From a virus, in IMG/VR virus record IMGVR_UViG_3300020578_000040, positions 17,367-81,366 of that record: a stretch of 64,000 bases of DNA, one strand, 5' to 3'. The translations under genes were made by a program, and so were the position numbers. The notes below the pieces were generated by a model that saw only the letters and a program-made list of their open reading frames with translations, did no database searches and was not told the origin of the DNA. This document shows positions 1 through 64,000 of this stretch, one piece after another (within the stretch, counting starts at the first letter, position 1; each line of letters opens with the position of its first letter).

Positions 1-2
1 CA

Positions 3-98
3 CGAATGCTCGACGAGAAAGAAGCACGAGGCGAACTCGCCCGCGAGTGTGTCGAACTCGACTGGTTCGAGTTGGACGAAGAAGGAGAGATGATCTGA
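3..98 (+). CDS. partial hypothetical protein (5' end outside window)
   Basis: Open frame ...RMLDEKEARGELARECVELDWFELDEEGEMI* ending just before the next ATG. Confidence 0.6.
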   Translation, partial: RMLDEKEARGELARECVELDWFELDEEGEMI

Positions 99-101
99 AC
101 C

Positions 102-335
102 ATGTTCCGTGAACCAATCGAGGAGCCAGAGATGACCAAACTCAACCCCCAGGAGCGAGCCCTGCTCATCCTGAACAACGCCAAGCGTGACATCACCAAC
201 ATCATGGCTCTCCCCATGGAGGACTACGAGGTGATCGAACGGCAACTACGTGACTCGATCGCGTGGCTCATGTCGGGAAGCCGGCACAGGCCTCTGATCC
301 GCGTCGCCTTGACAAAGGGCGAAGAGCCCTTCTAA
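102..335 (+). CDS. hypothetical protein
   Basis: 77-aa ORF, GGAG upstream, GC3-rich codons. Confidence 0.7.
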   Translation: MFREPIEEPEMTKLNPQERALLILNNAKRDITNIMALPMEDYEVIERQLRDSIAWLMSGSRHRPLIRVALTKGEEPF

Positions 336-377
336 CATCAACCAACAGCAACACCCACCTATAGAAAGGAACTACAA

Positions 378-587
378 GTGGAAGCAACAGAAACCAAGAA
401 GAAGATCACCGATACGAACCTCGATGAGTTTAAGCACCGAATGGGCACCATCGACGTGGAGGGACTGATCGTCTCGATCACCGTGACGGACGCTCGATTC
501 CGCTACGGACACATCGACCTTAAGGTCACGCCCATCTCGGGCCGTGGCGAGCGTTGGGTCGAGAGCACCAAGGTGACTCTGATCTAA
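378..587 (+). CDS. hypothetical protein
   Basis: ACCTATAGAAAGGA RBS before the GTG start. Confidence 0.8.
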   Translation: MEATETKKKITDTNLDEFKHRMGTIDVEGLIVSITVTDARFRYGHIDLKVTPISGRGERWVESTKVTLI

Positions 588-815
588 TCAGAACAGAGTT
601 AGAGACATGTCAGGGGGGTTGTCTTTCAGATCAACACAGGTCTGACAGGCAACCCCGCCGATCATCTTCAGCATCTTCACATCGCCGGCATTGAGTTTGC
701 CCTTCTTCGTGATGCGGGTATAGCCCTCGATGCGCAGCCACACGTCCTTCTCAATCCGAAGAATGTCGCGGCCACACAGGTCGCACTGATACAGCGGGGG
801 AAGATGTCCGTCCAT
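588..815 (-). CDS. small Zn-binding hypothetical protein
   Basis: CDLC...CQTC motifs; stop abuts the convergent gene. Confidence 0.65.
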   Translation of the reverse strand: MDGHLPPLYQCDLCGRDILRIEKDVWLRIEGYTRITKKGKLNAGDVKMLKMIGGVACQTCVDLKDNPPDMSLTLF

Positions 816-831
816 CGCTCAATCGTATCGA

Positions 832-1064
832 AGCCCCGCACTCAACTCAAGACGGAAGCCCCGCTTTCCCAGGGGAGGAGTCTGTCTAGCGGGGCTGCGA
901 ATCGCTCGATCCTTACGGGGCTGCGGCGCGTAACCGAGGCCCTCGACGCCGGCCACCAACCGCGCGTATCCGACACCCGAGCACCGCGCGTATCCTGAAC
1001 CGCGCGTATGCGCACGCACGGTAGGCACATGGGCGCGTATGCGCTCGCGCGCGCGTGTGCGTGT
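832..1064. repeat. non-coding element A: nested AGCCCCGC/GCGGGGCT boxes plus CGCGCGTAT repeats
   Basis: Boxes at 832, 857, 888, 916; CGCGCGTAT at 961, 985, 1001; CACGGTAGGCACATG at 1017-1031. Confidence 0.8.
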
Positions 1065-1090
1065 TCCTCTCTCCCCCCTCCACGGAGCGT

Positions 1091-1253
1091 CGATTTGACA
1101 CGCTCACTACGGTCTGATAGGTTCAGTGTTGTCGGGGAAACCGACACCCCCGAATCCCCTCCACGGAGCGTCGATTTGACACGGCACACTGTGGGTGATA
1201 GGTTCGGGGTTGTCGGGGAAACCTGACGCTACCTACTACAGAAAGGAATCATC
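1091..1253 (+). promoter_or_regulatory. two tandem sigma-A-type early promoters, each followed by a stem-loop
   Basis: TTGACA-17-TAGGTT at 1095/1118 and 1176/1199; TGTCGG...CCGACA-type hairpins; ACCTACTACAGAAAGGA leader. Confidence 0.85.
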
Positions 1254-1775
1254 ATGATTTGTCGTTCATGCGACACGCCCGCAGTGGGCAAGAGTGCCTA
1301 CTGCTCCACTCACCGCGCCGAGGCACGGGCCGCGTGGAAGGCCAAGATCAGCGACGAGGCCGAGGCCCGCAAGGCCCGCAAGGCCGGTCACGCCGAACTC
1401 TGGTCGCGCGCCGTTCAGGCCGGTATCAAGGCGTGGCACGAAGCCATCCCCACCCCCATGCTCGTGGGCACGGCGAAGGGTCTGTTCGACGACTCGTTCG
1501 ACGAGACCAAACCCGTGTACCACGTGAGCGAGGGCGTGTGCGGTTTCGCGTCGCTCGTCGTGAAGCCCGCGAACTCGTCGTTCGCTCACTGGCTCAAGGC
1601 CAACGTGCGCACGAGCAAGCACTACGGCGGTGGCCTCTCCGTGTGGTCGTCCGTCATCGTGCCGGAGGACGCGCGCAGTCAGTCCTACGAGCGCAAGGAC
1701 GCGGCCATGCGCGCCGTGGCCGAGGTGCTCCGCGAGGCCGGTATCAAGGCCTCGTGCTGGAGCAGGCTCGACTGA
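1254..1775 (+). CDS. conserved phage hypothetical protein
   Basis: Strong RBS; N-terminal CxxC...C..H; GVCGFA and QSYERK...SRLD motifs recalled from phage early proteins. Confidence 0.85.
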   Translation: MICRSCDTPAVGKSAYCSTHRAEARAAWKAKISDEAEARKARKAGHAELWSRAVQAGIKAWHEAIPTPMLVGTAKGLFDDSFDETKPVYHVSEGVCGFASLVVKPANSSFAHWLKANVRTSKHYGGGLSVWSSVIVPEDARSQSYERKDAAMRAVAEVLREAGIKASCWSRLD

Positions 1776-1810
1776 GCGAGGGCGGGGGGCGCAAGCCCCC
1801 CACTCCCCCT

Positions 1811-1882
1811 CGATTTGACAGACCCACCTACCGCTGATAGATTCAGTGGTGGGAGCAATACCCCAACCAAGAAAGAGGAACA
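1811..1882 (+). promoter_or_regulatory. early promoter cassette
   Basis: CGATTTGACA-17-TAGATT, hairpin, AAAGAGGA RBS. Confidence 0.8.
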
Positions 1883-2248
1883 ATGACCATCACCAACATC
1901 ACGGGAACCGTGCTCATCGGACACGTGGGCGTGGACTCCGGCCAACTCATGATCTGCGACCCGTGCTACATCAAGGCCGACGACTGGGCCGACCAGCCGT
2001 ACGCCCCCGCAAACGCCGTGGACGGCAAGTACCCGTTCACCTACAACGGCGCGTGTGGCGCGACGCTCAATGAGGACAGTGCTGGGCAGTTGGGCACGTT
2101 CGATACCGGCATCGCGTTCGCATCGGGCTACGGCGACGGCACCTACCCCGTGTACGCCACGTACGTCGATGGGCGCATCGCCAGTGTCGAGATCGTGCTC
2201 ATCAGCGAGGACGAGGACGACGAGGACGAGGAGGAGTACCTCCTCTGA
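1883..2248 (+). CDS. DUF4241-like protein
   Basis: VDSGQLMICDP and SGYGDGTYPVY motifs; acidic tail. Confidence 0.75.
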   Translation: MTITNITGTVLIGHVGVDSGQLMICDPCYIKADDWADQPYAPANAVDGKYPFTYNGACGATLNEDSAGQLGTFDTGIAFASGYGDGTYPVYATYVDGRIASVEIVLISEDEDDEDEEEYLL

Positions 2249-2322
2249 TTTGACAGCGACCCCTGCCCCTGATAGATTCAGGGGTGGGGGAAGCAATACC
2301 CATCAGCAACAGAAAGGAAATC
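2246..2322 (+). promoter_or_regulatory. early promoter cassette
   Basis: TTGACA(2250)-17-TAGATT(2273); AGAAAGGA RBS. Confidence 0.8.
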
Positions 2323-2598
2323 ATGACCACCATCACCACCATCAAGCAACGGAACATCGACGCCGGCCACTACTTCTTCGACACAAAGGCCATGCGGTTC
2401 TTCAACAGTCGCGTGAGTCGCACCACCTACGGCGACTTCTTCGTGACCAGCGAGAAAGGCCCCGACAAGGTGCGCCGGTACACGGTGCGCTACAGCGACC
2501 CCGCCACCGGCCACATCAACACGGTCGGAGAGTTCCAGCAGTTCGACACGCTGTGGGGCGCGCTCGCGGAAGCGCGACGCCTCTACCTCGCGATCTGA
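2323..2598 (+). CDS. conserved phage hypothetical protein
   Basis: ATG after AGAAAGGA; FFDTKAMRFFNSRV motif. Confidence 0.8.
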   Translation: MTTITTIKQRNIDAGHYFFDTKAMRFFNSRVSRTTYGDFFVTSEKGPDKVRRYTVRYSDPATGHINTVGEFQQFDTLWGALAEARRLYLAI

Positions 2599-2840
2599 TC
2601 GTGCGCTCGTTGTCGGCTCCGTGGCTCTGGTCGTTCGTCGTCGTGTACGAAGGACGCCCAGAGTCGAGGTTCCGGTTTGGCTCCCCCTGCCGGCTTGTGC
2701 GTTCCGTTGATCTTGCCGTGCATGTGTTACTGCCCGAACTTCTGACACCGCATCTTCCGATCCTGGCGTGCTACCTCCGTTCGACTTCCCCTAGATGGGG
2801 TCGAGCGTGGCGTCGCTGGTAGACCCAAATGGCCAGTTGC

Positions 2841-2927
2841 TGATTTGACAACCTGTCCCTGCCACCACTAGGATTAGTGGTGGTGGGGGCAACCCAACCA
2901 AATACCTACTACAGAAAGGAATCCCCA
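2841..2927 (+). promoter_or_regulatory. early promoter cassette
   Basis: TTGACA(2845)-18-TAGGAT; GCAA-loop hairpin; TACCTACTACAGAAAGGA. Confidence 0.8.
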
Positions 2928-3392
2928 ATGGGACTCGATCAGTACCTACACGCAAAGAAATACACCTCGCCCGCCGAATGGCGACCCGAGGCCGAGCGCA
3001 AGGCTTACGCCGACATCATGAAGGCGGTGCAAGTCAGCGAGTTCATGGATGACCACTTGCCCTCCGCAACCGTCGAAGTGATGGTGGCCTACTGGCGCAA
3101 GCAGAACGCCATCCACAAGTGGTTCGTGGACAACCATCAGGGTGGCGAGGACGACTGCCGTGAGTCCTACGTCGGACGTCAGGGGCTGGAAAGCCTGCGC
3201 GACGTCTGTCGCGAGGTGCTGGCCGACCACTCGAAGGCCGACGAACTCCTGCCCACGGAGTCCGGGTTCTTCTTCGGTGGCACGGAGTACGACAAGTGGT
3301 ACTTCGATGGGCTGGCCTACACGGTCGAGCGTATCGAGAAGTTGCTCACCATGCCCGACGACTGGGACTTCTACTACCAGTCATCGTGGTGA
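2928..3392 (+). CDS. conserved phage hypothetical protein
   Basis: MGLDQYL...YWRKQNAIHKWF...GFFFG...YYQSSW signature. Confidence 0.85.
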   Translation: MGLDQYLHAKKYTSPAEWRPEAERKAYADIMKAVQVSEFMDDHLPSATVEVMVAYWRKQNAIHKWFVDNHQGGEDDCRESYVGRQGLESLRDVCREVLADHSKADELLPTESGFFFGGTEYDKWYFDGLAYTVERIEKLLTMPDDWDFYYQSSW

Positions 3393-3400
3393 CCCGCTCA

Positions 3401-3428
3401 GGGGTCGGTCTCTTCGGAGGCCGACCCC
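3401..3428 (+). other. stable intergenic hairpin with C(UUCG)G tetraloop
   Basis: GGGGTCGGTCTC-TTCG-GAGGCCGACCCC; no U-tract. Confidence 0.7.
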
Positions 3429-3463
3429 ACCATCATCTACAAACACAGAAACAGGAGAATGAA

Positions 3464-3628
3464 ATGACACTCACCGAATGCGACGTCCAGCGGATCGAAG
3501 ACCTGCTGAAGGAACTCCCCGCCATGATCGAAGAGCATGGATACCCGTATGCGCTAGGCGGTGCTGAGTATTGGCTGAAGCGCATCGTCGAATTGTCCGC
3601 GCACCAGAAGAAAGGAATTGGGCAATGA
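3464..3628 (+). CDS. hypothetical protein (54 aa)
   Basis: AGGAG RBS; ATGA overlap with whiB. Confidence 0.7.
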   Translation: MTLTECDVQRIEDLLKELPAMIEEHGYPYALGGAEYWLKRIVELSAHQKKGIGQ

Positions 3629-3849
3629 ACAACGAGGAAGCCAAGTGCAAGGGCAAGGGCAAAATCTTCTTCGCCCCTCACGCAGAGCGACCCCAGGCCC
3701 GCGTCCGTCGCGAGGCCATCGCCATCGCCCTCTGCCTGTCGTGCCCACTCGTCGATGAGTGTCGAGTGGCTGGCGCGAATGAGGAGCACGGCATCTGGGG
3801 TGGCACCACCGAGCGCGACCGCGGAATGGTCAAGGAGCGAGCCCGCTAA
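3625..3849 (+). CDS. whiB: WhiB-family transcription factor
   Basis: C...CxxC...C cysteines and GIWGG turn motif. Confidence 0.9.
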   Translation: MNNEEAKCKGKGKIFFAPHAERPQARVRREAIAIALCLSCPLVDECRVAGANEEHGIWGGTTERDRGMVKERAR

Positions 3850-3864
3850 ATAGCCAGCCATTAT

Positions 3865-3880
3865 CCGAACAAATGTTCGG
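3865..3880. promoter_or_regulatory. putative LexA (SOS) box, actinobacterial/Gram-positive type
   Basis: CCGAAC-AAAT-GTTCGG matches CGAAC-N4-GTTCG. Confidence 0.55.
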
Positions 3881-3923
3881 GTGTTGCTGGATGACGGCCG
3901 GCGTTCTCGGTTAGGGTGTGCTC

Positions 3924-3995
3924 GACGCACAACCTCCATGTGTGTCCGAGAGCCCCGCCGTTTCTTTCCTCCTTTCTGGACGGCGGGGCTTCTCG
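3924..3995 (+). ncRNA. candidate small RNA with two anti-Shine-Dalgarno hairpin loops
   Basis: GACGCACA-ACCTCCA-TGTGTGTC and AGCCCCGCCGTT-TCTTTCCTCCTTTCTG-GACGGCGGGGCT; G-U pairs favour the + strand. Confidence 0.45.
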
Positions 3996-4003
3996 TATTC
4001 TGG

Positions 4004-4217
4004 AGCCCCGCACACTGCGCTGCCCTGGAGCCCCGCTCGCACTCGATCCAGCGGGGCTCGCGCGGCCACGGACCAGCGGGGCTGCGGCGTTCGCGCGTAT
4101 GTCTTACGCGGCCTCACGATTCGCGCGTATGTAATGGGCCGGCAGATTCGCGCGTATGTCTCCCACTTCGCGCGTATGTAGGCCACGGTAGGCACATGAC
4201 GATCCACGCGCGCGTAA
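4004..4217. repeat. non-coding element B (paralog of element A)
   Basis: Boxes at 4004, 4029, 4050, 4075; four TTCGCGCGTATGT; CACGGTAGGCACATG at 4184-4198. Confidence 0.8.
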
Positions 4218-4234
4218 TCTTTGTGGTGTCCCCT

Positions 4235-4529
4235 CGATTTGACAGAGGGTGGCAGGGCTGATAGGTTTGGGTTTGTCGGGGCAACTCGACACCAAGCCAA
4301 CTCGATTTGACCAGCCCTGTATGGTCTGATAGAGTTCGGTTTGTCGGGGCAACTCGGCAGGCCTGCTATGACGCACTATCTAAGTGACTCGCCCGATTTG
4401 ACGGTGACTCACCCACCTGATAGATTCAGGTTTGTCGAGTTCTCCCGACACCTAGCCGATTCGATTTGACAGGCTCACACCTGTCCGATAGATTCGGAAA
4501 CGCAATACCTACTACCGAAAGGAATACCA
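4235..4529 (+). promoter_or_regulatory. array of four tandem early promoters with stem-loops
   Basis: -35 at 4239, 4307, 4398, 4466, each 17 bp from a TAG(G/A)(T/G)T -10. Confidence 0.85.
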
Positions 4530-4919
4530 ATGTCCCTTACCATCGACCGTGCTATTGCCGATCTCTTGGTTCTCCGTGACAAGGAGAAGGAGATCGAGCA
4601 GGCCAAGCGAGACACGGAGGCTCTGCTCGTCGCCCTGTTCGACGACGCAGGAATCGACCACTACGAGACCACCGACAAGGTGCGTGTCGCCGTGGAGAAC
4701 CGTCCCCGTCGCTCATTCGACATGGACAGTCTGCTGGCGAACCTGCCGGCGACCGTCCTCAACATGGTGCTGAAGCAGACCGTCGATTCGTCGGCGTTCG
4801 ACAGTGCCGTGGAGACCGGCCTCGTCCCGACCCCCGTGGTCGAGCAGGCCGTCACGATCTCGTATTCCACGCAAGTGCGTGTGTACGGGCAGAAGGGTGT
4901 TCGGGGCGACCGCTCCTGA
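4530..4919 (+). CDS. hypothetical protein
   Basis: GAAAGGA RBS; N-terminal coiled coil. Confidence 0.8.
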   Translation: MSLTIDRAIADLLVLRDKEKEIEQAKRDTEALLVALFDDAGIDHYETTDKVRVAVENRPRRSFDMDSLLANLPATVLNMVLKQTVDSSAFDSAVETGLVPTPVVEQAVTISYSTQVRVYGQKGVRGDRS

Positions 4920-4935
4920 CACCCCTCACAACCTG

Positions 4936-4962
4936 ACATTTGGTCATGTCAGGCTCCTTTCC
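4936..4962 (+). terminator. putative terminator hairpin
   Basis: CCTGACAT-TTGGTC-ATGTCAGG followed by CTCCTTT. Confidence 0.45.
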
Positions 4963-4981
4963 GCATGACCCCTCACCCCGT

Positions 4982-5064
4982 CGATTTGACAGGGGTGGGG
5001 GGAATGTGGGAGACTTCATTCGGAGCCAACCACTCCACCTACCTACTACCGAAAGGCAAACTCA
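4982..5064 (+). promoter_or_regulatory. early promoter cassette (variant -10)
   Basis: CGATTTGACA-18-GAGACT; ACCTACCTACTACCGAAAGG leader. Confidence 0.65.
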
Positions 5065-5790
5065 ATGACCACCACCAATACCGCCATGCCTCAGTGCTGG
5101 CAAGATGTACACGACTGCCTCGCCTCGGGTGTCGATCGCCTCGTGCTGTTCGGCCCTCCGGGGACTGGCAAGACCTTCGCCGGTCTCACGATGGGCGATG
5201 TAACCACCGGAGCGTTCCGCGTCGTCTGTAACGAGGAGATGACCTCGGCCGATGTGACCGGACACTTCCAGCCCACGGGCAACGAGTGGACTTGGAACGA
5301 GGGCGCGGTTCTCCGTGCTTGGAAGGGCAACGGCTCTCACGGCGGTCGCGTCGTGGCAGACGAGATCGACCGTGCGTCGGGCGATGTGTTGTCGCTCCTG
5401 CTCGCCATGTTCGACTCGCCGGAGTCGGCCTCTTGGACGCACCCTGCGACCAAGCAGACCTTCCGTCCCCTCCCCGGATTCAGCGTCATCATGACGACGA
5501 ACATCGAGGACATGAGGGAACTCCCGACCGCTCTCAGGGATCGGTTCCCCGTGGCTATTCGTATCAACCGCCCACACCCGAACGCCCTGTTGGCCCTGCC
5601 GGAGGACTTGCGTGAGGTGGCCTCAGCCAGCGTGGACGCAGACGACGAGCGACGGTACTCGATTCGTACCTTCCAGTCATACGCCAAGTTGCGTGGAACG
5701 CTGGGTTCGGAGCGAGCCGCGACGCTGGTGTTCGGCAAGAACGCCAAGTCCATCATGGACGCCATCAAGATCGAGGAGGTCTCCAAGTGA
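5065..5790 (+). CDS. MoxR/CobS-like AAA+ ATPase
   Basis: Walker A GPPGTGKT, Walker B VVADEIDR, sensor TTN, ALRDRF arginine finger. Confidence 0.9.
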   Translation: MTTTNTAMPQCWQDVHDCLASGVDRLVLFGPPGTGKTFAGLTMGDVTTGAFRVVCNEEMTSADVTGHFQPTGNEWTWNEGAVLRAWKGNGSHGGRVVADEIDRASGDVLSLLLAMFDSPESASWTHPATKQTFRPLPGFSVIMTTNIEDMRELPTALRDRFPVAIRINRPHPNALLALPEDLREVASASVDADDERRYSIRTFQSYAKLRGTLGSERAATLVFGKNAKSIMDAIKIEEVSK

Positions 5791-7256
5791 CCACCAAGAT
5801 CAACGCTGGTGTGGTCACCCCCAAGGGGGTGGCCATGCCGGAGTGGCTCACTCGTGAGGACTCCCCCCAAGGCCCGTGGACTGTCAAGGAAGGCAACGCC
5901 ACTCGTGGCGAGGCGTTCACCAACCGTATCGAGCGTCTCATGACGGTTCCCTACGGCGACGACGACCTCTCCCGTGCGGTTCGCGCCCACGAGATGATGC
6001 ACGCCAAGGTGTCCCCGGAGTCGATGGCTTCGTTCGACGGGTTCTCGATTTCGCCGGAGGCCATTCGGGCTTCGGAGGAATTTCGTGTGAACACGCTCTG
6101 CTCGCTCGCCGGCTTCGACATGGACAATCTGCGTGACGGGTCGGAGTCACAGACTGGCAAGCGACTGGCCGAGAACAAGGACTGGAACAACACCGTCCTG
6201 TTCATCGCGGCTACCGCCGGAACCAAGGCCTGCAAGGATGTGCTTCGTGGTATGCGTACCGTGAGTCCCGAAATGGCTGACAAGGCCAAGCGTGTCGAGA
6301 AGGCTCTGCTCGATTCGTGGAAGTCCGAGATCAAGCGTTTCGGCCCTGTGCGTGACTCTCGTGCGGTCACCTACGCTCGTCGTGAGATGGCTAGCACCAC
6401 GCCCGTGGTCTACAAGGCGGACGGCACGCCGTCTCGTCCCGTCAATCACGACACCGTTCTTGCCGAGGGCGAGCGCATCCTCCCTGAGGGGGCGAAGTTC
6501 ACGCTCAGGTTTGCTTCGCTCGTGGACGCTCTACTCAAATACGACGACTCCGTGGACGGACACGAAGGCGACGGCGAGCCGAGCGACGAGGAACTCGACG
6601 CTGTGACCAAGACGGCCGGTGGCAAGACTTGGGCGCGACTCATCGTCGATCGTTCGGTTCCGCTGACTCGTCGAGTCAAGGGCAACCTCGGTCGTCGGCG
6701 TATGGCCACCAACATCGGTGTCTCGCCTCGTCGAATGGAGCGACTGCTGACCGACCCCGACAAGCGTGTGTTCGACCGCACGATCAAGGGGCAGGGCGGT
6801 GTCGTTCTCATCGACCAGTCCGGCTCGATGAGGCTGAACGACGACGATGTGATGGCTCTCGTGAACGAGGCTCCCGGCTGTGTGGTCGTGGGCTACTCGC
6901 ACCGACCCAACTCGTCGGGTGTCCCGAATGTGTGGATTCTCGCCGACCGTGGCAAGGTCTGTAGCGCGGTTCGCTCCGGCAACGGTGGCAACGGCGTGGA
7001 CTACCCTGCCTTGGTGTTCGCCAACAAACTTCGCAAGAAGGGCGAGCCGTTGGTGTGGGTCTGCGACGGTCATGTCACGGTGTCCGATGACGGGTTCGCA
7101 CCTGCTCCGCTTCGCAAGCAGGTGGCCGGCTTCGTTCGCAAGAATCAGGTTCACATGGTTCCGACCGTGGGTGAGGCTGTGACTGCGTTGCGACGCGCCA
7201 AGTCGGGCGTTCGTCTCACGACCAAGATCGTCGGTTCGGAACTCTCCGCGTCCTGA
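5787..7256 (+). CDS. VWA-domain protein with HExxH motif (CobT-like ATPase partner)
   Basis: HEMMH; MIDAS DQSGS; coupled to the AAA gene. Confidence 0.8.
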   Translation: MTTKINAGVVTPKGVAMPEWLTREDSPQGPWTVKEGNATRGEAFTNRIERLMTVPYGDDDLSRAVRAHEMMHAKVSPESMASFDGFSISPEAIRASEEFRVNTLCSLAGFDMDNLRDGSESQTGKRLAENKDWNNTVLFIAATAGTKACKDVLRGMRTVSPEMADKAKRVEKALLDSWKSEIKRFGPVRDSRAVTYARREMASTTPVVYKADGTPSRPVNHDTVLAEGERILPEGAKFTLRFASLVDALLKYDDSVDGHEGDGEPSDEELDAVTKTAGGKTWARLIVDRSVPLTRRVKGNLGRRRMATNIGVSPRRMERLLTDPDKRVFDRTIKGQGGVVLIDQSGSMRLNDDDVMALVNEAPGCVVVGYSHRPNSSGVPNVWILADRGKVCSAVRSGNGGNGVDYPALVFANKLRKKGEPLVWVCDGHVTVSDDGFAPAPLRKQVAGFVRKNQVHMVPTVGEAVTALRRAKSGVRLTTKIVGSELSAS

Positions 7257-7307
7257 CCGCGAGAGGGGTGGGGCAGGGTTTGTTCTCCTTGTCCCCACCC
7301 CACCCCT

Positions 7308-7394
7308 CGATTTGACCCAGCCTCACCGCTGGTGTAGGATCGAGTTTGTGGGGAAACCCACACCTATCAAGTACCTACCTACAAAGGAGTCATC
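7308..7394 (+). promoter_or_regulatory. early promoter cassette
   Basis: TTGACC(7312)-17-TAGGAT; TGTGGG-GAAA-CCCACA hairpin; TACCTACCTACAAAGGAG. Confidence 0.8.
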
Positions 7395-8171
7395 ATGCCG
7401 AACTGGGCATACAACTCGATGACCGTCCGCTCGACTTCCGAGTCCAAGCAGACTGCCATCCACGACCTTCAGGAGTTCCTGGAGTTCATCAAGGTCACCG
7501 ACCCCGAGACTGGGGCTATCAGTTACGACCTGACCAAAGCACACCCTATGCCCGAGGCACTCATGGGCACTCGCTCACCTGTCCCCTACTCGCCTGAACC
7601 GCACCCCAATTGGGTCGAGATGTTGGCGGAGGGACAGATGACGCAGGAGCGTTTCGACGAACTCTGTGCCGAGAACATCAAGTTCTACGAGGCTGGGCAG
7701 AAGGCATACGCCGAGACCGGCTACACCGACTGGTACGACTGGGCGAACAAGGAGTGGGGAACCAAGTGGGCACCTCGCTTCGAGCACAACGACCCCGAGT
7801 TGGACGAGGAGCACGAACAGGTCTCGATGTACTACGAGACTGCGTGGTCGCCGGCAGATGGGCTGGTTTCCAAGATGAGCGAACGCTTCCCGAACTTGGT
7901 GTTCGAGGTGTCCGTGACAGAGGAAGCAAACCTGTATGTCGGTGCGTCGCACTTCCACAACGGCGTGGCGACGATGTTCTACACCTCGTTCGATGACAAG
8001 GATTTGCCCGACCGCTACACGAAGCGGTACGCCGAGATTGTCGAACACGAGGCGAAAGACGACATCGACTGGGATTCCTACTTCGAGAAGATGAGTGACC
8101 TCCAGTCCGATGTTCTCGAATACTGCGAGAATCAGATTGCGCTCATGGCCTCATTTGAGGTGGGGTCATGA
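7395..8171 (+). CDS. DUF1281/YubB-like ferredoxin-fold protein
   Basis: MPNW start, WYDW...WGTKW and ETAWSP motifs. Confidence 0.8.
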   Translation: MPNWAYNSMTVRSTSESKQTAIHDLQEFLEFIKVTDPETGAISYDLTKAHPMPEALMGTRSPVPYSPEPHPNWVEMLAEGQMTQERFDELCAENIKFYEAGQKAYAETGYTDWYDWANKEWGTKWAPRFEHNDPELDEEHEQVSMYYETAWSPADGLVSKMSERFPNLVFEVSVTEEANLYVGASHFHNGVATMFYTSFDDKDLPDRYTKRYAEIVEHEAKDDIDWDSYFEKMSDLQSDVLEYCENQIALMASFEVGS

Positions 8172-8533
8172 GTGCCGACCTGACTATCGCCATGGCTCCG
8201 ATTGTCAAGACCAAGGACGAGGCAATCATCAAACTCAAATCCATGGAACCCGAGGTTCTGCTCCATGTTCTATCCGAGTATTTCGCCCGTGAGTTTGATG
8301 AGGCGACCGACGAGGAGGAGTATGCCGAGGCGGTCTCCTATGTCATCGGCAAGATCGAAGAGGTGTACTCGTACTACGAGCATGGCTCTCGTGACACGGA
8401 GGTGCGGAGGATCAACGGAACCGACTGGTTGATTACCGGAGGTTTGTCGTGGGGCGATGACCCAACGGACGCATACGAGCCGGTGTCCATCGTTTCAGGA
8501 CTACAACTGACGCACGACGAGGAGAGTTCATGA
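8168..8533 (+). CDS. hypothetical protein
   Basis: ATGA-coupled; ITGGLSWGDDPT motif. Confidence 0.75.
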   Translation: MSADLTIAMAPIVKTKDEAIIKLKSMEPEVLLHVLSEYFAREFDEATDEEEYAEAVSYVIGKIEEVYSYYEHGSRDTEVRRINGTDWLITGGLSWGDDPTDAYEPVSIVSGLQLTHDEESS

Positions 8534-8652
8534 CAATCCGAGTGTTCGACCCGAACCCGACATACGACGAATGGTGCGAGGCGAACGGCCTCGACCCTGA
8601 CAACGACGAGACCTACAACGCTTACTGCGAATGGAGAAGCAACAACCGATGA
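8530..8652 (+). CDS. small acidic hypothetical protein (40 aa, not in ORF track)
   Basis: MTIRVFDPNPDTYDEWCEANGLDPDNDETYNAYCEWRSNNR*; ATGA overlaps at both ends. Confidence 0.7.
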   Translation: MTIRVFDPNPTYDEWCEANGLDPDNDETYNAYCEWRSNNR

Positions 8653-8990
8653 CCACGCACAACTACAACTCGATTCCCGAGGAGTTCCGGATGTACGTCC
8701 AGCAACCGCTCGACGACTCCATGCTCGATGAGCGGAAATACTCACTCAAGATCACGGACGAGATGGAACACTCCCGTGGGATCGCATGGGTGGGCAGTCT
8801 CACGGCCGGCGACAAGATCATTGCCACGGTCGAGAACGCCGGCCACGGTGGTGCCAACGACTACATCATCGCCAACGACTCCCTGTGGGATGTGTTCGTC
8901 GAGGATGCGTACACTGCGTATGGCAATCGAGGCGAGGCCAAGGACTCGCTCGTCCAACTGATCGACGTACTCACAGCGGTGACGGTGTGA
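8649..8990 (+). CDS. hypothetical protein
   Basis: ATGA-coupled; VENAGHGG motif. Confidence 0.75.
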   Translation: MTTHNYNSIPEEFRMYVQQPLDDSMLDERKYSLKITDEMEHSRGIAWVGSLTAGDKIIATVENAGHGGANDYIIANDSLWDVFVEDAYTAYGNRGEAKDSLVQLIDVLTAVTV

Positions 8991-9151
8991 AACCCACGCT
9001 CGACCAAGAAGTAACAGCACTCGATTCCTTGCTGGCCAAGATCGATTTCGCCCTGAGCGAGATCGGGCACAAGACGGTCGTGGAGGCACCAGTCATGGTG
9101 GACTTACTACTCGACATTCGCTTCTTGGCAACAACAGTCAAGGACACCTGA
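8987..9151 (+). CDS. hypothetical protein (54 aa)
   Basis: GTGA overlap; last gene before the terminator. Confidence 0.65.
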   Translation: MKPTLDQEVTALDSLLAKIDFALSEIGHKTVVEAPVMVDLLLDIRFLATTVKDT

Positions 9152-9169
9152 TCACTGGTGGTAGGTGAC

Positions 9170-9208
9170 GCAGAGGGGCGGGCCGAAAGGCTCGCCCCTT
9201 TGTGCTTT
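9170..9208 (+). terminator. intrinsic terminator between convergent genes
   Basis: AGGGGCGGGCC-GAAA-GGCTCGCCCCT followed by TTGTGCTTT. Confidence 0.75.
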
Positions 9209-9476
9209 ACTTGCGTAGAAAGTTGTCGAGTGTTCGCCAGTACCGCCACGCAACGCCGGCACCGACCAATGGCAACAGCCGTGGCTGGACAGCCAGCACC
9301 TCAGCCTCGTTGAGGTTGAGGAGAATCGCGTAGGCCAGCACGCCCTCGAAGGCACCGGTCACCGCAGCGAGGATCAGTCCGACTGGCGTATTGACCCGAC
9401 GCACGAACACCCGTTCATCGTCATCGTCCCACTCGTACTCGACTTCGCGCTTGTCGGTTGAACGCAACTGCTTCAC
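9207..9476 (-). CDS. small membrane protein
   Basis: Two hydrophobic segments; AAAGGAAAGG RBS. Confidence 0.7.
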   Translation of the reverse strand: MKQLRSTDKREVEYEWDDDDERVFVRRVNTPVGLILAAVTGAFEGVLAYAILLNLNEAEVLAVQPRLLPLVGAGVAWRYWRTLDNFLRK

Positions 9477-9847
9477 TGTGCCTTTCCTTTCAGGATTTGA
9501 TGGACGCGCTGACGCGACAAACCTACTCGATCCGCGATCTGCTGTAGGCTCAGTCGCATCCCGCGCAGCGTGTGGACATCACGGTGCATAGCGATGTTCA
9601 TCTTCGCCCCAGGCGCACGAGCCTCCCACTCCCATGAAGGGATGTGCTCGAAGGCCTGAGCCTGCTCGATGGTCAAGAGCCCCGCTCGGTAGCGACTCTT
9701 GATGTAACTGGCCCACCGGCCGATGGCGACTCGTTCGCCGGCCGCACCGCGCGTATTGTGCGACAGCGGGATATTTGTGTGGCCATTCTCTCGCGCGTAT
9801 TTCTCGATCATGTGAACGCGCGTATGGAACTGTTCGTCTCGGGTCAT
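9473..9847 (-). CDS. helicase-associated (HA) domain + HTH DNA-binding protein; candidate repressor
   Basis: Y..ENGH..IP...IGRW....SRY..GLL...W.W resembles the HA domain; C-terminal SLQQIADRVGLSRQRVHQIL HTH. Confidence 0.75.
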   Translation of the reverse strand: MTRDEQFHTRVHMIEKYARENGHTNIPLSHNTRGAAGERVAIGRWASYIKSRYRAGLLTIEQAQAFEHIPSWEWEARAPGAKMNIAMHRDVHTLRGMRLSLQQIADRVGLSRQRVHQILKGKAQ

Positions 9848-9883
9848 GTCAATAAGTTAGCCCACGGTGCGCGTATGTGTCAA
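9848..9883 (-). promoter_or_regulatory. leaderless sigma-A promoter of the HA-HTH gene with an operator-like site in the spacer
   Basis: TTGACA (9883-9878)-18-TAACTT (9859-9854)-6 nt-ATG; GCGCGTAT within the spacer. Confidence 0.7.
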
Positions 9884-9901
9884 GGTTTGCGCGGATTGTT
9901 T

Positions 9902-9987
9902 CGATTTGACGGCCAGCCATTTATCTGATAGATTTGGCTTTGGCGGTTGAGAGATTGCCATTTAGTACCTACTACCAAAGGAGAGTT
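9902..9987 (+). promoter_or_regulatory. early promoter cassette
   Basis: TTGACG(9906)-17-TAGATT; TGGCGGTT-GAGA-GATTGCCA hairpin; TACCTACTACCAAAGGAG. Confidence 0.8.
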
Positions 9988-10182
9988 ATGGGAACCCCCC
10001 ATGAAGATACAGAGTTGCGCAACGCCGACGGCGATAACTGTTGCGAGTGCGGTGAGGTCATGCTCGCCATGTTCGGCAATGGGCCGGTTCGTTTCGAGGA
10101 TGGCTTTGCGCACGAGCAGTGCGCCCTCGATGCGGAGGCGTTCGACGCGGATGCTTATTTCGCAAAGTTCGAGGAGGCGTGA
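9988..10182 (+). CDS. small Cys/His protein
   Basis: CCEC...HEQC; strong RBS. Confidence 0.7.
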   Translation: MGTPHEDTELRNADGDNCCECGEVMLAMFGNGPVRFEDGFAHEQCALDAEAFDADAYFAKFEEA

Positions 10183-10466
10183 TCGTGGGTATCGACCCCT
10201 GCACATACTGCGGTGAGTCCACCGCCCTCGGGGCCACACGCCACGATGGATCACTGATTGGCAAGTTCATCAACCGCATTCCCGTGGATGACGGCTGGGG
10301 CTGTGCCGAGTGTTCTGGATTCAAGTGCGACGAGTGCGAGAAGCAGATTTATCTCGACCACGAAGTCCGCGTCGATTTCACCGACCCCATCACCGGCAAG
10401 TACCGCTACGGCAACTACCACGAAGAGTGCTACTCGGCCGAGATACATGGGCCGTGTGAGTACTGA
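10179..10466 (+). CDS. Zn-finger hypothetical protein
   Basis: Three CxxC plus HxxC; GAGGAGG RBS. Confidence 0.75.
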   Translation: MIVGIDPCTYCGESTALGATRHDGSLIGKFINRIPVDDGWGCAECSGFKCDECEKQIYLDHEVRVDFTDPITGKYRYGNYHEECYSAEIHGPCEY

Positions 10467-10547
10467 TTTGATCCATTCGCTTACAGGTGATAGGATTGCC
10501 TCAGTGGCAGGCGACTGCCACCACCTACTAACTACAGAGGAGTACCA
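10464..10547 (+). promoter_or_regulatory. early promoter cassette
   Basis: TTGATC-17-TAGGAT; GTGGCAG-GCGA-CTGCCAC hairpin. Confidence 0.75.
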
Positions 10548-10988
10548 ATGAAGTACATCGTCCACGAAGGAACCGGCACCATCATCAGTGCCGACGAGTG
10601 CGTCATCGTCAGTGTCCCCAGGGAAATCTTGGATGCCATGAGCGGTGACGACTACTTCGACGATCAGCAGGTTCTCGACCTCGCAGTCGAAGCCGGCAAG
10701 CCCATCAACCTGACCGACATGACGTACGGCAACACCATGGCATTCTCGCCTTCCGCTCTCCGTGAGGAGGCTCGGGAGATGATCGATGCCGAGTTGTTCG
10801 GCACCGAGGAGAGTTGGCACGAAGCACTCGTGTGGTGTGCGAACACCGCCACCGACGACGAACTGAATGCCGTTGCGTCATACATCCTCGATGACGATGA
10901 TCTGTGGAGAACCTTCCGCGTCAGCGTCACCGACGGCCTGCTTCAGGGCCTGATCTGGCACAAAGAATCACTGAAAGGAAAGTCGTGA
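10548..10988 (+). CDS. acidic hypothetical protein
   Basis: GAGGAG RBS; 146 aa. Confidence 0.8.
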   Translation: MKYIVHEGTGTIISADECVIVSVPREILDAMSGDDYFDDQQVLDLAVEAGKPINLTDMTYGNTMAFSPSALREEAREMIDAELFGTEESWHEALVWCANTATDDELNAVASYILDDDDLWRTFRVSVTDGLLQGLIWHKESLKGKS

Positions 10989-11230
10989 ACTCGACACATC
11001 TCACCCACATATTCACACTCCCGGAGCGTTCGCTCACGTCGAGGATCGAGAACGGAGAGGAAGTGATCGTTGGCATCCACATTGGTAACAACAACTTCAT
11101 CACCATTCATCTCTCGGCCAACGCGAACGGCGATCTCGACTACGAGGTGGTGGAGGATGCCAACCCCGACGTTGGTTTCGCCGGCACCTATCCCGAGTTC
11201 TTCGATTTGACCGCTATCAGCACCAACTGA
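10985..11230 (+). CDS. hypothetical protein
   Basis: GAAAGGA RBS; GTGA overlap. Confidence 0.7.
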   Translation: MNSTHLTHIFTLPERSLTSRIENGEEVIVGIHIGNNNFITIHLSANANGDLDYEVVEDANPDVGFAGTYPEFFDLTAISTN

Positions 11231-11294
11231 TAGGATTGCCTCAGTGGCAGGCGACTGCCACCACATACTTACTACCTACTACCGAAAGGCAAAC
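11203..11294 (+). promoter_or_regulatory. early promoter cassette
   Basis: TTGACC(11207)-18-TAGGAT; 37 bp identical to 10488-10524. Confidence 0.8.
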
Positions 11295-11516
11295 ATGAAA
11301 CAGCATCACTTCGTGGTCTGCGCTACGTTCGATGAGAACGGCGACCCACATTTCGAGATCACCGATTCCATCTGTGATCCCACGAAGCCCGTGTGGGACA
11401 CGGAGTCAGAGATGTGGGGTCGCGTATCAGCAGGGGATGAGGATGACGACTTCCTCCTCCTGACCGCCCTGAAGGAAGCCCTGACCGAAGCAAATCTCAC
11501 AAAGGAGACATCATGA
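11295..11516 (+). CDS. hypothetical protein
   Basis: ATG after TACCTACTACCGAAAGG. Confidence 0.7.
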   Translation: MKQHHFVVCATFDENGDPHFEITDSICDPTKPVWDTESEMWGRVSAGDEDDDFLLLTALKEALTEANLTKETS

Positions 11517-11707
11517 CCATCAGCATGGTTGAGAAGGATTACGCCGTTCTGTTCGTCGGCGATTACTTCTCCATGACAGTTCACGTACAAGGAGTTGAGG
11601 GCGACGAAGATGTCGCCATCGATCTTGCCAGCAACATCATCAAGGATTTCTATGGCTGGGATGTGCGAAGCGCATCCACCATCGATATCGAGGTAACAGA
11701 GGAATGA
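11513..11707 (+). CDS. hypothetical protein
   Basis: AAAGGAG RBS; coupled. Confidence 0.7.
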   Translation: MTISMVEKDYAVLFVGDYFSMTVHVQGVEGDEDVAIDLASNIIKDFYGWDVRSASTIDIEVTEE

Positions 11708-11913
11708 TTATCATGGACCTACACACCTGTCCGCGTTGTTTTGGGGGAATCCCCAACAACGTACGCCGAGGCGAATACCCTGGCGCGCTCTCCCGCACCG
11801 ACAACAAGACGCACGTCTGCTCGGCCTGCGGGGAACTCGAAGCACTGGAAGATTTCCAGTTCGGATCGCCACTTCCGCAATCCCTGTGGCAAGCAGTCAC
11901 CACCAACACCTGA
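11704..11913 (+). CDS. Zn-ribbon phage protein
   Basis: CPRC...ALSRTDN...CSACG. Confidence 0.75.
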   Translation: MIIMDLHTCPRCFGGIPNNVRRGEYPGALSRTDNKTHVCSACGELEALEDFQFGSPLPQSLWQAVTTNT

Positions 11914-11921
11914 GGAGAACA

Positions 11922-12335
11922 ATGTTCGATTTCGATTACAAGCCCCCGTTCGATGGGATGCACCCACTCGACACCGACAAACTGGTCTGGCTGTCAGAGG
12001 CCCGAAGCAACATGATGGCCAAGGTCATGGCTGAGGGAAAGTTCACGCCGGCCACGCTGTCCAACATTAAGGAGTATTTGCTCCGCGTCACCGGTCTCAC
12101 CCCTGAGGAGTACAACGAACTCAGCAGGATCGGGATGTGGATCGCCTGGGACCGCGAGGTTCGTGACATGAACGAAGAGGGGCGCGCTGCCTACTGGGCG
12201 AAGTATCACGCCGACGATGAGGAGCACGCGCAAGAACTCGACGCAGAGGTGTCCGAGGACTTTCGCAAGTTCATGGCCGCCCGACAGGCCGAGCGCGAAG
12301 CGTTCGACGAGATCACCAAGAACATCAACAACTGA
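11922..12335 (+). CDS. hypothetical protein
   Basis: GAGGAG RBS before ATG 11922. Confidence 0.75.
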   Translation: MFDFDYKPPFDGMHPLDTDKLVWLSEARSNMMAKVMAEGKFTPATLSNIKEYLLRVTGLTPEEYNELSRIGMWIAWDREVRDMNEEGRAAYWAKYHADDEEHAQELDAEVSEDFRKFMAARQAEREAFDEITKNINN

Positions 12336-12338
12336 GAT

Positions 12339-12371
12339 TTATAGGGGGTAGCCTAGCGCTGCCCCCTATAA
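12339..12371. terminator. hairpin ending the early region
   Basis: TTATAGGGGGTAGC-CTAGC-GCTGCCCCCTATAA. Confidence 0.6.
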
Positions 12372-12391
12372 GCGTTTACTAGGGAACAATC

Positions 12392-12763
12392 ATGACATTC
12401 TCACTACCTGACGATGGAGTTATTTTCGAGTTGGAGTCTGGCGAACTTTCCGCCACGGTCATCCTGGCCGGCGACATAGCAATGAAGCACGAGGCGGGCC
12501 CCATCATCCACCCTACGTTCGATAAGAAGCGCGTCATCGTGGCATTCAACGCGCGTGCCTACAAGTGGCGGATCAAGAAGTTGATCGAACACTTTCAGGA
12601 GCGCCGGCCCTGGGAGGACAAAGACACGATCCTGAAGGGATGCGTGGACGAACTGAATCGCAAGTACTTCGAACTGACGGCGGCTGCGCTTCATGACTAC
12701 TACATTCAGGAAGGCCTCGCAGGATTTGCCGATATTGATGACGATCTCGATGACCAGTCGTGA
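12392..12763 (+). CDS. hypothetical protein
   Basis: 123-aa ORF. Confidence 0.7.
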   Translation: MTFSLPDDGVIFELESGELSATVILAGDIAMKHEAGPIIHPTFDKKRVIVAFNARAYKWRIKKLIEHFQERRPWEDKDTILKGCVDELNRKYFELTAAALHDYYIQEGLAGFADIDDDLDDQS

Positions 12764-13253
12764 TAAGAATGACGGTATGCATATCGAGCCGACTACCTGG
12801 AAAGAGGCGGCCGAAACCGCAAGCGAAATCATCTTTGGATGCGTGCGTCCTCATGCGAAGGTTTCAGTGGCCGGCCTGAAGGAGCATCACGAGAAGATCA
12901 TCAATGATTTCTTCGAGAGCCCGACGACCGATTTACTGATTGCTCGATGGTCCACCCTTGGATCGATGGCGATTGAATACTCAATTCAAGATGACTCCGC
13001 GATTTCGGCAAAGACCCTGGTCACCACGCTGTGCAAGAAGCAGCACGACTATGGTCCGAACAACATCCTGCGGTTCGGGCAGAAGGGTTTAATGATTCGA
13101 GTCTGGGATAAGATTTCGCGTCTTGACAACCTCTCGACCCAGGATTACGCCCCAGAAGTCGATGAATCCAAAATTGACACATTGCTTGACATTGCCGGGT
13201 ACTCAACCATTGGTATCATGTTGAGACGAGGATGGTTCCGTCTCCCTCTCTGA
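12750..13253 (+). CDS. DUF1599 / nucleotide-modification-associated domain protein
   Basis: KKQHDYG...IRVWDKISRL...ESKIDTLLDIAGY. Confidence 0.75.
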   Translation: MTSRDKNDGMHIEPTTWKEAAETASEIIFGCVRPHAKVSVAGLKEHHEKIINDFFESPTTDLLIARWSTLGSMAIEYSIQDDSAISAKTLVTTLCKKQHDYGPNNILRFGQKGLMIRVWDKISRLDNLSTQDYAPEVDESKIDTLLDIAGYSTIGIMLRRGWFRLPL

Positions 13254-13287
13254 GGGGGCTTTCCTCCACATAAACGGAACAACGCTG

Positions 13288-13507
13288 CTCGATGCAGTGA
13301 CGGAAGGAATGGGCGGGACCGCCAGCAGCCGTCGCTAGAAGAACTGTATTGAGGACTGGTGCAACTCCAGCGCGGTCGTAAGGAAACTTAGGGACCTTAC
13401 GCCTATGGACCACGCGATCCGGTGAAAACCTCGGAAGTGATCTTTAGGATATGCCCCTTAATACCTCCAGGGTTCAACACCCTTCTGGGGGTAGGGGGGC
13501 CTATTCT
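13288..13507 (+). ncRNA. candidate structured non-coding RNA
   Basis: At least five helices with many G-U pairs and three T-loop-like hairpins (see findings). Confidence 0.5.
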
Positions 13508-13624
13508 CCCGCTCTCCGGCTCTCCCTCAGAAGTAAGCCTGGGGTGAAGGTAAAGCGAAGATCGAGCCTGGTACGGTGTAGGGTAAGAAACCCAAACAAA
13601 CTAGAGATAGGGTGGAGGCCTACT

Positions 13625-14053
13625 GTGAATGATGAAGATGAACAACTGACACTTTTTGACGATCCAAATGTTCAAAAGGTTGTTCCTGAATTGCCGGTAC
13701 AACACACCTCCGCGGAATCGCGTGCTTATGTTGCCAAGGCAAATAACGCTGAAGTTGTCGAACTGTTCCAACTTTGGCAGCAAACTCTTCACCAATCTGC
13801 GGCGTCCGGTGTTCTTCTCACGGAAAAGCGCTACGCGCGTATCGCTGCGGCGCTGTGCATTTACGGAATCGATACGTGCCGGCTCGCCATCAGGGGATGC
13901 GCGAAGTCCGGTTGGCATATGGGAGACAATCCCCGCGGCGCCAAGTACACCGATATCGATTTGATCTTCAGGTCCCATGACCACGTGCAACGGTTTGTTA
14001 GTCTGGCCCTGGGCGAGACCGACGCGGCCCGTGCGTTCATGGAGGAAGAGTGA
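13625..14053 (+). CDS. replication initiator/replisome organizer C-terminal-like domain protein
   Basis: GGAGG RBS; LT.KR...I...GWHMG.N..G.KY.DIDLIF pattern; upstream of loader and helicase. Confidence 0.6.
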   Translation: MNDEDEQLTLFDDPNVQKVVPELPVQHTSAESRAYVAKANNAEVVELFQLWQQTLHQSAASGVLLTEKRYARIAAALCIYGIDTCRLAIRGCAKSGWHMGDNPRGAKYTDIDLIFRSHDHVQRFVSLALGETDAARAFMEEE

Positions 14054-14514
14054 CCAAGGAAGAGATTGTCAAAATAGTTGACAGAGTTTGTTCCGCCTGG
14101 AACCAGAACTTGGTCATGTCGGCCAAGAAGGAAATGTACGAGACTTGGTATCACGTACTCCAGGACATCGACGGCGTCAATGTTTTGCGCGTAATTGACG
14201 ATCTCATTATCGAGGATGAGCGCTTCATGCCGCGCGTAGGCACGGTGCGCAAAAGAGTCCTCATTCAGAAGATCGAAGCCCCGCTGGAGCCCATCATCGC
14301 GTGGCAGCAGTTCCGTTCGATAGCAGACTCTGCGGGAGCCGGCGTCGAAATACTTGACATGCATCCCCTGGTTCGTGTAACTTTGAACCGCCTTGGCGGC
14401 ACGAGCGCGTTCGGCCTCCACACCAACGGGGATCGCGAATCGTTTCTCTCTGTGTACAGGCTCGTCGTAGCAGAATGGGAGAGGGAGCACTATGGCATCA
14501 ACCGAGGTCGATAA
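14050..14514 (+). CDS. replicative helicase loader/inhibitor-like protein
   Basis: MTKEE...W...L.D......V...I...ERFMP.V pattern (G39P-like); gene context. Confidence 0.65.
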   Translation: MTKEEIVKIVDRVCSAWNQNLVMSAKKEMYETWYHVLQDIDGVNVLRVIDDLIIEDERFMPRVGTVRKRVLIQKIEAPLEPIIAWQQFRSIADSAGAGVEILDMHPLVRVTLNRLGGTSAFGLHTNGDRESFLSVYRLVVAEWEREHYGINRGR

Positions 14515-16198
14515 CTTCCTGGAGCGCCTCAACGGTGTGCGTAAGGACGGCTCAGGATGGATGGCCAGGTGCCCATGCCGGGATGACGACAAGAATCCCT
14601 CGATGCACATTGCCGAGGGGGGCGACGGCCGCGTGCTCGTCACGTGCCACCGGGGGACGCCCTGCTCCCTCGATCAGATTTGCGCTGCGGTGGGGCTCGA
14701 TGTCAAGGACCTGATGCCGCCGCGCAAGGAGAAGGACGAAGAGCCGCGCCTTACCCTTGTCAAGGCTTACAACTACTACGACCAGAACGGGGAGATGCTG
14801 TTCCAGAAGCAGCGCTTCGTTGATCAGTTCGGCAAGAAGACATTCCGCCAGCGCAAGCCAGACGGCCGCGGCGGGTGGACATACTCACTGGGATCAACGC
14901 CCAAGGTTCTGTACAACCTGCCGGCAGTTGTCCAGGCAGCGGCCAACGGTGGGCATATATGGGTCGTTGAGGGCGAGAAGGATGCCGATGCTGTCAACGA
15001 AACCGGTGAAGTCGCAACGACGATGCCCAACGGTGCGGGCTCATGGCAGCGGATTCACACCGAAGCCCTGGCCGGCGCATCAGTCACGATTATTGCTGAC
15101 AACGATAAGACAGGACTCGAACATGCGGCTCACGTGTTTCGCGAACTTCAGGCCGCCGGCTGCGAAGTCGAGGCATTCCGGCCGCCGGATAACGCCAAGG
15201 ATGTGGCCGAACTTCTGGGAAGAGGAGAGCCACTCGCCAACCTTATCCCCTACAACCCGCTAGAAGAATCTCCTGAACCGATCCAGGAGCGCGACGAGTT
15301 CGCAGAACTGATCGACGGTTTGCATAAGTTGCACGACAATCAGCGGCTGACAATCCAGCAGAAGTTGACCCGGGCCCGCAACGCGATCGATCGCATCCAG
15401 TTCGATGACGAAGGGTTCTACGACTCAGGGACCCTGGTCGACTGGGCGGAGTTCATCGCTGAAAGTGTTGACGAGGATTATGACTGGGTCATCCCGGGCG
15501 CGCTCGAGCGCAGCGAGCGGGTGATTGTGGTGGCGGCCGAAGGTGTAGGCAAGACGATGCTGGCCCGCCAGGTGGCGATCATGTCCGCTGCCGGCATTCA
15601 GCCATTCACCTGGGGCCGGATGAAGCCGATCAGAACTTTGACGATTGACCTCGAAAACCCCGCACGCATCATCCGGCGCACATCATCCAAGATCATGCGG
15701 GCGGCACAAGAGCGGGCCCGCTCCACCAAGATCGAGGCGCATCTCCTCATCAAGCCCGCCGGCCTTGACCTACTCAACTCCCAGGACAGGATTCTGGTCG
15801 AGGACGTCATCGAGCGCACCAGGCCTGAACTGATCTGCCTGGGCCCGCTGTACAAAGCGTTCGTTGATCCAGGCTCACGAACCAGCGAATCGATCGCCAT
15901 CGAGGTGGCGAAGTACCTGGACTCGATCCGCACGCACTACAAGTGCGCCCTATGGCTGGAACATCACGCACCTTTGGGGTCATCGGTAGGCGGAAGAGAC
16001 CTGCGGCCCTTCGGCTCCGCGGTCTGGTCGCGCTGGCCTGAATTCGGATTGGCATTAGAGCCTGATCCAGTGGCTACCGAGAGGTATACTTATATTGTCA
16101 AAAACTTCCGAGGCGGGCGCGATGTTCGTAACTGGCCGCGGAGGATGCAGCGAGACGAGTTGTTCCCCTTCAGAGTCATCGAGTTCCGGGAGCCGTAA
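14492..16198 (+). CDS. DNA primase-helicase (Zn finger + TOPRIM + RepA/AAA_25 helicase)
   Basis: CPCRDD...CHRG..C; VVEGEKDAD; ADND; AAEGVGKT; IDLEN; LEHH. Confidence 0.9.
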   Translation: MASTEVDNFLERLNGVRKDGSGWMARCPCRDDDKNPSMHIAEGGDGRVLVTCHRGTPCSLDQICAAVGLDVKDLMPPRKEKDEEPRLTLVKAYNYYDQNGEMLFQKQRFVDQFGKKTFRQRKPDGRGGWTYSLGSTPKVLYNLPAVVQAAANGGHIWVVEGEKDADAVNETGEVATTMPNGAGSWQRIHTEALAGASVTIIADNDKTGLEHAAHVFRELQAAGCEVEAFRPPDNAKDVAELLGRGEPLANLIPYNPLEESPEPIQERDEFAELIDGLHKLHDNQRLTIQQKLTRARNAIDRIQFDDEGFYDSGTLVDWAEFIAESVDEDYDWVIPGALERSERVIVVAAEGVGKTMLARQVAIMSAAGIQPFTWGRMKPIRTLTIDLENPARIIRRTSSKIMRAAQERARSTKIEAHLLIKPAGLDLLNSQDRILVEDVIERTRPELICLGPLYKAFVDPGSRTSESIAIEVAKYLDSIRTHYKCALWLEHHAPLGSSVGGRDLRPFGSAVWSRWPEFGLALEPDPVATERYTYIVKNFRGGRDVRNWPRRMQRDELFPFRVIEFREP

Positions 16199-16800
16199 TG
16201 GCCGGCTTATCCAAAGAGTTCCTAGCCGAGCGCGATCTACGCATCTTCAAGATGCGCCAAGCCGGCGTATCTGTCAACGAAATTGCACGACGGTTTGGCA
16301 TATCGGTAGGCGCATGTAGCAATGCGATCCAGCGGCAACTACAGAAGTTAAACAAAGAAGCGCTCATGGCGTACCCAGAAGTGCTTCGAATGGAACTGGA
16401 GCGACTAGACGCACTGCAGCAGGCCGTCTGGCCGATGACTCAGCACCGCAAGGTGGCCCTCAACGACGGCACGGAAACGACGGTCGAGCCTGATCTCAAG
16501 GCAATTCAACAGGTGCTGGCCATCATGGACCGGCGGAGTAAGTTGCTGGGCATGGAGCAGACGAACGTATCGCTCACGGTAGACACAAGTGACCAACCGG
16601 CCAGAGCCGCTCTGGCGGGCGCTGACGCCCCTCTGGCGGTCTCTTTGGTGTCCGCTGAGCAGGAAGCGCGTAAGTTGCTCGAACTCATGGGAGCCGCCGG
16701 CGTACTGCCTCTAGATGTCGTGCGCCAGATCACAGGGGACTCTGAAGCCCCGCGCGCGCTACCCACCGCACAGCCCCGGGAGGAGAGCGCGTATGAGTGA
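16198..16800 (+). CDS. HTH protein (possible terminase small subunit)
   Basis: R.AG.S..EIARRFG HTH; ELERLDAL...W; MDRRSKLLG. Confidence 0.65.
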   Translation: MAGLSKEFLAERDLRIFKMRQAGVSVNEIARRFGISVGACSNAIQRQLQKLNKEALMAYPEVLRMELERLDALQQAVWPMTQHRKVALNDGTETTVEPDLKAIQQVLAIMDRRSKLLGMEQTNVSLTVDTSDQPARAALAGADAPLAVSLVSAEQEARKLLELMGAAGVLPLDVVRQITGDSEAPRALPTAQPREESAYE

Positions 16801-17104
16801 AGAGGACAATTTGAACTCTGCGGTAGACCATGTTGCGGAAACGATGAAACTTTCGCGCGTATCCAATATCGGTTCAAAGCCTGGAGCGCCGGCCTCGAAA
16901 CAAGTTCTGATACGCGCCATCGAGGGGGATCACCTCCGGTGGAAGGAAGCCGCAGAGAAGTCAGGCGTAACGCTGAGCGAGTTTATCCGCGAGGCTCTGA
17001 ATGCCGCCGCCAAAGACCTGCTCGAATGTTCCCATCCCTTGGAATACAGGAGATGGAATCTTCGCGGAGAACGCTGTCTAAAATGTGGGATGAAAATCCG
17101 CTAA
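16793..17104 (+). CDS. ribbon-helix-helix protein with C-terminal Zn finger
   Basis: VLIR...WKEAAEKSGVTLSEFIREAL; C.H...CLKC. Confidence 0.7.
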   Translation: MSEEDNLNSAVDHVAETMKLSRVSNIGSKPGAPASKQVLIRAIEGDHLRWKEAAEKSGVTLSEFIREALNAAAKDLLECSHPLEYRRWNLRGERCLKCGMKIR

Positions 17105-17143
17105 ATTCCTGGGAAAAACTGTAGAAAAATGTAGGTAAAAAAT

Positions 17144-17212
17144 ATGGATGTTTTACTTCTAACAATCTTTTGCATCGCCTCCTTCCTTATCGTTGACAGG
17201 ATCACCAAATGA
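17144..17212 (+). CDS. 22-aa hydrophobic micropeptide (not in ORF track)
   Basis: MDVLLLTIFCIASFLIVDRITK*; AGGT upstream; ATGA overlap with the next gene. Confidence 0.45.
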   Translation: MDVLLLTIFCIASFLIVDRITK

Positions 17213-17373
17213 ATCGCCCCGGCCGCAAGCCAACCAACAACCCAACGCTGACAATCAAACTGACGCCGAAGATTAAGCGACATCTTATTGAGGTTGCCAG
17301 CCTTAACGACATGTCGATCACCGAGTACCTGGTGACGCTGATCGAGCGCGACGCCGGCCAGTCACTACAGTAA
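17209..17373 (+). CDS. ribbon-helix-helix protein (54 aa, not in ORF track)
   Basis: PGRKP...LTIKL...KRHL...A....MSITEYLVTLIERD. Confidence 0.75.
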   Translation: MNRPGRKPTNNPTLTIKLTPKIKRHLIEVASLNDMSITEYLVTLIERDAGQSLQ

Positions 17374-17393
17374 GTAGTTGTAAAGTAATAACT

Positions 17394-17747
17394 ATGGGTA
17401 GGCAGCCACAAGTAGCCACCACAACTGGGACTGTCTACTTACAGTTACGAGTCCCAGGCTGGATGAAGAACAAGATCATCGAGCGGGCGGACGAACTCGA
17501 CACGAGTGTGAACGCTGTGCTCCTGTCCGCGGTGAAGAAGTGGCTCGAAGAGGACGGAGCGCTGCCGGCCCCACCCGTAGCGACGAGGCCACTACCGACG
17601 ACGGCTGACCAGATTCGAGCCTGGGCCACCGGTGAGAAGATCACCGGCCCCTGCGGTCAGACGAAGTGCCCCGCGCTGGACGAAGAAGGCCGCTGGCAGT
17701 CAGACGGAATGGGCTTCTGTACGCACTGCGGAATCCGGGTGCAATAG
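17394..17747 (+). CDS. ribbon-helix-helix protein with Zn finger
   Basis: LQLRVP.WMK..I..RA.ELDTSVNAVL; PC...C...CTHC. Confidence 0.75.
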   Translation: MGRQPQVATTTGTVYLQLRVPGWMKNKIIERADELDTSVNAVLLSAVKKWLEEDGALPAPPVATRPLPTTADQIRAWATGEKITGPCGQTKCPALDEEGRWQSDGMGFCTHCGIRVQ

Positions 17748-17758
17748 AATCAGTCGCC

Positions 17759-17842
17759 CCACATTTGCGCGATCGTCATCCACCAATTTCTGTTGAATGA
17801 GTTCCAATGGACTTACTACTCGACCACATTTGCGCGATCGTC
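17759..17842. repeat. 19-bp direct duplication flanking a 46-bp templated insert
   Basis: CCACATTTGCGCGATCGTC at 17759 and 17824; insert matches 29397-29427 and 9099-9115. Confidence 0.9.
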
Positions 17843-18129
17843 GGGCGGATCGGTGTGATCCCCCTCTTGCGCTGCTCGGCGGCCAACTGTCGCGGTGTCA
17901 GCCCTGCCCACACCCCATGCATATCCGCAGGTGGGAACTCCAGCGCGTAGTCCAGGCACAGGTCCTTCACCGGACAATGCTTACATATCTGGCGCGCTTT
18001 GGTGATGTACGTAATGTCCTTATACTCCTTCGGGAACATAAGGTCCGTCTTACCTCGGCAGTTAGCAAGGTGAGTCCATGTGGGTCTTTGTGGGAGCATG
18101 TGGTGGCCGGTGGGGGGTGGTGGTGACAA
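17776..18129 (-). CDS. whiB: WhiB-family transcription factor (C-terminus altered by the insert)
   Basis: W...ANCRG...F...ICKHCPV...CLDYAL...GVWAGLT; start may be ATG 18099. Confidence 0.9.
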   Translation of the reverse strand: MSPPPPTGHHMLPQRPTWTHLANCRGKTDLMFPKEYKDITYITKARQICKHCPVKDLCLDYALEFPPADMHGVWAGLTPRQLAAEQRKRGITPIRPTIAQMWSSSKSIGTHSTEIGG

Positions 18130-18166
18130 ATGGGGATTGCGTGTATATCTATTTTACGTATATTCC

Positions 18167-18487
18167 CTAGTTCATTCTAATTTGTTTGATTTTCTTGATC
18201 CAAGGTTTGGGGATGGTGATCCCATGCGCTAGGTGTGAGTCGTTGATGAGCGCCACAATCGTGATGTACGTATCCGTTTCGTGCCACAGGTATCCCAATG
18301 AAACAGACTTCGCCGGGGTCTGCTGTGTGGCTTCCTCCGGCGTAGCCCAATCATTCCCACCCACCGATACGGCGTCCTCCCACAGAATCTCGACAATCGG
18401 GAGTTTGCTCTTGTTCTCCCAGATGCTTACGAGAATCTCCTCTAGGTCTTGCTCCTTCTGGACCAGATTGCGTTTGGCGCGCTTCAT
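18167..18487 (-). CDS. conserved phage hypothetical protein
   Basis: IVEILWEDA...W...SLGYL...IP..WI pattern. Confidence 0.75.
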   Translation of the reverse strand: MKRAKRNLVQKEQDLEEILVSIWENKSKLPIVEILWEDAVSVGGNDWATPEEATQQTPAKSVSLGYLWHETDTYITIVALINDSHLAHGITIPKPWIKKIKQIRMN

Positions 18488-18495
18488 CGGTTCTC

Positions 18496-18924
18496 CTATG
18501 CCAGCGGTTGATTCAGTGCGATGTATTCAGCCTTCTCTCCTTGAGAGGGGCAGAGATTGGTGATTCCTGCTAGGACGATGGCGAAGTGTTGCCGGCGATC
18601 GAAGTCGTCAGTTCCCCCCTCGTTGATGCGCTCCACCACATCGGTGTCGCCCATTCCCTCGACCATCAACTCGCACCAGAGTTCTCCGTACCAGAGTTCG
18701 TCCTCGTCTGTGAGATTCGTGGGCCCGTCGTTGTAGTACACGACATCGTCGAAGAAGGCGAACTGTTCAGCCGTGTAGGTGACAGTCTCCTCGGGGAGGG
18801 TGATAACAACCGTTCTAGGTACGTCTGGATTTAACGGAACTAGGGTGGTCGTCGCCGGCGTTCGCTCGATCGCGCAGGCCGTGAGGGCCAGCATGGATAA
18901 TCCGAGTAATGTTTTTCTGTACAC
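18496..18924 (-). CDS. putative lipoprotein (DUF732-like)
   Basis: Signal peptide with LTAC lipobox; G..WC...LCP. Confidence 0.7.
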   Translation of the reverse strand: MYRKTLLGLSMLALTACAIERTPATTTLVPLNPDVPRTVVITLPEETVTYTAEQFAFFDDVVYYNDGPTNLTDEDELWYGELWCELMVEGMGDTDVVERINEGGTDDFDRRQHFAIVLAGITNLCPSQGEKAEYIALNQPLA

Positions 18925-18939
18925 AGTTTTTCTTTCTGG

Positions 18940-20160
18940 TTAGAGGATGTGTAGGTTTCCCCACCCATCGGGATGGACCGTGAAGGAGAGTGTCCCTGGT
19001 CGGGTCTTTACTCCCTTTGCGTCGGCGTAGTAATCTCCCACATTTGTGAGAGATGGACAAATTAACAGCGCTCGTCCTTCTTGCTCTTTTACATTGAGGT
19101 GGTGATAATGGCCAGTTACCAGGATATCTGCGTCTGCGATTCCTGGATATCCCCGGCCCATCGACTGGTCTTTCCACCAGTTCCATACGCCGTTAGCGGC
19201 GCCGCCCGCTGGTCGAGTGACGTGCCCGTGCGTCAACCCCAAAATAGTTCCGTTCAGATTTAACGAAAGGGCGACCTCATCGCGGGAGAGTCTGAATCCC
19301 ACATGCCCGTAAGCATCAGGATTAACTGACAGAATCTCGGCTACCTGCTCGAATACCGCCACATCGTCGTTGTCGTGGACTGATGTGATGTTCTTACCGT
19401 TTTGCCGGTTCTCCCCGTGGTTCCCTGGCACCGCGGCGACCAGCACCTTTTCGGCGTGGGGGGCCACACTCATGATGATGTCGCGCACACCCCGGCGAAC
19501 CAGTTTGATCTGGTCGCGTCGGTCGAGTTGTACCCGGAATTGCTGGGCCGCGTAGTGCCCGCAGGTTCCCTCTACGAGGTCTCCAAGTCCAAGAATCGCC
19601 ACTTGCCCGATGTCGCATCCAATACGACGTAAATCAGCGAGGCGCTGGGGCACGGACGATACGAGATCAGCAATTCGTCGGGCCTGCTCTTCGATGCCTC
19701 CACCGTCGCAGTTGCCGATCTGCCAATCTGACAAAGCAACGACAAAAGTGCCTGCCCCGGTTGGGGCTGGTTTGGCCGGCTTCTTGGCCTTACGAACCTC
19801 GCGATATACATCCTCGGGGATGACCCCGCCCGCTGATACCTTGCGGCGAATCTGAGCCTTAAACGAGTACAGAATGGCGCTATACGCTGACTCGCCCGGC
19901 GCATCTCGTTTCCAGCCGTCATACGAACACCAGCGAAGAGTGTCGCCAACGACTTCGAAAAGGTCGGGATCGAGGCCTCGGGCCCGGAGGATATCGTCCC
20001 ACTCCGAGGGAGGGGAGTCGAGGGGGTCAGTTGTGATCTCTCCCGTGCTCCCGTCCCATACGACGCCAGGCTGCCAGCCCGCTGGGTACTGCTTGTCCTT
20101 GCGTCCATCCGGTTCTTCATCGCGTCCCTCTAGTGCGGCTAGCCTGTCGTGCAAACTCAT
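18940..20160 (-). CDS. calcineurin-like metallophosphoesterase/nuclease
   Basis: SDWQIG, LGDLVEG, GNHGE, THGH, GHYHH. Confidence 0.85.
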   Translation of the reverse strand: MSLHDRLAALEGRDEEPDGRKDKQYPAGWQPGVVWDGSTGEITTDPLDSPPSEWDDILRARGLDPDLFEVVGDTLRWCSYDGWKRDAPGESAYSAILYSFKAQIRRKVSAGGVIPEDVYREVRKAKKPAKPAPTGAGTFVVALSDWQIGNCDGGGIEEQARRIADLVSSVPQRLADLRRIGCDIGQVAILGLGDLVEGTCGHYAAQQFRVQLDRRDQIKLVRRGVRDIIMSVAPHAEKVLVAAVPGNHGENRQNGKNITSVHDNDDVAVFEQVAEILSVNPDAYGHVGFRLSRDEVALSLNLNGTILGLTHGHVTRPAGGAANGVWNWWKDQSMGRGYPGIADADILVTGHYHHLNVKEQEGRALLICPSLTNVGDYYADAKGVKTRPGTLSFTVHPDGWGNLHIL

Positions 20161-20399
20161 TGGTTCTCCTTGCAAGCGCACCATCCACTACGGTGTGCGG
20201 TTAGTGATTCCCTGGCGATGCGGAATCCGGCGCCTCTCAGTTCCAAATGGATTTGTCTGATTGAGGCGCGCCCGGCGAGCAAACGCTTGAGAAGTTCGGC
20301 GGTCTGCTCATCCATCGAGTCGAGGATTCGCTTGACCGGACATACGTTCGGTTTACCGACACGTTCTTCGATGGCCTGAAGCCTGTCGTGCAAAGACAT
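20157..20399 (-). CDS. small Zn-binding phage protein
   Basis: C...HR...C.C; GAGGGG RBS. Confidence 0.75.
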   Translation of the reverse strand: MSLHDRLQAIEERVGKPNVCPVKRILDSMDEQTAELLKRLLAGRASIRQIHLELRGAGFRIARESLTAHRSGWCACKENQ

Positions 20400-20462
20400 A
20401 TTTCCCCTCACTGTGCGGAAACTGGCCGCGTCCACGGTCGTCTCCATTATAGTCTATGAACT

Positions 20463-20900
20463 ATGAGTGACGCTGTCCAGCAAGACCCTAACAATGAAAG
20501 CAACACAGGAAAGCGCGATCATGTTTTGCGCAACTCTATTGAAATTGCTGTTAGCGGAGTCGGCTCGCCGGAAGAGATCGCCGAAAGAATGTTGCGGTTG
20601 CTCGATGAGCGCAAACTGATTCAGTATGCGCCTAAGGAAACCCTGGCCCTGCTATCCGCCGCCGGTCGAGTGTTGCTCTGCCTGATCGAGAATCCTGGCT
20701 CAACGATCCGCGAAATCTCTGTTCGTCTGGGGATCACCGAAGCAAACGTCGGGAAAAGCATCGCTACGCTGGCAGAACATAAGATCATAGCAAGAACAAA
20801 AGTTAAGAACAAATACACCTACAATTTCAACGTCGAGGTCATGCTGAATCACCCTGATATACGCAGGTTCTACGAGGCGATTTCGCCCTTCTTCAAGTAG
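20463..20900 (+). CDS. MarR-like winged-helix protein
   Basis: ENPGSTIREISVRLGITEANVGKSIATL. Confidence 0.8.
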   Translation: MSDAVQQDPNNESNTGKRDHVLRNSIEIAVSGVGSPEEIAERMLRLLDERKLIQYAPKETLALLSAAGRVLLCLIENPGSTIREISVRLGITEANVGKSIATLAEHKIIARTKVKNKYTYNFNVEVMLNHPDIRRFYEAISPFFK

Positions 20901-20943
20901 ACCGATTGGCGCCATGGGTGATTACGTGCGTATGCTGAGCGGT

Positions 20944-21294
20944 ATGAACACAGATTTTCATAACCATTCTCGCGATATCATCCCCAGCGGCCTCACCCCG
21001 CCCAAGCCATACCAGCCCAGGAACCTGACGGACCGCCTGACGCCGGCCGCTCAGATGTATCGGGACGAGACCATCAGCGAGAACCAGCACGTCATTCAGC
21101 ATGTCATGAGCCAGATTGCGTCGGTGATGGAGAACTTCGAGCATTTAGTCAATGAGCGCTACGAGTTGGACATGTTGCTGATGAAGTCCTGCGACATCAT
21201 TGGGGAACTGCTACACGCCGTCAAGACTGGCGTTTCCGTGAGCGAGGACAAGGTCACCGCCGCCCAAGATTACCTGGAGATTTTTGGGTACTGA
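20944..21294 (+). CDS. hypothetical protein (leaderless)
   Basis: TATGCT 7 nt before ATG. Confidence 0.7.
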   Translation: MNTDFHNHSRDIIPSGLTPPKPYQPRNLTDRLTPAAQMYRDETISENQHVIQHVMSQIASVMENFEHLVNERYELDMLLMKSCDIIGELLHAVKTGVSVSEDKVTAAQDYLEIFGY

Positions 21295-21320
21295 CAGCCA
21301 CTGAGTTGTATGCTTGATGC

Positions 21321-21833
21321 ATGCCACAAGGACCAGGCAATCGCCCATGTTTTGGCTCCGAAAAGACCTGCGCTGATTGTGATGGCACCCCTCAGAATTG
21401 TTCGCTGAACTTTTGCACTGATCTGGGCATTCCCCCGGACATGGTGCCCAAGGTTGGGGAAACCGACAAGGTACATCTGAACCATGTTCAGGTTCTATCT
21501 GAATGGTTCCGTCAGCAGTATGGGTACACCAGTAAGAGCGAGTTGCTCCAACAGATTCCTGACATCACTCTCAGCAGCAAAAAAACCACTCGTAATGATT
21601 ACAGGGCTTTTCTCACTGAATGTGCATGGCAAATCGCTCATCTGGAGTTCATCATCCAGCGGATGTCGGAAGACTTTGCCGATCTCAGTATTCTGGCCGA
21701 GCGGATGGGGGATGCCCTGATGTCTGTGCAAATGACATCGCGCACCGAGGTTACAAACGCCCTTGCCGAGTGGACTGCCTTCCGCGAGTGGCTGTACGAT
21801 GATCAAGGTGACGACGATCAAGACGAAGATTAA
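21321..21833 (+). CDS. hypothetical protein (leaderless)
   Basis: TATGCT 6 nt before ATG; Cys-rich N-terminus. Confidence 0.7.
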   Translation: MPQGPGNRPCFGSEKTCADCDGTPQNCSLNFCTDLGIPPDMVPKVGETDKVHLNHVQVLSEWFRQQYGYTSKSELLQQIPDITLSSKKTTRNDYRAFLTECAWQIAHLEFIIQRMSEDFADLSILAERMGDALMSVQMTSRTEVTNALAEWTAFREWLYDDQGDDDQDED

Positions 21834-22101
21834 GCGCCCCAATCGAACCAAGATTGCCTACGGGTCGCGCAACCACACTTGTTTGATCTTTGCGCAGGTC
21901 ATGCGCTTCGGGACATTCACGCCGGCCCAAGCCTGGAATTGTTTTCCGGAGTTGAAGAAGGACACCTACGAGACCCGGCGCTCGCTACAGAACCTGGTAC
22001 GTCTGGGCCTCATTACTGAAACTGGCGACGAGGTATACAAGATCACTGCGCTGGGCCGGAACACCCTGCAGGATGTAGCCGCTACTAAGCGCAAACTGTA
22101 G
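21799..22101 (+). CDS. winged-helix-like protein
   Basis: RRSLQNLVRLGLI...YKITALGR. Confidence 0.65.
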   Translation: MIKVTTIKTKIKRPNRTKIAYGSRNHTCLIFAQVMRFGTFTPAQAWNCFPELKKDTYETRRSLQNLVRLGLITETGDEVYKITALGRNTLQDVAATKRKL

Positions 22102-22105
22102 CCCG

Positions 22106-22438
22106 CTAACCCTGAGTTGCCCTCCATGAGGCGTACATGTCGTCCGTGACAGGGATGACCCACACCTGGCATTCGTCAATGTGTTTGAGGGAGCCCTGAA
22201 CCGACCAGGCGATTCCTAGTTCTTCCTGTGGCGCACAACTACCGACATTGCAGTCGAGGCCATAGTTGTTCAGGAAGTAGGTAACGATGCACCCGCCGGC
22301 GTCCTCGTGGAAGCAGTCACTGTCTGGCGCCCCATTTGCGGGACAGTAAACCATGGTGATGTTCAGGTCTGCACCTGACAGTGTTAAATGTAGTACGTGG
22401 CCGTCGTCGTGCCACAGGTATTCGAGTTCACCGGCCAT
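22106..22438 (-). CDS. hypothetical Cys-containing protein
   Basis: 110 aa; TAGTAT 6 nt before ATG. Confidence 0.75.
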   Translation of the reverse strand: MAGELEYLWHDDGHVLHLTLSGADLNITMVYCPANGAPDSDCFHEDAGGCIVTYFLNNYGLDCNVGSCAPQEELGIAWSVQGSLKHIDECQVWVIPVTDDMYASWRATQG

Positions 22439-22447
22439 ACCGGAATA

Positions 22448-22834
22448 CTACTTGGTATCGAACCAGCCGCCGCGAGCCTCGCCGTTGTATTTGCGGGCCA
22501 GGCCGGCGTCGATGATGTCCTCATTTAGGCAAGCGGTCTTTTTCTCGTCAGAGTAAATCTCTGCCAGAATGCGTCCGAACTTTTCCTTCTTATCTTTGAC
22601 AGTCTTTACAAATACAGTGGGATGTCGGACTGTCCAGTCTTTGGTGTACGCCTTAGCCTGAAGGCCTAGTTCTTTCTCAGCCTTATTGCTTGTTCTGGAT
22701 TCTGGGGTGTTGATTCCGTGTAAGCGCACCCGCACCTGAAAGTGAACGTCGAATCCAAGGTCAACACTCAGGTCGAGGGTATCCCCATCGATGACGTCGA
22801 GAACTTTTGCGCTGTAAAAGAATCTATCCGACAT
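22448..22834 (-). CDS. thermonuclease (SNase family)
   Basis: VIDGDT, VRLHGINTPE, KFGRILA. Confidence 0.9.
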   Translation of the reverse strand: MSDRFFYSAKVLDVIDGDTLDLSVDLGFDVHFQVRVRLHGINTPESRTSNKAEKELGLQAKAYTKDWTVRHPTVFVKTVKDKKEKFGRILAEIYSDEKKTACLNEDIIDAGLARKYNGEARGGWFDTK

Positions 22835-22838
22835 TAGG

Positions 22839-23654
22839 TCAGCCGAACATCTTCTTCCAGGTCACCGGCCCAACAATACCGTCATCCTTGAGGCCGTTCG
22901 CTCGCTGCCAAGCCTTCAGGGCCTCGGCCGACTTGGGGCCGAAATCTCCGTCTGGCTTAGCGCCGATGATGGCTTGAACCAGTTTGGCGGCATCGCCCTT
23001 GGAGCCCTGCTTGACGGGGGTTCCGGGGTAGTCAAACCTCATACCCCCGCCGCCACCGGCAGGAGCAGCAGCAGCAGCAGCGGCGGGAGCAGGTGCGGCA
23101 GAGCCGTCGGGCGAAGCATCACCGAGCGCGTACTGCCAGTGCCAAGCCTCAAATTCCTTTGAGTTGCGGTCAGCGGTCTGGAGGTAGAAGCCGTACTTGG
23201 GAGCGTTGGCACACATCCAGTCGAAGCATGCGCCGCCCATCCCGGTCAGTTTCCCACCAACGTCGTAGCCGAGGTCGATGGCCAGGCCCCATCCATGGTT
23301 CGAGCCCTTCACCCCGGTGGGGTCTGGAGCCGCCGAAGGAGCCTTGCCCGGCTTGAGGTACCAGGTTTTCCCCTCATACTGACGGGTAACCTGAGGCTTG
23401 CGTCCTTGGTCAGTTGTGGTGTAGCGGTCCATGAACATCTTCAACTGCCCATCGAACGAACGGTAGTCACCGACATTCTTCAGTTTGAAGCCGGCAGCCA
23501 TCGCTGCGTCGTACATCTTGTCGAACTGAGCGGCCACAGGGGCATACATCAGTCCACCGGTCTTGATCTTGGCTAGCAAGTTTTGGGGCAACTGCCCGTT
23601 CTTGTGGGCCTTGAGCGCGGTAGGGACAACGAGTTTTACGAAGGGCAGGTTCAT
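22839..23654 (-). CDS. endolysin: M15/VanY-like peptidase + peptidoglycan-binding domain
   Basis: YRS, SNHGWGLAID, EAWHW; C-terminal DGDFGP...WQ...DGIVGP.TW. Confidence 0.9.
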   Translation of the reverse strand: MNLPFVKLVVPTALKAHKNGQLPQNLLAKIKTGGLMYAPVAAQFDKMYDAAMAAGFKLKNVGDYRSFDGQLKMFMDRYTTTDQGRKPQVTRQYEGKTWYLKPGKAPSAAPDPTGVKGSNHGWGLAIDLGYDVGGKLTGMGGACFDWMCANAPKYGFYLQTADRNSKEFEAWHWQYALGDASPDGSAAPAPAAAAAAAPAGGGGGMRFDYPGTPVKQGSKGDAAKLVQAIIGAKPDGDFGPKSAEALKAWQRANGLKDDGIVGPVTWKKMFG

Positions 23655-23656
23655 GA

Positions 23657-23860
23657 TTACTCCTCTGAGGTCTCCTCCATTGTACTATTTTCCTCCTTCT
23701 CCCCGGTGAAGGCCACGCTCAGGATGTGAACAGCCAGGGCCGCGACAGAAATCCAAAACGCCTGAGCCTGAACCTTTCCCGAGAGAGTGATGATGACGAC
23801 GGCCGTTCCTGCGAGGGTCCACGAGAGAGCGCCGGCTTCTGAGAGCAATTTCTTCAACAT
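23657..23860 (-). CDS. two-TM membrane protein (holin-like)
   Basis: Two hydrophobic helices directly upstream of the endolysin. Confidence 0.65.
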   Translation of the reverse strand: MLKKLLSEAGALSWTLAGTAVVIITLSGKVQAQAFWISVAALAVHILSVAFTGEKEENSTMEETSEE

Positions 23861-23981
23861 TTATTTTTCCTTCCGTGTCCGTGCGATTCGTACAATTACT
23901 ACACCTAATAGCCCCAATAGTGCTGCGACCACTACGGTTCCTGTGTCGCCGCCATGACAATCCCGTATTTGATGAGTTTCA

Positions 23982-25865
23982 TTACCTTCTCCTTGAAGAA
24001 ACTGTTATTGGGGCCGCTGCGATGATTGCTCCAGCAGCGACAACTACTCGACGTTCCCCTACCGAAATCACAGAGTTGGCAGGGACATAGGTATCGAACT
24101 GACCACCAAAGACGTTGATTTCTTCTTCGAAGGCTTCCTTCACTTCTGCCGGCGCTTCGGATAGGGCGGCCGCGAGAACCTCAGCCTGCTCGTCGGTTAG
24201 TTCGGCGGAGGCGATTTCTGTGATTAGCGCGTCCACCTGCTCGGTGCTTAGTTCGGACAGAACTTCCTCAGAAAAGATGGCGGCGATTGCCTCAACTGAT
24301 GTCGACGAGATGTCGAGTTCCTCGATGAGTTCAGCCAACTGTTCTGGCTCAAGGTCCAGGATTTCTTCAATAATTGCTTCGCTCGACCCTGACTCAAGGG
24401 GCGGTTCTGGGACCGCGGTTGTAGTCGGTTGATTAGTTGTCGGCGGAATCGTCGTCGTCGGCGGAACCGTCGTCGATGTTGTAGTTGTAGTGGGAGGGAG
24501 CGTCGTTACAGGGACAGTCGTTGCGGGGACAGTAGTAGTAGTCGTTGTCGCTGGAACTGTGGATGTTGTTGTAGGAACCCATGTCGTCGTCGTTTCTGGA
24601 ACAGTCGTTTCCGGGATCGTAGTCGTAGTTGTCGTGGTTGTAGTGCTAGTAGTTGTAGTTGTTGTAGTGGGCGGAGTGGGGTCAATCACCACAGTGTCAA
24701 TAGTGGTTTCGGGTCCGTACATACAAGACCCTTCGCCCTCTCCGACACATGGCGCTGTCCCTGCCTGAATCTTGAATCTCACTGGTCCGTATCCAGTTGT
24801 TCCAGGCCACATCCACGGACCGAGACTGTATGAAGTGTTCGTGGCGTATGTCCATATTCCCCAACCACCAGTTTCCGCTTCGTCAACGAGGTCAACAAAC
24901 GAAATGTTGTACATGTATGGAGCAGTGTTGCCTGCTGTTGGGGCATCCCAATTTAGAACAACATTTCCATCGGTGTCCGCTACTGCGGTGAGATTTTGAA
25001 CAGGGTTAAAGTATGGGGCTATCGTTGTGGTTGTAGTGGGGGAAGAAGAATACTGAGTAACAATGGCTAGCCGCTTTCCGATGCCGGGACATGGGTCGCC
25101 AAAGATGTGGTTGAACGCCCCAATTTCGAGGGTTGCCTGTCCAAGGTATTGGCTGAGTTGCTCTTCGCTTAGGGTTGCGTGGCACCCAGGGTTGATGGTG
25201 TATTGCCCGTTCTCCCCGTCTGGAAGGCCGTAGGAAATGAAACTGATTCCGGTGAATGTTGATCCTTCTGGGGCAGTCAAAAGGACTGACTGGTTCTCCC
25301 AGACCTTCTGCCAAACAGAGTTTTCTGGGATTGCTGGTACGGTTGGTTCGCCAATCAGGGAGGCATTCTTGATCGATGGCCCGTAACAGCCGGCCCAAAA
25401 GAGACCATCCTTCCCACTGAAGGTGACAGTCACTAATTCATTTGGTGATGTAGTCGTGATAGAGAGCGTCTGGTTCTGAGGGGGCATTGACGCTGTGGAT
25501 ACTCCAGTGCTTTGCACTTCGTCGCTATCTGCCAGGGTCGCCTGGTATGTCCCGCCCCAGACTCCGGCCACCGTGTAGGAGAGGGTTAGGCTCGATGGCT
25601 CAGGAACTACGATTTGTTGATTGACCGAGCCTTGGACATAACTGAAGAACAGTCCGTTCTGACCATCCCACCCGCCAACAGCGGGCATACCATTCGAGCA
25701 TGAGGCTCCGCCGGTCGGGCCACTCCACCCACCCTGATCAAGAACAAATGATCCGTTCGATAAGTATTGACTGGAGGCGATGACCGACGTGGCCGGTGCA
25801 AAGAAGGCCAGCACTGACACTGGAATAAAGATAAAAGCCCTAGTTAGGCGCAGCAATCCCCTCAC
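23982..25865 (-). CDS. secreted/membrane protein with SUEL-type lectin domain, Fn3-like domain and Thr-rich stalk
   Basis: Signal-like N-terminus; SYG.P.G...CHA...FGDPCPG..KRL; long PTTTTT tract; hydrophobic C-terminus. Confidence 0.75.
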   Translation of the reverse strand: MRGLLRLTRAFIFIPVSVLAFFAPATSVIASSQYLSNGSFVLDQGGWSGPTGGASCSNGMPAVGGWDGQNGLFFSYVQGSVNQQIVVPEPSSLTLSYTVAGVWGGTYQATLADSDEVQSTGVSTASMPPQNQTLSITTTSPNELVTVTFSGKDGLFWAGCYGPSIKNASLIGEPTVPAIPENSVWQKVWENQSVLLTAPEGSTFTGISFISYGLPDGENGQYTINPGCHATLSEEQLSQYLGQATLEIGAFNHIFGDPCPGIGKRLAIVTQYSSSPTTTTTIAPYFNPVQNLTAVADTDGNVVLNWDAPTAGNTAPYMYNISFVDLVDEAETGGWGIWTYATNTSYSLGPWMWPGTTGYGPVRFKIQAGTAPCVGEGEGSCMYGPETTIDTVVIDPTPPTTTTTTTSTTTTTTTTTIPETTVPETTTTWVPTTTSTVPATTTTTTVPATTVPVTTLPPTTTTTSTTVPPTTTIPPTTNQPTTTAVPEPPLESGSSEAIIEEILDLEPEQLAELIEELDISSTSVEAIAAIFSEEVLSELSTEQVDALITEIASAELTDEQAEVLAAALSEAPAEVKEAFEEEINVFGGQFDTYVPANSVISVGERRVVVAAGAIIAAAPITVSSRRR

Positions 25866-25942
25866 CACACACCCCAAGAAAAAGTGTACCACTAATGGGT
25901 ATACTTAAATGGGAGGTAGTTTTTATGGAGGAGTGATGGTTG

Positions 25943-26737
25943 TCAGGCTTCTGCGTAAAGCCCCAACTCCTCAAGCCGAGCAGTAATTTGACTTTCGTAC
26001 TTTGAGGCAATCCCGGCAACTAACACCTGGATAAGGTCATTGCGCTGGCGCTGGGCGGTGCCTGGCCCAATGTGTTGCTTGTACAACAATTGCGGGATGT
26101 GGTGCATGCGGGTCTTGAGAAACGTGCGAACGATCAGTTCGTAATCATCGGCTACGGGATAGGACGGATCATGCCCGTTTAGTTCTCGATACACATCAGC
26201 CCGCCAAGCCCGCACATGATTGGGGGCGGAAACAATGTGCCGGATGGTTGCGTTGTTGATGGCCGGCGCGCTCATCACCCATACGCCATGAGCGTCCGAC
26301 CAATACTCCGAACCATAGCCGAACGCCCAGCCTTCTGGATAAATACCAGATTCCCCGGAGGACAGAATTTCGCACCAGTCTGAATACACAAAGCCGACAT
26401 CGCTATTATCAGAAAACGCAGAACTGATAATAGCGAGGGCGTCTGGTGTCAGTTCATCGTCGTGGTCAAGTTCAACGAGAATGTCGCCTTTAGCAACCAT
26501 AAAACCTTTTCTTTTTACGTCGCCGATTGAGCCTGAGTGAACGTGGGAGCGATGCATCTGGATTTTGTATCTCTCATCAGCGCAAAATCCGTATAGTTGT
26601 CTCCAGGTTTCGTTGTCGGTTGAGTCATCCCAGATAACCCACTCCCAGTCTGTGAATGTTTGTGATTTTAGGGAAGCCCAAGTGCGGGCAAGAATTTCCT
26701 GGGGGGTGTTATGTGTGGGCGTAATGACGGAAATCAT
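25943..26737 (-). CDS. glycosyltransferase family 2
   Basis: ISVITPTHN, EWVIWDDS, ELDHDD, ADDYEL. Confidence 0.9.
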   Translation of the reverse strand: MISVITPTHNTPQEILARTWASLKSQTFTDWEWVIWDDSTDNETWRQLYGFCADERYKIQMHRSHVHSGSIGDVKRKGFMVAKGDILVELDHDDELTPDALAIISSAFSDNSDVGFVYSDWCEILSSGESGIYPEGWAFGYGSEYWSDAHGVWVMSAPAINNATIRHIVSAPNHVRAWRADVYRELNGHDPSYPVADDYELIVRTFLKTRMHHIPQLLYKQHIGPGTAQRQRNDLIQVLVAGIASKYESQITARLEELGLYAEA

Positions 26738-27030
26738 AAGAAGTGTTTCAGGATTGCTGATGTTGCCAGCCCAATCCAAGCAACATTAAAGAGGATAATA
26801 GTCGGGAGTGTTTTGTGGGTCGATGACCAAATAAGCGCAACACTTGAGGCGATGGCAAAAATGTATAGCCACCACCATTGGGTACCGAAAAGTAATCCTG
26901 GGAAAATGATTATTAGTTTTGTTACGAATCCCCACGCCTCAACAATGTTGGGTCGGCTCCAATATTGTTTCTGAGACATTGCCTTGATGGCATCATGTAT
27001 CTTTTTGTAAAATTCGACGATGTGATTCAT
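26734..27030 (-). CDS. membrane protein
   Basis: About three hydrophobic segments. Confidence 0.7.
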   Translation of the reverse strand: MNHIVEFYKKIHDAIKAMSQKQYWSRPNIVEAWGFVTKLIIIFPGLLFGTQWWWLYIFAIASSVALIWSSTHKTLPTIILFNVAWIGLATSAILKHFL

Positions 27031-27668
27031 TCTATCGATAATCCATTTTGTCTCTCATGCTCTCGTCTGGCGCGGACAATTTCATTCAAGTGGGATGGCC
27101 CTTTGGTGAAGTACCAATGTTCTGGTTCAGCAAAATGAAAGAAAATCATCTGCACTTGATTATTCGCCGGGTCGGGAAACTTTTCGCGCCAGTGGTACTG
27201 GTCTTCGCCGTAATAACACACTGCTTGGTTTTGCTCAAGGTGCATCTCCTGCCCCTCAACATAGATGGGCCATTGAGTTTTATGGGAAAGACATAAATCA
27301 ATCGTGTAGGTACAGGCGTTATCGTCCACATGGCGCGGAAGTCGGGCCTTGAATCCGCGATAGATAACCCACATACAGTAGGTGGGTTTTAATGTTGGGG
27401 TAAAAATGGCTCGGGCTTTATCTAATAGCACCTCATGATATCGCTCCAATGCTTTCTTTTGGTCTGCCGCATCTAAATGGAATCTGCCCAAGAACGGCTC
27501 ATAGGGAATAATCCGAGTTTCGTTGATTAGGGACAGTTCATTATTTAATTGGGTGAATATATGCGGCTCAAAAACTTCATCAATGATGAATGCCGGAGGC
27601 CTTGTAAGCAAAGTTCGATTGGTCAATGGGTCATAGTAGGTGCTCATTGGCCAAGGGCTTTCCGTCAT
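27027..27668 (-). CDS. 2OG-Fe(II) oxygenase-like protein
   Basis: HVD...C.YT...WPIYV...HWR; start may be 27647. Confidence 0.75.
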   Translation of the reverse strand: MTESPWPMSTYYDPLTNRTLLTRPPAFIIDEVFEPHIFTQLNNELSLINETRIIPYEPFLGRFHLDAADQKKALERYHEVLLDKARAIFTPTLKPTYCMWVIYRGFKARLPRHVDDNACTYTIDLCLSHKTQWPIYVEGQEMHLEQNQAVCYYGEDQYHWREKFPDPANNQVQMIFFHFAEPEHWYFTKGPSHLNEIVRARREHERQNGLSIE

Positions 27669-28314
27669 CAGGTGCGTCCGTGGGGTGACTGTTGCTTTGT
27701 TGTATTATGAATGTACTGACAATCCATTTGTCACTTGAAATAGGCATACAGCCCTGATGTGGGTGCGTCCAGTACGCAGGGAACAGTGCTATTGAACCTA
27801 CTCGTGCAGGCACAAAAACATCCTGATGACGAAAATATGTTTCTCCGCCGACATCAACTGTATTCAGGTAAACAACAGCACCAAGAACACGCTCCGGAAC
27901 AGTCGCGGGGAGCGGCCCTCCATCAATGTGCTCACGGTAGTACCCACCGCCCTTTATGTATCTTTGCACCCTGAAGCCAGTATCAGACATTCCTGGCCAA
28001 TCCCAGAGCCATGTAAATTGTTCTTGGTAGTAACCAACACAAGAAAATAGTACTTGAGTAACTTCATTCTCATAAGATGAAAGTGGTTCTGGCGGAACGC
28101 CGCTGTTTATCAAATTAGGGGATGACCAACTCATGTCCATGCTGTTTTTAACGTATGGCATTAAGCCGCCCATGACCGGCCCTGGAGAAAATAATTTTTC
28201 GTAATATGTTGATAATTCCCGAATCACCGAGGAACATAATTCTTCGCTCAAAGCATTTTCGGCAACCATAATGGCCGAGGACTTTCCCGCAGGCCATGAA
28301 AATTTGATAGTCAT
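27631..28314 (-). CDS. 2OG-Fe(II) oxygenase (prolyl-4-hydroxylase-like)
   Basis: HID...YLN...GGET.F...FP...HPH...KW. Confidence 0.85.
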   Translation of the reverse strand: MTIKFSWPAGKSSAIMVAENALSEELCSSVIRELSTYYEKLFSPGPVMGGLMPYVKNSMDMSWSSPNLINSGVPPEPLSSYENEVTQVLFSCVGYYQEQFTWLWDWPGMSDTGFRVQRYIKGGGYYREHIDGGPLPATVPERVLGAVVYLNTVDVGGETYFRHQDVFVPARVGSIALFPAYWTHPHQGCMPISSDKWIVSTFIIQQSNSHPTDAPDDGKPLANEHLL

Positions 28315-28329
28315 AGATAGTATCTCGTT

Positions 28330-28569
28330 TCAGGCGTACGACAGAAATTTTTCGTAGACATTAAGGATGTCTCGCAAGTGAAGTTGAGCGCTGTCACTGT
28401 AGGCGGCGTTCGAAAAATTAGGTTGCCAGGTGAAGGAGCCATCTACCAACTCTAGGTCGTCCGGGTCCACTCCCGCAAGTAGCGCAGCAGTAAATAATTC
28501 TGTTTCCAACCGGCGACGCGCAATTTCTCGTGCAGTAGTTTTTTGACTTTCCGTAATGATGAATTCCAT
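28330..28569 (-). CDS. small hypothetical protein (paralog family)
   Basis: ELF...AGVDPD motif. Confidence 0.7.
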   Translation of the reverse strand: MEFIITESQKTTAREIARRRLETELFTAALLAGVDPDDLELVDGSFTWQPNFSNAAYSDSAQLHLRDILNVYEKFLSYA

Positions 28570-28581
28570 ATCAAACCCCTA

Positions 28582-29394
28582 TCAATCTCGTCTCATGATT
28601 TTAAACAAAGATGTTTTTTCTGGTTTGGCTAATTCAGAGTCTACATCTCTTTGCAATTTTTTGTATTTACTTTTCTGGTTGAGCGGCATGAATGCCCCGC
28701 CGAACCCTCTGTGCTTGAGGAGGTCGTAAGACCTTGAATTGCCCCACAGGATTTCCGATTCCTTGCTTCTCTTAAATGGAATAACGTGCCACATGGGGCG
28801 CCCTATTTCAAGTTCGAAAGGCTCGTCCCCCAGCACACTAATGACCATATGGGCGGAGTGATAGTAGTCTGTATTGACCACCGCCGGAAGCATTGTGTAA
28901 TTTGGATCGGGGTCCCAGAGCGGGGGCAGAAACAGGGATGACCAACCCGGTGGAGTTTTTATTTTCCAGGGATTGATGACCTTGATGTAGTTTGATTGTT
29001 GAAGTTTACGTGCCCTGGAAACAGGGCATTCTCCTGTTTGCGAATATGAGAAACCCTCAATCAAAAATTGTTGACAGTCGCGCGTCAGGTCAAACTGTGC
29101 TTCCCAATTCCTGCCGTTCAATGACGGACGAATCATCAATTTGGCCCACAGTGGAATGGTAAAGCCTGTTGCAAGATAATCAGACGTGCCGGAGCACCGC
29201 TTGATGCTTCCCTCGGCGCCGCTGAGTTCCTTCCACCACTGAGGCCAATTTCCTGTATTGACGTATGGGCGACATGAGTCGTCCATTAAATTAGGGTCAG
29301 GACAAGACAGCAACACTTGATTCTTTTTTAATTTAGGCAAATCATCAAAAACTTCTGGATTAACTATTTGCAGTTGCTTTGAGCGCCTGGGCAT
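28582..29394 (-). CDS. conserved phage hypothetical protein (DUF6065-like)
   Basis: P.WWK...KRC...DYL..GF.IPLW...NPW.IKTPPGWSSLF...VVNTD. Confidence 0.7.
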   Translation of the reverse strand: MPRRSKQLQIVNPEVFDDLPKLKKNQVLLSCPDPNLMDDSCRPYVNTGNWPQWWKELSGAEGSIKRCSGTSDYLATGFTIPLWAKLMIRPSLNGRNWEAQFDLTRDCQQFLIEGFSYSQTGECPVSRARKLQQSNYIKVINPWKIKTPPGWSSLFLPPLWDPDPNYTMLPAVVNTDYYHSAHMVISVLGDEPFELEIGRPMWHVIPFKRSKESEILWGNSRSYDLLKHRGFGGAFMPLNQKSKYKKLQRDVDSELAKPEKTSLFKIMRRD

Positions 29395-30835
29395 GGTCCA
29401 CCAATTTCTGTTGAATGAGTTCCAATGATATTTGTGAAATATTCTTTCTAGAGGACTGACGAGAATTGTATGCGTCTAGTTGTATTGATGCAATCTCCTT
29501 GTTGAGCACCCCCTGGCCCTGGGCCACATGCCACAAATGTGCTGCACCAAATAATTCAAATCCCGTTGAGGGTATGTCGTGATGCTCAGGGCACCTGGTG
29601 TTCCACAATTCAAGAAGGTGCGCCAACAACTCCGGTTTTTCTGCCTTTTGCTGTTCCGCCCACATCGGTGTGTCGTCTCTGTCTGAAATATAGTGGAGTG
29701 AAATCATGCATAGAATATTTTCCATAATAGAATCCATGACACGGTGATATTCCTTGACTCCGTATGTTTTCTCACGCGAGAATGTTGGAAGGTATGAGCA
29801 AATAAGCCTGGCCTGTTGAATCGTAGTAGAAATTGATGTTGCCTCAAGCGGTTCAACAAATCCTGCAGCCAATCCAACTGCGACACAATTGTTTTTCCAA
29901 GTTGTTTTGAAGTACCCCGATTTGAAAGAAAGCGTTTTCGCTGGCTCTATTTCAAACCCGTGAGTGTCTGAAGCCTCTTTAACCGCCTCATCGACCGAGC
30001 AGAAATCTGATGAAAAAACATAACCATTACCGCGGCGTTTCTGGGTTGGAATTTCCCACATCCAACCATTTTTTAATGCCCTAGCGCGTGTATATGGGCG
30101 TATCTGACCCGACGGGCACGATGGCGTTGGGAACGCGACTGCGCTATCACATGGGAGATACTTGCGATATGAAACAAAATTATTTTCCGAAATTGTGCTC
30201 AATATTTCACGACTGAACCCTGTTGCGTCGATAAAAAAGTCACCCTCAATTACACCCGGGTGCGAATCAATTTGTATGTGCTGAATAAACCCATGCTCAT
30301 CTGCTCTGACATCTGTTACATTCGCATCAATAAAATAAATCTGCCTCTGTTTTGCAATCTGCGTCAGAAACAAGTTCAGTTTAAATGTATCGAAATGATA
30401 TTGATTTGTTCCGAGATGCGTCTTGTCTCCGGCATCAATAATTTTGTTATCTATCAAACCGCGCCACGAGAATACGCTCGTTAGGGGCCAGCCATTCTCT
30501 AGCGCATGGGCGTAGCCGCCCCAGAAAGTCCCCGCACTTAAGCCCGTCCCACCCACGCTATGGAAATAGTCTGGCGTATGATTCGTCCAATTTTCGTATC
30601 TGATGCCGTACTTGTGCGTAATGTCGGCATTTCTTATCATGTCATGAACATCGATGCCGATGATTTCTTGAAAAAGACGCCAATGCTCTGTGGAGCCCTC
30701 GCCCACGCCCACGATGCCTATCGCGCTAGAGGAAACAACAACAACCTTATAGTCTGTAAAAAGAGTTTTTATTATAAGTGCGGTTACTAATCCTGCGGTC
30801 CCCGAACCAGCGACCACTATTGTCTTGTTTTTCAT
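29360..30835 (-). CDS. flavin-dependent tryptophan halogenase family (PrnA-like)
   Basis: GSGTAG, GVGEGS, catalytic K (HKYGI), WMWEIP, FVEPLEATS. Confidence 0.9.
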   Translation of the reverse strand: MKNKTIVVAGSGTAGLVTALIIKTLFTDYKVVVVSSSAIGIVGVGEGSTEHWRLFQEIIGIDVHDMIRNADITHKYGIRYENWTNHTPDYFHSVGGTGLSAGTFWGGYAHALENGWPLTSVFSWRGLIDNKIIDAGDKTHLGTNQYHFDTFKLNLFLTQIAKQRQIYFIDANVTDVRADEHGFIQHIQIDSHPGVIEGDFFIDATGFSREILSTISENNFVSYRKYLPCDSAVAFPTPSCPSGQIRPYTRARALKNGWMWEIPTQKRRGNGYVFSSDFCSVDEAVKEASDTHGFEIEPAKTLSFKSGYFKTTWKNNCVAVGLAAGFVEPLEATSISTTIQQARLICSYLPTFSREKTYGVKEYHRVMDSIMENILCMISLHYISDRDDTPMWAEQQKAEKPELLAHLLELWNTRCPEHHDIPSTGFELFGAAHLWHVAQGQGVLNKEIASIQLDAYNSRQSSRKNISQISLELIQQKLVDHAQALKATANS

Positions 30836-31524
30836 TTTTTGACCACAAATGTGAAGCCTGTTGCTAGGGGAACATGAAATAGATACTTGTCGTCGTCCTC
30901 GGTCAGGCGCGACAGATACTGGAAATAGGGGTGCCTCTCCTTCAGCGCATACAGTGCCCCAAAATCATTGACGGTATTGAGAATCATAAGTGAGTTCTGC
31001 GCAAGTTTTTCCCAGGCACTGTCAATAATTGAGAAATCATGGCTCATCATCTCGGTGTCAACAAAAAACACATCATAGTCAGTATCAATCACCCCACTCG
31101 CAAAATCTTGCATAGAGATGATGTGATCGTCCGGAATTTGCGCACCTATATATTGCTCCAAATAATCAATACTTGTTGTATTGACATAGTCTACGCGGGG
31201 AACAATTTCATTGAGCGTTGCAGCAAGAACATAATTCATGCCACAGAATAATAATTTAGAAGGATTTTTAATCCTTACGATTATTTCCACAATGGAGCGA
31301 CTCAAAATTTCTATATCCATTGTTGAGCCCGTGAGATTACCTGGGTCAAGCCAATTTAGTTGGACGGAAAATCCAATAGCAGAACGACTTCTGTCCACGC
31401 CTGTTTCAACTTCTGACTGCAGAAACTGCGCATTTTTTGCGACAACAAGTGCCTTGTCTATTTCTGAGGAAGCCGTATGAGATAGCAGGTTTGCAAATTG
31501 GAAAACACCATAATTATCACTCAT
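30832..31524 (-). CDS. putative methyltransferase-fold protein
   Basis: KNPSKLL...YDVFFVD...WEKL..NSLMIL pattern; SAM motif degenerate. Confidence 0.5.
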   Translation of the reverse strand: MSDNYGVFQFANLLSHTASSEIDKALVVAKNAQFLQSEVETGVDRSRSAIGFSVQLNWLDPGNLTGSTMDIEILSRSIVEIIVRIKNPSKLLFCGMNYVLAATLNEIVPRVDYVNTTSIDYLEQYIGAQIPDDHIISMQDFASGVIDTDYDVFFVDTEMMSHDFSIIDSAWEKLAQNSLMILNTVNDFGALYALKERHPYFQYLSRLTEDDDKYLFHVPLATGFTFVVKK

Positions 31525-31786
31525 TTTCTATTCTCCATTTGAGAACATGAAACAGGTACCAAAAGCGCCTCAATGACATTTGATTTCTGCGCAATTCGGC
31601 GTGCCGTTCGATTGCTATGGGTGAATTTTGGTCATGACCGGCCGCCCCATATACATTGCTACAGGCTTCCTGTAGGTCGTTTAGGGTAACATCAGCAATG
31701 TCTTCAAGGTCAAAACCGAGTGTTGCAAAAACTATTGCTAGTTGCTCCTGGGCATAATTGAAATCGTCTTGCAAGTTATAGCCCAT
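31517..31786 (-). CDS. small hypothetical protein (paralog family)
   Basis: QL...LGFDLED motif. Confidence 0.7.
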   Translation of the reverse strand: MGYNLQDDFNYAQEQLAIVFATLGFDLEDIADVTLNDLQEACSNVYGAAGHDQNSPIAIERHAELRRNQMSLRRFWYLFHVLKWRIENE

Positions 31787-31937
31787 TGTTCTCGTCCTCA
31801 ATTACAAAAACTATAGGTTGGTCAAGCATTGCGCAGGAAATAATGATTTCATCAGGTGTTTTGTAGCGACTCGTAATCGGGTCAAAATCAAAATCACCAA
31901 ATTGCTCAGCGTTTGGGTCCCTGGGTTCTGGTGTCAT
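31776..31937 (-). CDS. hypothetical protein (53 aa, not in ORF track)
   Basis: MTPEPRDPNAEQF...EDENNGL*; fills the gap, overlaps both neighbours. Confidence 0.6.
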   Translation of the reverse strand: MTPEPRDPNAEQFGDFDFDPITSRYKTPDEIIISCAMLDQPIVFVIEDENNGL

Positions 31938-32524
31938 CGGAACCACGTCACCAGAGAATATTTTACGGTTTCATCTTTTTCGCCTACGGGCTCAGCGATG
32001 TGTAGATACGGATAATTTGATGGGAACATAATTACACTCCCTGCTCGTGGCTCAATATTTACATTAAAGCGGGGGAATACTAGATTGCCTCCAGTGAAAT
32101 TGTCGTTCAGAAAAGCAACCAGACTCAAACTTCGTGCGTTGCTTCTGAAGTGGTCATGGTGGGCGTGATACTCGGCGCCGCCGCCATACTTGAGCACGCG
32201 ATACCCTTCGTCTGCTTCTAGGCTCAACTCAAAGATATTTCTGTAGTCCCATACAATCGGGTCAATTTTTTCCCAGATTTTCCGCCACTCGGAAACAAGA
32301 GGAATCATTCGTTCGACGCGGACCTCATCAGAGCCCAGGGGTGCTAATTCGCAGCCCAATGATGTTCTCATGTTGGAAATCTGCCCTTCACCAGTGGCGG
32401 ACTTTTCCCATCGCACATATCCCCAAGTCTGGGAGCACTCTTCTTCAAGGAGTTTAATGAAATTATCAGCGTCAAAAATATTGTCATACTGGCAAATTGC
32501 GACGGCGTGCTCTTTAAATTTCAT
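31934..32524 (-). CDS. 2OG-Fe(II) oxygenase (prolyl-4-hydroxylase-like)
   Basis: HHD...FLND.F.GG.L.F...FPS...LH...KYS. Confidence 0.85.
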   Translation of the reverse strand: MKFKEHAVAICQYDNIFDADNFIKLLEEECSQTWGYVRWEKSATGEGQISNMRTSLGCELAPLGSDEVRVERMIPLVSEWRKIWEKIDPIVWDYRNIFELSLEADEGYRVLKYGGGAEYHAHHDHFRSNARSLSLVAFLNDNFTGGNLVFPRFNVNIEPRAGSVIMFPSNYPYLHIAEPVGEKDETVKYSLVTWFR

Positions 32525-32525
32525 G

Positions 32526-32774
32526 TCACTCAGCGATTCTCGCGCGAATTTGTTCAAGTTTTTCCAATGCCTCTAGAATATTGACGAACTGTTCACGCAA
32601 ACCCAAGTTTTCCTCGGAGATGTCCGTCAGTGGATTAAGGGTCTCCATATCAACTGAATCTGGGTCCAATCCGGCGATGATAAGGCATGTAAACAACTGC
32701 TCCTTAAGACCCCCTACCCGTAGGTCAATTGCTGCCAACTTACGCTCTTGACTCAGTGTGTCAAAAAATCCCAT
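32526..32774 (-). CDS. small hypothetical protein (paralog family)
   Basis: QLF...AGLDPD motif. Confidence 0.7.
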   Translation of the reverse strand: MGFFDTLSQERKLAAIDLRVGGLKEQLFTCLIIAGLDPDSVDMETLNPLTDISEENLGLREQFVNILEALEKLEQIRARIAE

Positions 32775-32778
32775 TGTT

Positions 32779-33225
32779 TTATCTCCTTGGTTCGTCCTGT
32801 ACTGTAACTACATTCTTGCACATCTCAGCACCGTTCCGCGTACTTATAACGACATAGTTGCCGGGTTTGGGAAATCTGTGTTTCACAACAATCCGATGCT
32901 CTTCTATAATGTCCGGCACCATCTCACCCACGACCCGCTCAATGTCGTCATCATCATCTATTTCCATAAGAATCAATTTTATTTCTTTACACGATTCAAA
33001 ATCATCTACCATAGTAAAAACAAACAATTGATTTACGCCAATCGGGGAGTTACACTCAACATATTTTTCGACGGGGATAGAAAGCAAGGTCACCCGAGAA
33101 TCATCAAAATCTAAAGTTTTTGTTCTGGGGGAATGCCCATTTAGTATTGGCAAAACCCATAGACGAGCAAGTTTTGACGCCTCTTCAGCCATTGAATCGT
33201 CTGGACAAAAAATGACTCGGTCCAT
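32779..33225 (-). CDS. hypothetical protein
   Basis: 148 aa; coupled to the His-rich gene. Confidence 0.7.
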   Translation of the reverse strand: MDRVIFCPDDSMAEEASKLARLWVLPILNGHSPRTKTLDFDDSRVTLLSIPVEKYVECNSPIGVNQLFVFTMVDDFESCKEIKLILMEIDDDDDIERVVGEMVPDIIEEHRIVVKHRFPKPGNYVVISTRNGAEMCKNVVTVQDEPRR

Positions 33226-34907
33226 TAGATATCAACGACTTTTGTAAAGGGGAAGTTGCTGTGGCTCATCTGCGTGTTGGCTGTTCCGGCGTTGCGCGCA
33301 ATAACTATAACGCCTCCATCCTTGCCGGTCTCTCCAGTTGAGCCGGAACTTGCTGTGCCTGCCGTTCCCCCGGCACCCCCAGGGCCACCCGGCCAATTTG
33401 GATGCGGAGTCGCGGACGGATTCGCAAAGGGATTGCTGCCCGTTGAGCCAGCAGGATGGTTTGACGCGGGGTGAGGGAAAACACCTGCGTTGTGTCCTGA
33501 GTTCCCGGGGTGCGCCGCAACATAATTAAGTCCGTGACCCGCGTTGTGGTGCCCAGGGTGAGAGCCCGGGCCGTGGGCGTGGTGGCCGTGCCCAGAGTTG
33601 TGATTACCGGCGTGATGCCCAGAGGGGTGATGATGTGAACCGTGCCCAGGGTTGTGAGTACCGCCGTGATGTCCAGGCCCATGAGGATGTGTACCGTGCC
33701 CAGCGTTGTGCCCTTTGCCCTGCGGATTGGCATTGTGGTTAGTATGAGCGCTATGGGGTCCATTCGCAGGGTGGGGGCCAACATTATATCCAGGCCCATG
33801 ATGAATGGCATTGCTGTGTCCGTTGTGGTTAGTAGTAATATTATGGGGCCCATTCGAAGGGTGAGAGGCATGATGCGTTCCACTCGGATGATGATGAGCA
33901 TTGCTGGTTGCGTTGTGTTGCAGGTGAAAGCCAGTTCCATTGGGACCATGAGACCCGGTGGTATGTCCAGGCCCATGATTTACATGGTTGTGGTTCGCGT
34001 TGTGAATCGCTGGGAGAGGTCCGCCCGCATTGTGAGCGACGCCGGGGTGTGACTCTGGAATTGAGTTATTAAATGGGGTTCCGGTGTGGGCATTAAAACT
34101 ATGAGGACCATTCGCCGGGTGAGGCACACTCCCTGCGGGGTGTCCTCCAGCATTGTGGCTTGCGGGCCGAGTCGGCGCGGATGTTCCTGGGTTGCCAGCA
34201 GAACCAGCAGTGGCGGCGCTTCCCGCTGAACCCGCCAAACCCCTACTTACAATCGTGCCGGACCCAGCGAGAGTCTTGGTAACTACGATGACTAGACCAC
34301 CGCCAAGACCGCCTGAGCCTCCAGCCCCTGCGGTGGCTGCAGTTCCAGGGTTCCCGGCGTTTCCGATACCACCGGGCTCACCCGCGCTCGCGCCAGGAAA
34401 AACACCCAAAGGACCAGCGCTACCAGCACTACCAGAACCCGCGTTAGAAATAATTGCTCCAGCACTGCCTGCTGCCCCAAGTGAACCAGAACCAATTTTA
34501 GTTATAGTGCCGGCTGCGGTAATAAACCATCCAGCAAGTGCGTCGTCCAAATCGTTCAGCGCAGAAGTATCAATAGAATTTGTACTATCCCCCCAAGCGC
34601 TGTTCGGATTGAGTGAGCCTTGTCTGCCAGCAATAGTGCCGCTACCATCAGAAATGTTTGCCGCCGTAGCCGTGGGGAAACCGATTACTCCATTATTAGT
34701 TAATGTTCCTTGTACGAAAATACGAAAACCGTTAGTAACAAGCACTCCACCGGAATCAACGGTCAGAGAGGAGTAGTACATATCCCGTATGAGGTGTACT
34801 GTTGTGCCATTAGTAATGGTGACAGAGCCGTCTAGTCCTGTGCCAAAAATGGAGTCTCCGCCAGTTCTCTGAACTAATGATTTATTTATTTTTCTGACCG
34901 CGCCCAT
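33225..34907 (-). CDS. Gly-rich virion/adhesin-like protein with a large His/Asn/Gly/Pro-rich insertion
   Basis: Paralogous to 34910-35680; about 57 His in about 255 aa. Confidence 0.8.
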   Translation of the reverse strand: MGAVRKINKSLVQRTGGDSIFGTGLDGSVTITNGTTVHLIRDMYYSSLTVDSGGVLVTNGFRIFVQGTLTNNGVIGFPTATAANISDGSGTIAGRQGSLNPNSAWGDSTNSIDTSALNDLDDALAGWFITAAGTITKIGSGSLGAAGSAGAIISNAGSGSAGSAGPLGVFPGASAGEPGGIGNAGNPGTAATAGAGGSGGLGGGLVIVVTKTLAGSGTIVSRGLAGSAGSAATAGSAGNPGTSAPTRPASHNAGGHPAGSVPHPANGPHSFNAHTGTPFNNSIPESHPGVAHNAGGPLPAIHNANHNHVNHGPGHTTGSHGPNGTGFHLQHNATSNAHHHPSGTHHASHPSNGPHNITTNHNGHSNAIHHGPGYNVGPHPANGPHSAHTNHNANPQGKGHNAGHGTHPHGPGHHGGTHNPGHGSHHHPSGHHAGNHNSGHGHHAHGPGSHPGHHNAGHGLNYVAAHPGNSGHNAGVFPHPASNHPAGSTGSNPFANPSATPHPNWPGGPGGAGGTAGTASSGSTGETGKDGGVIVIARNAGTANTQMSHSNFPFTKVVDI

Positions 34908-34909
34908 CG

Positions 34910-35680
34910 CTAAACAACCTGTGAATAAATTACGGTTCCCGAGTTGCAGCCAGTTCCGCCAGTAACATCCGTCGATACGCTGGGATGTATGACAGAAGCG
35001 GAAGAGATAACAATAATTACTCCTCCCCCGCCCCCGCCCGAGCCAGGAGTTCCGGGCGCTCTAATTTGTGCCGTTCCTCCGGCAACACTGATGTACCTCG
35101 CGGCGAGAATTACGACACCACCACCTATGCCAGCAAAACCGCCGGCCCCTCCGCGCAAAAAAGTAGGTGTAGTTGATGTGCCGGTAACGGAATATCCACG
35201 AACAGACTGATTTGGTTGGTAGTAGAAGTTTGTTCCCCCCGTAGCCGCGGTCGGAGCGGTGGCGGTCTGCGTTGCACTTGAGCCCCCAAGACTGTGAGTC
35301 ACCGCAGTCGCAATTCCGCCACCCTGTTGTATTGAGCCAGCAGTGGAAAACCCTATTGTATAACCGATGGTTGAACCATTATTCAATGTCAGAAGATTTT
35401 GAACGAAGATGCGGTATCCGCCGGGGTTAAGTCGAACGCTTGCAGAAAGAGTTAGATTGTAAAAAAACAGGTCCCTTGTTGCCGTGTAAATGGATGACGC
35501 TGGAGCCATACCAAGGACAGTAGTTGACCCATCTAGCGTCTGGCTGCCGTCAACAGATGAGCCGTATACGGAGTCGGGGGCGTCAAGGAATGCACTTAAA
35601 TTAGAGTTCGCTTTTGATGTTGTTGATGGTCCAGAGACGACGCTCAAACCACCTCCATTGACAAAAAAGAACTTACCCAT
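34910..35680 (-). CDS. Gly-rich virion protein
   Basis: YG...DGS...RDLFF.NLT...GYRIFV; GGGGGVII. Confidence 0.75.
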   Translation of the reverse strand: MGKFFFVNGGGLSVVSGPSTTSKANSNLSAFLDAPDSVYGSSVDGSQTLDGSTTVLGMAPASSIYTATRDLFFYNLTLSASVRLNPGGYRIFVQNLLTLNNGSTIGYTIGFSTAGSIQQGGGIATAVTHSLGGSSATQTATAPTAATGGTNFYYQPNQSVRGYSVTGTSTTPTFLRGGAGGFAGIGGGVVILAARYISVAGGTAQIRAPGTPGSGGGGGGVIIVISSASVIHPSVSTDVTGGTGCNSGTVIYSQVV

Positions 35681-35681
35681 T

Positions 35682-36062
35682 TTAGTATTCCTCGTATCCG
35701 TTCAAAATTACATTTACGGTTGTTCCTGCGCTTGCCGAGCCAAGTATTTGGTCGGAGGTCGTGGCGCTTGCTGCGGAAGCGCCACCCTCATTAGTCAAGA
35801 CCAGCGATGTCGACAGCGTGATTGTTTCGTTGGCTGCGAGGGAAAAACCGCTGAGAAAGTTATTGGATGTTCCAACAGAAACATTTTTTACCTTCAATGA
35901 CATGGTTACGGTAACCGCGCTACCAGACGTATTGCATAAAACAATTTCCTTGATAACCGCAGTGGTTCCCCCGGTGCTTGAGTTGGGCACTGTATATATT
36001 GATGAGTTGGCAGTATTTGACAACTGCGCTGGACCTGCTAGTCGTTTTACTAAAACTGGCAT
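35682..36062 (-). CDS. putative virion protein
   Basis: IYTVP...IKEIVLCNTS beta-rich pattern. Confidence 0.75.
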   Translation of the reverse strand: MPVLVKRLAGPAQLSNTANSSIYTVPNSSTGGTTAVIKEIVLCNTSGSAVTVTMSLKVKNVSVGTSNNFLSGFSLAANETITLSTSLVLTNEGGASAASATTSDQILGSASAGTTVNVILNGYEEY

Positions 36063-36247
36063 TAGATTACCTCCATAATGAATCTACGATTATCAGTAGT
36101 TTCACGACGAACTTCTACTGACGCGGTTACATAGGTTGATGTGTTCGTCGAATCTTGCGAGTCTTGTGCCGCTTCTTCCCCGGCCGTAAAATTGGCGGTT
36201 GAAGCCGTTTCCGTTGACCCGTCATATGTGTAGCGTACTCTTGTCAT
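36062..36247 (-). CDS. hypothetical protein
   Basis: GAGGTG RBS; coupled. Confidence 0.65.
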   Translation of the reverse strand: MTRVRYTYDGSTETASTANFTAGEEAAQDSQDSTNTSTYVTASVEVRRETTDNRRFIMEVI

Positions 36248-36260
36248 TATTCACCTCTCA

Positions 36261-39236
36261 CTAGTTGGTATATCCGTAAAGTTTCCAGGACCCAGATAAG
36301 TTGACTGCAGAAGAACCCAGTCTAAAACTTTGAAATTGTATCCCATTATAGGCATTTGCCGTAGTGTGCTGAACGGTCCCCGTATAGTTGCCAAATGTCG
36401 ATGCGCAGTGTGCTGAAATTATTGTTCTGTCAGCAACATTGGGGCGAGAAATATCCATAACTATGTGGCTGTCTGCGTTGGCTATTACTCCACAAATACC
36501 GAGAGATGAGTTTTGCCCGAAGAAATTGTCACTGCTTCCGCCATAAGTTAGGCCCTGAACTGCGTAGTAGTAACTTGTTGTAGCAGCCGTGCTGCCCGAT
36601 AGTAGATTTATAAAAAATAAATATGTATTTGAACTATTGGCCTGTAGGTCACTGATTATCAATCGATAATTGTCATAAGTGGCCGAAAAAACAGATTGTA
36701 AATTAACCTGCGTAGCGCCAGAAAATGTTCCGCTTGATAGATATACAAGCCCAATATTTCCTGTGGTGGCAATGGTTCCGTTCGCATTGGGGAGTGTTAG
36801 GGTCCTGTCTGCAGAGAGCGTTGTCGGCGTAAGCGTTACTTCGTAAGTTCCGGAGCCTCCAGCGCGACCCCGAAGTGCTACACCATCTTCGGTGGCTACT
36901 TCTCTTGCGGTGATAGAACCAATGACATCTAGTGATGTTGCTGGCGATGAGGTATTGACACCGACGCGGTTATTTGTTGCGTCAACATAAAGCACATTTG
37001 TGTCGACTGATAGCGCTGCCGCAGAGAGCCTCGTTCCGTCAAATGTGAGATTCGCACTACCTGCGGCTGCGTTTGAACCATCTTTGTATACAACTTGGTT
37101 AGCACTGCCAGCGACTGGGCCAGTTGCGCCCTGCGCGCCCTGACTTCCAGTTGCGCCTTGCGCGCCTTGCGCTCCGGTTGCTCCAGTAGAACCCTGCGGT
37201 CCGGTGTCCCCCTGCGGACCCGTTGCGCCTTGTGGGCCCGTTGCCCCCTGTGCTCCTGTCGCCCCCTGTGCGCCCTGAGGACCAGTTGCCCCAGTCGCAC
37301 CAGTATCACCCGTGGCTCCCGTGGCTCCCTGTGCGCCAGTTGCCCCCTGCGGACCCTGTGACCCTGCTGCTCCCTGAGGACCCGTGGCTCCTTGGGGTCC
37401 TGCATCGCCCTGAGCGCCCTGAGGGCCGGTCGAACCCTGGGGTCCTTGCGCACCAGTTGCTCCCGTCGCACCCTGAGCACCCGTTGAGCCCTGTGGCCCC
37501 ACATCACCCTGTGGTCCTTGTGCACCAGTTGCGCCGGTTGCCCCTTGGGTACCTGTCGCACCTTGCGGTCCCTGTGCCCCCGTTGCTCCGGTTGCCCCCT
37601 GTGCACCCGTAGCACCAGCGTCTCCTTGTGGACCCTGCGCGCCCGTTGCACCCTGCGCGCCCGTTGCACCTTGAGCACCAGTAGCACCCTGTGCCCCCTG
37701 CGCCCCCTGTGCCCCTACATCTCCAGTTCTGGCAAACGTAATGATGACGTCATCGTTGTTTGCGAATGGTGTAGTGCTTGAGCCTGTAACAAACGACGAC
37801 GAAACGCGAAAGAATCCGGTTTCTTCAGTTATTGAAGAAATGGTGAATAGGGCAAATGCCGACGAATCACCTTTTTTAGAAACACGGAAGTGACCCTTAA
37901 TTGTGCTCGTAGAGTCATCAATTGTCCTTAGGTATGACTGAATGTCCGTTGAGTTGTCATCAACATCATCAATAATTAGTTCAGTCGATGTATCAAGGGG
38001 TGAATTATTAAACTTTAGTTTTCCTGCACCGGGGTCAGTTTGTGCGGTATTTGAATCAAAGGTGTAGTCAAATGTAATTCCGCCAAAGTTGCCCTGAGCA
38101 CCCTGTGGACCCTGTGAGCCTGTTGCCCCCTGTGCTCCAGTTGAGCCTTGTGCTCCGGTGGCCCCCTGAGGGCCAGCATCTCCCTGAGGACCAGTTGCTC
38201 CTTGTGCGCCGGGATTTCCTTGTGGACCAGTTGCTCCTTGAGCGCCGGTAGCGCCCTGAGGTCCGATGTCGCCTTGTGCGCCGGTTGCTCCCTGTGAACC
38301 CTGTGCCCCCGTAGCGCCCTGAGGACCGGTTGCTCCCTGTGCACCCGTAGCGCCCGTAGAGCCTTGTGGACCAGCACCCCCCTGCGGTCCTGTCGCCCCC
38401 TGTGTTCCTTGAGGACCCTGAGGTCCTGTATCCCCTTGGGGACCAGTTGCTCCTTGTGGACCAGTAGAACCCTGAGGTCCCTGAGAGCCCTGAGGACCCT
38501 GAGCACCCTGTGCGCCCTGAGGACCGGTTGCTCCCTGTGCCCCCTGAGGACCCTGGGGACCAGTTGCCCCCTGTGGTCCTGTGTCTCCTTGTGGCCCAGT
38601 TGCCCCTTGCGGTCCTTGAGCACCAGTGGCACCAGTTGAGCCTTGTGGACCAGTTGCTCCCTGTGCTCCGGTGGCCCCTTGTGCTCCAGTGGCTCCCTGA
38701 GGGCCTTGAGCGCCCGTAGCGCCCACATCGCCCTGAGGACCGGTCGCGCCCGTGGCGCCGGTAGCACCCTGTGCTCCGGTTGCCCCCTGTGGTCCGGCCG
38801 CCCCCTGTGCTCCGGTGGCACCCTGTGGTCCAGTGTCCCCTTGTGGCCCCTGTGTACCCGTAGCGCCCTGAGAACCGGCCGCCCCCTGTGCTCCCTGAGG
38901 ACCCTGCGCCCCCTGAGGACCAGTTGCTGTCGTGGGTTTGAATTTTGTACCGTCAAATACTAGGGCCTGGTTGCTTGTTGCGCCCGTCGTATCTACCTCA
39001 ATATCATCGACAAAGAGTGCAGCAGCCTTAAAGGTGTCGTCGGTTTTGAGGACGTCGGCACTGTCGCGATAGAGATTAGTATCCGCAGCACCGCTTCCTG
39101 GTCCCCAAACTAAACGGCCACCCGCCTGTACCTGGAGGCGAGCATAGGTATCTGCGTCAACGAAAACGGTAATGGCATCAGAACCGGCAGACGATAACTG
39201 CCGTATCGTTATGGGAACGGTAAATTTCTGTGCCAC
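36261..39236 (-). CDS. collagen-like tail fibre protein
   Basis: Two long G-X-Y tracts (GPQ/GAT/GAQ) separated by a globular domain. Confidence 0.9.
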
Positions 39237-39278
39237 GACCTCAATCGCTTCCTATTCGCGGCCCCTCAAGGCCCTTTA

Positions 39279-40949
39279 TCAACCGACTACAACGATTGTG
39301 TAATCATTTACGGAAATTGACCCCAAGAGAACCACAGATATGGTGTTTCCATTTGAGCGCGTTACGTCACCAATAACAGTTGCTCCGGTGTTCACTTCAT
39401 AAATCTGCACGTTGACGTCAGTTGTTCCGAAGTTATGCGTAACCGTAGTGGTCGATGTTCCGCTTACTGATGCTGCGCAACCTTGTTTTGCGACTCGCGC
39501 AAGAGATGGGGTGCTGGTTGTGCGACCAGTTGATTCGCCTGATGCTGAAGCAAGGTTCGTTCTAGCCCCAGATTCAGTCGCCGCACCAGTGCCACCATGA
39601 GTGACCGCAATGGCCGTGCCGTTCCATGTCCCCGCAGAAATTGTTCCGACTGTAGTGATTGAATCATCACCAGTATATGTTCCCCCAGCAACTGTTGCCA
39701 GGGTTGCGTTGTAGGCCTGTACGTCAGTGCCGATAGCAAGACCAAGCGTGGTGCGCATGTCTGATGTGGTTGAATCGTCAAGGAGCGTTCGTGCTGTCGC
39801 CGTTAGGTCGGCCAATGCGGCGGTGCCCGAGCCGGTGAAGTAGGGCATTTTGTTTGCCGCTGATGTTAGGCCAGCAAGTGCGGTAAGTTCGGCATCGTGC
39901 GCCTGAACATCTGTGCCAATCGCAAGGCCAAGATTGGACCTCGCCGTTGAGGCACTGGTGGCGCCCGTACCACCGCTTGCAATCGCGATTGCCGTGCCGT
40001 TCCATACACCGGTTGTAATGGTGCCCAGTGTCGTGATGGTTGACTGTCCAACATATGTTGAAGCAATATCAATTGTGTCGGCGTTAACGGTGATTCTGTC
40101 AGCCGTACCAACTACATCAAGAGTATTGCCATTTTTTGTTAGACCCGCACCAGCAGTTATTTGTCCGGCACCGGAAAACTGTGCGAATACCAGGGGGGTC
40201 GTTCCCAGAGTAATTGTGTCGTTCGTAGTCAGGACAAAGCCCGCATCACCATTTACAGTACCCTCGGTGACAAAGGTGAACATTCCTGCAGTTACTTCGG
40301 CAGAAGTATCCGCGTCATCGGCGCGACTTGGGGAACCGGACGCGGCAACTACGTAAATTCCGTTTTCGGATGCACTGTCCTGGTTCTTTACGAGGACTCT
40401 GTTCCCGGTTGCAAGCACTACGCCATCAATCGTGTCGCCATTTTCCAGCCCTGAAGAAAGCGTGATTGCCTCCGTTGTAGCAACACGAACTGACGCCTTG
40501 ACATCTAGGCCAGACCTTGCTGCGTCTACATAGGCCTTGGTCGCAGCATGCCCAGCCTCGGTTGGTGTGGCAACACTAAGATTTCCGTTCGCATCTCGTT
40601 TGGCAATCTTGCTGGCAGTCGCCGCATCTGTCGCATCATTGATGGCATTCCAGAACGACGCTGGCAACAAACCCGCACTGTCTGTATCAGCAAGATTGAG
40701 TGTCAGCGAAACGGTACCGTTTGATTCACTAACAGTTAGGGCATCGGTGTGCGCGCCACCAGCCGAGATGGTGTGGGGGAGCGAACGCCATGCACCGTTG
40801 GCGTAAACTTTGATGGTATCAGTCGTGCTCTGATAGATGAGACGGCCTTCGAAGTTGCCCGAACCAGGGTCACTGGCAACAACCTCAAATGTCGCATTGA
40901 TAAGTTGATTCTGATTGAGGTCAATATTTGTTAGGAATTTTTGGGCCAT
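39279..40949 (-). CDS. virion structural/fibre protein
   Basis: HAATKAYVD; VRVATT...RVLVKNQ...ENGIY; GGTGAT repeats. Confidence 0.8.
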
Positions 40950-40958
40950 TTTTATTCC

Positions 40959-41297
40959 TTAAGTTAAGTAGGCAAAACCAGAAAATGGTGCACTAAATAA
41001 TACCCTAACTTGGGTATTTGATAAATATTGTACCTCACCAAAAACCACCGTACCCGCAGAATCAACAACTGTTACGCTTGGCTTTCCACCAAGCGTGTGG
41101 GTAATCGTCCAGGTCGACGATACGGTGCCTTGGGTATGAACATGTCGGCGAGTAACGCCCTGTGATATTGACCCCGTTGCTACAGTAACGGAGTTTGTTA
41201 CTGTTTGAATAGTGACGAGGTTCTGGTCTTCTTGATTAACGGTTACGGTATTTGGCGTATCCTGTTGAATGTTGACAGTATTGGGTATGCCGCTCAT
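40959..41297 (-). CDS. putative virion protein
   Basis: W.ITH.LG..PSVTVVDS. Confidence 0.75.
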   Translation of the reverse strand: MSGIPNTVNIQQDTPNTVTVNQEDQNLVTIQTVTNSVTVATGSISQGVTRRHVHTQGTVSSTWTITHTLGGKPSVTVVDSAGTVVFGEVQYLSNTQVRVLFSAPFSGFAYLT

Positions 41298-41662
41298 CTG
41301 GTAACCTCGGGCAGCAGCGTGAATGTGCCCTTTATGAGTTTTGACACATCGCCGGATGAACTAATAATTTCCAGGTCATAAACACCGCTAGTTTCAAGTG
41401 CTGCTGTCTCTGCAGAGGTCATCCTGACTGTGGCTTCACCATTCACGGCATCCGTATATTCGATGCCATTATTCTCGGTTGTCAATTCAATCATGACCGC
41501 TGTTGACTCTATTGTACGACGTATTTGCATACGCGCCGTATAGTCAGTAAAATCCCAAGGGAGCATCACTGATGCATCATCGGGGTCGGGGTATTCGACG
41601 GTAATAATTCGGCTGAAAGTAGAGCCCTGTTCGCAAGTTATATTATAAATACCAGCAAGCAT
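41294..41662 (-). CDS. putative virion protein
   Basis: YNI..EQGSTF...ARMQIR...YDLEI...PEVTR. Confidence 0.75.
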   Translation of the reverse strand: MLAGIYNITCEQGSTFSRIITVEYPDPDDASVMLPWDFTDYTARMQIRRTIESTAVMIELTTENNGIEYTDAVNGEATVRMTSAETAALETSGVYDLEIISSSGDVSKLIKGTFTLLPEVTR

Positions 41663-41725
41663 GGTTCACTCTCCTCCAACATCACTCAATATTGTAGTTG
41701 AGTTGGGTATGTCCTGGCAGGACTA

Positions 41726-41941
41726 TCAGAGGATGGAGCCAGAGTCCTTATTGGGGCCGACTTTCTTCAGTCCGAATGCAGCGGCAACAACGGCCACAGC
41801 AGCAACTGCGCCAACCTTTAGGTTGTCGGCATTTGTGAGTGCATCGAAGTCTGATCCAGCCTCAACCCAAACGCCCACATATGCAGCAACAAATGCTGTT
41901 ACTGCACGCTCTGCGGTATCTTTAATGAATTTAGTTGACAT
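41726..41941 (-). CDS. holin (r1t-like)
   Basis: KDTAERAV.AF motif, two TM segments, GGAGGT RBS. Confidence 0.75.
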   Translation of the reverse strand: MSTKFIKDTAERAVTAFVAAYVGVWVEAGSDFDALTNADNLKVGAVAAVAVVAAAFGLKKVGPNKDSGSIL

Positions 41942-41982
41942 AACTACCTCCATAAATATTATACATTAATGAGTGCGATAAT

Positions 41983-43758
41983 CTAGGAGATACTCCCGCC
42001 AACTGTCTGGTGGCCCTCAACGTAAAAATTTCGTGCCCTAAATGCGAAAGTCCCTGGTGCTGAACAGTTACTCTGGTATTGACCCCAGCCGGTACCATTG
42101 ACGGCAACTTTTGCTTTTTTTTCGCTGATGTCGCTTCCACCCATATAGACACCATAGGAACGCTCTCCTGCGGTAAAGTTTGGCGGAGGATTATAGTTCA
42201 ACCCCCCTTCTGAGAACGCAATCCCAAATAGGGATGACCAGCCACTGGGTGTTCCTCCGTTCAAGATCTCCCATTGCGTGTTTCGTGTTGGAGAGTTGAG
42301 GTTTGCAAGACCGCCGTCTGCTTCTCGGTGTGTTAGTAGTTCGGCAAACTCACAATTGATCGTATTGATAAATTTGTACCCCACCTCACTGTCGGTTGAT
42401 GGTGAAGACGGTAGCGTCAAGACCACATTACCGATATCGGTTGTCCCACATGTTCCCTGAAGTGCAATAACTTTTTCTGTATAATCAGCTGACGCTGGAT
42501 ATCTCCAAGCAACGTTCTTCTTTGGTGTTACGAAACTCCTGGTATTGCTGTTCCCGGAGTTAGCAAAAATTCTATTGGTGACATAGGCATATATTGAATA
42601 TGTTTGGTTAAAACTTAGCCCATCAACAGACCATACCCATTTGTCACCAGAAGATGTTGCGGAATATGTGCCAACACCAGATATGACTAATGTGGCTGAG
42701 GTGCTATATGTCGGTTGCATCATTTCAAGCTTTGCGGTTGTTGAGTTTACATTCATGTCGCTATGCCAGTTAAGTGTTCCGACAGTAGGTGTCAATGGGT
42801 CCAGCTGCCGAATCGCAGGATGTTCGTTGCTACTGGCCCCATAGGTTCCGACGGTTCCTGTTGTTGCTGAAACTGCGGCAACCTCAACTGTGAAAAATTC
42901 ATCCGCCCCAACACCAACTGCAACTGTTTTTGACGTTTCTGCCGCCGTGAGTGTTCCAGAGTTGACGAGATGCCCTGAAGAGTTTTTTGTTTGCCATTTA
43001 TAGCTAGCAATCGCATAGGTTCCACCTGTTGGTGTTGATCTAGTGAACGTGGCCTGGGTGGTGTTGACGCTATTGACTGTTACGCTTGGCGCGAGGTATG
43101 CCTTCTCAACATCGGTTGATGTCGTCGCAGTACCTGCCGTACCAGCTAAACCGGATGTTGCAGAAACTGCTCGAACTTCGACCGTATGTGCGGCATTATG
43201 CACCAGACCAGTGATTATGTAGTCGGTGCTAGGCGACATAGGTGTTGTTGTAAACCCTGATGTCAGCTCAGTTGCACCACGATACAGACGGTACTGATAG
43301 TAGGATACCGCATAGGTCCCGCCACTGGAAGCCGCGAAGCTCCACTTTAGTTTGGTAGCATTTAGTGGATCGACGTCAGAATCAAGCTGAGTCAATGTTA
43401 CGACTGGAGCGCTATTTGCTACTTCGGCAGAAGTTGTGGCGCTAGCTGAACTTGATGCCGGACCAGACTGTCCCGTTACATCAACTCCGCGCATTGTTAT
43501 CGAGTGGGCGGTTGATGGTATGAGTCCACTAATTGTGAATGATGTTGCGGAACCACTAATCGATCCAGTGTACGCGGCACCATTTAAACTGTATTCAAAG
43601 TAAGAGATCGTAAATGAACCGGTTACTGCAGTAAAATTCACAACAACCGTAGTTGGGGTTACGCTTGTACTATTGATAGTTGGTGCACCCGGTGGCATGC
43701 CACTGGTGAGCCCCAAACCGCGTGCAGCAGTTGCGCCGAAAGAAGCAAACAGGGGCAT
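41983..43758 (-). CDS. Fn3-repeat tail protein
   Basis: PGAPTI...YSLNG; repeated GGTYA..Y; start ATG 43758. Confidence 0.8.
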   Translation of the reverse strand: MPLFASFGATAARGLGLTSGMPPGAPTINSTSVTPTTVVVNFTAVTGSFTISYFEYSLNGAAYTGSISGSATSFTISGLIPSTAHSITMRGVDVTGQSGPASSSASATTSAEVANSAPVVTLTQLDSDVDPLNATKLKWSFAASSGGTYAVSYYQYRLYRGATELTSGFTTTPMSPSTDYIITGLVHNAAHTVEVRAVSATSGLAGTAGTATTSTDVEKAYLAPSVTVNSVNTTQATFTRSTPTGGTYAIASYKWQTKNSSGHLVNSGTLTAAETSKTVAVGVGADEFFTVEVAAVSATTGTVGTYGASSNEHPAIRQLDPLTPTVGTLNWHSDMNVNSTTAKLEMMQPTYSTSATLVISGVGTYSATSSGDKWVWSVDGLSFNQTYSIYAYVTNRIFANSGNSNTRSFVTPKKNVAWRYPASADYTEKVIALQGTCGTTDIGNVVLTLPSSPSTDSEVGYKFINTINCEFAELLTHREADGGLANLNSPTRNTQWEILNGGTPSGWSSLFGIAFSEGGLNYNPPPNFTAGERSYGVYMGGSDISEKKAKVAVNGTGWGQYQSNCSAPGTFAFRARNFYVEGHQTVGGSIS

Positions 43759-43759
43759 A

Positions 43760-44749
43760 TTAGGTAGCAAACCTAGTTCTAGAGGCGAAAACCGTATAAT
43801 TATCCGCAGTAGTGCGTACAATTGTGTAGGTATATGCGTCTGTTCCCGCACTGGTGTTTGTGGTTCCGGGAGTAATGCCACCCTGCCATAACGTAGTTAC
43901 ACTTGATGCGCTAGTGATGGTGATCGAACTTGAATACCCCGCGCTTGATCCAACTTTTACTATGACAACTATTGTTACAGCTCGTCCATCAGCGCCGAGA
44001 AGCGTGTTGATGTTTGCATTTGTAAAAGTTGGCGTCCATGTGGTGGTAACTGCTGTAGATGGATTGTAAAAGAAAGCAGTGGAGCTAGTTGGATCAAGCG
44101 ACAACACACCAGAAGGCGATGACGTAGAGTAGCTCCACTGCTCTATTGCTCTACTCAGAACAGATTGGTTAATTGTTGAGGTGGAAAGAGTAGCGGAGTT
44201 GATTACTGGTGATGTTAGGGTTTTATTTGTGAGGGTTTGAGTTGCGGTAGGCGTCACTGCTTCTGCCCAAACGACGGCCGAAGCGGTACTTGAGAGAAAG
44301 TAACCGTTTGTGCCATTAAGTATTTTGTCAACGGTGACCGCATCGTCGGCCAGTCCTACAGTTGCTACCTGTCCCCATTTGAGACCTGGGCCTACCGCGC
44401 TGTCGGCAATAAGAACAGTACCGTTTGTGCCCACCGAAAGCGCGACAACTTCTCCGGCCCCCACTGTGGGGTCAAAGGTTGCCAAGTCACCCTGTTCTGT
44501 TGTGACGAATCCACCAATCTCCGACTGAGCTGCCAGCCTAACCCAGTTAGTGCCATCGTAATACTCTGGAGCCCCAGCTGTTTCTATGTATCGTACGGCG
44601 CCATCATCGGGAGTAAAACCAGAGTTTGTGTAGGCGGCTGTATCAGCAAACACAAGTACCGACTGGTTCATCAAATAGCCATTTACCTCCGATGCAGTAA
44701 GTACGGCATTTGCTTGAAATTCTTTCCATCCAGATCCTGAGTCAGCCAT
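43760..44749 (-). CDS. tail fibre-like protein
   Basis: F....VLTASEVN.YLM.Q; TQTLTNKTLTSP. Confidence 0.75.
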   Translation of the reverse strand: MADSGSGWKEFQANAVLTASEVNGYLMNQSVLVFADTAAYTNSGFTPDDGAVRYIETAGAPEYYDGTNWVRLAAQSEIGGFVTTEQGDLATFDPTVGAGEVVALSVGTNGTVLIADSAVGPGLKWGQVATVGLADDAVTVDKILNGTNGYFLSSTASAVVWAEAVTPTATQTLTNKTLTSPVINSATLSTSTINQSVLSRAIEQWSYSTSSPSGVLSLDPTSSTAFFYNPSTAVTTTWTPTFTNANINTLLGADGRAVTIVVIVKVGSSAGYSSSITITSASSVTTLWQGGITPGTTNTSAGTDAYTYTIVRTTADNYTVFASRTRFAT

Positions 44750-44758
44750 TTTTGCTCC

Positions 44759-47700
44759 TTAGCCGAGTGATGCCTTGGACAGTTTACCCAACGCAACGCT
44801 ATTTAATGTAAATTCGAATAAATTTTCAGACGAATGAGTGATTTGGTAACCCATTGGTTTACTGTATTCAAGTAGTTCAAGTATTGCTTCCGATGATCTG
44901 GATGCCGTCCCATCCTGGTCGTCGACAGCAGCACAAGTTCCACTTGAAACAGTCACAGTTGAGGTTGTTGCGTTGACGACATCGAATGTTGTGGCTGTCA
45001 CCGAAGTGACGGTGAAGGTTCCATTATATCCAGACGGCGCCAAACCGGTAATTACAACAATATCCCCACTAGAAAGATTGTGGGCCGATGATGTTGTGTA
45101 TCGCACGGAGCCCGAACTTGGCGTCGAGGGGGTCACTGCGCTGATTGTCGAAGTGGATACGGTTGTTGTCGCGTTTGCGACTACGAAAGTGGTCGGTGTT
45201 GGGGCAGAGGTAACCTCAAACGTCCCGTTATATCCACTTGCAGAAAGACTCCGAATTGTTACAGTATCCCCAGCTGTAAATCCGTGAGCCGAGCTTGTCG
45301 TGTATGTCACCGATCCAGATGTCGGTGACGATGGTGCGACACCAGTGACAACTGAGGCCGGATCGGTGTCGGCTGTTTCGCGAGCGAGGGTAAGGACATG
45401 TATTTGCCATGGGTCATCTTGATAAATTGGCAGAACCGCTATTGATCGCATATCTACCACGGACTTGAGAATTTGTGTACTAACAGCAGTATTTTCTGTT
45501 CCATCAGAATTAAGTTTTTTAATTTCTGGGTAAAACTCCCCAGCAACATAGACGTTGTTTTCGTCATCGAGAACGATTGATGTGACCTCATTGGCCGAAG
45601 AGGAGCCAAAAAATGATGAGGATAGGTTTGAATTGAATCTTGAGTCTACAGTGCCATCATCAAGTAGACGTGCACAGTGATTCGCAGGCTCAGTAAAAGC
45701 CCCACCCAGCACGATCTTATCATCACCATCAACCGCAACCGTGCTGACCGAATCGTCTATGAAATACGAAGACGTCACTATGTCCACAAATGTTGTGTCA
45801 ATCGTGAAATTGAGACTATATGGCGTTACCTTCCAGAACGTTCCAGAGTTGCTTGTTCCCTCCGTAACCGCAACAATAGGTTCGGCAAGTACTTTTGCTT
45901 TCGTGTTTAGATCTGTTGCGCGTGTAAACGATGTTCCAGAATAGACATAAACACCATTTTGTTCACGTCGCGCCGAAGCCGAACCCGTTACTTTGGTAGG
46001 TGTATCGGCATACGCCTGAACCACATCAAAGGTAGTCGATGTAACAGCATCAATTTCATACGTTTGATTATATTGACCTGGGGCTATTCCAGTAATGATT
46101 ACATAATCATCTTCAGCAAATCCATGGGCAGCCGATGTTGTAAATCTAACTTTTCCTGATGTTGGGGTGTTTGGGGCGACAGCAGTAATTGATGCAGTTA
46201 GTTCCTGATCTTTGACAAGGACCCTATCTCCATTGACAAGTGCTTGGCCATCTATGGTTGAGGAAAATGAGGCAAGGTTGATTCCAGTTGTTGTGGCTAG
46301 TCTCACTGGGGCAATCGTATTTCCAATTGTTTGCGAAAAGTCCGTATCTTCCGCACCAGTCGATAGGAGTCGCGCCACGTAACGTGTTGGTTTAGTGAAT
46401 TCGCCGACGACAATTATTTTCCCATCAGACTGAACGGCTATGTCGTTAACCTGTCCGTTCAGGACGGTCGCCGCATTGGCAGTGAACGCCGTATCTTCGG
46501 TGCCATCTGAATTAAAGCGTCCTACATAGTTGGCGGGATCGGTAAAGGATCCACCGATCAATACCTTGTTATCATCCTGCAGATGAATACACAGCACCTC
46601 ACCATTTATGTTTGTTGAAATATTTGAATTGAACTCAGAAACAACTGATCCAAAAGAATTTATTTTCTTTAAATATCGTCCGGTACCGTTAGTGAAATTT
46701 CCTCCGACGATTATATTGCCATCGGAAAGTATGGCAATATCGTTGACGGATGATCCGAATGTAGCTGATGCGTCGAAAGTTTCATCACTCGTGCCATCTA
46801 GATTCAGGCGCACAATGCGTGTCGCTGACGCTCCATTAACATTGAGAAAATCTCCACCACACAATATCTTTCCATCATCTTGTGCCTTGACAACATAGAT
46901 GTCGTCGTCAAATCCGGTGCCCTGATTGTCGTCAAACACATGATCAAACGTGCCGTCATAGTTGAACTGCCACAGATATCTCGCCACCGAACTTACGGAA
47001 ACACCACTCCTGATCGGTTTGTTCGCAGCAACGATTCGGCCATTAATCGATCTATCTATGGACGAAACTCGACCACAAAGGGCTAGTGCTGCTGTGGCGA
47101 TAATTGAATCAGTGCTTCCAGATTTCATGCCAAGACTTCTGGTAGCAAGCTGCCAATACTTGAACAACTCTATATCAATATTTGATGTGCTGAGTTTCTT
47201 CTGTAGGGTACTGCCAGAAAATTGACTCAGCCACTCAAGATATTCAGAACTTACGTGCAGTGGATCTACCAGGTCGCTATTGGCCCACTCCTCTAGTCCA
47301 TCTGCCGAGACGGGAAGTTCTTGTAGTGAATACGGGAACACATCTCGGTACTTGACCAAAGTCTGATCGGCAGAGTAGGTGAGGGTATCAAGTAGTTTAT
47401 AGAAAGAGTATTCGGGGTCTTGTTGCTGATCCATGTCCCAATAAAAGTGTGGAATGTACTTTGCTCGTGCATTCTGAATAAAGTTATTCGCACTCCATCC
47501 ATAATTATTTACGAGTGTTGGATAGGTCATGTAAAAAGGCTGCTGATTATGGCCGGAAATTACAATCTTCAATGAAACGGTATCGGTTTTTCGTCCGGCA
47601 GTTTCTGGGGAAGTAAACAAGTCACTTTTGGTAAGGCCATAAACATCAATAAATGACACAAGTTCTATTCCGAGGTGCGTTGACTCACTCTCGTTTTCGC

Positions 47701-48010
47701 GAAAAATTGTACTTTGTACCGTTAGTCGGTCCGTGGACGACTTCACGAGTGAGTGAAACTGAATTGTGTGTTCGTTGAATATGTCAACAAGCTCTACGTC
47801 GTCAAGATAGAGGGAGACAGTTGCGGTTCCTGTCGGAACGACCTTAAGGGCGTAGTGGGTGATGTGCTTCTGGTTATTCGCAACAACTGATATTGTGGCA
47901 TTGTCTGCACGCCAGCCAGAATCATAGCCATTTGTCGGCACCAGAGAATCGTTGGCGTCCAGTGCCGAGAGATCACTAAAAAGAGGGATAAGGTTCGGTG
48001 TCCTTGTCAT
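44759..48010 (-). CDS. baseplate wedge-like protein with delta-60 propeller repeats and inserted domains
   Basis: YLEWLSQF; Q.DGKI..GG.F...RLN.DG..D..F repeats; KP.G C-terminus; follows baseplate J. Confidence 0.7.
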   Translation of the reverse strand: MTRTPNLIPLFSDLSALDANDSLVPTNGYDSGWRADNATISVVANNQKHITHYALKVVPTGTATVSLYLDDVELVDIFNEHTIQFHSLVKSSTDRLTVQSTIFRENESESTHLGIELVSFIDVYGLTKSDLFTSPETAGRKTDTVSLKIVISGHNQQPFYMTYPTLVNNYGWSANNFIQNARAKYIPHFYWDMDQQQDPEYSFYKLLDTLTYSADQTLVKYRDVFPYSLQELPVSADGLEEWANSDLVDPLHVSSEYLEWLSQFSGSTLQKKLSTSNIDIELFKYWQLATRSLGMKSGSTDSIIATAALALCGRVSSIDRSINGRIVAANKPIRSGVSVSSVARYLWQFNYDGTFDHVFDDNQGTGFDDDIYVVKAQDDGKILCGGDFLNVNGASATRIVRLNLDGTSDETFDASATFGSSVNDIAILSDGNIIVGGNFTNGTGRYLKKINSFGSVVSEFNSNISTNINGEVLCIHLQDDNKVLIGGSFTDPANYVGRFNSDGTEDTAFTANAATVLNGQVNDIAVQSDGKIIVVGEFTKPTRYVARLLSTGAEDTDFSQTIGNTIAPVRLATTTGINLASFSSTIDGQALVNGDRVLVKDQELTASITAVAPNTPTSGKVRFTTSAAHGFAEDDYVIITGIAPGQYNQTYEIDAVTSTTFDVVQAYADTPTKVTGSASARREQNGVYVYSGTSFTRATDLNTKAKVLAEPIVAVTEGTSNSGTFWKVTPYSLNFTIDTTFVDIVTSSYFIDDSVSTVAVDGDDKIVLGGAFTEPANHCARLLDDGTVDSRFNSNLSSSFFGSSSANEVTSIVLDDENNVYVAGEFYPEIKKLNSDGTENTAVSTQILKSVVDMRSIAVLPIYQDDPWQIHVLTLARETADTDPASVVTGVAPSSPTSGSVTYTTSSAHGFTAGDTVTIRSLSASGYNGTFEVTSAPTPTTFVVANATTTVSTSTISAVTPSTPSSGSVRYTTSSAHNLSSGDIVVITGLAPSGYNGTFTVTSVTATTFDVVNATTSTVTVSSGTCAAVDDQDGTASRSSEAILELLEYSKPMGYQITHSSENLFEFTLNSVALGKLSKASLG

Positions 48011-48011
48011 T

Positions 48012-49691
48012 CTAAACAGCTCTTCCGGTTGCCTTCACCATTACTGCGCCCATGAAGCCATTGTTTTGAGCCGAATAAGTAGACGTAATGTCCGAATATG
48101 TGGCTTGCAGTGTTCCTATTGCATCACCAGCCGTGGTTAGTGTCGATACCGCAAAAACATCACCAGATAATGTCGACCCGCCTGATACCAGAATTCCTCT
48201 ATCTATGACGAAATTTATTTCGTTGTCATAGTCTGTCGCCCTTGTCAGGACCCAGTTTGTGGAGCCGCTTCCGACCGTCGTGACAGTATAGATGCCGTTT
48301 TGAGCAGCACCTGCCTGATTCTTTACGAGGATTCTGTCTGATACGCTTACTACGCTGCCGTCAATTTGCAGGGCCGCCTGAGCGCCGCTATTGGTAAGTG
48401 TCGCGCCGACCCCACTGGTGCCATTGCTGTAAGTAGCAGTGAGGCTTGCGGTTGTTGCGCGGGCAACCGTCTTGGAGGCCTTTCCAACTATGGGTAGGGT
48501 CGCTTTGTATAGGAATTCGAGATCGCCATTGCTGTTGAGGGAATACCCCGATGGGTAGTCAATAATACTTACTCGGCCAACAGACAATACTCCGTCTATC
48601 GATGAGGCCACAGATGCGATATAGGAGGTACGTAAATGCTGCTCAGCCAGGGGAAATGTTTCCCTACTCACGGCATTAAATACGAATTCCTGAATAAGTC
48701 GGACCATTATTTCCTCATCCATGGAATCGTCATAAATAACTTCGATCTCAATGTCTACGCTTGCTTCGAAAAAGTCATCGATACCAACCGACAGCCCGGC
48801 AGTTGACTTAGCGGCAACATCGGCAGAAATTTCAATTTGGTCAGCTGACTGCAAAAGCTGCTTGTTGCCATAGGCGTAGATTGTGATGTACCCAGTGTCC
48901 GAAGAGCCGCCAATACGCGTAGACTCCCCAGCTCCAGTCTCGTCGTACTTTGTCAAGTCAACAACGTAGCATCTTCCAACACTCTCATAATTGGCAAGTA
49001 CATAGGACTGAACCTGCTTCGCGGTAACCAACGTTTCATTCAGGGACGAGAGAAATGTCCTCGCTCTACTTAAATAGGTTACGTCTGATTCTGGCTCAAC
49101 ACCATTGACGAATGGGTAAGTGGCATCAGGCGGATCGGGAATGCTGATCGTTTCGGCAACTACGACTGATTCTAGTCCACTAACGATGCTCAGCGATACA
49201 AATACATCACCTGCAGTCAAGACCGGATGGAGTCCAACATTTTGCGAATAGAGAATTGCTTGCTCGGTCTGGGGTGTCGTGATATGCCCCGGAATTATTA
49301 CTTCTTCCGCTAATTGGAACGTATATTGAGCAGACACTCCCGCAACAGTCTCCGTATATCCGAATACTGTCCCTGCTGGTATTACCGTCTCGTCATCGTT
49401 GTCTCTGGCCGTCATATCAACAACAACCCTGGCCCGTGTACCAAAGCGGCGCTCCATGCCCACCATCTTGACGAGACCCTCCATAAGTCGCGGAGGCAGT
49501 CTATTGATTGTCCCGACAGAAAGAGCCGACATATAGGAAAATGCTTGAAATAGCGCGTCCTCTGGAGTCCCCTGCCTTAGGGTGAATTCCGGCAGGGTGC
49601 GTCTAGCTAGGTCTATTGCCCCCAGATAAATATCGACAGGCTGTACGTCGTAAATTGTGAGGTCAACATATTGACTAAAGTCAGCAGCCAT
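48012..49691 (-). CDS. baseplate J-like protein
   Basis: G..RR.GT.A...IPAGT...NGVEPESD..YL.R. Confidence 0.8.
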   Translation of the reverse strand: MAADFSQYVDLTIYDVQPVDIYLGAIDLARRTLPEFTLRQGTPEDALFQAFSYMSALSVGTINRLPPRLMEGLVKMVGMERRFGTRARVVVDMTARDNDDETVIPAGTVFGYTETVAGVSAQYTFQLAEEVIIPGHITTPQTEQAILYSQNVGLHPVLTAGDVFVSLSIVSGLESVVVAETISIPDPPDATYPFVNGVEPESDVTYLSRARTFLSSLNETLVTAKQVQSYVLANYESVGRCYVVDLTKYDETGAGESTRIGGSSDTGYITIYAYGNKQLLQSADQIEISADVAAKSTAGLSVGIDDFFEASVDIEIEVIYDDSMDEEIMVRLIQEFVFNAVSRETFPLAEQHLRTSYIASVASSIDGVLSVGRVSIIDYPSGYSLNSNGDLEFLYKATLPIVGKASKTVARATTASLTATYSNGTSGVGATLTNSGAQAALQIDGSVVSVSDRILVKNQAGAAQNGIYTVTTVGSGSTNWVLTRATDYDNEINFVIDRGILVSGGSTLSGDVFAVSTLTTAGDAIGTLQATYSDITSTYSAQNNGFMGAVMVKATGRAV

Positions 49692-49987
49692 TATTGTCTT
49701 CTCCTAAATGAGAATGAAATATTGCTATTTCCCTGCTGGTCGATGGTGTTCTCGACCTGAAGAATCTGAATCTCGGGCACGTAACGTGAAGCATTGATAA
49801 CAAACTGACCACGATCTGCCATATTGAATGTTGGGTCATATACTCCGAAGTCTGGAGTAATTTTCAGTACGCCCGGTTCCGTTAGTGCTGCGATGCTCAT
49901 CATCTGTTTATAGTAGTCATCACTACCATCTTCGAGTTTTTTGAATCCATAGGTATCGAATTCAAGTGGAAATTTTAATGCGTCCAT
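49691..49987 (-). CDS. baseplate wedge gp25-like protein
   Basis: KFP...LTEPG....PDFG; position in the baseplate module. Confidence 0.75.
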   Translation of the reverse strand: MDALKFPLEFDTYGFKKLEDGSDDYYKQMMSIAALTEPGVLKITPDFGVYDPTFNMADRGQFVINASRYVPEIQILQVENTIDQQGNSNISFSFRRRQ

Positions 49988-50030
49988 AGAGACCAGCCAT
50001 CCAGATCTAAAGTCCAATACACATGATACT

Positions 50031-50189
50031 TTATTTTTCTGTCTGGTTGTCCATGTCCTTGTATTGCGATAGCGCCATCTTTAGAGAATAAATGGTTGCT
50101 TCCAGGACAGCAATTCTCTGAGCTTGGGCCGTTATCTGTGTTGATAACGATTCGATTATTTTATTGACGTCAATCTGTACATCATCCAT
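50031..50189 (-). CDS. small coiled-coil protein (52 aa, not in ORF track)
   Basis: MDDVQIDVNKIIESLSTQITAQAQRIAVLEA...; GGAGG RBS. Confidence 0.7.
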   Translation of the reverse strand: MDDVQIDVNKIIESLSTQITAQAQRIAVLEATIYSLKMALSQYKDMDNQTEK

Positions 50190-51588
50190 TTTGGGCCTCC
50201 AGGGCTGAAATCTTCTCGGTCAGTTCGGACACCTTAGCATCAAGTTCCTTGATGGCCGCGACTGCTGCTGACAGAATCTGAAGAGTACTAATGCTTTTAA
50301 GTTGTACTCCAGTTCCACTTACCGCGGAAGGAATAACCTCGTATACCTCGTCAGCAATAAAACCCAACATTTCATCGTATGGGTCATTATCGCCGAGGAT
50401 TGGTTCACCCAGGTCGCTGAAACTGACGATGTCAAGCGGGTTAAATGTCACCGGTCTTAGGCCTCTTATGGCCGATAAGCCATTTAAATATGCAGTTACA
50501 TTAGTTTTTAGGCGTCTGTCGGAAAAGTTGGCGGCCTGTGCAGAAATAACATTGTCAACGGTGCAGTTGACAATTGGGTTTGCCCACCTGAAGCCAATAT
50601 TATTTGCTGTACCACCACCCACCGTTGCGCCGGTATAAGCAATCCCACCCCCACCACCACTAGTCGTTCCAGATGAATCGGCATATGAGGCCGTAGATGC
50701 AGACCCAGCAGAATCTGCATAACCAACGTGAGTATCGGCGTGAGCGGAATCATCGTAATACCCGTAAAGCCTCCATCTGCTACCAGTCCAATAGGTTTGC
50801 ACACTGAAGGCAGTGTTATCATCACGGCGGTACAACCTAGTAGGCCCAGGCCTATTTGCGCTTGCCCACATGCCAGTCTGACCAGTAAGATTGGAAGATG
50901 CTAGACCACCGGAGAATGTTGTTGCAGTCACCGTTCCTGGAAAAGAAGTATTGCCGCTACCATCTAATATAGTTGCTGTCCTGGTTAATGAAGAAAATAT
51001 TCCCGTGTACTGTCTTACGTAGATGGGTTCAGTTCCGTCGTCTGCCGTTGCAATTTCTACATAGCCAGCATTGCTTGCTGTTCCACCAATTCTTATACGG
51101 AACATGTCATTGTCTGCCATGTTTCCGTATATTAAATCGGCGGTGTTTGTCCCAGTAACAGTTTTTATCAAAGTACCATTGATGGCATTTGTTACGGTGA
51201 GTCCAGTTAAAGTACCAACACTAGTAATTGATGTTTGAGCCGCACCAGTAACGGTGGCAGCAGTACCCGAAACATTTCCTGTTACGTTGCCTGTTACGTC
51301 GCCTGTTAACGCACCAGTAAAAGCGTTAGCAGTAACAGTTCCAACTACCTGAAGCGCCGTTGAAGGAGAAACTGTACCGATACCAACACGGTTATTGGTT
51401 GCATCAACGCTCAGGGTATTTGTGTCAATGGTCAAGTCGCCACTAACGACCAATGACGTCAGGGTGCCCAGCGACGTTACATTGGGGTATGCGCCACTAA
51501 TCGCCGAAGCAGGGATCGTGCCATCAAGTATGCGCGAGCCATCGATATATAGCGAGTTACCAAAGAGCGGATTTCGATTTGACATCAT
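50182..51588 (-). CDS. tail fibre with intramolecular chaperone (peptidase S74) domain
   Basis: FSDRRLKTNV...LRPVTF...GFIADEV..VIP...AIKEL. Confidence 0.85.
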   Translation of the reverse strand: MMSNRNPLFGNSLYIDGSRILDGTIPASAISGAYPNVTSLGTLTSLVVSGDLTIDTNTLSVDATNNRVGIGTVSPSTALQVVGTVTANAFTGALTGDVTGNVTGNVSGTAATVTGAAQTSITSVGTLTGLTVTNAINGTLIKTVTGTNTADLIYGNMADNDMFRIRIGGTASNAGYVEIATADDGTEPIYVRQYTGIFSSLTRTATILDGSGNTSFPGTVTATTFSGGLASSNLTGQTGMWASANRPGPTRLYRRDDNTAFSVQTYWTGSRWRLYGYYDDSAHADTHVGYADSAGSASTASYADSSGTTSGGGGGIAYTGATVGGGTANNIGFRWANPIVNCTVDNVISAQAANFSDRRLKTNVTAYLNGLSAIRGLRPVTFNPLDIVSFSDLGEPILGDNDPYDEMLGFIADEVYEVIPSAVSGTGVQLKSISTLQILSAAVAAIKELDAKVSELTEKISALEAQNG

Positions 51589-51947
51589 TCGATCCTATTG
51601 ACAAATCCGGTAATGGTAATAAGGTTTCCCGTACCAGCAAATGCCCTAATCGAACGCGCAGCAGAACCAGTTCCAGAGATGATGAGTCCGGGAGAAATGA
51701 GCGATAGTCCAGTCTTGCTCGGAATTGGAGCTTTGATGTGATTATCAGGGCTTGTTGTGCCCCCAAACTCGATAGTGAGTTCAATTGAGCCCGCATGGGA
51801 GTTGTAGGCATATAGCCAAATCTCATCAAGAATATCGGCAGATATTTCCGTCTCGTGGATTAGGGTCCCTGGAGATGAGGTTGCTGCAACCTTAATAGCG
51901 GTTCCGCCGGACGATGCAGATAGGAGCTGTTTTGTATAGGTTGTCAT
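51585..51947 (-). CDS. putative virion protein
   Basis: DEIWLYAYN...LTIEFGG...GFVNRI. Confidence 0.75.
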   Translation of the reverse strand: MTTYTKQLLSASSGGTAIKVAATSSPGTLIHETEISADILDEIWLYAYNSHAGSIELTIEFGGTTSPDNHIKAPIPSKTGLSLISPGLIISGTGSAARSIRAFAGTGNLITITGFVNRIE

Positions 51948-51955
51948 GATGATCC

Positions 51956-52261
51956 CTAGGAAAAGATTTGATTTGCAAGAATTATGGACGAGTCTATCCC
52001 GCCGGACTGTTGGTATGGTCCAAAAACTACCATTTCACGCTGCTGCCCATCGAGAAATCCGCAAATTACTTTATCCAACTTCTGGACCGGCCTAATACCC
52101 TGTATGACCTTGCAATTTTCAATTATTATATTGAGTTTTGCAATAGACACAGAAACCGTACCATTGCTATTTATATATCTCACTTTTCCGATGTATGTTT
52201 CATTGGGCTTAGTGGGATGCTGGGATCCCTTCGTTGTCGAAACTTGCCTCATGTCAGCCAT
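51956..52261 (-). CDS. baseplate spike-like OB-fold protein
   Basis: YIGKV...D.V.CGFLDG....VVFG; follows the hub gene. Confidence 0.6.
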   Translation of the reverse strand: MADMRQVSTTKGSQHPTKPNETYIGKVRYINSNGTVSVSIAKLNIIIENCKVIQGIRPVQKLDKVICGFLDGQQREMVVFGPYQQSGGIDSSIILANQIFS

Positions 52262-52276
52262 TGGTCATCCTCCAAG

Positions 52277-53398
52277 TCACCTAAAGTCACTTACTGTTGG
52301 GGCGGTGGCCTTAAATATCTCGCCAACCTGGAACGGAATAATCTTCCCATCTTCACGTTCAGGGCTTGCAAATGAAATGCTTACCGGGTTCCGTGATAGA
52401 TGATCAAACGACACTTCGGTGATCAGGAATGGCCTGTTTTCAAACATTGGCACCCCAAACATCAAAACTGTCATGCCTGGCCTCAGGGCCGAGCCTGAAA
52501 CATAGTCAATCTCAGCACTGCCATCAGCTGCCAACGGGTCATCCTCTGATTGGCGCAGCTGTGGACACTGGTGGAGTCTAAGGGCTCCTTTGATTGATTG
52601 AAAAATATTCCGGAGTTGTGGAGAAGAGCTGGCTATGTCGGGAGGCCACTCCAGGGGAACTATGTTGAATGGACGAATTTGGGCCTTATTGGTCTGTGGA
52701 TCTACGTAATCCAAATTCAATTGATGAGCCCCCCATTTCCCTATGAGTCGATACTGGGAAACAAAATACAATATTCCGTTTGATTCAAATAGTAGATATT
52801 TGGCATCACTAGCCAAGTTCTCAAGAACGGTCCAGGTCGAGTCGGCCTGCTGGTCGCCGCTTGCCTTATTTATTTGCTTATTTTTTGTTGTGCGCTGCAC
52901 TGCATATCTCAACTTATATTTGTTAGCGACAGCAATCACCCAGTCGCTTCCGTTTGCCTTGATTGCTCCAGGGTTTTTGTCGCGACGCATCTGCTGGACG
53001 GCCTTGGTTCGCATTTCAATAGTTATTGTTGGCGATGATCCTGGACCTGGGCCGACCTGGACTGAGGCGATCTCAAGCGATTGAACTAGCCACTTTTGGT
53101 CAACACGATAGTCAAATGATGCATTTCCGTAAAACTCGCCCTGGATGTCCGCGGGACCAATCCACGATGTTGTCTTGTAGATGACGTCACGACCAACAAC
53201 GAAGTAGTTATTTCTAGTGTATGTGAATCCTGGATCAAGTATTGTTGCAGTTACCTGAGTCACCATAGTCATTGAATAGCTTACATTTAGCGACAAAATG
53301 GCGTTGTTGATATCGTACATAGTGCCTGACGATAGATCGCCTATCTGCAAGTCCCAATCATAATCAAGATATCCAGGAATAAATGTTTCATCCGACAT
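52277..53398 (-). CDS. baseplate hub-like protein
   Basis: STW..L..LA.D......E..G.LYF; LRPG.TV; gene position. Confidence 0.7.
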   Translation of the reverse strand: MSDETFIPGYLDYDWDLQIGDLSSGTMYDINNAILSLNVSYSMTMVTQVTATILDPGFTYTRNNYFVVGRDVIYKTTSWIGPADIQGEFYGNASFDYRVDQKWLVQSLEIASVQVGPGPGSSPTITIEMRTKAVQQMRRDKNPGAIKANGSDWVIAVANKYKLRYAVQRTTKNKQINKASGDQQADSTWTVLENLASDAKYLLFESNGILYFVSQYRLIGKWGAHQLNLDYVDPQTNKAQIRPFNIVPLEWPPDIASSSPQLRNIFQSIKGALRLHQCPQLRQSEDDPLAADGSAEIDYVSGSALRPGMTVLMFGVPMFENRPFLITEVSFDHLSRNPVSISFASPEREDGKIIPFQVGEIFKATAPTVSDFR

Positions 53399-53407
53399 GT
53401 AGATACC

Positions 53408-55021
53408 TCATGTTTGGATCAGAAGAACACTCTCGATTGGCTTCGAAAGGTACTCTGTCCATAGGTCTGGCCTTATTGGCGTTCGTCCAGCCGTGCTCCC
53501 AGGTGCTGGTGTTGTTGTCTGCAATGGAAGTGGATTTAGTTTGTAGGCTACGGATCTTTCTACGGGAAGCTCAATCAGCGAGATATTTACCTGAGCAACG
53601 GAGATCAATGACGGAGGTCCCTCGGTTCTTCTTTTTGCGGTAATTCCTAGGTCACTTATTGCCCAAGCGCATGGCGCGCCAGTTGTCTGAGATTGCTGTA
53701 ACTGTATATTGAAAATATCGTCTAGTCCATATACGACAATCGGGGATGGTCGCGTCGCTATGCGGCGGAGCAATTGTATCCTATCTTCGATATCAATGTT
53801 GAGTCCATCGGGCACAAAGCTATTTCCTTGTCCATTATTGACGGAACGTTGGCCCGCAATAAGGAATGTCATCTGCACCCTACTTAGTCCATATGACTGC
53901 CATTCAATCAACGGTTCACCAAGTGTTCGTGGAATTTCATTCCATGATGATCCACCAAGAGTGTAGGAAATGGTACTAGGCACGTAGTCAAAATAGAATG
54001 ACTCCTCTACTCGCTCACCAGAGGCGTCGGTATAGGCTTGTCGCAAGTGAGGCTTGATTGTCGATTGATTAAGTTTACTCATTGCGTCTATGTCGACGAG
54101 CTGTGACCCAGATGGCAAACGTATCACTACCGTTTGCTCGCTGTTGGAGTAGTCAATTGGCGTTGTTGGTGTACTGGATGGGGCAGAAACTCGACCAGAT
54201 GAGCCAGTTCTACCGCCGCCGATTCCGGTTGAGTTGGACCCTGGCAAGCTGAGGGCCTCTAGCTTCTTCATCACCGCGGCCGTTATGCCGAATTCCGCAT
54301 TGGCAATAGTGGCTGGAGTAAATCCCCTTTTGTCTAGCGCCGCCCTGACAACCTCATCAAAGTTTGTATGCCAGTTAGCGTTGGCCCAGGGATGACTAGA
54401 TACTGGTAGTTGTAGTGTGAGGTAGTCATTAACTCGTACATCAAAATACTTGACGCCTAGATCTGTCCCCACTGGCGGTGGGGCAGGGGTTGGGCTTCCG
54501 TAATTTGGTTGCTCCGGCCCTGGTATGAATCCAGGATCAAGTTCTTTTTGTGATTCAATCCACTCGCGCAGCTGAGTAGATGTTTTGTATAGATAAGGTG
54601 ACCTATCTTGCGTCAGGAAAAGCCACCTATAACCGCCTTCTGTTGACCCATATGGTTTGGGAGTGAACTGATTCCAGAACATATACGGAACTCTGGATTC
54701 AAGAGAATCTTGAGAGTTGACCAAATCTACTTTAAATAATTTTACCGCGCTATAGATCTCGGTATCCTTGTTTTTAACCAAACCCCATAGACCCGTTGAC
54801 CACAAGCGGGCAATACTAACTTCATATTGAACCCCCGAACCTCTGGCTGTTGTTCCGACATTACCATGAGTTGTTAACCTAAGCATGTCGACATATGATC
54901 TTCCATCTCGCGCACTGAATGATACCGGTGGTTCACCGGTTAATTTAAATGTGCCATTGCGATTCAAGGAGTAGATTTGATAATTAGGCCACTCTCGCTT
55001 GGTGTTTGATGTCGGAGGCAT
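53408..55021 (-). CDS. tail tube initiator-like protein (paralog 2)
   Basis: F.F.YVP..I.Y..W.EIPR...P; paralogous C-terminus. Confidence 0.6.
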   Translation of the reverse strand: MPPTSNTKREWPNYQIYSLNRNGTFKLTGEPPVSFSARDGRSYVDMLRLTTHGNVGTTARGSGVQYEVSIARLWSTGLWGLVKNKDTEIYSAVKLFKVDLVNSQDSLESRVPYMFWNQFTPKPYGSTEGGYRWLFLTQDRSPYLYKTSTQLREWIESQKELDPGFIPGPEQPNYGSPTPAPPPVGTDLGVKYFDVRVNDYLTLQLPVSSHPWANANWHTNFDEVVRAALDKRGFTPATIANAEFGITAAVMKKLEALSLPGSNSTGIGGGRTGSSGRVSAPSSTPTTPIDYSNSEQTVVIRLPSGSQLVDIDAMSKLNQSTIKPHLRQAYTDASGERVEESFYFDYVPSTISYTLGGSSWNEIPRTLGEPLIEWQSYGLSRVQMTFLIAGQRSVNNGQGNSFVPDGLNIDIEDRIQLLRRIATRPSPIVVYGLDDIFNIQLQQSQTTGAPCAWAISDLGITAKRRTEGPPSLISVAQVNISLIELPVERSVAYKLNPLPLQTTTPAPGSTAGRTPIRPDLWTEYLSKPIESVLLIQT

Positions 55022-55030
55022 GCTTATTAC

Positions 55031-56821
55031 CTATCCTGTTCCAATTGTCAGTTGTGAATCATTAGTAAAAATTTGCGTATTCGGTTGTGGCAGGTAGTCC
55101 GTCCATAAATCTGGTCTTTGGGGGGTGACGGGGCCACTCTTTCCGCTTGTTGGGACAAGCTCATCAAATGTTGGCGGTCGGATGTTTATCAATACGGCAT
55201 TTTCTACGATAATTTCATTGAGTGTAATACTGCACTGGGCCGTCGTAATGTGTGATGGATTTGTCCCCTGTCGCCTAATGGCCTCAATAGCCAGGTCCGC
55301 TATGACAAACTGCACGGGATTATTATTAAGCCTGGCTGCCGAATTAGACAACAAGCCATCCATGTTGTAAATGGTCACCGGTTGTTTTGATTGGTACATT
55401 TTGCGCAGTAAGGTAATTTGCTCATCGACCGAAACAAAAAGTCCATCAGGGACAGTCGTTTCGCCATCCTGACGAGTTGCCGCGATTAGAAAAGAGAACG
55501 ACACTTTCATTCGCTGAAATCCTTGGAAATCAACAAATGGTATGTTTTTCGCACGCGGAACTTCAGTCCACTGAGCGCCGAGAGAACTATATTGTATGTC
55601 TGTTGGGATGTACGGAAAAACATACTTCAGTGTCGCTTGCTGAGTCGACCACCTAATGAGCCTACCGGTCGCCTCGTCGAATATTATTCGGTCTTCCTCT
55701 CTGATTGATTTTCCATTTTGGAAATCTGTAGCCGTCCGTACTGGAGAGTTGGTGACGTATTGAATCATCTGTGGTCGCGTATCGGTATTTTCAAGCGCCT
55801 TGGGTGTTGTGTATGAACTGCCAAATCGAACGATTACTTTTGATTCAACAGATGGTTTTGGCGTAATGCCAAAATCTACAACATTCTTGCTCGACTTATT
55901 ACCCCCTCTGCCGCCCCCTCCACCCCTGGTGGTATTTGCGTTTGTGGTAGCAGCATTAGACCCGAAACCCGTAGGAAGTGTTTTTATTTCTGCCTTAGGA
56001 TTATCTCGGAAAAACTGATTAATGTATGATATGCTAAATCCCTTGTCTTTGAGGGCTTTCGCAATTGCGGCCCTAATAACCAGGTAGTTGTTAGCCCGCG
56101 TTTGTGGTGGGATATTTACGGTAAGGAAGTCTCTCACGCCTGCAGTCCGGGTGCCAAGCGAAACCAAAACCGTGGAAGGGAGTGGTGCCGTGCTGGTTGT
56201 GCCAAGGGTGAAGGTCATTGCTGTAATTAGCTTATTTTCATTGAAGGCTCGACGCTCCTCTGGGCTAGTGATTGCTGCCTTTATTGCTGCCCTTGCTGCT
56301 ACATCCCCATAATTTGGTTGATCAACCCCTTCTTCAAGAAGCCCATCCTTGGCCTCTGCCCTCACATCGATGCCTGAGACTGTTGCAAATTTGCCCATAT
56401 CAATAAATACTGAGTGAAGTTTGCTCTCATCTGGTAGTTCAGCAAAACCCGGTCCTGGATAGGTCCATAGTTGACTATTGAGTGCGTGAATAGTTTCACT
56501 TGGAGATTGTTTGAAAAACGTATAGACCCAATATAGTTCTGGTTTTTGTTTGGGGTCAGGAAACGTTCGTATGGTTTTTTCTTTTATTTGCGGTTTGTAG
56601 TGTTCGTAGTTCTTCTCTGTCATAAACAGTGGTGCTGTCCAGAATTTGGCCAGTGCTCCGGAGGTTGGATTAGGTACGGCTTTTAGATCTATTTCGGGAT
56701 CAAGATTTTTGAACGTTGCCGAACCAGGAATTCGTACATATGTTGTTCCAGATTCTTCATGAACACCAAGAACCTGTACGTGGGTAGAGAAACGATAATA
56801 ATATCCACTACTAGAGGGCAT
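55031..56821 (-). CDS. tail tube initiator-like protein (paralog 1)
   Basis: Y.F.YIP..I.Y...W.EVPR...P; directly after the tape measure. Confidence 0.6.
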   Translation of the reverse strand: MPSSSGYYYRFSTHVQVLGVHEESGTTYVRIPGSATFKNLDPEIDLKAVPNPTSGALAKFWTAPLFMTEKNYEHYKPQIKEKTIRTFPDPKQKPELYWVYTFFKQSPSETIHALNSQLWTYPGPGFAELPDESKLHSVFIDMGKFATVSGIDVRAEAKDGLLEEGVDQPNYGDVAARAAIKAAITSPEERRAFNENKLITAMTFTLGTTSTAPLPSTVLVSLGTRTAGVRDFLTVNIPPQTRANNYLVIRAAIAKALKDKGFSISYINQFFRDNPKAEIKTLPTGFGSNAATTNANTTRGGGGGRGGNKSSKNVVDFGITPKPSVESKVIVRFGSSYTTPKALENTDTRPQMIQYVTNSPVRTATDFQNGKSIREEDRIIFDEATGRLIRWSTQQATLKYVFPYIPTDIQYSSLGAQWTEVPRAKNIPFVDFQGFQRMKVSFSFLIAATRQDGETTVPDGLFVSVDEQITLLRKMYQSKQPVTIYNMDGLLSNSAARLNNNPVQFVIADLAIEAIRRQGTNPSHITTAQCSITLNEIIVENAVLINIRPPTFDELVPTSGKSGPVTPQRPDLWTDYLPQPNTQIFTNDSQLTIGTG

Positions 56822-59800
56822 TATTTACCCCTTCGCTCGGACATGGATCTCTCGCTTGACCGCATAATTGCGATTACCTCATTGGCAAGCTGCTGAGGAT
56901 TCTTGTTATATCCATTGATATTAATTACATACTGACCAGCACTAGATCCCATTGATGAACTAGATACCCCTGGGTCGTTGTTGACAGAAGCAGCAACTGG
57001 TGTTGACGAGTCGCCCATCGGACCACTTGGTGGCACGACATGCAGGTGACGTGAGCCATTGGATCCATGGAACTCAGCAAAACCACCCGCTGCCTCTACT
57101 GAGGTTTTATACATCCCAAGATTTTGACCAGTCAAATCAAGTGCTCGACCCGTGACATGATCTGAGTTTATTGAGCCAACATCAAAATCCCTAACACCCG
57201 ATGTTATCTTGCGCTTTCCGGAAATCAGAGAGTCAAAGTAGGAATGATTAACATATGTTGACTTAAACCTGCTACTCGGAGTATCACCACGGGGAGTCGC
57301 AGTATCACCTCCTGTTGATACGTTCACTGTTGTGGCCGCAACGGTCATATTGGTAACCTTTAGGAGGTTACCAAGATTTTCTGCGAATTGATCAAGTGCG
57401 ATATTTACGGCACCTAGAGCATCTTCCGTAAGCCCAAGTATCTGAGTTAGTTGCTCGCCCGTCTTTGACGCTACGTCACCCTCGTCGATTGCTGCGCTGA
57501 GTCTACCGACCTTTAATCCAGATATCGCAAAAATAGCCTCAGCAAGACCCGCGCCAGTTGTAATATTCTTCAGATCAGGGTTTTTGATTGGATCAAGGAA
57601 TGTGATAAGTTCCTGGTACTTGGCATAGTCTGTCATTGCCAAATTCGCACCCATCCCCGCCAAGTCACCATCTGCCGCTACACCCAGTTCGGACAGCTGG
57701 GAATTAATTATGTCCTGTAGTCCCGTACCTGCAACACCTAGACCCTCGTCCTGTATCATCTTTAGGACCGCTTGCATTTCTGGAGTCTGGAATAACGCTG
57801 CAGTATTCGGCGACAGGACACTTGAGAAATAGCTTCCCTGCGCAAATCCGGCACCACCTGGACCTATCTGCTTGCTTATCTCTAGCAAGGCTTGGAGAGA
57901 ATCATTGCCATAATATTGAGTCATGAGGGGCATTACTTGGGATAAGAAATCCAATCCATGCTGCTCGGTTAGGGGGCCAGCTTGGCCTGCCTCATATAAC
58001 GCCGCTGCTGCTTGGTCAATCGCGGCAGGGGCCGCAACCTGCTCTTGACGTTTGCGAATTCTGTCCATGATATTGGCTTGAGCATCAGCACCCCGCTGGA
58101 AAAGTTGTGCTTGCGTGTTTATTAGCCCCTCACCAATTGATTTGAACATCTCGTCAAAACCGACCCTAATATCAAATAGGTTCGTTCCGGTTTCTTTCGC
58201 AAGCGATAAAATTTCTTCTTCGCTCTTGTTGTAGGCCTTTGCCAATGCCTGAACAACGCTCGTGTACCTATCAGTAGCTATAGCTTGTACGCTTGTATTA
58301 ATCGTACTCTGCTGCGACATCGTATTGATTCCAGTACCGATGCTCCCAAGAAGCTTATCTAATTCTTCCTGGTTTTTGATGTACTTGGACATCTCGCTGC
58401 TTTTATCATCAAAAAGAACTTGCAGATACTCTTTTGCCGCATCCTTTCCCTGGGTGTCGTATATTCCCTTGAGCGAATCAAGCTCCTTATTGAAATCCGC
58501 CAATGGTGCGGCGGCAGTTTCTAGCGTCTTGCCTATGTTTGATGTAGTTAGCGCGGATACACCCTGCTCCAAAACGCGACTATTTATGCCGTCATAAAAC
58601 GCGGCAGTTGTGTCGGCAACGATTCTCTCGGCGGCTTTTTTGGCTTCCTGCTTGCGACGCTTGTTTTTATTCCACCAAGCTCCGATGCCACCTATTAGGG
58701 CACCGCCAAGGGCGCCAATTACTGCACCATATGGGCCAAATTGTGCTCCCAAGGCAGCGCCGCCAGCAGCACCCATTCCAGCCCCTGCGAGTGCGTTTCC
58801 TGAAGCTATGCCTCCACCAATACCGGCCACGCCAAGGCCCAACATTGGATTAATTGCAGAAAGTGCCGAGCCCAAGGCCAATGCCCCTTGCATCTCTTTG
58901 GGTGCGACGTTGGAAAGCATTCCCAAAGCCATGGACGACCCCATGTTCATGGCCATGCTTCCGCCAGTAAAACGTCCTTTTTGTCCCGTTTCGTAATCAC
59001 CAAAGTTTTTCTTATAAGCGATACTCTCTCGTGGCTTTCTAAATAAGTTGCCAGCAAGAGTTTTCATTCTTCCCGGATTGACGTCCTGTATTAATCCGGC
59101 CGGATTAGTTTGGCGCATGAATTTACGCTTCCCACCCGGTTCGTATTTCGTCATCGGAAGACCAGTTTTGGGGTCCATTAATAGGTTGCCCTGGGGGTCA
59201 AACTGAACCTCCTGGTATTTCATTTGTGCTTCACGCATGGTTTTTGGCTGGAATAATGGATCGTTTTTGGCTTGGTCAAATGTTCTCAAAAACGAAGCAG
59301 TATCCCCCTCATATCGCATTTTCCCCTCCATGAGACCCCTGAATCCTCGCATCCTTCTTTGTGCTGCAGGATGTGCTGGGTTGGTTGATGACCGCGAACC
59401 CCCTGGGGTGTAGCCGACCATATTATTCGCCAGGCTGGTTGCTTGAGCTCTGGTAAGGCTTGGGTCGGCCGCCATTAAACGACGCCGGATATCGTTTCTT
59501 TCCTGTGCCTGCGCTGCTAATGGACTTTGCGACATACCACCAGCCGTGCTGCTCTTGGAACCAGCTGGTCCGATTCCGTACATGCCTGTACCTGGAGTTC
59601 CCGGTGGCATGATGACGCCACCCGCTCCCCCATATGCGTAACCACCATTAGGCCTAGACGCAGGTGGGGTGTAGCCAGCTGGCTGGCCCGACATCCCGCG
59701 ACCAGCATTGGGGTTTGTCTGGCCCGCAGCCGTCGCCCCAGAGAGCGTAACGCTTCCCGCTGTCACCTGCATATTTTGTGTGCTCATTTGATTGGGGATA

Positions 59801-61422
59801 AGCTCACGCTGCTTGATGAAGCCGCCAACATTTTTCGACATTGACTTGCCGCCAGAGAGCAGGGACATAATCATGAATAGTGAGCCAAAGCCACCACCAC
59901 CGAATAGGCTTCTAAATCCACCGAGCAGGCTAAAGACGGCATCGAGCATTAAGGCAATTCCATCAATCATTTTGTTTAAGAATGGCAAAACATCAAAAAA
60001 CATTTCACGGAGAGTGCGCCCATATTCTGCGAGAACATTCAACAGCTTGCCGATCTTTGAGCCGAATGCAACAACTTCGTCGCTGTTGTCGACAAGCAGT
60101 TTGTTTGTGTGACTAAATATGTCGTTTTGACCTTTGAGCTCTCTTCCGAGGGCCTTGAACATGTCCATCAAAACCCTTGAGCCATCAATCATTGGCCTAA
60201 GTGATTCAACCATCCTGTTCCAGCCAAGCATGAATCTGTCCCACCAGTCCCCAAGTCTGTCGAACATGCCCTTGGTGGCCGGTAGATATTCGCGCATGAT
60301 TTTAACGAACAGGTTTTCTAGTCTCTCCATTCCAGAGATGAGGCCCTCAAAGAAAGAGCCATTGCCGAACGCAACTAGATCTGGGACGACGCGCACGAAT
60401 CCACGTCTAAAAATGTGAACTATTTCCTCAAATGTTTCTTTGGTGGGCTTAAGGAATGCTTGACCAAAATCGGCAGCAAAAGATTTGATTTGGGTAAATG
60501 ATCCCTTGAACTGGCTGATAAGGGTGCTAGAAACCGTTGCGAACTGTCCTTCAACACCGCCAGCAGCAGCAAGAGTGCCATCAAGTATTGCTGCCTGTAG
60601 GCCTTCTTTTGTGGTGATATTGAGCTTTTTGAGAGCTTGCTCCATGGCTGGACCCATAGCCTTGGCAGCTTCTTTGATGGAACTAAAGGTGGCTTTCGGG
60701 TCATTGAGCGCCGCAATAAGCTTTCCTGCTGCAGCAGCGCCTGTCTTGATATCCTGACCAGCTGCACCGAAATCCATGAGCGCTTTAAGCATGCGCTGTT
60801 GTCCACCGCCATACGTACCGGTCTTGTATATCTCGGCAAGAGCCGCATTAAGGCCTTCCGCACCAACCGTAGCCAACTGGGCGTCGTTCTGCATCATTCG
60901 CATTTGAGTGTTGATTTGATTGATGCCCCTACCAAATTCACTCATGTTCGTGCCCCTGTAGGCATACATGGCTGCTTGATGCTCACGAATTGCTGCTGCC
61001 GCAATAGTTGCAGCAATGGTTATGCTTGCCAAACCACCCGCCACTAACTTCATGGTGGCGTGATATGCCTTGGCAGTAAACTGGCCAACAGCAAATGCGG
61101 CATGTACCGCCATTAGGGCAGCACCCAGGGCCCCAACCTGTATAGATGCAAACTTGGCCGAAAATGAAACAAACTTCATCAGGCCTTTGCCAAACATTTT
61201 GATCATCTGATCGACTTGGTCGAAATGTCGTTTCCATACACCAGTAGAGCTGTTCATGAGCTTCTTCTGGTCCTTGAAGTACGCCGTGGCTATGATCGCA
61301 CTACTGGCGCTAAGCTTCCTAGCTTCACGGCCAATGGACTTCAACTGTTGCTTAAGCCGCTGGAGTTTCTGGGCTCCGTCGACATCGACGTCAATACTAA
61401 GTTTTGTATTTTCGTCAGCCAT
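56821..61422 (-). CDS. tape measure protein
   Basis: 1533 aa, Ala/Gly-rich helical; follows the tail chaperone; C-terminal SDH..GRALD...HLHV domain. Confidence 0.85.
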   Translation of the reverse strand: MADENTKLSIDVDVDGAQKLQRLKQQLKSIGREARKLSASSAIIATAYFKDQKKLMNSSTGVWKRHFDQVDQMIKMFGKGLMKFVSFSAKFASIQVGALGAALMAVHAAFAVGQFTAKAYHATMKLVAGGLASITIAATIAAAAIREHQAAMYAYRGTNMSEFGRGINQINTQMRMMQNDAQLATVGAEGLNAALAEIYKTGTYGGGQQRMLKALMDFGAAGQDIKTGAAAAGKLIAALNDPKATFSSIKEAAKAMGPAMEQALKKLNITTKEGLQAAILDGTLAAAGGVEGQFATVSSTLISQFKGSFTQIKSFAADFGQAFLKPTKETFEEIVHIFRRGFVRVVPDLVAFGNGSFFEGLISGMERLENLFVKIMREYLPATKGMFDRLGDWWDRFMLGWNRMVESLRPMIDGSRVLMDMFKALGRELKGQNDIFSHTNKLLVDNSDEVVAFGSKIGKLLNVLAEYGRTLREMFFDVLPFLNKMIDGIALMLDAVFSLLGGFRSLFGGGGFGSLFMIMSLLSGGKSMSKNVGGFIKQRELIPNQMSTQNMQVTAGSVTLSGATAAGQTNPNAGRGMSGQPAGYTPPASRPNGGYAYGGAGGVIMPPGTPGTGMYGIGPAGSKSSTAGGMSQSPLAAQAQERNDIRRRLMAADPSLTRAQATSLANNMVGYTPGGSRSSTNPAHPAAQRRMRGFRGLMEGKMRYEGDTASFLRTFDQAKNDPLFQPKTMREAQMKYQEVQFDPQGNLLMDPKTGLPMTKYEPGGKRKFMRQTNPAGLIQDVNPGRMKTLAGNLFRKPRESIAYKKNFGDYETGQKGRFTGGSMAMNMGSSMALGMLSNVAPKEMQGALALGSALSAINPMLGLGVAGIGGGIASGNALAGAGMGAAGGAALGAQFGPYGAVIGALGGALIGGIGAWWNKNKRRKQEAKKAAERIVADTTAAFYDGINSRVLEQGVSALTTSNIGKTLETAAAPLADFNKELDSLKGIYDTQGKDAAKEYLQVLFDDKSSEMSKYIKNQEELDKLLGSIGTGINTMSQQSTINTSVQAIATDRYTSVVQALAKAYNKSEEEILSLAKETGTNLFDIRVGFDEMFKSIGEGLINTQAQLFQRGADAQANIMDRIRKRQEQVAAPAAIDQAAAALYEAGQAGPLTEQHGLDFLSQVMPLMTQYYGNDSLQALLEISKQIGPGGAGFAQGSYFSSVLSPNTAALFQTPEMQAVLKMIQDEGLGVAGTGLQDIINSQLSELGVAADGDLAGMGANLAMTDYAKYQELITFLDPIKNPDLKNITTGAGLAEAIFAISGLKVGRLSAAIDEGDVASKTGEQLTQILGLTEDALGAVNIALDQFAENLGNLLKVTNMTVAATTVNVSTGGDTATPRGDTPSSRFKSTYVNHSYFDSLISGKRKITSGVRDFDVGSINSDHVTGRALDLTGQNLGMYKTSVEAAGGFAEFHGSNGSRHLHVVPPSGPMGDSSTPVAASVNNDPGVSSSSMGSSAGQYVININGYNKNPQQLANEVIAIMRSSERSMSERRGK

Positions 61423-61450
61423 ATTGCCGTCCAGTTTTAGGTATTTCTAC

Positions 61451-61650
61451 CTAGCGTTTCTGCCTGGCAAGGCGCTCCTGCTGCTCCCTGTCACGCTGTA
61501 CTACTTTAGCACAGGCCATCAAAATAAGCCATGTATCCTCGTCTTCGTCCAGTAAATCGAGGGGATTGCAGTGCCACACCTCTCCAAGTCTGGCGGCTGA
61601 TATGATGAAGGAGTCGTCGGCGAGTTCGTCTACGACTCCGTCGTAGGGTC
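61451..61650 (-). CDS. frameshifted extension of the tail assembly chaperone (gpGT-like)
   Basis: -1 frame PYDGVVDELADDSFIISAARLGEVWHCNPLDLL...RQKR* with no upstream start of its own. Confidence 0.75.
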
Positions 61651-62148
61651 CGACGTATCGATGGTGTCGCCATAGCCAGCAGCGTCAAGAATTGACAATG
61701 CTGCAGCCTCCACGTGTGGCTCCAGTCCGAAAAATGCAATAACGGCATCTGGCACTGGACGACTGGCACCGGTCATGTCGAGGATAGCTGATGATGCAAA
61801 GTTGAGTACATAGCCATTTTCATCAAACACCTCGACGCCATCGACAATGATACCAACGGTCGTGTTGCCAACTACGTAGCAAGCAAACTTGGTCGCATCC
61901 ATGCCATTCTTGGAATCTTCGCCAGAATTCTTTCGCCAAGACCGGAGCTTGTGCTGGGAGATATTGGGGCTGATCTTCAGCGTGACGCCAGGACGCTCGG
62001 GAACATCCATGAACTTAACTGGGCGCTCCACCTTTTTGGTGATGCGCTCACGCAACTTATCCAAAACAGTGGGTTCACTGTCGGCGTCTTTGCCCGTAGA
62101 TGAGCGCTTGGCGGCCGGTGCTGAATCTTCGTAAAGTTTGTCTGTCAT
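61630..62148 (-). CDS. tail assembly chaperone
   Basis: Between tube and tape measure; ends DPTTES. Confidence 0.8.
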   Translation of the reverse strand: MTDKLYEDSAPAAKRSSTGKDADSEPTVLDKLRERITKKVERPVKFMDVPERPGVTLKISPNISQHKLRSWRKNSGEDSKNGMDATKFACYVVGNTTVGIIVDGVEVFDENGYVLNFASSAILDMTGASRPVPDAVIAFFGLEPHVEAAALSILDAAGYGDTIDTSDPTTES

Positions 62149-62205
62149 ACGAAGCAACCTAGCATAAATAGATCATGCTTGCCGCAACTCTGTTGTATTT
62201 TTTAA

Positions 62206-62688
62206 TCAGGTAGTAGTGTTGGTGTTGCGCACCGGGGGGCTGACGGACTGGACAGCAAACGTCATCGAGAAGGTGGCGGGTGCGCCCGACGAAGAGTCAC
62301 CTTCTGGCTCGGTTAGTCCGACTAGAAGTGCCTTCGTGTAGGTACGGTCGGTGCCCTCCACCCTAATATCGCAGTTGTATACCTGAATATAGATATTGTA
62401 GTATGCCTTACCCACCAGATTGCGGAGGCTAGATACAAAGAGTCCCATTGTGTTGGCATCCAGCAGGCCGTCATCGAAGTGTGCGGTCAGAGTGATGTCT
62501 CCGATTTCAAAGGGGGCGCACAACACCGTAGGTGAACGCTTGCCACCCTCATAAATCTTTTCTACTGAAGCAGTAATTTCACCACCCGAGACCTGAGGGA
62601 AAACGAAGTCAGTAGGCGGCTTTGGGTCATTGACATCGACTGGCGAAATCGCGGCCTGAATCTGCCGCTGTGAAATCTTAACTGCCAT
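62206..62688 (-). CDS. tail tube protein
   Basis: F..VSGGEI...K...GG...GDITLT...P.GDS.S; follows the sheath. Confidence 0.8.
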   Translation of the reverse strand: MAVKISQRQIQAAISPVDVNDPKPPTDFVFPQVSGGEITASVEKIYEGGKRSPTVLCAPFEIGDITLTAHFDDGLLDANTMGLFVSSLRNLVGKAYYNIYIQVYNCDIRVEGTDRTYTKALLVGLTEPEGDSSSGAPATFSMTFAVQSVSPPVRNTNTTT

Positions 62689-62700
62689 ATATATCTCCTA

Positions 62701-63999
62701 TCAGACTACTGATGCGGTAAGGTTAGACTTAACGATGCTTACCTCGATGGTATCGGTAACGCCAGCGGGTCGTAGACCAACGCGAGCGGTAACAATTCCA
62801 TCCTTGAGGTTGGTAAGTGGGTTGAGTGCGGCGTCACATTTGATAGTGTAGCCATGGTCAAGTCGTCTGCCATTGGTATCGAATGCCTCGTAGAGGGCGC
62901 CCTGGAGGCGTAGTGGCTCAAGTAGCGAGGTTAGTCGTGCCTGAACATCAGCAAATACCTTATTGCGACCGTCGATGGTGCTAAAGAGTAGGTCCTCCAG
63001 CTCACGCTCGGCCTGCACAACGACGTAGTTGACAACCTCTATGGCGTTTAGGTAGCGCCAGTTGTCGGTATCTGATGATAGGGCGCGAGCACCATAGACG
63101 CGAATCGAATTATTGATGATTCGAATCACGTTTAGCGACGCAGTGTCAAGGGTGTCGGCGTCAGTTTTGCCTACTTCACGCTCGATTCCAGTAATGAATC
63201 GTGCCGTTGAGTAGATTCCTGCCCCTGGCTGATGTTGGCCAGTCGTGTTGTGGGCGCGAGCACGAACCCCACAGACATAGCCGTCAGGTGGGATCAGTCT
63301 ATTGACGCCCGCAGTAGTGGTTGGAGCATACACCCAGGGGTAGTACATTGCGCTACGCTCAAGTCCAAGCCCATCTGTTGCGTTGGCAGTTGCATATTCG
63401 GCAACATCCTGTGCGTTGGCGATTGTCGTTGCAGCTGCGGTATGGAGAATCGCAACCCTATTGTTCTCGACAGCATGGTCGATCAGGAGCTGTGGCACTG
63501 CACCAACTGCGCCGGTCGTTCCAGAGAACTCTGGGCAAGAAACAGCACCAGTTCCATAGGAACTAACGAAGAGATCAAGTGCGGTTCCCACCTCAGTCGA
63601 GGTTCCATCAGTGCCAGCCGCACCGCCAGTAAATGCGGCGAGAGCAGCAGCAGTTGGCAGGGCATCGGTATCGCCGTCTAGTGTTGCAATAACATAGTGC
63701 TTGGCAATCAGGTTGGAGTTGATCTTGCCAACGAGCTGTTCAGCGGTGGTTACGTTGCCAGTAGACATGAGTAGCTCATCGTCGTAGTGGATACTTACGT
63801 TGATAGCGCCAGTAATCGTTCCGGCAGCAACGGTTACGTCTAGATCATTGCCCCATGTGCCGTAACCATTTGCTGTAAGCAATACCGAGCCAGCAGTGGC
63901 GGTTCCATCCGTGTCAGTGGGAGTTGTTGTGGCATTCACCACGGTAAAAGAGGTGGTAGAGGGAACTGCAGTAATGGTGAATGTACCATTGAATCCTGC
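62701..63999 (-). CDS. tail sheath protein (5' end outside window)
   Basis: G.WGN.L; YYPWV; PP.G...G..AR; VYGARAL; WRYLN. Confidence 0.9.
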   Translation of the reverse strand, partial: AGFNGTFTITAVPSTTSFTVVNATTTPTDTDGTATAGSVLLTANGYGTWGNDLDVTVAAGTITGAINVSIHYDDELLMSTGNVTTAEQLVGKINSNLIAKHYVIATLDGDTDALPTAAALAAFTGGAAGTDGTSTEVGTALDLFVSSYGTGAVSCPEFSGTTGAVGAVPQLLIDHAVENNRVAILHTAAATTIANAQDVAEYATANATDGLGLERSAMYYPWVYAPTTTAGVNRLIPPDGYVCGVRARAHNTTGQHQPGAGIYSTARFITGIEREVGKTDADTLDTASLNVIRIINNSIRVYGARALSSDTDNWRYLNAIEVVNYVVVQAERELEDLLFSTIDGRNKVFADVQARLTSLLEPLRLQGALYEAFDTNGRRLDHGYTIKCDAALNPLTNLKDGIVTARVGLRPAGVTDTIEVSIVKSNLTASVV

Positions 64000-64000
64000 G

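Follow-up and report, generated by a model that had tools for sequence, protein, structure and literature searches.

The early region of this phage carries, beyond a WhiB-like gene, two adjacent hairpins whose loops contain anti-Shine-Dalgarno (anti-SD) sequence, which raises the question of whether the locus makes an RNA and what such loops would do in it. The window analysed is a 64,000-nt stretch (positions 17,367 to 81,366) of the 81-kb IMG/VR record IMGVR_UViG_3300020578_000040, and positions given below are those of the window unless a relative is named. The record comes from lake-water metagenomes and encodes a WhiB protein; the host is therefore taken to be an actinobacterium and the virus an actinophage. 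CheckV rates the record as 54% complete, the runs with this DNA include contigs of 142–165 kb, and relatives linked through the AAA protein reach 160 kb; the phage is probably about 150 kb long and a member of a large uncultured clade. Its G+C content passes from ~0.60 in the + strand early and middle half (1–26000) to 0.45–0.50 in the − strand late half (26000–64000). A first-pass annotation had read the hairpins as a mimic of the 16S rRNA tail that represses SD-led mRNAs while leaderless phage genes escape.

The two hairpins, H1 and H2, abut without a spacer, and the H2 stem amounts to 15 bp in total (Table 1). The predicted + strand fold of 3924–4002 consists of exactly H1 and H2 at −40.8 kcal/mol (z = −7.6 against shuffles), in agreement with the pair of hairpins originally described, whereas the − strand of the same interval folds less stably (−37.4 kcal/mol). 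The G-U pairs of the unit were likewise correctly assigned to the + strand alone, as they become mismatches on the other. When the 5′ flank is included (3915–4005), the lowest-energy fold has a competing helix in place of H1.

Table 1. Coordinates of the two-hairpin unit and of neighbouring features in the window
Feature	Position	Strand	Description	Basis
Further AGAAAGGA copies inside the window	starts 363, 1240, 2311, 2913	+		
AGAAAGGA ribosome-binding site of the WhiB gene	3609–3616	+	one of 12 identical early sites	
WhiB-like gene	3625–3849	+	Pfam PF02467, E = 4e-11; upstream of the unit	
Putative promoter	3888–3917	+	TGGATG (3888–3893), 18-nt spacer, TAGGGT (3912–3917), 6 nt before H1	inferred
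Hairpin H1	3924–3946	+	8-bp stem, one G-U pair, 7-nt loop ACCUCCA (3932–3938)	sequence, fold
H1 arms	3924–3931, 3939–3946	+	GACGCACA (3924–3931), loop ACCTCCA (3932–3938), TGTGTGTC (3939–3946)	sequence
Hairpin H2	3947–3995	+	4 + 11 bp, one bulged U, 18-nt loop (3962–3979)	sequence, fold
H2 lower stem	3947–3950, 3992–3995	+	CGAG with CTCG; T3991 bulged	
H2 upper stem	3951–3961, 3980–3990	+	AGCCCCGCCGT with ACGGCGGGGCT	
H2 loop	3962–3979	+	TTCTTTCCTCCTTTCTGG; 18 nt, or 16 nt if a T-G pair closes the loop	
16S-tail 10-mer in H2 loop	3968–3977	+	CCTCCTTTCT (RNA: CCUCCUUUCU)	
UCCUUUCU	within CCUCCUUUCU	+	complement of early ribosome-binding site AGAAAGGA	
U-rich tail	3996–4003	+	UAUUCUGG here, UUUUCUAG in L123, UUUUCCGG in L131; probable transcript 3′ end	
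Context, outside the RNA unit	4004–4495	+	boxes 4004–4083, four TTCGCGCGTATGT 4090–4181, four tandem promoters 4239–4495	
Nested boxes AGCCCCGC/GCGGGGCT	4004–4083	+	non-coding module 3′ of the unit	
Gam-like gene	4530–4919	+	preceded by four tandem promoters	
Hairpin with CU-rich tract CUCCUUUCC	4942–4970	+	after Gam-like gene, just before the −35 of the next promoter	
G/C-rich hairpin, loop UUUGUUCUCCUUGU	7263–7308	+	after 489-aa gene; 4 nt before −35 TTGACC at 7312	

The loop motif by itself lies within chance: the 16S-tail 10-mer occurs once in the 81-kb record, and with up to one mismatch there are 2 matches where 3.5 are expected. When the 89 CCTCC sites of the + strand were scored, that of H1 was the sole one in the loop of a hairpin with a closing stem of 6 bp or more; the H2 copy was missed by this scoring because the fold places a small 3-bp pairing inside its loop. 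What goes beyond chance is the context, namely the placement in loops, the abutting hairpins, and conservation with covariation in relatives.

That conservation was followed in two relatives, L123 and L131, found through the Gam-like protein, with gene starts in relatives called by simple rules. The Gam-like and AAA proteins of the window are 88% and 93% identical to those of L123 and 43% and 71% identical to those of L131, and both relatives carry the unit at the equivalent place, before the promoter array. The exact unit was thereby found in three independent copies, plus close strain variants. By blastn, window 3925–4003 matches L131 at 85%, the sole match outside genes and the one of highest identity within 10 kb, compared to 70–76% for the coding matches; the match begins at base 2 of H1 and stops at 4003, after the U-rich tail. 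Across 3950–4000, 47 of 51 columns are invariant in the three phages, and a strain variant from a 2025 run has five changes in 3829–3893 and none in 3894–3976. The strain in a 2025 freshwater run also shows a 6-nt deletion and a 20-nt insertion in the four-promoter array (window 4370, 4498). No DNA match to 3400–4600, near or distant, was found in the GenBank phage collection, public phage genomes gave no protein match for the 489-aa gene, and the AAA protein had matches of only 32%, in Microbacterium jumbo phages.

Changes within the stems tend to preserve pairing. The outer GA..UC of H1 becomes AG..CU in L123, and in L131 the arms read GAUG(C)ACGC and GCGUCGUC, with pairing retained in both; the lower stem of H2, CGAG/CUCG here, is CGGG/CUCG with a G-U pair in L123 and CGAU/AUCG in L131. 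The CCUCC of the H1 loop is invariant in all three phages, and the H2 loop is identical in L123 and matches at 16 of 18 positions in L131, where CCUCC becomes CUUCC and CUUCCUUUCU stands in place of the 10-mer. The + strand fold beats the − strand fold in each of the three. The first-pass annotation had looked to conserved loops and to covariance in related phages; the former are present, and the latter is seen in H1 and at the base of H2, the upper stem of H2 not varying at all. Because of the covariation, the G-U pairs that fit the + strand only and the U-rich tail, the reading of H1–H2 as a structured + strand RNA element rather than a chance hairpin is supported.

The invariant upper stem has a possible explanation at the DNA level. 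It is an inverted pair of AGCCCCGC boxes, which recur in this phage, so part of the conservation may concern DNA: the boxes would bind a phage DNA-binding protein as an operator, with the hairpin as a by-product. Consistent with this, the sequence of the AGCCCCGC/GCGGGGCT boxes is unchanged, without any covariation, in seven modules here and in L131, L128 and L134; the spacer within inverted pairs measures 14 or 24 bp, a difference of one helical turn; and in L131 an outer box pair surrounds the whole unit, with one box in the putative promoter spacer. An operator accounts for the invariant upper stem, but not for the pairing that reaches past the boxes with compensatory and G-U changes, for H1, which is box-free yet covaries, for a unit loop conserved at 16/18 when neighbouring box hairpins of the ordinary type already have unlike loops in the window and L123, or for relatives that show the same loop motif on box-free stems, and we consider it improbable. 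The nested boxes are present at window 832–1064 and 4004–4217, L131 3528–3664, L128 90–230 and L134 2620–2760, with direct copies 25–26 bp apart and a sequence conserved across phages whose proteins are only 43–45% identical; they hint at recognition by a sequence-specific protein or at processing of the RNase III type.

The opposite strand was considered as well, since it reads as a perfect 10-nt SD (AGAAAGGAGG) that might be a real ribosome-binding site, and ORFs that might encode a small protein cross the region on both strands. No start codon lies within 25 nt of this − strand SD in the window or in L131, and the G-U pairs mismatch on this strand. The ORF at 3433–3939 (−) is a shadow of WhiB, with 60% versus 80% conservation. 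Coding readings on either strand were rejected, conservation against L123 being equal in every reading frame across the region and L131 differing by 2-nt indels, and the probability of any minus-strand feature is close to negligible.

Signals flanking the unit bear on whether it is transcribed on its own. A promoter-like pair precedes H1 with a layout conserved in the three phages, consisting of a −35-like TnGAC(a), 17–18 nt, a −10 TAnnnT and 6–7 nt to H1: L123 has TGGACA, 18 nt and TAAGGT, then 6 nt, and L131 has TGGACG, 17 nt and TACACT, then 7 nt, while the −35 hexamer of a strain variant (run X24) is TAGACA. The −35 of the window matches at 3/6 positions, the promoter is weak here, and a promoter scan did not call it. 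On the 3′ side, H2 is followed on the + strand only by UAUUCU in the window, an imperfect tract, by UUUUCU in L123 and by UUUUCC in L131; a consensus terminator scan did not call H2, because its loop is 18 nt long. With a promoter-like pair and a U-rich tail in three phages, the unit resembles a small RNA gene or a terminator module, and its anatomy looks like that of a small RNA gene of about 77–80 nt, the two transcript ends being predicted. The phage DNA was present in 24 sequencing runs, no RNA run among them. The unit starts 75 nt past the WhiB stop, and in the window and L123 WhiB transcripts would run into H1–H2 and be ended there; L131 has no WhiB gene upstream of the unit.

Some other sites in this phage and its distant relatives resemble these signals. 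At window 20483 (− strand), TTGCTGGA, 19 nt and TAGACT lie ahead of the start of a − strand operon, with the TTGCTGGA word and the spacing in common with the putative promoter of the unit. Pyrimidine tracts ending in CCTCC, e.g. ttcctctctccccCCTCCacggagcgtcgatTTGAC, occur at 1064–1100 and 1152–1181, 13–16 nt upstream of the −35 TTGAC of early promoters, and like tracts are present in modules at genome 10.8 and 16.4 kb; these could be further anti-SD-like 3′ ends or promoter-upstream elements. In distant relatives (L127 3530–3566, L133 1188–1224), TTGAC, 17 nt and GATAGGAT are found, and 9 nt past the −10, CCTCCATG (CCTTCCATG in L133) opens an ORF, which possibly has a leaderless start or a very short leader.

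A terminator or insulator with no SD pairing would share much of this anatomy. H2, with H1 as an accessory, would end the upstream operon before the promoter array, and its pyrimidine-rich loop would be kept for termination, for 3′-end stability or for the binding of S1, Rho, a phage factor or another protein. The position ~100 nt past the WhiB stop, the G/C-rich stem and the U-rich tail on the + strand only are all as expected of a terminator, and CU-loop hairpins also end the Gam-like and 489-aa genes, right before the next promoters; these genes, with that of an AAA+ ATPase, make up the block past the promoters. Behind the Gam-like gene, L123 retains the CU-rich tract CUCCUUUCC and L131 has it as UCCCUUUCC. 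The phage of L131 has a second hairpin (L196 7026–7066), with loop GUUUUUCCUUCUUUCUA and a clear U-tract of the classic kind, 2.8 kb downstream of its AAA gene. Against this, an 18-nt loop is atypical of a terminator, the terminator scan made no call, hairpins at gene ends of this phage usually have tetraloops of the GNRA type, and the L131 unit is ~240 nt from the nearest upstream gene. The loop sequences provide a further point, which depends on what they match.

The 10-mer CCUCCUUUCU of the H2 loop is identical to the 3′ end of actinobacterial 16S rRNA. GGATCACCTCCTTTCT is present once in a Nocardia genome and once in a Streptomycetaceae genome, and the Nocardia copy is the 3′ end of the Rfam 16S match, so the original identification of the 10-mer with the 16S 3′ end is sound. 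The loop is also complementary to the phage's own early ribosome-binding sites, again as first proposed: AGAAAGGA occurs in 12 + strand copies in the record, each 4–8 nt before the start codon of an early gene and none at a late gene, and its sole reverse copy is the H2 loop. The L131 phage repeats this pattern with 15 GAAAGGAA sites whose lone intergenic reverse copy is the loop, where CUUCCUUUCU is a 9-nt complement of AGAAAGGAA. Predicted duplexes between the H2 loop and the 12 early sites range from −11 to −16.6 kcal/mol; those of the H1 loop are weak (−3.6 to −5.9 kcal/mol). Within the operon, the 10-mer sits 119 nt past the WhiB stop, and the operon's own sites at 2913 and 3609 are both AGAAAGGA. 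Pairing in cis with the WhiB site was ruled out as the conserved function, the WhiB gene of L123 using a different site and L131 having no WhiB gene upstream.

The other half of the original proposal found no support. Genes of the late class, on the other strand, mostly have short SD-like motifs such as AGGAG, AAGGAA and GAGGAA, the early cassettes have leaders, and no leaderless gene class was seen in this phage. Two further considerations concern the pairing itself. Judged by its sequence, the H2 loop complements any strong SD and would offer no specificity for targets, and an RNA carrying the anti-SD of the ribosome must contend with thousands of ribosomes, which counts against a pairing role.

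Identity to the 16S tail could also make the loops a decoy that titrates a factor recognising or cutting the anti-SD, such as a MazF-type toxin of abortive infection. Some mycobacterial MazF toxins cut UUCCU or CUCCU, the anti-SD of 16S rRNA included, and this cleavage, together with the 10-nt identity and a relative's loop (L239) that has ACCUCCUUUC in common with the 16S tail, speaks for the idea. The locus has no toxin or antitoxin context, and in L131 the change from CCUCC to CUUCC departs from 16S toward that phage's own GGAA-type sites, leaving the decoy with only a slight chance of being correct.

Loops were also compared across the wider phage group. A search with the AAA protein yielded 192 relatives in IMG/VR, and 80 of their loci were analysed. 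A covariance model of the unit found the full unit in the L131 record only, with weaker matches in 12 loci on the gene strand. Other loci have different stems with similar loops, as in hairpins of the L230 type (CCUUACCCUCCUUUCA) and those of L239 (GUCUUACCUCCUUUCAA), L254 (CUUGCUCCUUUGU), L249 (UUUGACUCCUUU) and L216 (UUACUCCUUUU). Most such hairpins lie past the 489-aa gene, ~50 nt before the next start codon, and the relative position of the 7263–7308 hairpin of the window equals that of anti-SD-loop hairpins in many relatives.

Among strong hairpins of the 80 loci (stems of 10 bp or more, loops of 8 nt or more), 18 of 171 distinct ones on the gene strand carry a 6-mer of the 16S tail, compared to 2 with reversed 6-mers and 1 with SD-like 6-mers; on the opposite strand a 16S-tail 6-mer occurs in 3 of 141 and an SD-like 6-mer in 11. 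When no motif was presupposed, the top three loop 5-mers of the gene strand were TCCTT, CCTTT and CTCCT, on at least 15 unrelated stems. Weak 7-bp hairpins showed no strand enrichment (71 versus 65), and no co-variation was found between a loop and the ribosome-binding site of the next gene (6.27 versus 6.01 nt), as expected if any strong SD is a target. Because the enrichment depends on the order of the bases, it is not explained by base composition or by S1 or Rho binding, and a role limited to termination, with 18 anti-SD against 2 reversed loops left unaccounted for, appears unlikely.

In many relatives the hairpin is ~50 nt upstream of the next start codon and separated from it by no evident promoter, which could instead indicate a translation enhancer or ribosome standby site, in which the loops recruit 30S subunits via S1 for the next gene on read-through transcripts. 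Pyrimidine-rich tracts upstream of SDs are known S1 sites. H2 of the window, however, is 535 nt and four promoters from the next start, and the 7263–7308 hairpin is upstream of the −35 of the next promoter, so that transcripts from that promoter would not contain it. The order-specific enrichment, moreover, speaks for base pairing, and we regard recruitment through S1 as very improbable.

Broader searches gave no additional relatives of the unit. A viral-contig scan for AGCCCCGC..GCGGGGCT returned generic G/C hairpins, a scan of 596 Gb of genomes for TCCTTTCT in the loop of a G/C stem yielded no homologue, its 34 matches being unrelated and spread over many phyla, and a search with the precise H2 stem and an unrestricted loop returned two hairpins, both unrelated. 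G/C hairpins with loops such as CUUUACUCCUUUCU, CUUUCUUUUCCUUUCUA and CUUACUUCCUUUCU occur in lake viral contigs and one Opitutae-binned contig (L136/L137/L139/L144/L151/L154, L138/L141/L146/L153, L145/L147/L152, L166), and the L145 group has late proteins in common with this phage. The lake CU-loop contigs of the L136, L138 and L145 groups were left out of the evidence, their strand relative to the genes being unsettled.

Taken as a single-stranded anti-SD copy on a stable sense-strand stem, the unit is most economically read in terms of SD pairing. We propose, at slightly less than even confidence, that it is a + strand RNA module of ~80 nt ending in an intrinsic terminator, whose loops pair with SDs to brake early mRNAs, and that the early genes of the phage itself are probably translated less as a result. 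On this model, transcripts of the WhiB operon would carry the H1–H2 RNA at their 3′ end, and a weak sigma-A-type promoter of the unit itself, whose +1 would be the opening base of H1, would probably yield it as well. Anti-SD sequence would then stand single-stranded in each of the two loops and pair with SDs, foremost with the extended site AGAAAGGA(A/G) common to the phage's early genes, so that 30S subunits could not bind and the mRNA would be open to decay. The element would in this way restrain the early SD-led mRNAs of the phage, and possibly those of the host, acting either in cis, within one mRNA, in the manner of icaR, or in trans, as an sRNA between molecules. A discrete RNA, one that could reach the 12 early mRNAs in trans as well, is favoured by the promoter-like signals, the terminator-like end and the abrupt limits of conservation. 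RNA production, the position of the 5′ end, pairing in vivo and the choice between cis and trans are the parts of this model that we infer. The first-pass view of a 16S-tail mimic repressing SD-led mRNAs is accordingly retained as far as the structure, the conserved loops, the 16S match, the early-site complementarity, the promoter-like pair and the enrichment over 80 loci carry it, and finds no support on leaderless escape.

Several host RNAs offer parallels. RsaE/RoxS, hairpins 7, 13 and 14 of RNAIII and the 6C RNA of Actinobacteria pair C/U-rich loops with the SD regions of many mRNAs, and in RNAIII one such loop is that of the terminator. The phage unit has C/U-rich, SD-complementary loops of this sort, but these are host genes with CCCC or UCCC motifs, whereas the unit is a phage element with a 16S-tail copy and without sequence or model similarity to them. 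Intrinsic terminators resemble it in closing an operon with a G/C-rich stem and a U-rich tail; they differ from its 18-nt sequence-conserved loop, its abutting second hairpin and its imperfect tail, UAUUCU. Rfam models gave no relevant match to window 3000–5500 at E up to 10, including 6C (RF01066), RsaE and cuckoo-type models, and no match at gathering score in five related loci.

The cuckoo/CcsR RNAs come nearest to the unit in design, yet by its sequence the unit belongs to no known family. Cuckoo RNAs of Alphaproteobacteria (RSs0680/CcsR, SmelC397 and others) consist of 2–4 adjacent hairpins with a CCUCC-containing anti-SD-like loop motif, which is their sole conserved sequence while the stems vary freely by compensatory changes (PMC4615179). 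The phage unit is similar in having two abutting hairpins in all three phages and CCUCC in its loops. It is not counted as a member because it is without the defining motif CCUCCUCCC, its loops being ACCUCCA and UUCUUUCCUCCUUUCUGG with only CCUCC in common, because its setting is an actinophage rather than an alphaproteobacterial chromosome, with only H2-type loops common to the phage group, and because no Rfam match was found.

Anti-SD sequences acting within mRNAs are also known. The anti-SD motif in the 3′UTR of icaR in S. aureus pairs with the ribosome-binding site, blocks initiation and promotes decay (PMC3868564), and anti-SD-like 8-mers of B. subtilis do the same across hundreds of nt; bacterial mRNAs are normally under selection to avoid such sequences, as these silence the ribosome-binding sites of the mRNAs that carry them (PMC12697547). 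As in icaR, the phage motif is in a 3′ untranslated end, and the two last genes of its operon use AGAAAGGA. Unlike in icaR or B. subtilis, it is displayed in loops, duplicated, set in a putative terminator with perhaps its own promoter, and recurrent in a clade, and its pairing is predicted. A literature search found no such anti-SD-loop mechanism described for phages or Actinobacteria. In T4, class-wide shut-down of early mRNAs through common ribosome-binding sites relies on the repressor RegA and the GGAG-cutting nuclease RegB (PMC3014915). The likeness to these is functional only, the effectors being proteins in T4 and RNA in the present proposal.

A more general, and doubtful, extension is that this freshwater actinophage clade uses anti-SD copies on terminator-type hairpins, here an 80-nt sRNA, as a general switch that silences the SD-led early class, and perhaps host mRNAs, once such RNAs accumulate. 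If true, such a switch would be an RNA-only counterpart of T4 RegA/RegB, and would also provide a portable, ready-made translational brake for actinobacterial genetics. If the loops instead serve termination or protein binding, they would represent an unrecognised feature of terminators. Across a clade with 192 or more IMG/VR relatives, no loop motif of strong sense-strand hairpins is commoner than anti-SD, and if the loops act as proposed, these phages would have a cheap, RNA-only means to time or cap the expression of a whole gene class.

Follow-up and report, generated by a model that had tools for sequence, protein, structure and literature searches.

A conserved structured RNA upstream of phage replication genes that very probably represents an uncatalogued family

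The intergenic locus and its fold

The DNA considered here, referred to as the window, is a stretch of 64,000 nucleotides taken from the IMG/VR virus record IMGVR_UViG_3300020578_000040 (positions 17,367 to 81,366), an 81-kb record that is about 54% complete. The virus is an uncultured lake phage, and the same DNA is carried by many lake-water metagenomes. The stretch at 13288-13507, in which the original prediction had placed a candidate structured noncoding RNA directly upstream of the replication operon, is located inside a 371-nt gap (13254-13624) between two plus-strand genes. A DUF1599/NMAD1-like gene (12693-13253, plus strand) directly precedes the gap, and the first gene of the replication module (13625-14053, plus strand), which has a GTG start, follows it. 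The product of the latter, a protein of 142 aa, corresponds to the C-terminal part of O-like initiator profiles only, as seen in its match to phrog_16167 (E 3.6e-13, profile positions 174-267 of 315). Next in order are a G39P-like helicase loader (14050-14514) and a Toprim/AAA primase/helicase (14492-16198). Since an initiator-like gene, a helicase loader, and a primase/helicase lie downstream, the replication-operon context that had been assigned to the stretch is correct.

The conserved element is longer than the flagged stretch and extends from about 13254 to 13538. Between it and the 142-aa gene lies a poorly conserved spacer (13537-13624, plus strand) that ends in a conserved ribosome-binding region, with GGAGG at 13614-13618, six bases before the GTG; conservation in the spacer is confined to its last 33 nt (91%). 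A protein-coding reading was considered and rejected, as the open reading frame at 13422-13547 and the extension of the 13625 gene from 13451 both cross non-triplet indels and the unconserved spacer, and no conserved open reading frame was found in the element or spacer region among relatives. The non-triplet indels and the unconserved spacer together indicate that the stretch is non-coding. A promoter-like site, TTGCCG-16-TGgTATCAT, is located on the plus strand at 13192-13219, in the 3' end of the upstream gene, and is a possible, weak candidate for the transcript start; it represents the sole sigma-70-like match in 12900-13800, where 0.9 matches are expected from shuffles.

The element, all of whose features are given for the plus strand, begins with a 5' lead-in containing CCUCCACAUA (13254-13287), which is nearly invariant in the window and in the related sequences L044, L043, and L084. 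Helix H1, consisting of 11 bp (13288-13298/13343-13353), encloses helix H2 (GACGG/CCGTC, 13299-13303/13329-13333), a purine box, CGGAAGGAAUGGG (13301-13313), and helix H3 (GGCG/CGCC, 13312-13315/13320-13323); H2 and H3 hardly vary. Next to H1 is a hairpin resembling the T-arm of tRNA, CUGG-UGCAACU-CCAG (13356-13370), which is invariant in the relatives found via a flanking protein. Helix H5 (CGCGGUC/GACCACGCG, 13371-13377/13408-13416) is lineage-specific, its 3' arm being missing in L043 and L084, and encloses helix H6 (CGTAAGG/CCTTACG, 13377-13383/13395-13401), whose loop carries a conserved AGGGA. The variable hairpin H7 (TCCG..CGGA, then AGUGAUCUUU, 13418-13435) is terminator-like by a simple scan. 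Its place is taken in each lineage by a hairpin of unrelated sequence (TCCG/CGGA, ACGC/GCGT, GAGT/GCTC, or ATGA/TCAT), and the U-tract following it is not retained in L044. A long terminal hairpin, H8 (13446-13507), combines a pyrimidine-rich 5' strand bearing ACCUCC with a G-rich 3' strand in which the G motif GGGGGUAGGGGGG (13487-13499) is found. Two copies of a direct repeat that co-vary with each other, X1 (GGAAGUGA, 13433-13440) and X2 (AGAAGUAA, 13529-13536), complete the element.

The minimum-free-energy fold of the window stretch recovers most of these helices. Folding z-scores amount to -1.31 (371 nt) and -1.87 (226 nt) for the plus strand, and to -0.52 (371 nt) and -1.85 (226 nt) for the minus strand; folding stability alone is not beyond chance and is similar on both strands.

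Conservation and covariation among close relatives

A search with the upstream protein identified four viral contigs (L002-L005) with the same gene order as the window, and in these related phage contigs the element is better conserved than any flanking gene. The element of L045 shares 89.9% nucleotide identity with that of the window, compared with 79, 74, 86, and 85% for the genes, while the corresponding values for L043 are 82% for the element and 66-82% for the genes. Base pairing was scored for H1, H2, H3, the T hairpin, H6, and H8 in alignment A8, which consists of five sequences, including L084 and the distant L079. Within this alignment, 86.4% of the cells pair, compared with 42-52% when the partners are slid, and ten pairs change on both sides, compared with 3-4 when slid and 4.1 when shuffled. 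This comparison of homologues shows that the helices are not a product of chance and supports the proposal that the stretch encodes a structured noncoding RNA.

Individual substitutions follow the same pattern. H1 exhibits a change from C-G to U-A at 13290/13351 and from U-A to C-G at 13293/13348, in addition to changes from G-U to G-C, and the T-arm hairpin shows a swap from U-A to C-G in L079. The H6 pairing GUAAGG/CCUUAC is replaced by GCAAGG/CCUUGC and by ACAAGG/CCUUGU. At the base of H8, U-A is swapped to A-U (13450/13503), and many changes from C-G to U-G are distributed along the hairpin, whose apical cap is variable, with GGGT-TCAAC-ACCC being replaced by GGC-CUCGUU-GCC in relatives. 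All the helices that had been predicted from the window are found where they were placed, and H1, H2, H3, the T hairpin, H6, and H8 pair in relatives as well, whereas H5 and the sequence of the GGGT cap are not conserved. In the four close sequences, G-U combinations number 23 and A-C combinations 3. This excess assigns the fold to the plus strand and is in keeping with an RNA, and the earlier interpretation of G-U imperfections as a plus-strand RNA signature is thereby confirmed.

The window class comprises only 4-5 distinct sequences, and further scans yielded no more. The window-class pattern CGGAAGGAATGGGNGGGACC retrieved only the four known viral contigs, along with four chance matches in MAG coding DNA, and no pattern match was obtained when the replication-initiator protein was used as a probe of viral contigs. 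L049, a relative by its primase/helicase (57% identity), carries no such element. RNAalifold, applied to four sequences, returned a different long-range fold with little covariation, which was not adopted.

The wider RNA family and its relation to known RNAs

Two strings are invariant in the protein-anchored relatives L002-L005, namely GGTGCAACTCC and GGGGTAGGGGGG, with the second motif also written as GGGGTAGGGGG. A search for both motifs separated by a gap of 100-130 nt detected the pair in 98 metagenome stretches, 47 IMG/VR contigs, and 5 GTDB MAG contigs, one of the last being a chance match and four being kept. The further phage and metagenome copies number about 140, with 112-120 distinct sequences, and come from lake, marine, soil, and sludge samples. 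Because both motifs are fixed by the search, their conservation is independently demonstrated only by L002-L005; the invariance of the T-arm in these contigs does not depend on the motif search, as they were found through the flanking protein.

The architecture of the main family, which is about 250 nt in length, was derived manually from an alignment of 22 sequences (A4) and is common to most of the copies collected. At the 5' end, the loop of helix a (3 bp) pairs downstream as helix b, forming pseudoknot 1, and the joint GAUAGCAAG is located after a/b. The loop of hairpin c pairs with a strand, d', after the A-rich linker GGAAGAAAA, forming pseudoknot 2. Helix e encloses a variable hairpin and the T-arm, and the interleaved helices f and g constitute pseudoknot 3, into which a hairpin is inserted. 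Hairpin i follows f/g, and in the terminal hairpin k a pyrimidine strand pairs with the G motif, which is paired with an upstream strand in this manner in 105 of the 112 distinct copies. A total of 88.4% of the cells of A4 are paired, compared with 65.8% after shuffling, and the covariation score is 0.593, compared with 0.189 shuffled and about 0.1 slid. Changes on both sides occur in 26 of 34 pairs, and one of the pseudoknots exhibits full strand swaps (ACCC/GGGU, ACCGU/GCGGU, and AGGUU/GACCU).

A covariance model, R1, which represents only the 5' two-thirds of the main-family RNA, recognizes about 70 loci at E<1e-5 and also found a second copy in L139. The pattern GGCTGGTCG N{8,12} AAGCC, which has a mismatched spacer (the true spacer being 7), gave 15 matches; these are attributed to chance, as none of them matches R1. 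The RNA is rare in bacterial genomes, being present in 1 of 151 genomes in the order of the L053 genome (a Pusillimonas MAG), which is the starting genome itself, and the flanking proteins of L053 show no detectable relation to those of the window. Three family members, L173, L191, and L192, are found in IMG/VR records whose identifiers look like those of isolate genomes, in which the records may represent prophages.

The direct repeat is also a feature of the main family, in which the first copy of the word, 7-10 nt in length, immediately precedes hairpin k and the second is located 5-9 nt beyond the G motif. The two copies share at least 7 nt in 76 of 111 members, compared with a shuffled mean of 4.9, and the word differs between phages (GGGTGAA, GGTGATCC, CGAGGAACCA, TGCGATCCCC, GGCTGCA, and others). 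Within the window class, the words are GAAGUGA/GAAGUAA in the window and L044, GGUAGUGA/GGUAGUAA in L043, and GGUAGUAA/GGUAGUUA in L084, and the second copy is situated farther out, at about 30 nt compared with 5-9. Only two copies of the X word occur per locus, with none elsewhere; no complementary partner was found within the RNA, and X2 is rarely a ribosome-binding site. Co-variation in the form of a direct repeat suggests that both sites are used by a single reader that evolves along with them, possibly a protein dimer bound to the RNA or an initiator bound to the DNA. Such a repeat is unusual for an RNA and provides a handle for finding the partner, whether an RNA-reading protein or a DNA-reading initiator.

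The relation of the window copy to the main family is revealed by shared modules. When R1 is applied to the window, only the T-arm is matched (13 nt, about 10 bits, namely 10.1, E 0.4), and the same is true of L043, L044, L056, L074, and L134; the three pseudoknots (a/b, c-loop/d', and f/g) and the e helix, as captured by R1, are absent from the window match. The window copy is accordingly filed as a remodelled variant and not as a standard member. It nevertheless carries the T-arm GGUGCAACUCC (13358-13368) and, after a gap of 119 nt, GGGUAGGGGG (13487-13499), paired in H8, as well as the purine box CGGAAG.AA.GGG, which reads CGGAAGGAATGGG in the window (13301-13313) and CGGAAGAAAAGGG in the main family. 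The features common to both thus include the T-arm, the purine box, the terminal G-rich hairpin, a CCUCCAC 5' segment, and the flanking direct repeat, along with a same-strand position directly upstream of replication genes. The window lead-in, with its CCUCCACAUA, resembles the ACUCCAC 5' strand of main-family pseudoknot 1 when L059 is compared by eye, and may be homologous to it. Another connection is provided by L065, where a main-family RNA precedes a homologue of the 142-aa gene of the window (33% identity, E 1e-11). The RNAs of L065 and the window share the 16-mer CGTAAGGAAACTTAG, which forms the hairpin inserted in pseudoknot 3 in L065 and the 5' arm and loop of H6 in the window. From these shared modules and the synteny, we infer that the window class may descend from the main family, with nested helices having taken over from a lost e helix and f/g pseudoknot.

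Searches against known families are in agreement with the original prediction, which had not recognized the family. With Rfam 15, no match was obtained at gathering thresholds for the whole window or for five main-family loci, and a search of 13100-13750 at E<=10 returned chance-level matches only. ARAGORN detected no tRNA or tmRNA in the window (0) and none overlapping the element in 32 family loci. In a blastn search of 50,697 GenBank phage records, the window element was unmatched, as were two family members. No description of this RNA family was found in the literature. A survey by Fremin et al. (2023; PMC10690425) reported 8,495 unnamed covarying RNA candidates from IMG/VR, the same database as the contig studied here; its text describes no such RNA, and the family may well be among those candidates. 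The element very probably constitutes a genuine structured RNA that is conserved and belongs to a phage family not yet catalogued.

The closest likeness to a known RNA is found in the T-arm. This segment, GGUGCAACUCC, with its 7-nt loop UGCAACU, matches letter for letter the consensus of RF00233, the tRNA-like 3' UTR element of tymoviruses, pomoviruses, and furoviruses; the consensus T-arm of RF00233 is GGGGUGCAACUCCCc, and the window carries cuGGUGCAACUCCag at 13356-13370. Three loops had been said to resemble T-loops, and the idea was right for one of them, since GGGGUGCAACUCCCc, the RF00233 consensus T-arm, is the invariant motif of the family; the loop concerned, GGTGCAACTCC, is invariant, whereas the other two vary. 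In main-family members, as in RF00233, hairpins precede the T-arm. The best main-family member reaches 22.2 bits against RF00233 (E 0.013 in a 351-nt search), compared with a gathering threshold of 40, and the window copy gives no match. Furthermore, the phage RNA differs from RF00233 in having neither a 3'-terminal ACCA nor a pseudoknotted acceptor stem, with the AcCa of the model aligning to AUCG, and in being internal to a DNA phage genome, whereas RF00233 forms the 3' end of plant RNA viruses. On sequence grounds, the resemblance is probably limited to one motif. The bacterial Y RNA YrlA (PMC4201824) likewise combines a tRNA-like T-arm with other helices in a noncoding RNA, and some bacterial Y RNAs are phage-encoded. 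The phage RNA differs from these in that it has no Rfam match, no rsr/Ro60 gene is seen nearby, and its T-loop has G at the universal pseudouridine position.

Expression and possible functions

Information on transcription can be drawn from the family as a whole. The AT-rich (marine) members possess near-consensus sigma-70 promoters whose ends are located 5 nt upstream of the first helix. Intrinsic terminators are present between the RNA and the next gene in 2-3 of 76-78 members, as rarely as in control windows, and upstream of the RNA in 9 of 76 members; no conserved alternative pairing of the terminator/antiterminator type was found. Genes of the primase/helicase or initiator type are the most frequent ones downstream. 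Among 79 first downstream genes, 14 code for a primase/helicase or for DnaB, and initiator or primosomal PHROG families, which overlap, each account for 4-5 of the 79, with more primase and helicase genes at downstream positions 2-3. A few loci have an HNH or small-terminase gene downstream instead of replication genes.

Two freshwater metatranscriptomes from different studies contain one short contig each, of 187 and 261 nt and derived from a relative that is 90-95% identical to the window, covering 13248-13417 (together with 19 letters of an L044-type hairpin) and 13196-13457, respectively, and nothing else in 12800-14200. A stable, abundant RNA would be expected to yield such coverage, restricted to the element and seen in both studies; the evidence consists of assembled contigs, which do not show strand or ends and in which DNA carry-over is possible. 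Both contigs end 1-22 nt after H7 and before H8. As these ends fall just after the terminator-like H7, the major RNA species may end before H8.

Folded RNAs are already known, as a kind of element, to precede phage replication genes, and the present family is absent from Rfam 15 and from the literature found. The operators of T4 gene 32 and gene 43 and the leader pseudoknots of IncFII/IncB repA are folded RNAs situated between a promoter and replication genes, where they set expression. The phage RNA resembles them in position and orientation and has no sequence or structural similarity to them; it is also much larger, with about 250 nt and three pseudoknots in the main family. To our knowledge, no antisense RNA or autoregulatory protein is associated with this phage RNA, unlike the leaders of replication genes.

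The reading that we favor, tentatively, is that of a cis-acting leader or operator of the replication operon, to which the position, the orientation, the promoter placement, and the lack of a terminator point when taken together; its transcript ends, cis action, and partner are putative. In such a mechanism, the promoter-proximal leader of the operon would consist of a structured plus-strand RNA measuring some 250-290 nt (about 13254-13538). Members of the family have in common the T-arm GGUGCAACUCC, the purine box, a terminal hairpin in which an ACCUCC-like strand pairs with GGGGUAGGGGG, and two copies of the X word flanking that hairpin. The folded domain and the twin X sites would act as a cis-acting operator that binds a factor, which may be a phage protein, a host protein, or a tRNA-recognizing component of the host, and the bound factor would set the transcription or translation that reaches the initiator, loader, and primase/helicase genes. 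The weak promoter match in the window and the members that precede HNH or terminase genes argue against this reading, and no alternative-pairing switch, ligand, or partner protein was identified. The activities suggested in the original prediction (replication control, riboswitch, or ribozyme) are conjectural.

Promoter-driven structured transcripts are also known beside replication functions, as exemplified by the ColE1 RNA II pre-primer and T4 oriF/oriG, and it is possible, if rather unlikely, that the RNA is an origin-associated transcript of this type, which would activate or prime a phage origin through a G-rich RNA-DNA hybrid, with X1 and X2 serving as DNA iterons. The element adjoins initiator, loader, and primase/helicase genes, and in the small initiator-like proteins the similarity to O-type profiles is confined to the C-terminal part, which binds partners. 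The repeats, alike within a phage and different between phages, are iteron-like in 76 of 111 members and in the window class too; on the other side, only two short copies (7-10 nt) are present per locus. The G-run motif GGGGUAGGGGG, invariant in the four protein-found relatives and elsewhere part of the search pattern, could stabilize an RNA-DNA hybrid as in the ColE1 and T4 transcripts, yet it is normally sequestered in a hairpin, and there is no homology to those transcripts. Moreover, an origin transcript has no need for three covarying pseudoknots, a T-arm, and conserved purine-rich junctions, no AT-rich unwinding element adjoins the RNA in the window, and the members located before terminase or HNH genes do not fit. 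A trans-acting role, which we consider unlikely, would make the RNA a tRNA mimic acting on host machinery that recognizes the tRNA elbow (RNase P, tRNA-modifying or CCA-adding enzymes, the ribosome, or anticodon-nuclease defenses), or on the ribosome through segments resembling Shine-Dalgarno and anti-Shine-Dalgarno sequences. The identity of the T-arm with the tymovirus tRNA-like consensus and the 22.2 bits of a main-family member against RF00233 are in its favor, as are the complex pseudoknot-rich fold, typical of RNP or ribozyme-class RNAs, the RNA-library contigs covering the element only, and the ACCUCC on the 5' strand of the terminal hairpin. Several X words (GGUGAUCC, AAGGAG, and GGUGA) additionally fit the complement of the 16S 3' tail and speak for the same reading. 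The RF00233 score nevertheless falls far below the gathering value of 40 with the window copy unmatched, ARAGORN detects nothing at the element in 32 loci, neither a 3' CCA nor an acceptor-like end is present, and the RNAs of the family do not carry their own terminator; action in cis is also suggested by the strict placement and orientation ahead of a single set of genes.

Two further explanations carry much less weight. The strand-specific structure beside primase/helicase genes could suggest a single-stranded DNA signal for priming or primosome assembly, similar to G4-type origins and plasmid ssi/sso sites, formed in the displaced plus strand and read by the primase/helicase, and roles in single-stranded DNA have reportedly been proposed by Weinberg and colleagues (Weinberg et al., in 2017) for several phage-associated motifs. 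This is very unlikely, given that G-U (G-T) wobbles are frequent, with 23 in the window class, that the T-loop, pseudoknots, and conserved purine junctions are typical of RNA, that the promoters of AT-rich members are placed exactly at the 5' end, and that RNA-library contigs cover the element. Hardly credible is the absence of any function, in which case the helices would be chance hairpins in a GC-rich spacer or remnants of a decayed gene: the folding z-scores, not significant and similar on both strands, would permit it, but the element is conserved above the flanking genes and shows compensatory changes, about 140 relatives display strong covariation, and the stretch contains non-triplet indels and no conserved open reading frame.

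A more speculative proposal, which we regard as improbable, combines the RNA with the initiator. The small O-type fragment, which is without the usual DNA-binding half, would bind a tRNA-like pseudoknotted RNA at the twin, phage-specific X sites, and the resulting complex would mark the origin or open it. If true, initiation in a double-stranded DNA phage would depend on an RNA, which is reminiscent of the "genomic tag" idea, according to which tRNA-like structures flag genomes for replication.

The family is both large and intricate, comprising three covarying pseudoknots, a tRNA-type arm, and a G-rich hairpin, and its T-arm represents a second, independent example of the tymovirus type of tRNA mimic. 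Experiments would be feasible if the records containing L173, L191, and L192 are isolate genomes. If the RNA controls or joins the start of phage replication, as a leader or otherwise, a layer of RNA would be added to a process that is regarded as protein-driven in these phages.

A direct repeat flanking the terminal hairpin

Across the whole RNA family, the terminal G-rich hairpin is flanked by a short word whose two copies (13433-13440 and 13529-13536 in the window) co-vary as a direct repeat rather than as complements, as exemplified in the main family by L181, L169, and L115. Each locus carries two copies only, and no complementary partner of the word was found within the RNA. The repeat could provide two sites for a single co-evolving protein, or it could represent origin iterons. 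Several of these words, such as GGUGAUCC and AAGGAG, resemble Shine-Dalgarno variants. The terminal hairpin's pyrimidine strand (window 13462-13469, corresponding to the 5' strand of hairpin k elsewhere in the family) frequently includes ACCUCC or CCUCCU, the core of the 3' tail of 16S rRNA.

A possible alternative pairing and the T-arm

Within window 13485-13528, the G motif of the terminal hairpin has a possible alternative partner in a downstream pyrimidine-rich run, GCUCUCCGGCUCUCCC, and a chance Rfam match to mir-6794 draws precisely the hairpin that this pairing would form. Since the run is not conserved in L043, a related phage contig, the alternative pairing is not counted as a switch. 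The family T-arm matches every letter of the consensus T-arm of RF00233, the tymovirus tRNA-like structures, at L197:1552-1622 (= L050), although the model as a whole scores only 22.2 bits there, below the threshold of 40.

Downstream proteins and genomic settings

The small proteins encoded 3' of the RNA and resembling replication initiators (window 13625-14053; L120:5461-5940; L043:471-926) match PHROG initiator profiles only over the C-terminal 80-120 positions, for example positions 174-267 of 315. The N-terminal half, which normally binds the origin, appears to be missing from them.

One metagenome contig, L139, carries the main-family RNA twice (L139:211-394 and L139:945-1070), the copies lying approximately 0.7 kb apart; the second, detected by the covariance model alone, extends past the contig end. 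The IMG/VR record identifiers of three family members, L173, L191, and L192 (2778260959, 2728369401, and 2884190451), resemble those of isolate genomes, and these members are therefore probably prophages of cultured bacteria, in which case their hosts would be usable experimentally.

Follow-up and report, generated by a model that had tools for sequence, protein, structure and literature searches.

At its 3′ end the whiB gene of an uncultivated freshwater actinophage carries an insertion totalling 65 bp, in which a 19 bp tandem duplication surrounds 46 bp of filler matching two distant loci of the same genome. This is most likely a single, recent and tolerated scar of serial template switching (FoSTeS/MMBIR-like), a reading to which we would give a probability of roughly 0.7. 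The structure of the insertion, its donors, the ancestral state and the presence of the allele in many independent assemblies are shown directly, whereas the mechanism of switching, the sequence of steps and the neutrality of the change are inferred.

The window (i.e. the whole stretch of DNA that was analysed, 64,000 nucleotides) comprises bases 17367-81366 of an 81,366 bp IMG/VR viral contig, for which the CheckV completeness is ~54%. Complete relatives with the same WhiB are 154-172 kb in length, and the source phage has a genome of about 150 kb. The runs in which the stretch occurs, among them 24 of a lake time series, come without exception from lake or freshwater metagenomes, and none is an RNA run. 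The presence of WhiB (PF02467) suggests that the host is an actinobacterium. Near-identical DNA was not found among cultured phages, and a protein search returned only distant WhiB matches of <42% identity. We note that each complete relative (G001-G005, relatives of L007, L017, L022, L036 and L074) has a second, distant WhiB-like gene with 34-40% identity. The 'direct terminal repeats' of 123-127 bp in G001-G005 resemble the k-mer overlaps left by an assembler in circular or permuted genomes.

The insertion and its two donors

The features discussed are as follows, in coordinates of the window.

9099..9115, + strand: donor 2, native sequence within a small gene, where it codes for MVDLLLD (from the open reading frames)
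17394..17747, + strand: convergent neighbour, whose product resembles Arc/ribbon-helix-helix proteins and has a Cys-rich tail (weak match to the PHROG Arc-like repressor, E=3e-4; open reading frames)
17750..17779, − strand: what is left of the former whiB end (MTIAQMWGD-stop); the ATG overlaps the new TGA
17759..17777, no strand assigned: copy B of the 19 bp duplication, now beyond the new stop codon
17776..18129, − strand: whiB in its derived form, with 15 foreign residues at the end (Pfam Whib PF02467, E=2e-13, residues 18-81)
17778..17823, no strand assigned: 46 bp filler, i.e. an untemplated A (17778), the donor-1 copy and the donor-2 copy; not in any relative
17779..17809, + strand: 31 bp donor-1 copy, identical to 29397-29427 (31/31)
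17808..17824, + strand: 17 bp donor-2 copy, identical to 9099-9115 (17/17), overlapping the 31-mer (TG) and copy A (C)
17824..17842, no strand assigned: copy A of the 19 bp duplication, in frame in whiB, encoding (P)TIAQMW
28582..29394, − strand: gene for a 270-aa protein whose start region adjoins donor 1; ATG and N-terminal frame conserved in relatives
29360..30835, − strand: tryptophan-halogenase-family gene containing donor 1 (Pfam PF04820, E=3e-101)
29397..29427, + strand: donor 1, native sequence from the 3′-terminal codons of the flavin halogenase gene, separated by 2 nt from the ATG of the gene that follows; orthologues at the same position in 8 relatives

On the + strand the order is copy B, the A at 17778, the 31-mer, the TG overlap, the 17-mer, the C overlap and copy A, and the pairs of 19-mers, 31-mers and 17-mers are all in direct orientation. 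The duplication and the two exact matches had been reported in a first-pass annotation of the sequence, and every position given there was reproduced both by direct reading and by script. The same annotation described the pieces as joined by microhomologies of 1-2 nt. This holds at two of the junctions (TG at 17808-17809 and C at 17824), but not at 17777/17779, where the overlap is 0 and the single untemplated A (17778) is found. Elsewhere in the window the 31-mer occurs exactly once, where 100 shuffles predict 0.00, and the same is true of the 14 nt of filler outside it (17810-17823; once elsewhere, 0.00 expected in 100 shuffles). A chance origin of the donor matches is thus excluded.

Both donors are intact, native coding sequence. 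The sequence orthologous to donor 1 shows a graded divergence in the 8 relatives, and the copy within whiB is this genome's own version and not theirs. For donor 2, a homologue with 52% identity (L117) retains the motif MVDLLLDIR, in a comparison that leaves aside the 11 kb relative L083, the contig of which starts ~70 bp beyond the donor position. Since the whiB copy is the allele of its own genome and the donors are native, the copying was intragenomic. The repeats, 31+17+19 bp (67 bp), are free of mismatches, against a DNA divergence of 10-20% from the nearest relatives, and the copying is therefore recent. At the donor-1 locus the gene for the halogenase-family flavoenzyme overlaps that of the 270-aa protein, which belongs to no known family, by 35 nt (28582-30835), and both genes are conserved in relatives of 25-196 kb.

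The consequence for the coding sequence follows from the length, for 65 bp shifts the whiB frame. In WhiB the two terminal residues, GD, give way to 15 unrelated residues, so that the derived protein ends ...TIAQMW followed by SSSKSIGTHSTEIGG and a stop, the TGA arising at the A junction. That a new tail had replaced the end TIAQMWGD-stop, leaving a mini-ORF MTIAQMWGD-stop at 17779-17750, was part of the initial description and is borne out by the list of open reading frames and by reading of the sequence. The remnant frame is probably a by-product and not a gene; a GGTGG abuts its ATG directly, leaving no usable spacing.

The assignment of the gene as whiB is secure, with a Pfam score of 51 bits against a cut-off of 23.6 and the four-Cys cluster at residues 24, 50, 53 and 59 of the 117-aa frame. 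The true start is likely to be the ATG at 18099, because the N-terminus MLPQ(R/K)PTWTHLANC is conserved in relatives. Gene callers place the start at an internal Met at 18039, giving an 87-aa product (P0003) that lacks the first of the four conserved Cys. Exact look-ups using the 107-aa and 117-aa starts gave no match, as callers use the later start.

Presence of the allele in lake metagenomes and the ancestral whiB end

The source of the contig is a metagenome assembly, and short overlaps at junctions are what chimeric reads look like, so an origin in assembly, amplification or library construction has to be weighed; the first-pass annotation had itself raised an amplification or assembly chimera as an alternative. 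The junctions were checked in Logan contigs (k=31) from four lake metagenome runs of four samples, of which one is possibly the source sample and three carry no such flag. In each run one contig covers 16800-17808 and a second starts at 17780 and continues rightwards into whiB, with 0 mismatches; the right-hand contig reaches 18800 in one run and is shorter in the other three. The contigs are built of 31-mers present in the reads, so that all three novel junctions are supported in each run. The 31-mer itself appears in the four runs as a separate 31-nt node of the graph that is also joined to two contigs of the donor locus. A k=31 graph alone cannot pair the arms across a 31-nt node, and the pairing was therefore taken from protein data. 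The exact 87-aa product, ending ...STEIGG at the stop of the A junction, is present on 14 contigs of JGI/IMG and ENA. The arms are correctly paired, because the alternative pairing would continue into the flank of the donor and would not end in ...STEIGG.

The junctions are identical in the k=31 contigs of all four runs, each from a different sample, with k-mer depths between 4 and 30, and the exact variant protein is present on 14 contigs in two repositories. This leaves the chimera with almost no probability, and overlaps of 0-2 nt are unable to mislead a de Bruijn assembler. The allele is thus real. It should be cautioned that such mosaics in metagenome contigs are not necessarily chimeras. 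A search of IMG/VR for the junction pattern, from which near-identical records may have been left out, gave no other record. No contig lacking the 65 bp was seen across the four runs; since contigs can hide rare variants, fixation should not be concluded from the missing uninterrupted allele.

In each of the four runs the contig ending at 17808 has ~2.4 times (2.3-2.8 times) the mean k-mer depth of its neighbour starting at 17780. The right-hand side is in fragments in three of the runs, and the contigs of the donor region are intermediate in depth between those to the left and right of the insertion. Deletion or duplication between the 31 bp copies was considered as a source of this step, but the four contig depths fit neither model. 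A boundary of a long terminal repeat at the insertion site was likewise rejected, given that the donor-region contigs have an intermediate and not a single-copy depth. The step could possibly come from co-occurring sister strains that share the k-mers of the left arm.

The ancestral state is seen in relatives. Four syntenic DNA relatives (~80-90% nucleotide identity) have an uninterrupted ...QMWGD-stop. All 80 of the 80 WhiB relatives in IMG/VR end at QMW (QLW in one) plus 2-4 residues, and in the closest protein cluster, with 1-3 differences in the core and >40 contigs, every member ends WGD or WGE. Searches of IMG/VR and of metagenome contigs with patterns of the uninterrupted allele found the sister lineage and unrelated genes only. 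Since all the relatives checked have the short QMW end, the insertion is derived and private to one lineage, and the comparison confirms WGD-stop as the original whiB end, which had been proposed from the sequence of this genome.

The surroundings of the insertion and its possible function

The insertion lies where two arms of the genome converge. Close to the site the rightward arm carries a replication initiator, a helicase loader, a primase-helicase, an HTH protein and two small Arc-like proteins, while the leftward arm starts with whiB and an exonuclease. Between the stop of the convergent gene (17394..17747) and the original whiB stop there are 2 nt. The adjacent small ribbon-helix-helix-like genes form a pair at 17209-17747, and the C-terminal Cys-rich segment of the second, CGQTKCP...FCTHCG, is conserved in the sister lineage. 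That lineage has a spacer of ~125 bp 3′ of whiB (L003:1264-1390, L004:333-460 and the same place in L089), with a promoter-like TTGACA-17-TAAGAT of the type of this phage's early promoters, ~85 nt, and a GC hairpin with a T run. This spacer is a candidate for a small RNA or for an orphan promoter aimed into the convergent gene. The whole of it is missing in the lineage of the window (17748-17752).

The first-pass annotation suggested that the insert might be a nascent trans-acting antisense element. The geometry of this proposal stands. The 31-mer, which includes GGTGGA, is a perfect match to a stretch that stops 2 nt short of the conserved ATG at 29394, on its upstream side. The convergent genes are not separated by any predicted terminator, and 31 nt of antisense RNA could be made by + strand read-through. 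The remainder of the proposal fares less well, as there is no promoter, no structure and no conservation beyond one lineage. Neither a promoter nor a terminator is predicted at the insertion site, and on neither strand does the site fold stably beyond shuffled controls (z-scores of +0.59 and -0.20).

More generally, the insertion might have been kept for a function, either as such an antisense RNA or because the new tail or the 9-codon remnant alters WhiB regulation. It is the only allele seen for this lineage, in 14 contigs and 4 runs, but a neutral hitch-hiker would also become fixed in one clonal lineage. The feature is confined to one young lineage, the site offers no promoter, terminator or stable structure, and the remnant ORF has no spaced ribosome-binding site. 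We therefore regard retention for function as improbable. Still a little less probable is that the scar has since been co-opted, in which case the 31-nt copy, placed where the two convergent transcripts overlap, might tie translation of 28582-29394 either to read-through of the early arm (as antisense) or to the whiB mRNA (as a sense decoy). If this were so, it would capture in nature the birth of a trans-acting regulatory RNA through a template-switch error. Among WhiB proteins the C-terminal QMWG motif is strongly conserved, and the replacement of this end could matter; the neutrality of the change is assumed.

The insertion had also been read as the possible footprint of a diversification process, and self-comparison does not support this. 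In a census of exact repeats of ≥17 nt over 81 kb, the other repeats belong to motif families of promoters, leaders and terminators in the early region, to collagen-like coding sequence or to a tandem repeat. No second orphan repeat or templated insertion was found in the 81 kb record, nor was a second such event found in four complete relatives totalling 648 kb. Two orphan-repeat candidates in relatives, a 36-mer (G005) and a 64-mer (G001), proved to be paralogous coding segments. The insertion reads as a one-off scar, and nothing points to a diversification system.

We note in passing the character of the repeat families. Window positions 1-11300 and the upstream part of the record hold dense, near-identical promoter cassettes of the form GATTTGACA-N17/18-GATAGrTTC, together with shared leaders TACCTACTACmGAAAGG, both of them in front of small + strand genes. 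At 37100-38900 there is a long collagen-like coding repeat with a period of 18 nt (and 9 nt) and at least 31 register-shifted copies.

Origin of the insertion and comparison with known systems

Serial template switching would account for the whole arrangement in a few steps. During replication or repair, a growing 3′ end would have quit the whiB template just past the ...AQMW codons and copied ~15 nt at 9.1 kb. It would then have jumped, with a 2 nt overlap, to 29.4 kb, where ~30 nt would have been copied. One untemplated base would have been added before re-entry into whiB 19 bp behind the point of departure. On the other strand the steps could equally have run in reverse. Conflicts of forks or of transcription are plausible at the place where the arms converge. 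A signature of two donors, return to the origin, a small gain in copy number and junctions of 0-2 nt with one added base has been assigned to iterative template switching, blunt or 1-2 nt junctions being common and the iterative switches setting this replicative route apart from end joining (PMC5120786). The present insertion shows what is expected of a template switch, with intact donors and three consecutive junctions having either 0-2 nt of overlap or one added base. A mosaic templated insertion made by template jumping in repair or replication, as first put forward in the annotation, is thus the best reading, its structure and the ancestral end being confirmed.

Other routes could generate parts of this pattern. 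The very short microhomologies (0, 2 and 1 nt) and the untemplated base also fit end joining, of which overlaps of 0-2 nt with one untemplated nucleotide are typical. From one event it is hard to tell replicative template switching from break repair with synthesis-dependent filler or with capture of fragments, and no polymerase, recombinase or end-joining gene is linked to the event. In its explicit form, repair of a double-strand break by host NHEJ or MMEJ would require staggered nicks 19 bp apart to be filled in, giving the duplication, and two short pieces of degraded phage DNA to be ligated between the ends along with one untemplated base. WhiB marks an actinobacterial host, and many actinobacteria carry Ku/LigD. 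Bacterial MMEJ enzymes with activities like those of Pol theta exist, as outlined in bioRxiv 10.1101/2022.03.14.484287. Against this, end joining requires a 19-nt 5′ stagger and the capture of two tiny fragments (~30 and ~15 bp) in the same orientation, and iterative templated segments are held to be characteristic of replicative switching (PMC5120786). Genes for a reverse transcriptase, PolA (a family-A polymerase) and Ku were not found in the record (~54% complete), so that the lack of Ku, which also speaks against end joining, applies to an incomplete record. Taken together we consider end joining the main rival, unlikely but deserving of more weight than a retained function.

The direct duplication flanking the insert, and the spacer-like size of the 31 bp segment, could also suggest a mobile element or Cas1-Cas2 integration that has left a target-site duplication. 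A duplication of 19 bp is longer than the usual target duplications of transposons and shorter than CRISPR repeats (~23-47 bp). The insert joins two unique pieces of coding sequence from this very genome and has no terminal repeats, the composite found no match in IMG/VR and does not recur in the genome, and there is no repeat array. CRISPR integration would be expected to give a single insert of protospacer size, and not 46 bp from two sources. We regard integration of either kind as extremely improbable.

The insertion can be set beside several known systems. As a member of the phage WhiB family (PF02467) the protein keeps the four Cys and the ...RPT(L/I)AQMWG end up to the W; unlike the other members it is the sole one among >80 relatives with its end swapped for 15 unrelated residues. 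A conserved protein end can evidently be replaced in one step.

With filler DNA, as outlined for MMEJ of the Pol-theta type, the bacterial G2L4 reverse transcriptase and mycobacterial NHEJ by Ku/LigD, it shares minimal microhomology, an untemplated nucleotide and short copies. It differs from end-joining filler in that the 19 bp duplication demands an extra assumption, and no reverse transcriptase or Ku was found in the ~54% complete record. The short-range template-switch mutations outlined in PMC7954356 are also similar, since there a transient switch of the polymerase gives rise to a cluster of changes resembling a complex indel. In that outline the template is nearby and often on the opposite strand, whereas here there are two direct donors 8.7 and 11.6 kb away.

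The closest likeness in form is to FoSTeS/MMBIR insertions (PMC5120786), with which it shares short copies of two distant loci with the donors left intact, serial switches with junctions of 0-2 nt or small additions, and a short stretch duplicated where the path re-enters. The difference lies in scale and number, for those involve kilobases in human chromosomes, while this is a single natural event of tens of bases in a phage genome of ~150 kb. The insertion, although it is resolved in detail, belongs as an ordinary case to a class of mutation already known, and is not a new system. As a two-donor templated insertion for which donors, junctions, ancestral state and presence in the population are all traceable, it provides a clean natural example, and it indicates that phage genes too are shaped, on the scale of tens of bases, by the complex template-switch mutations that are best known from structural variants in humans.
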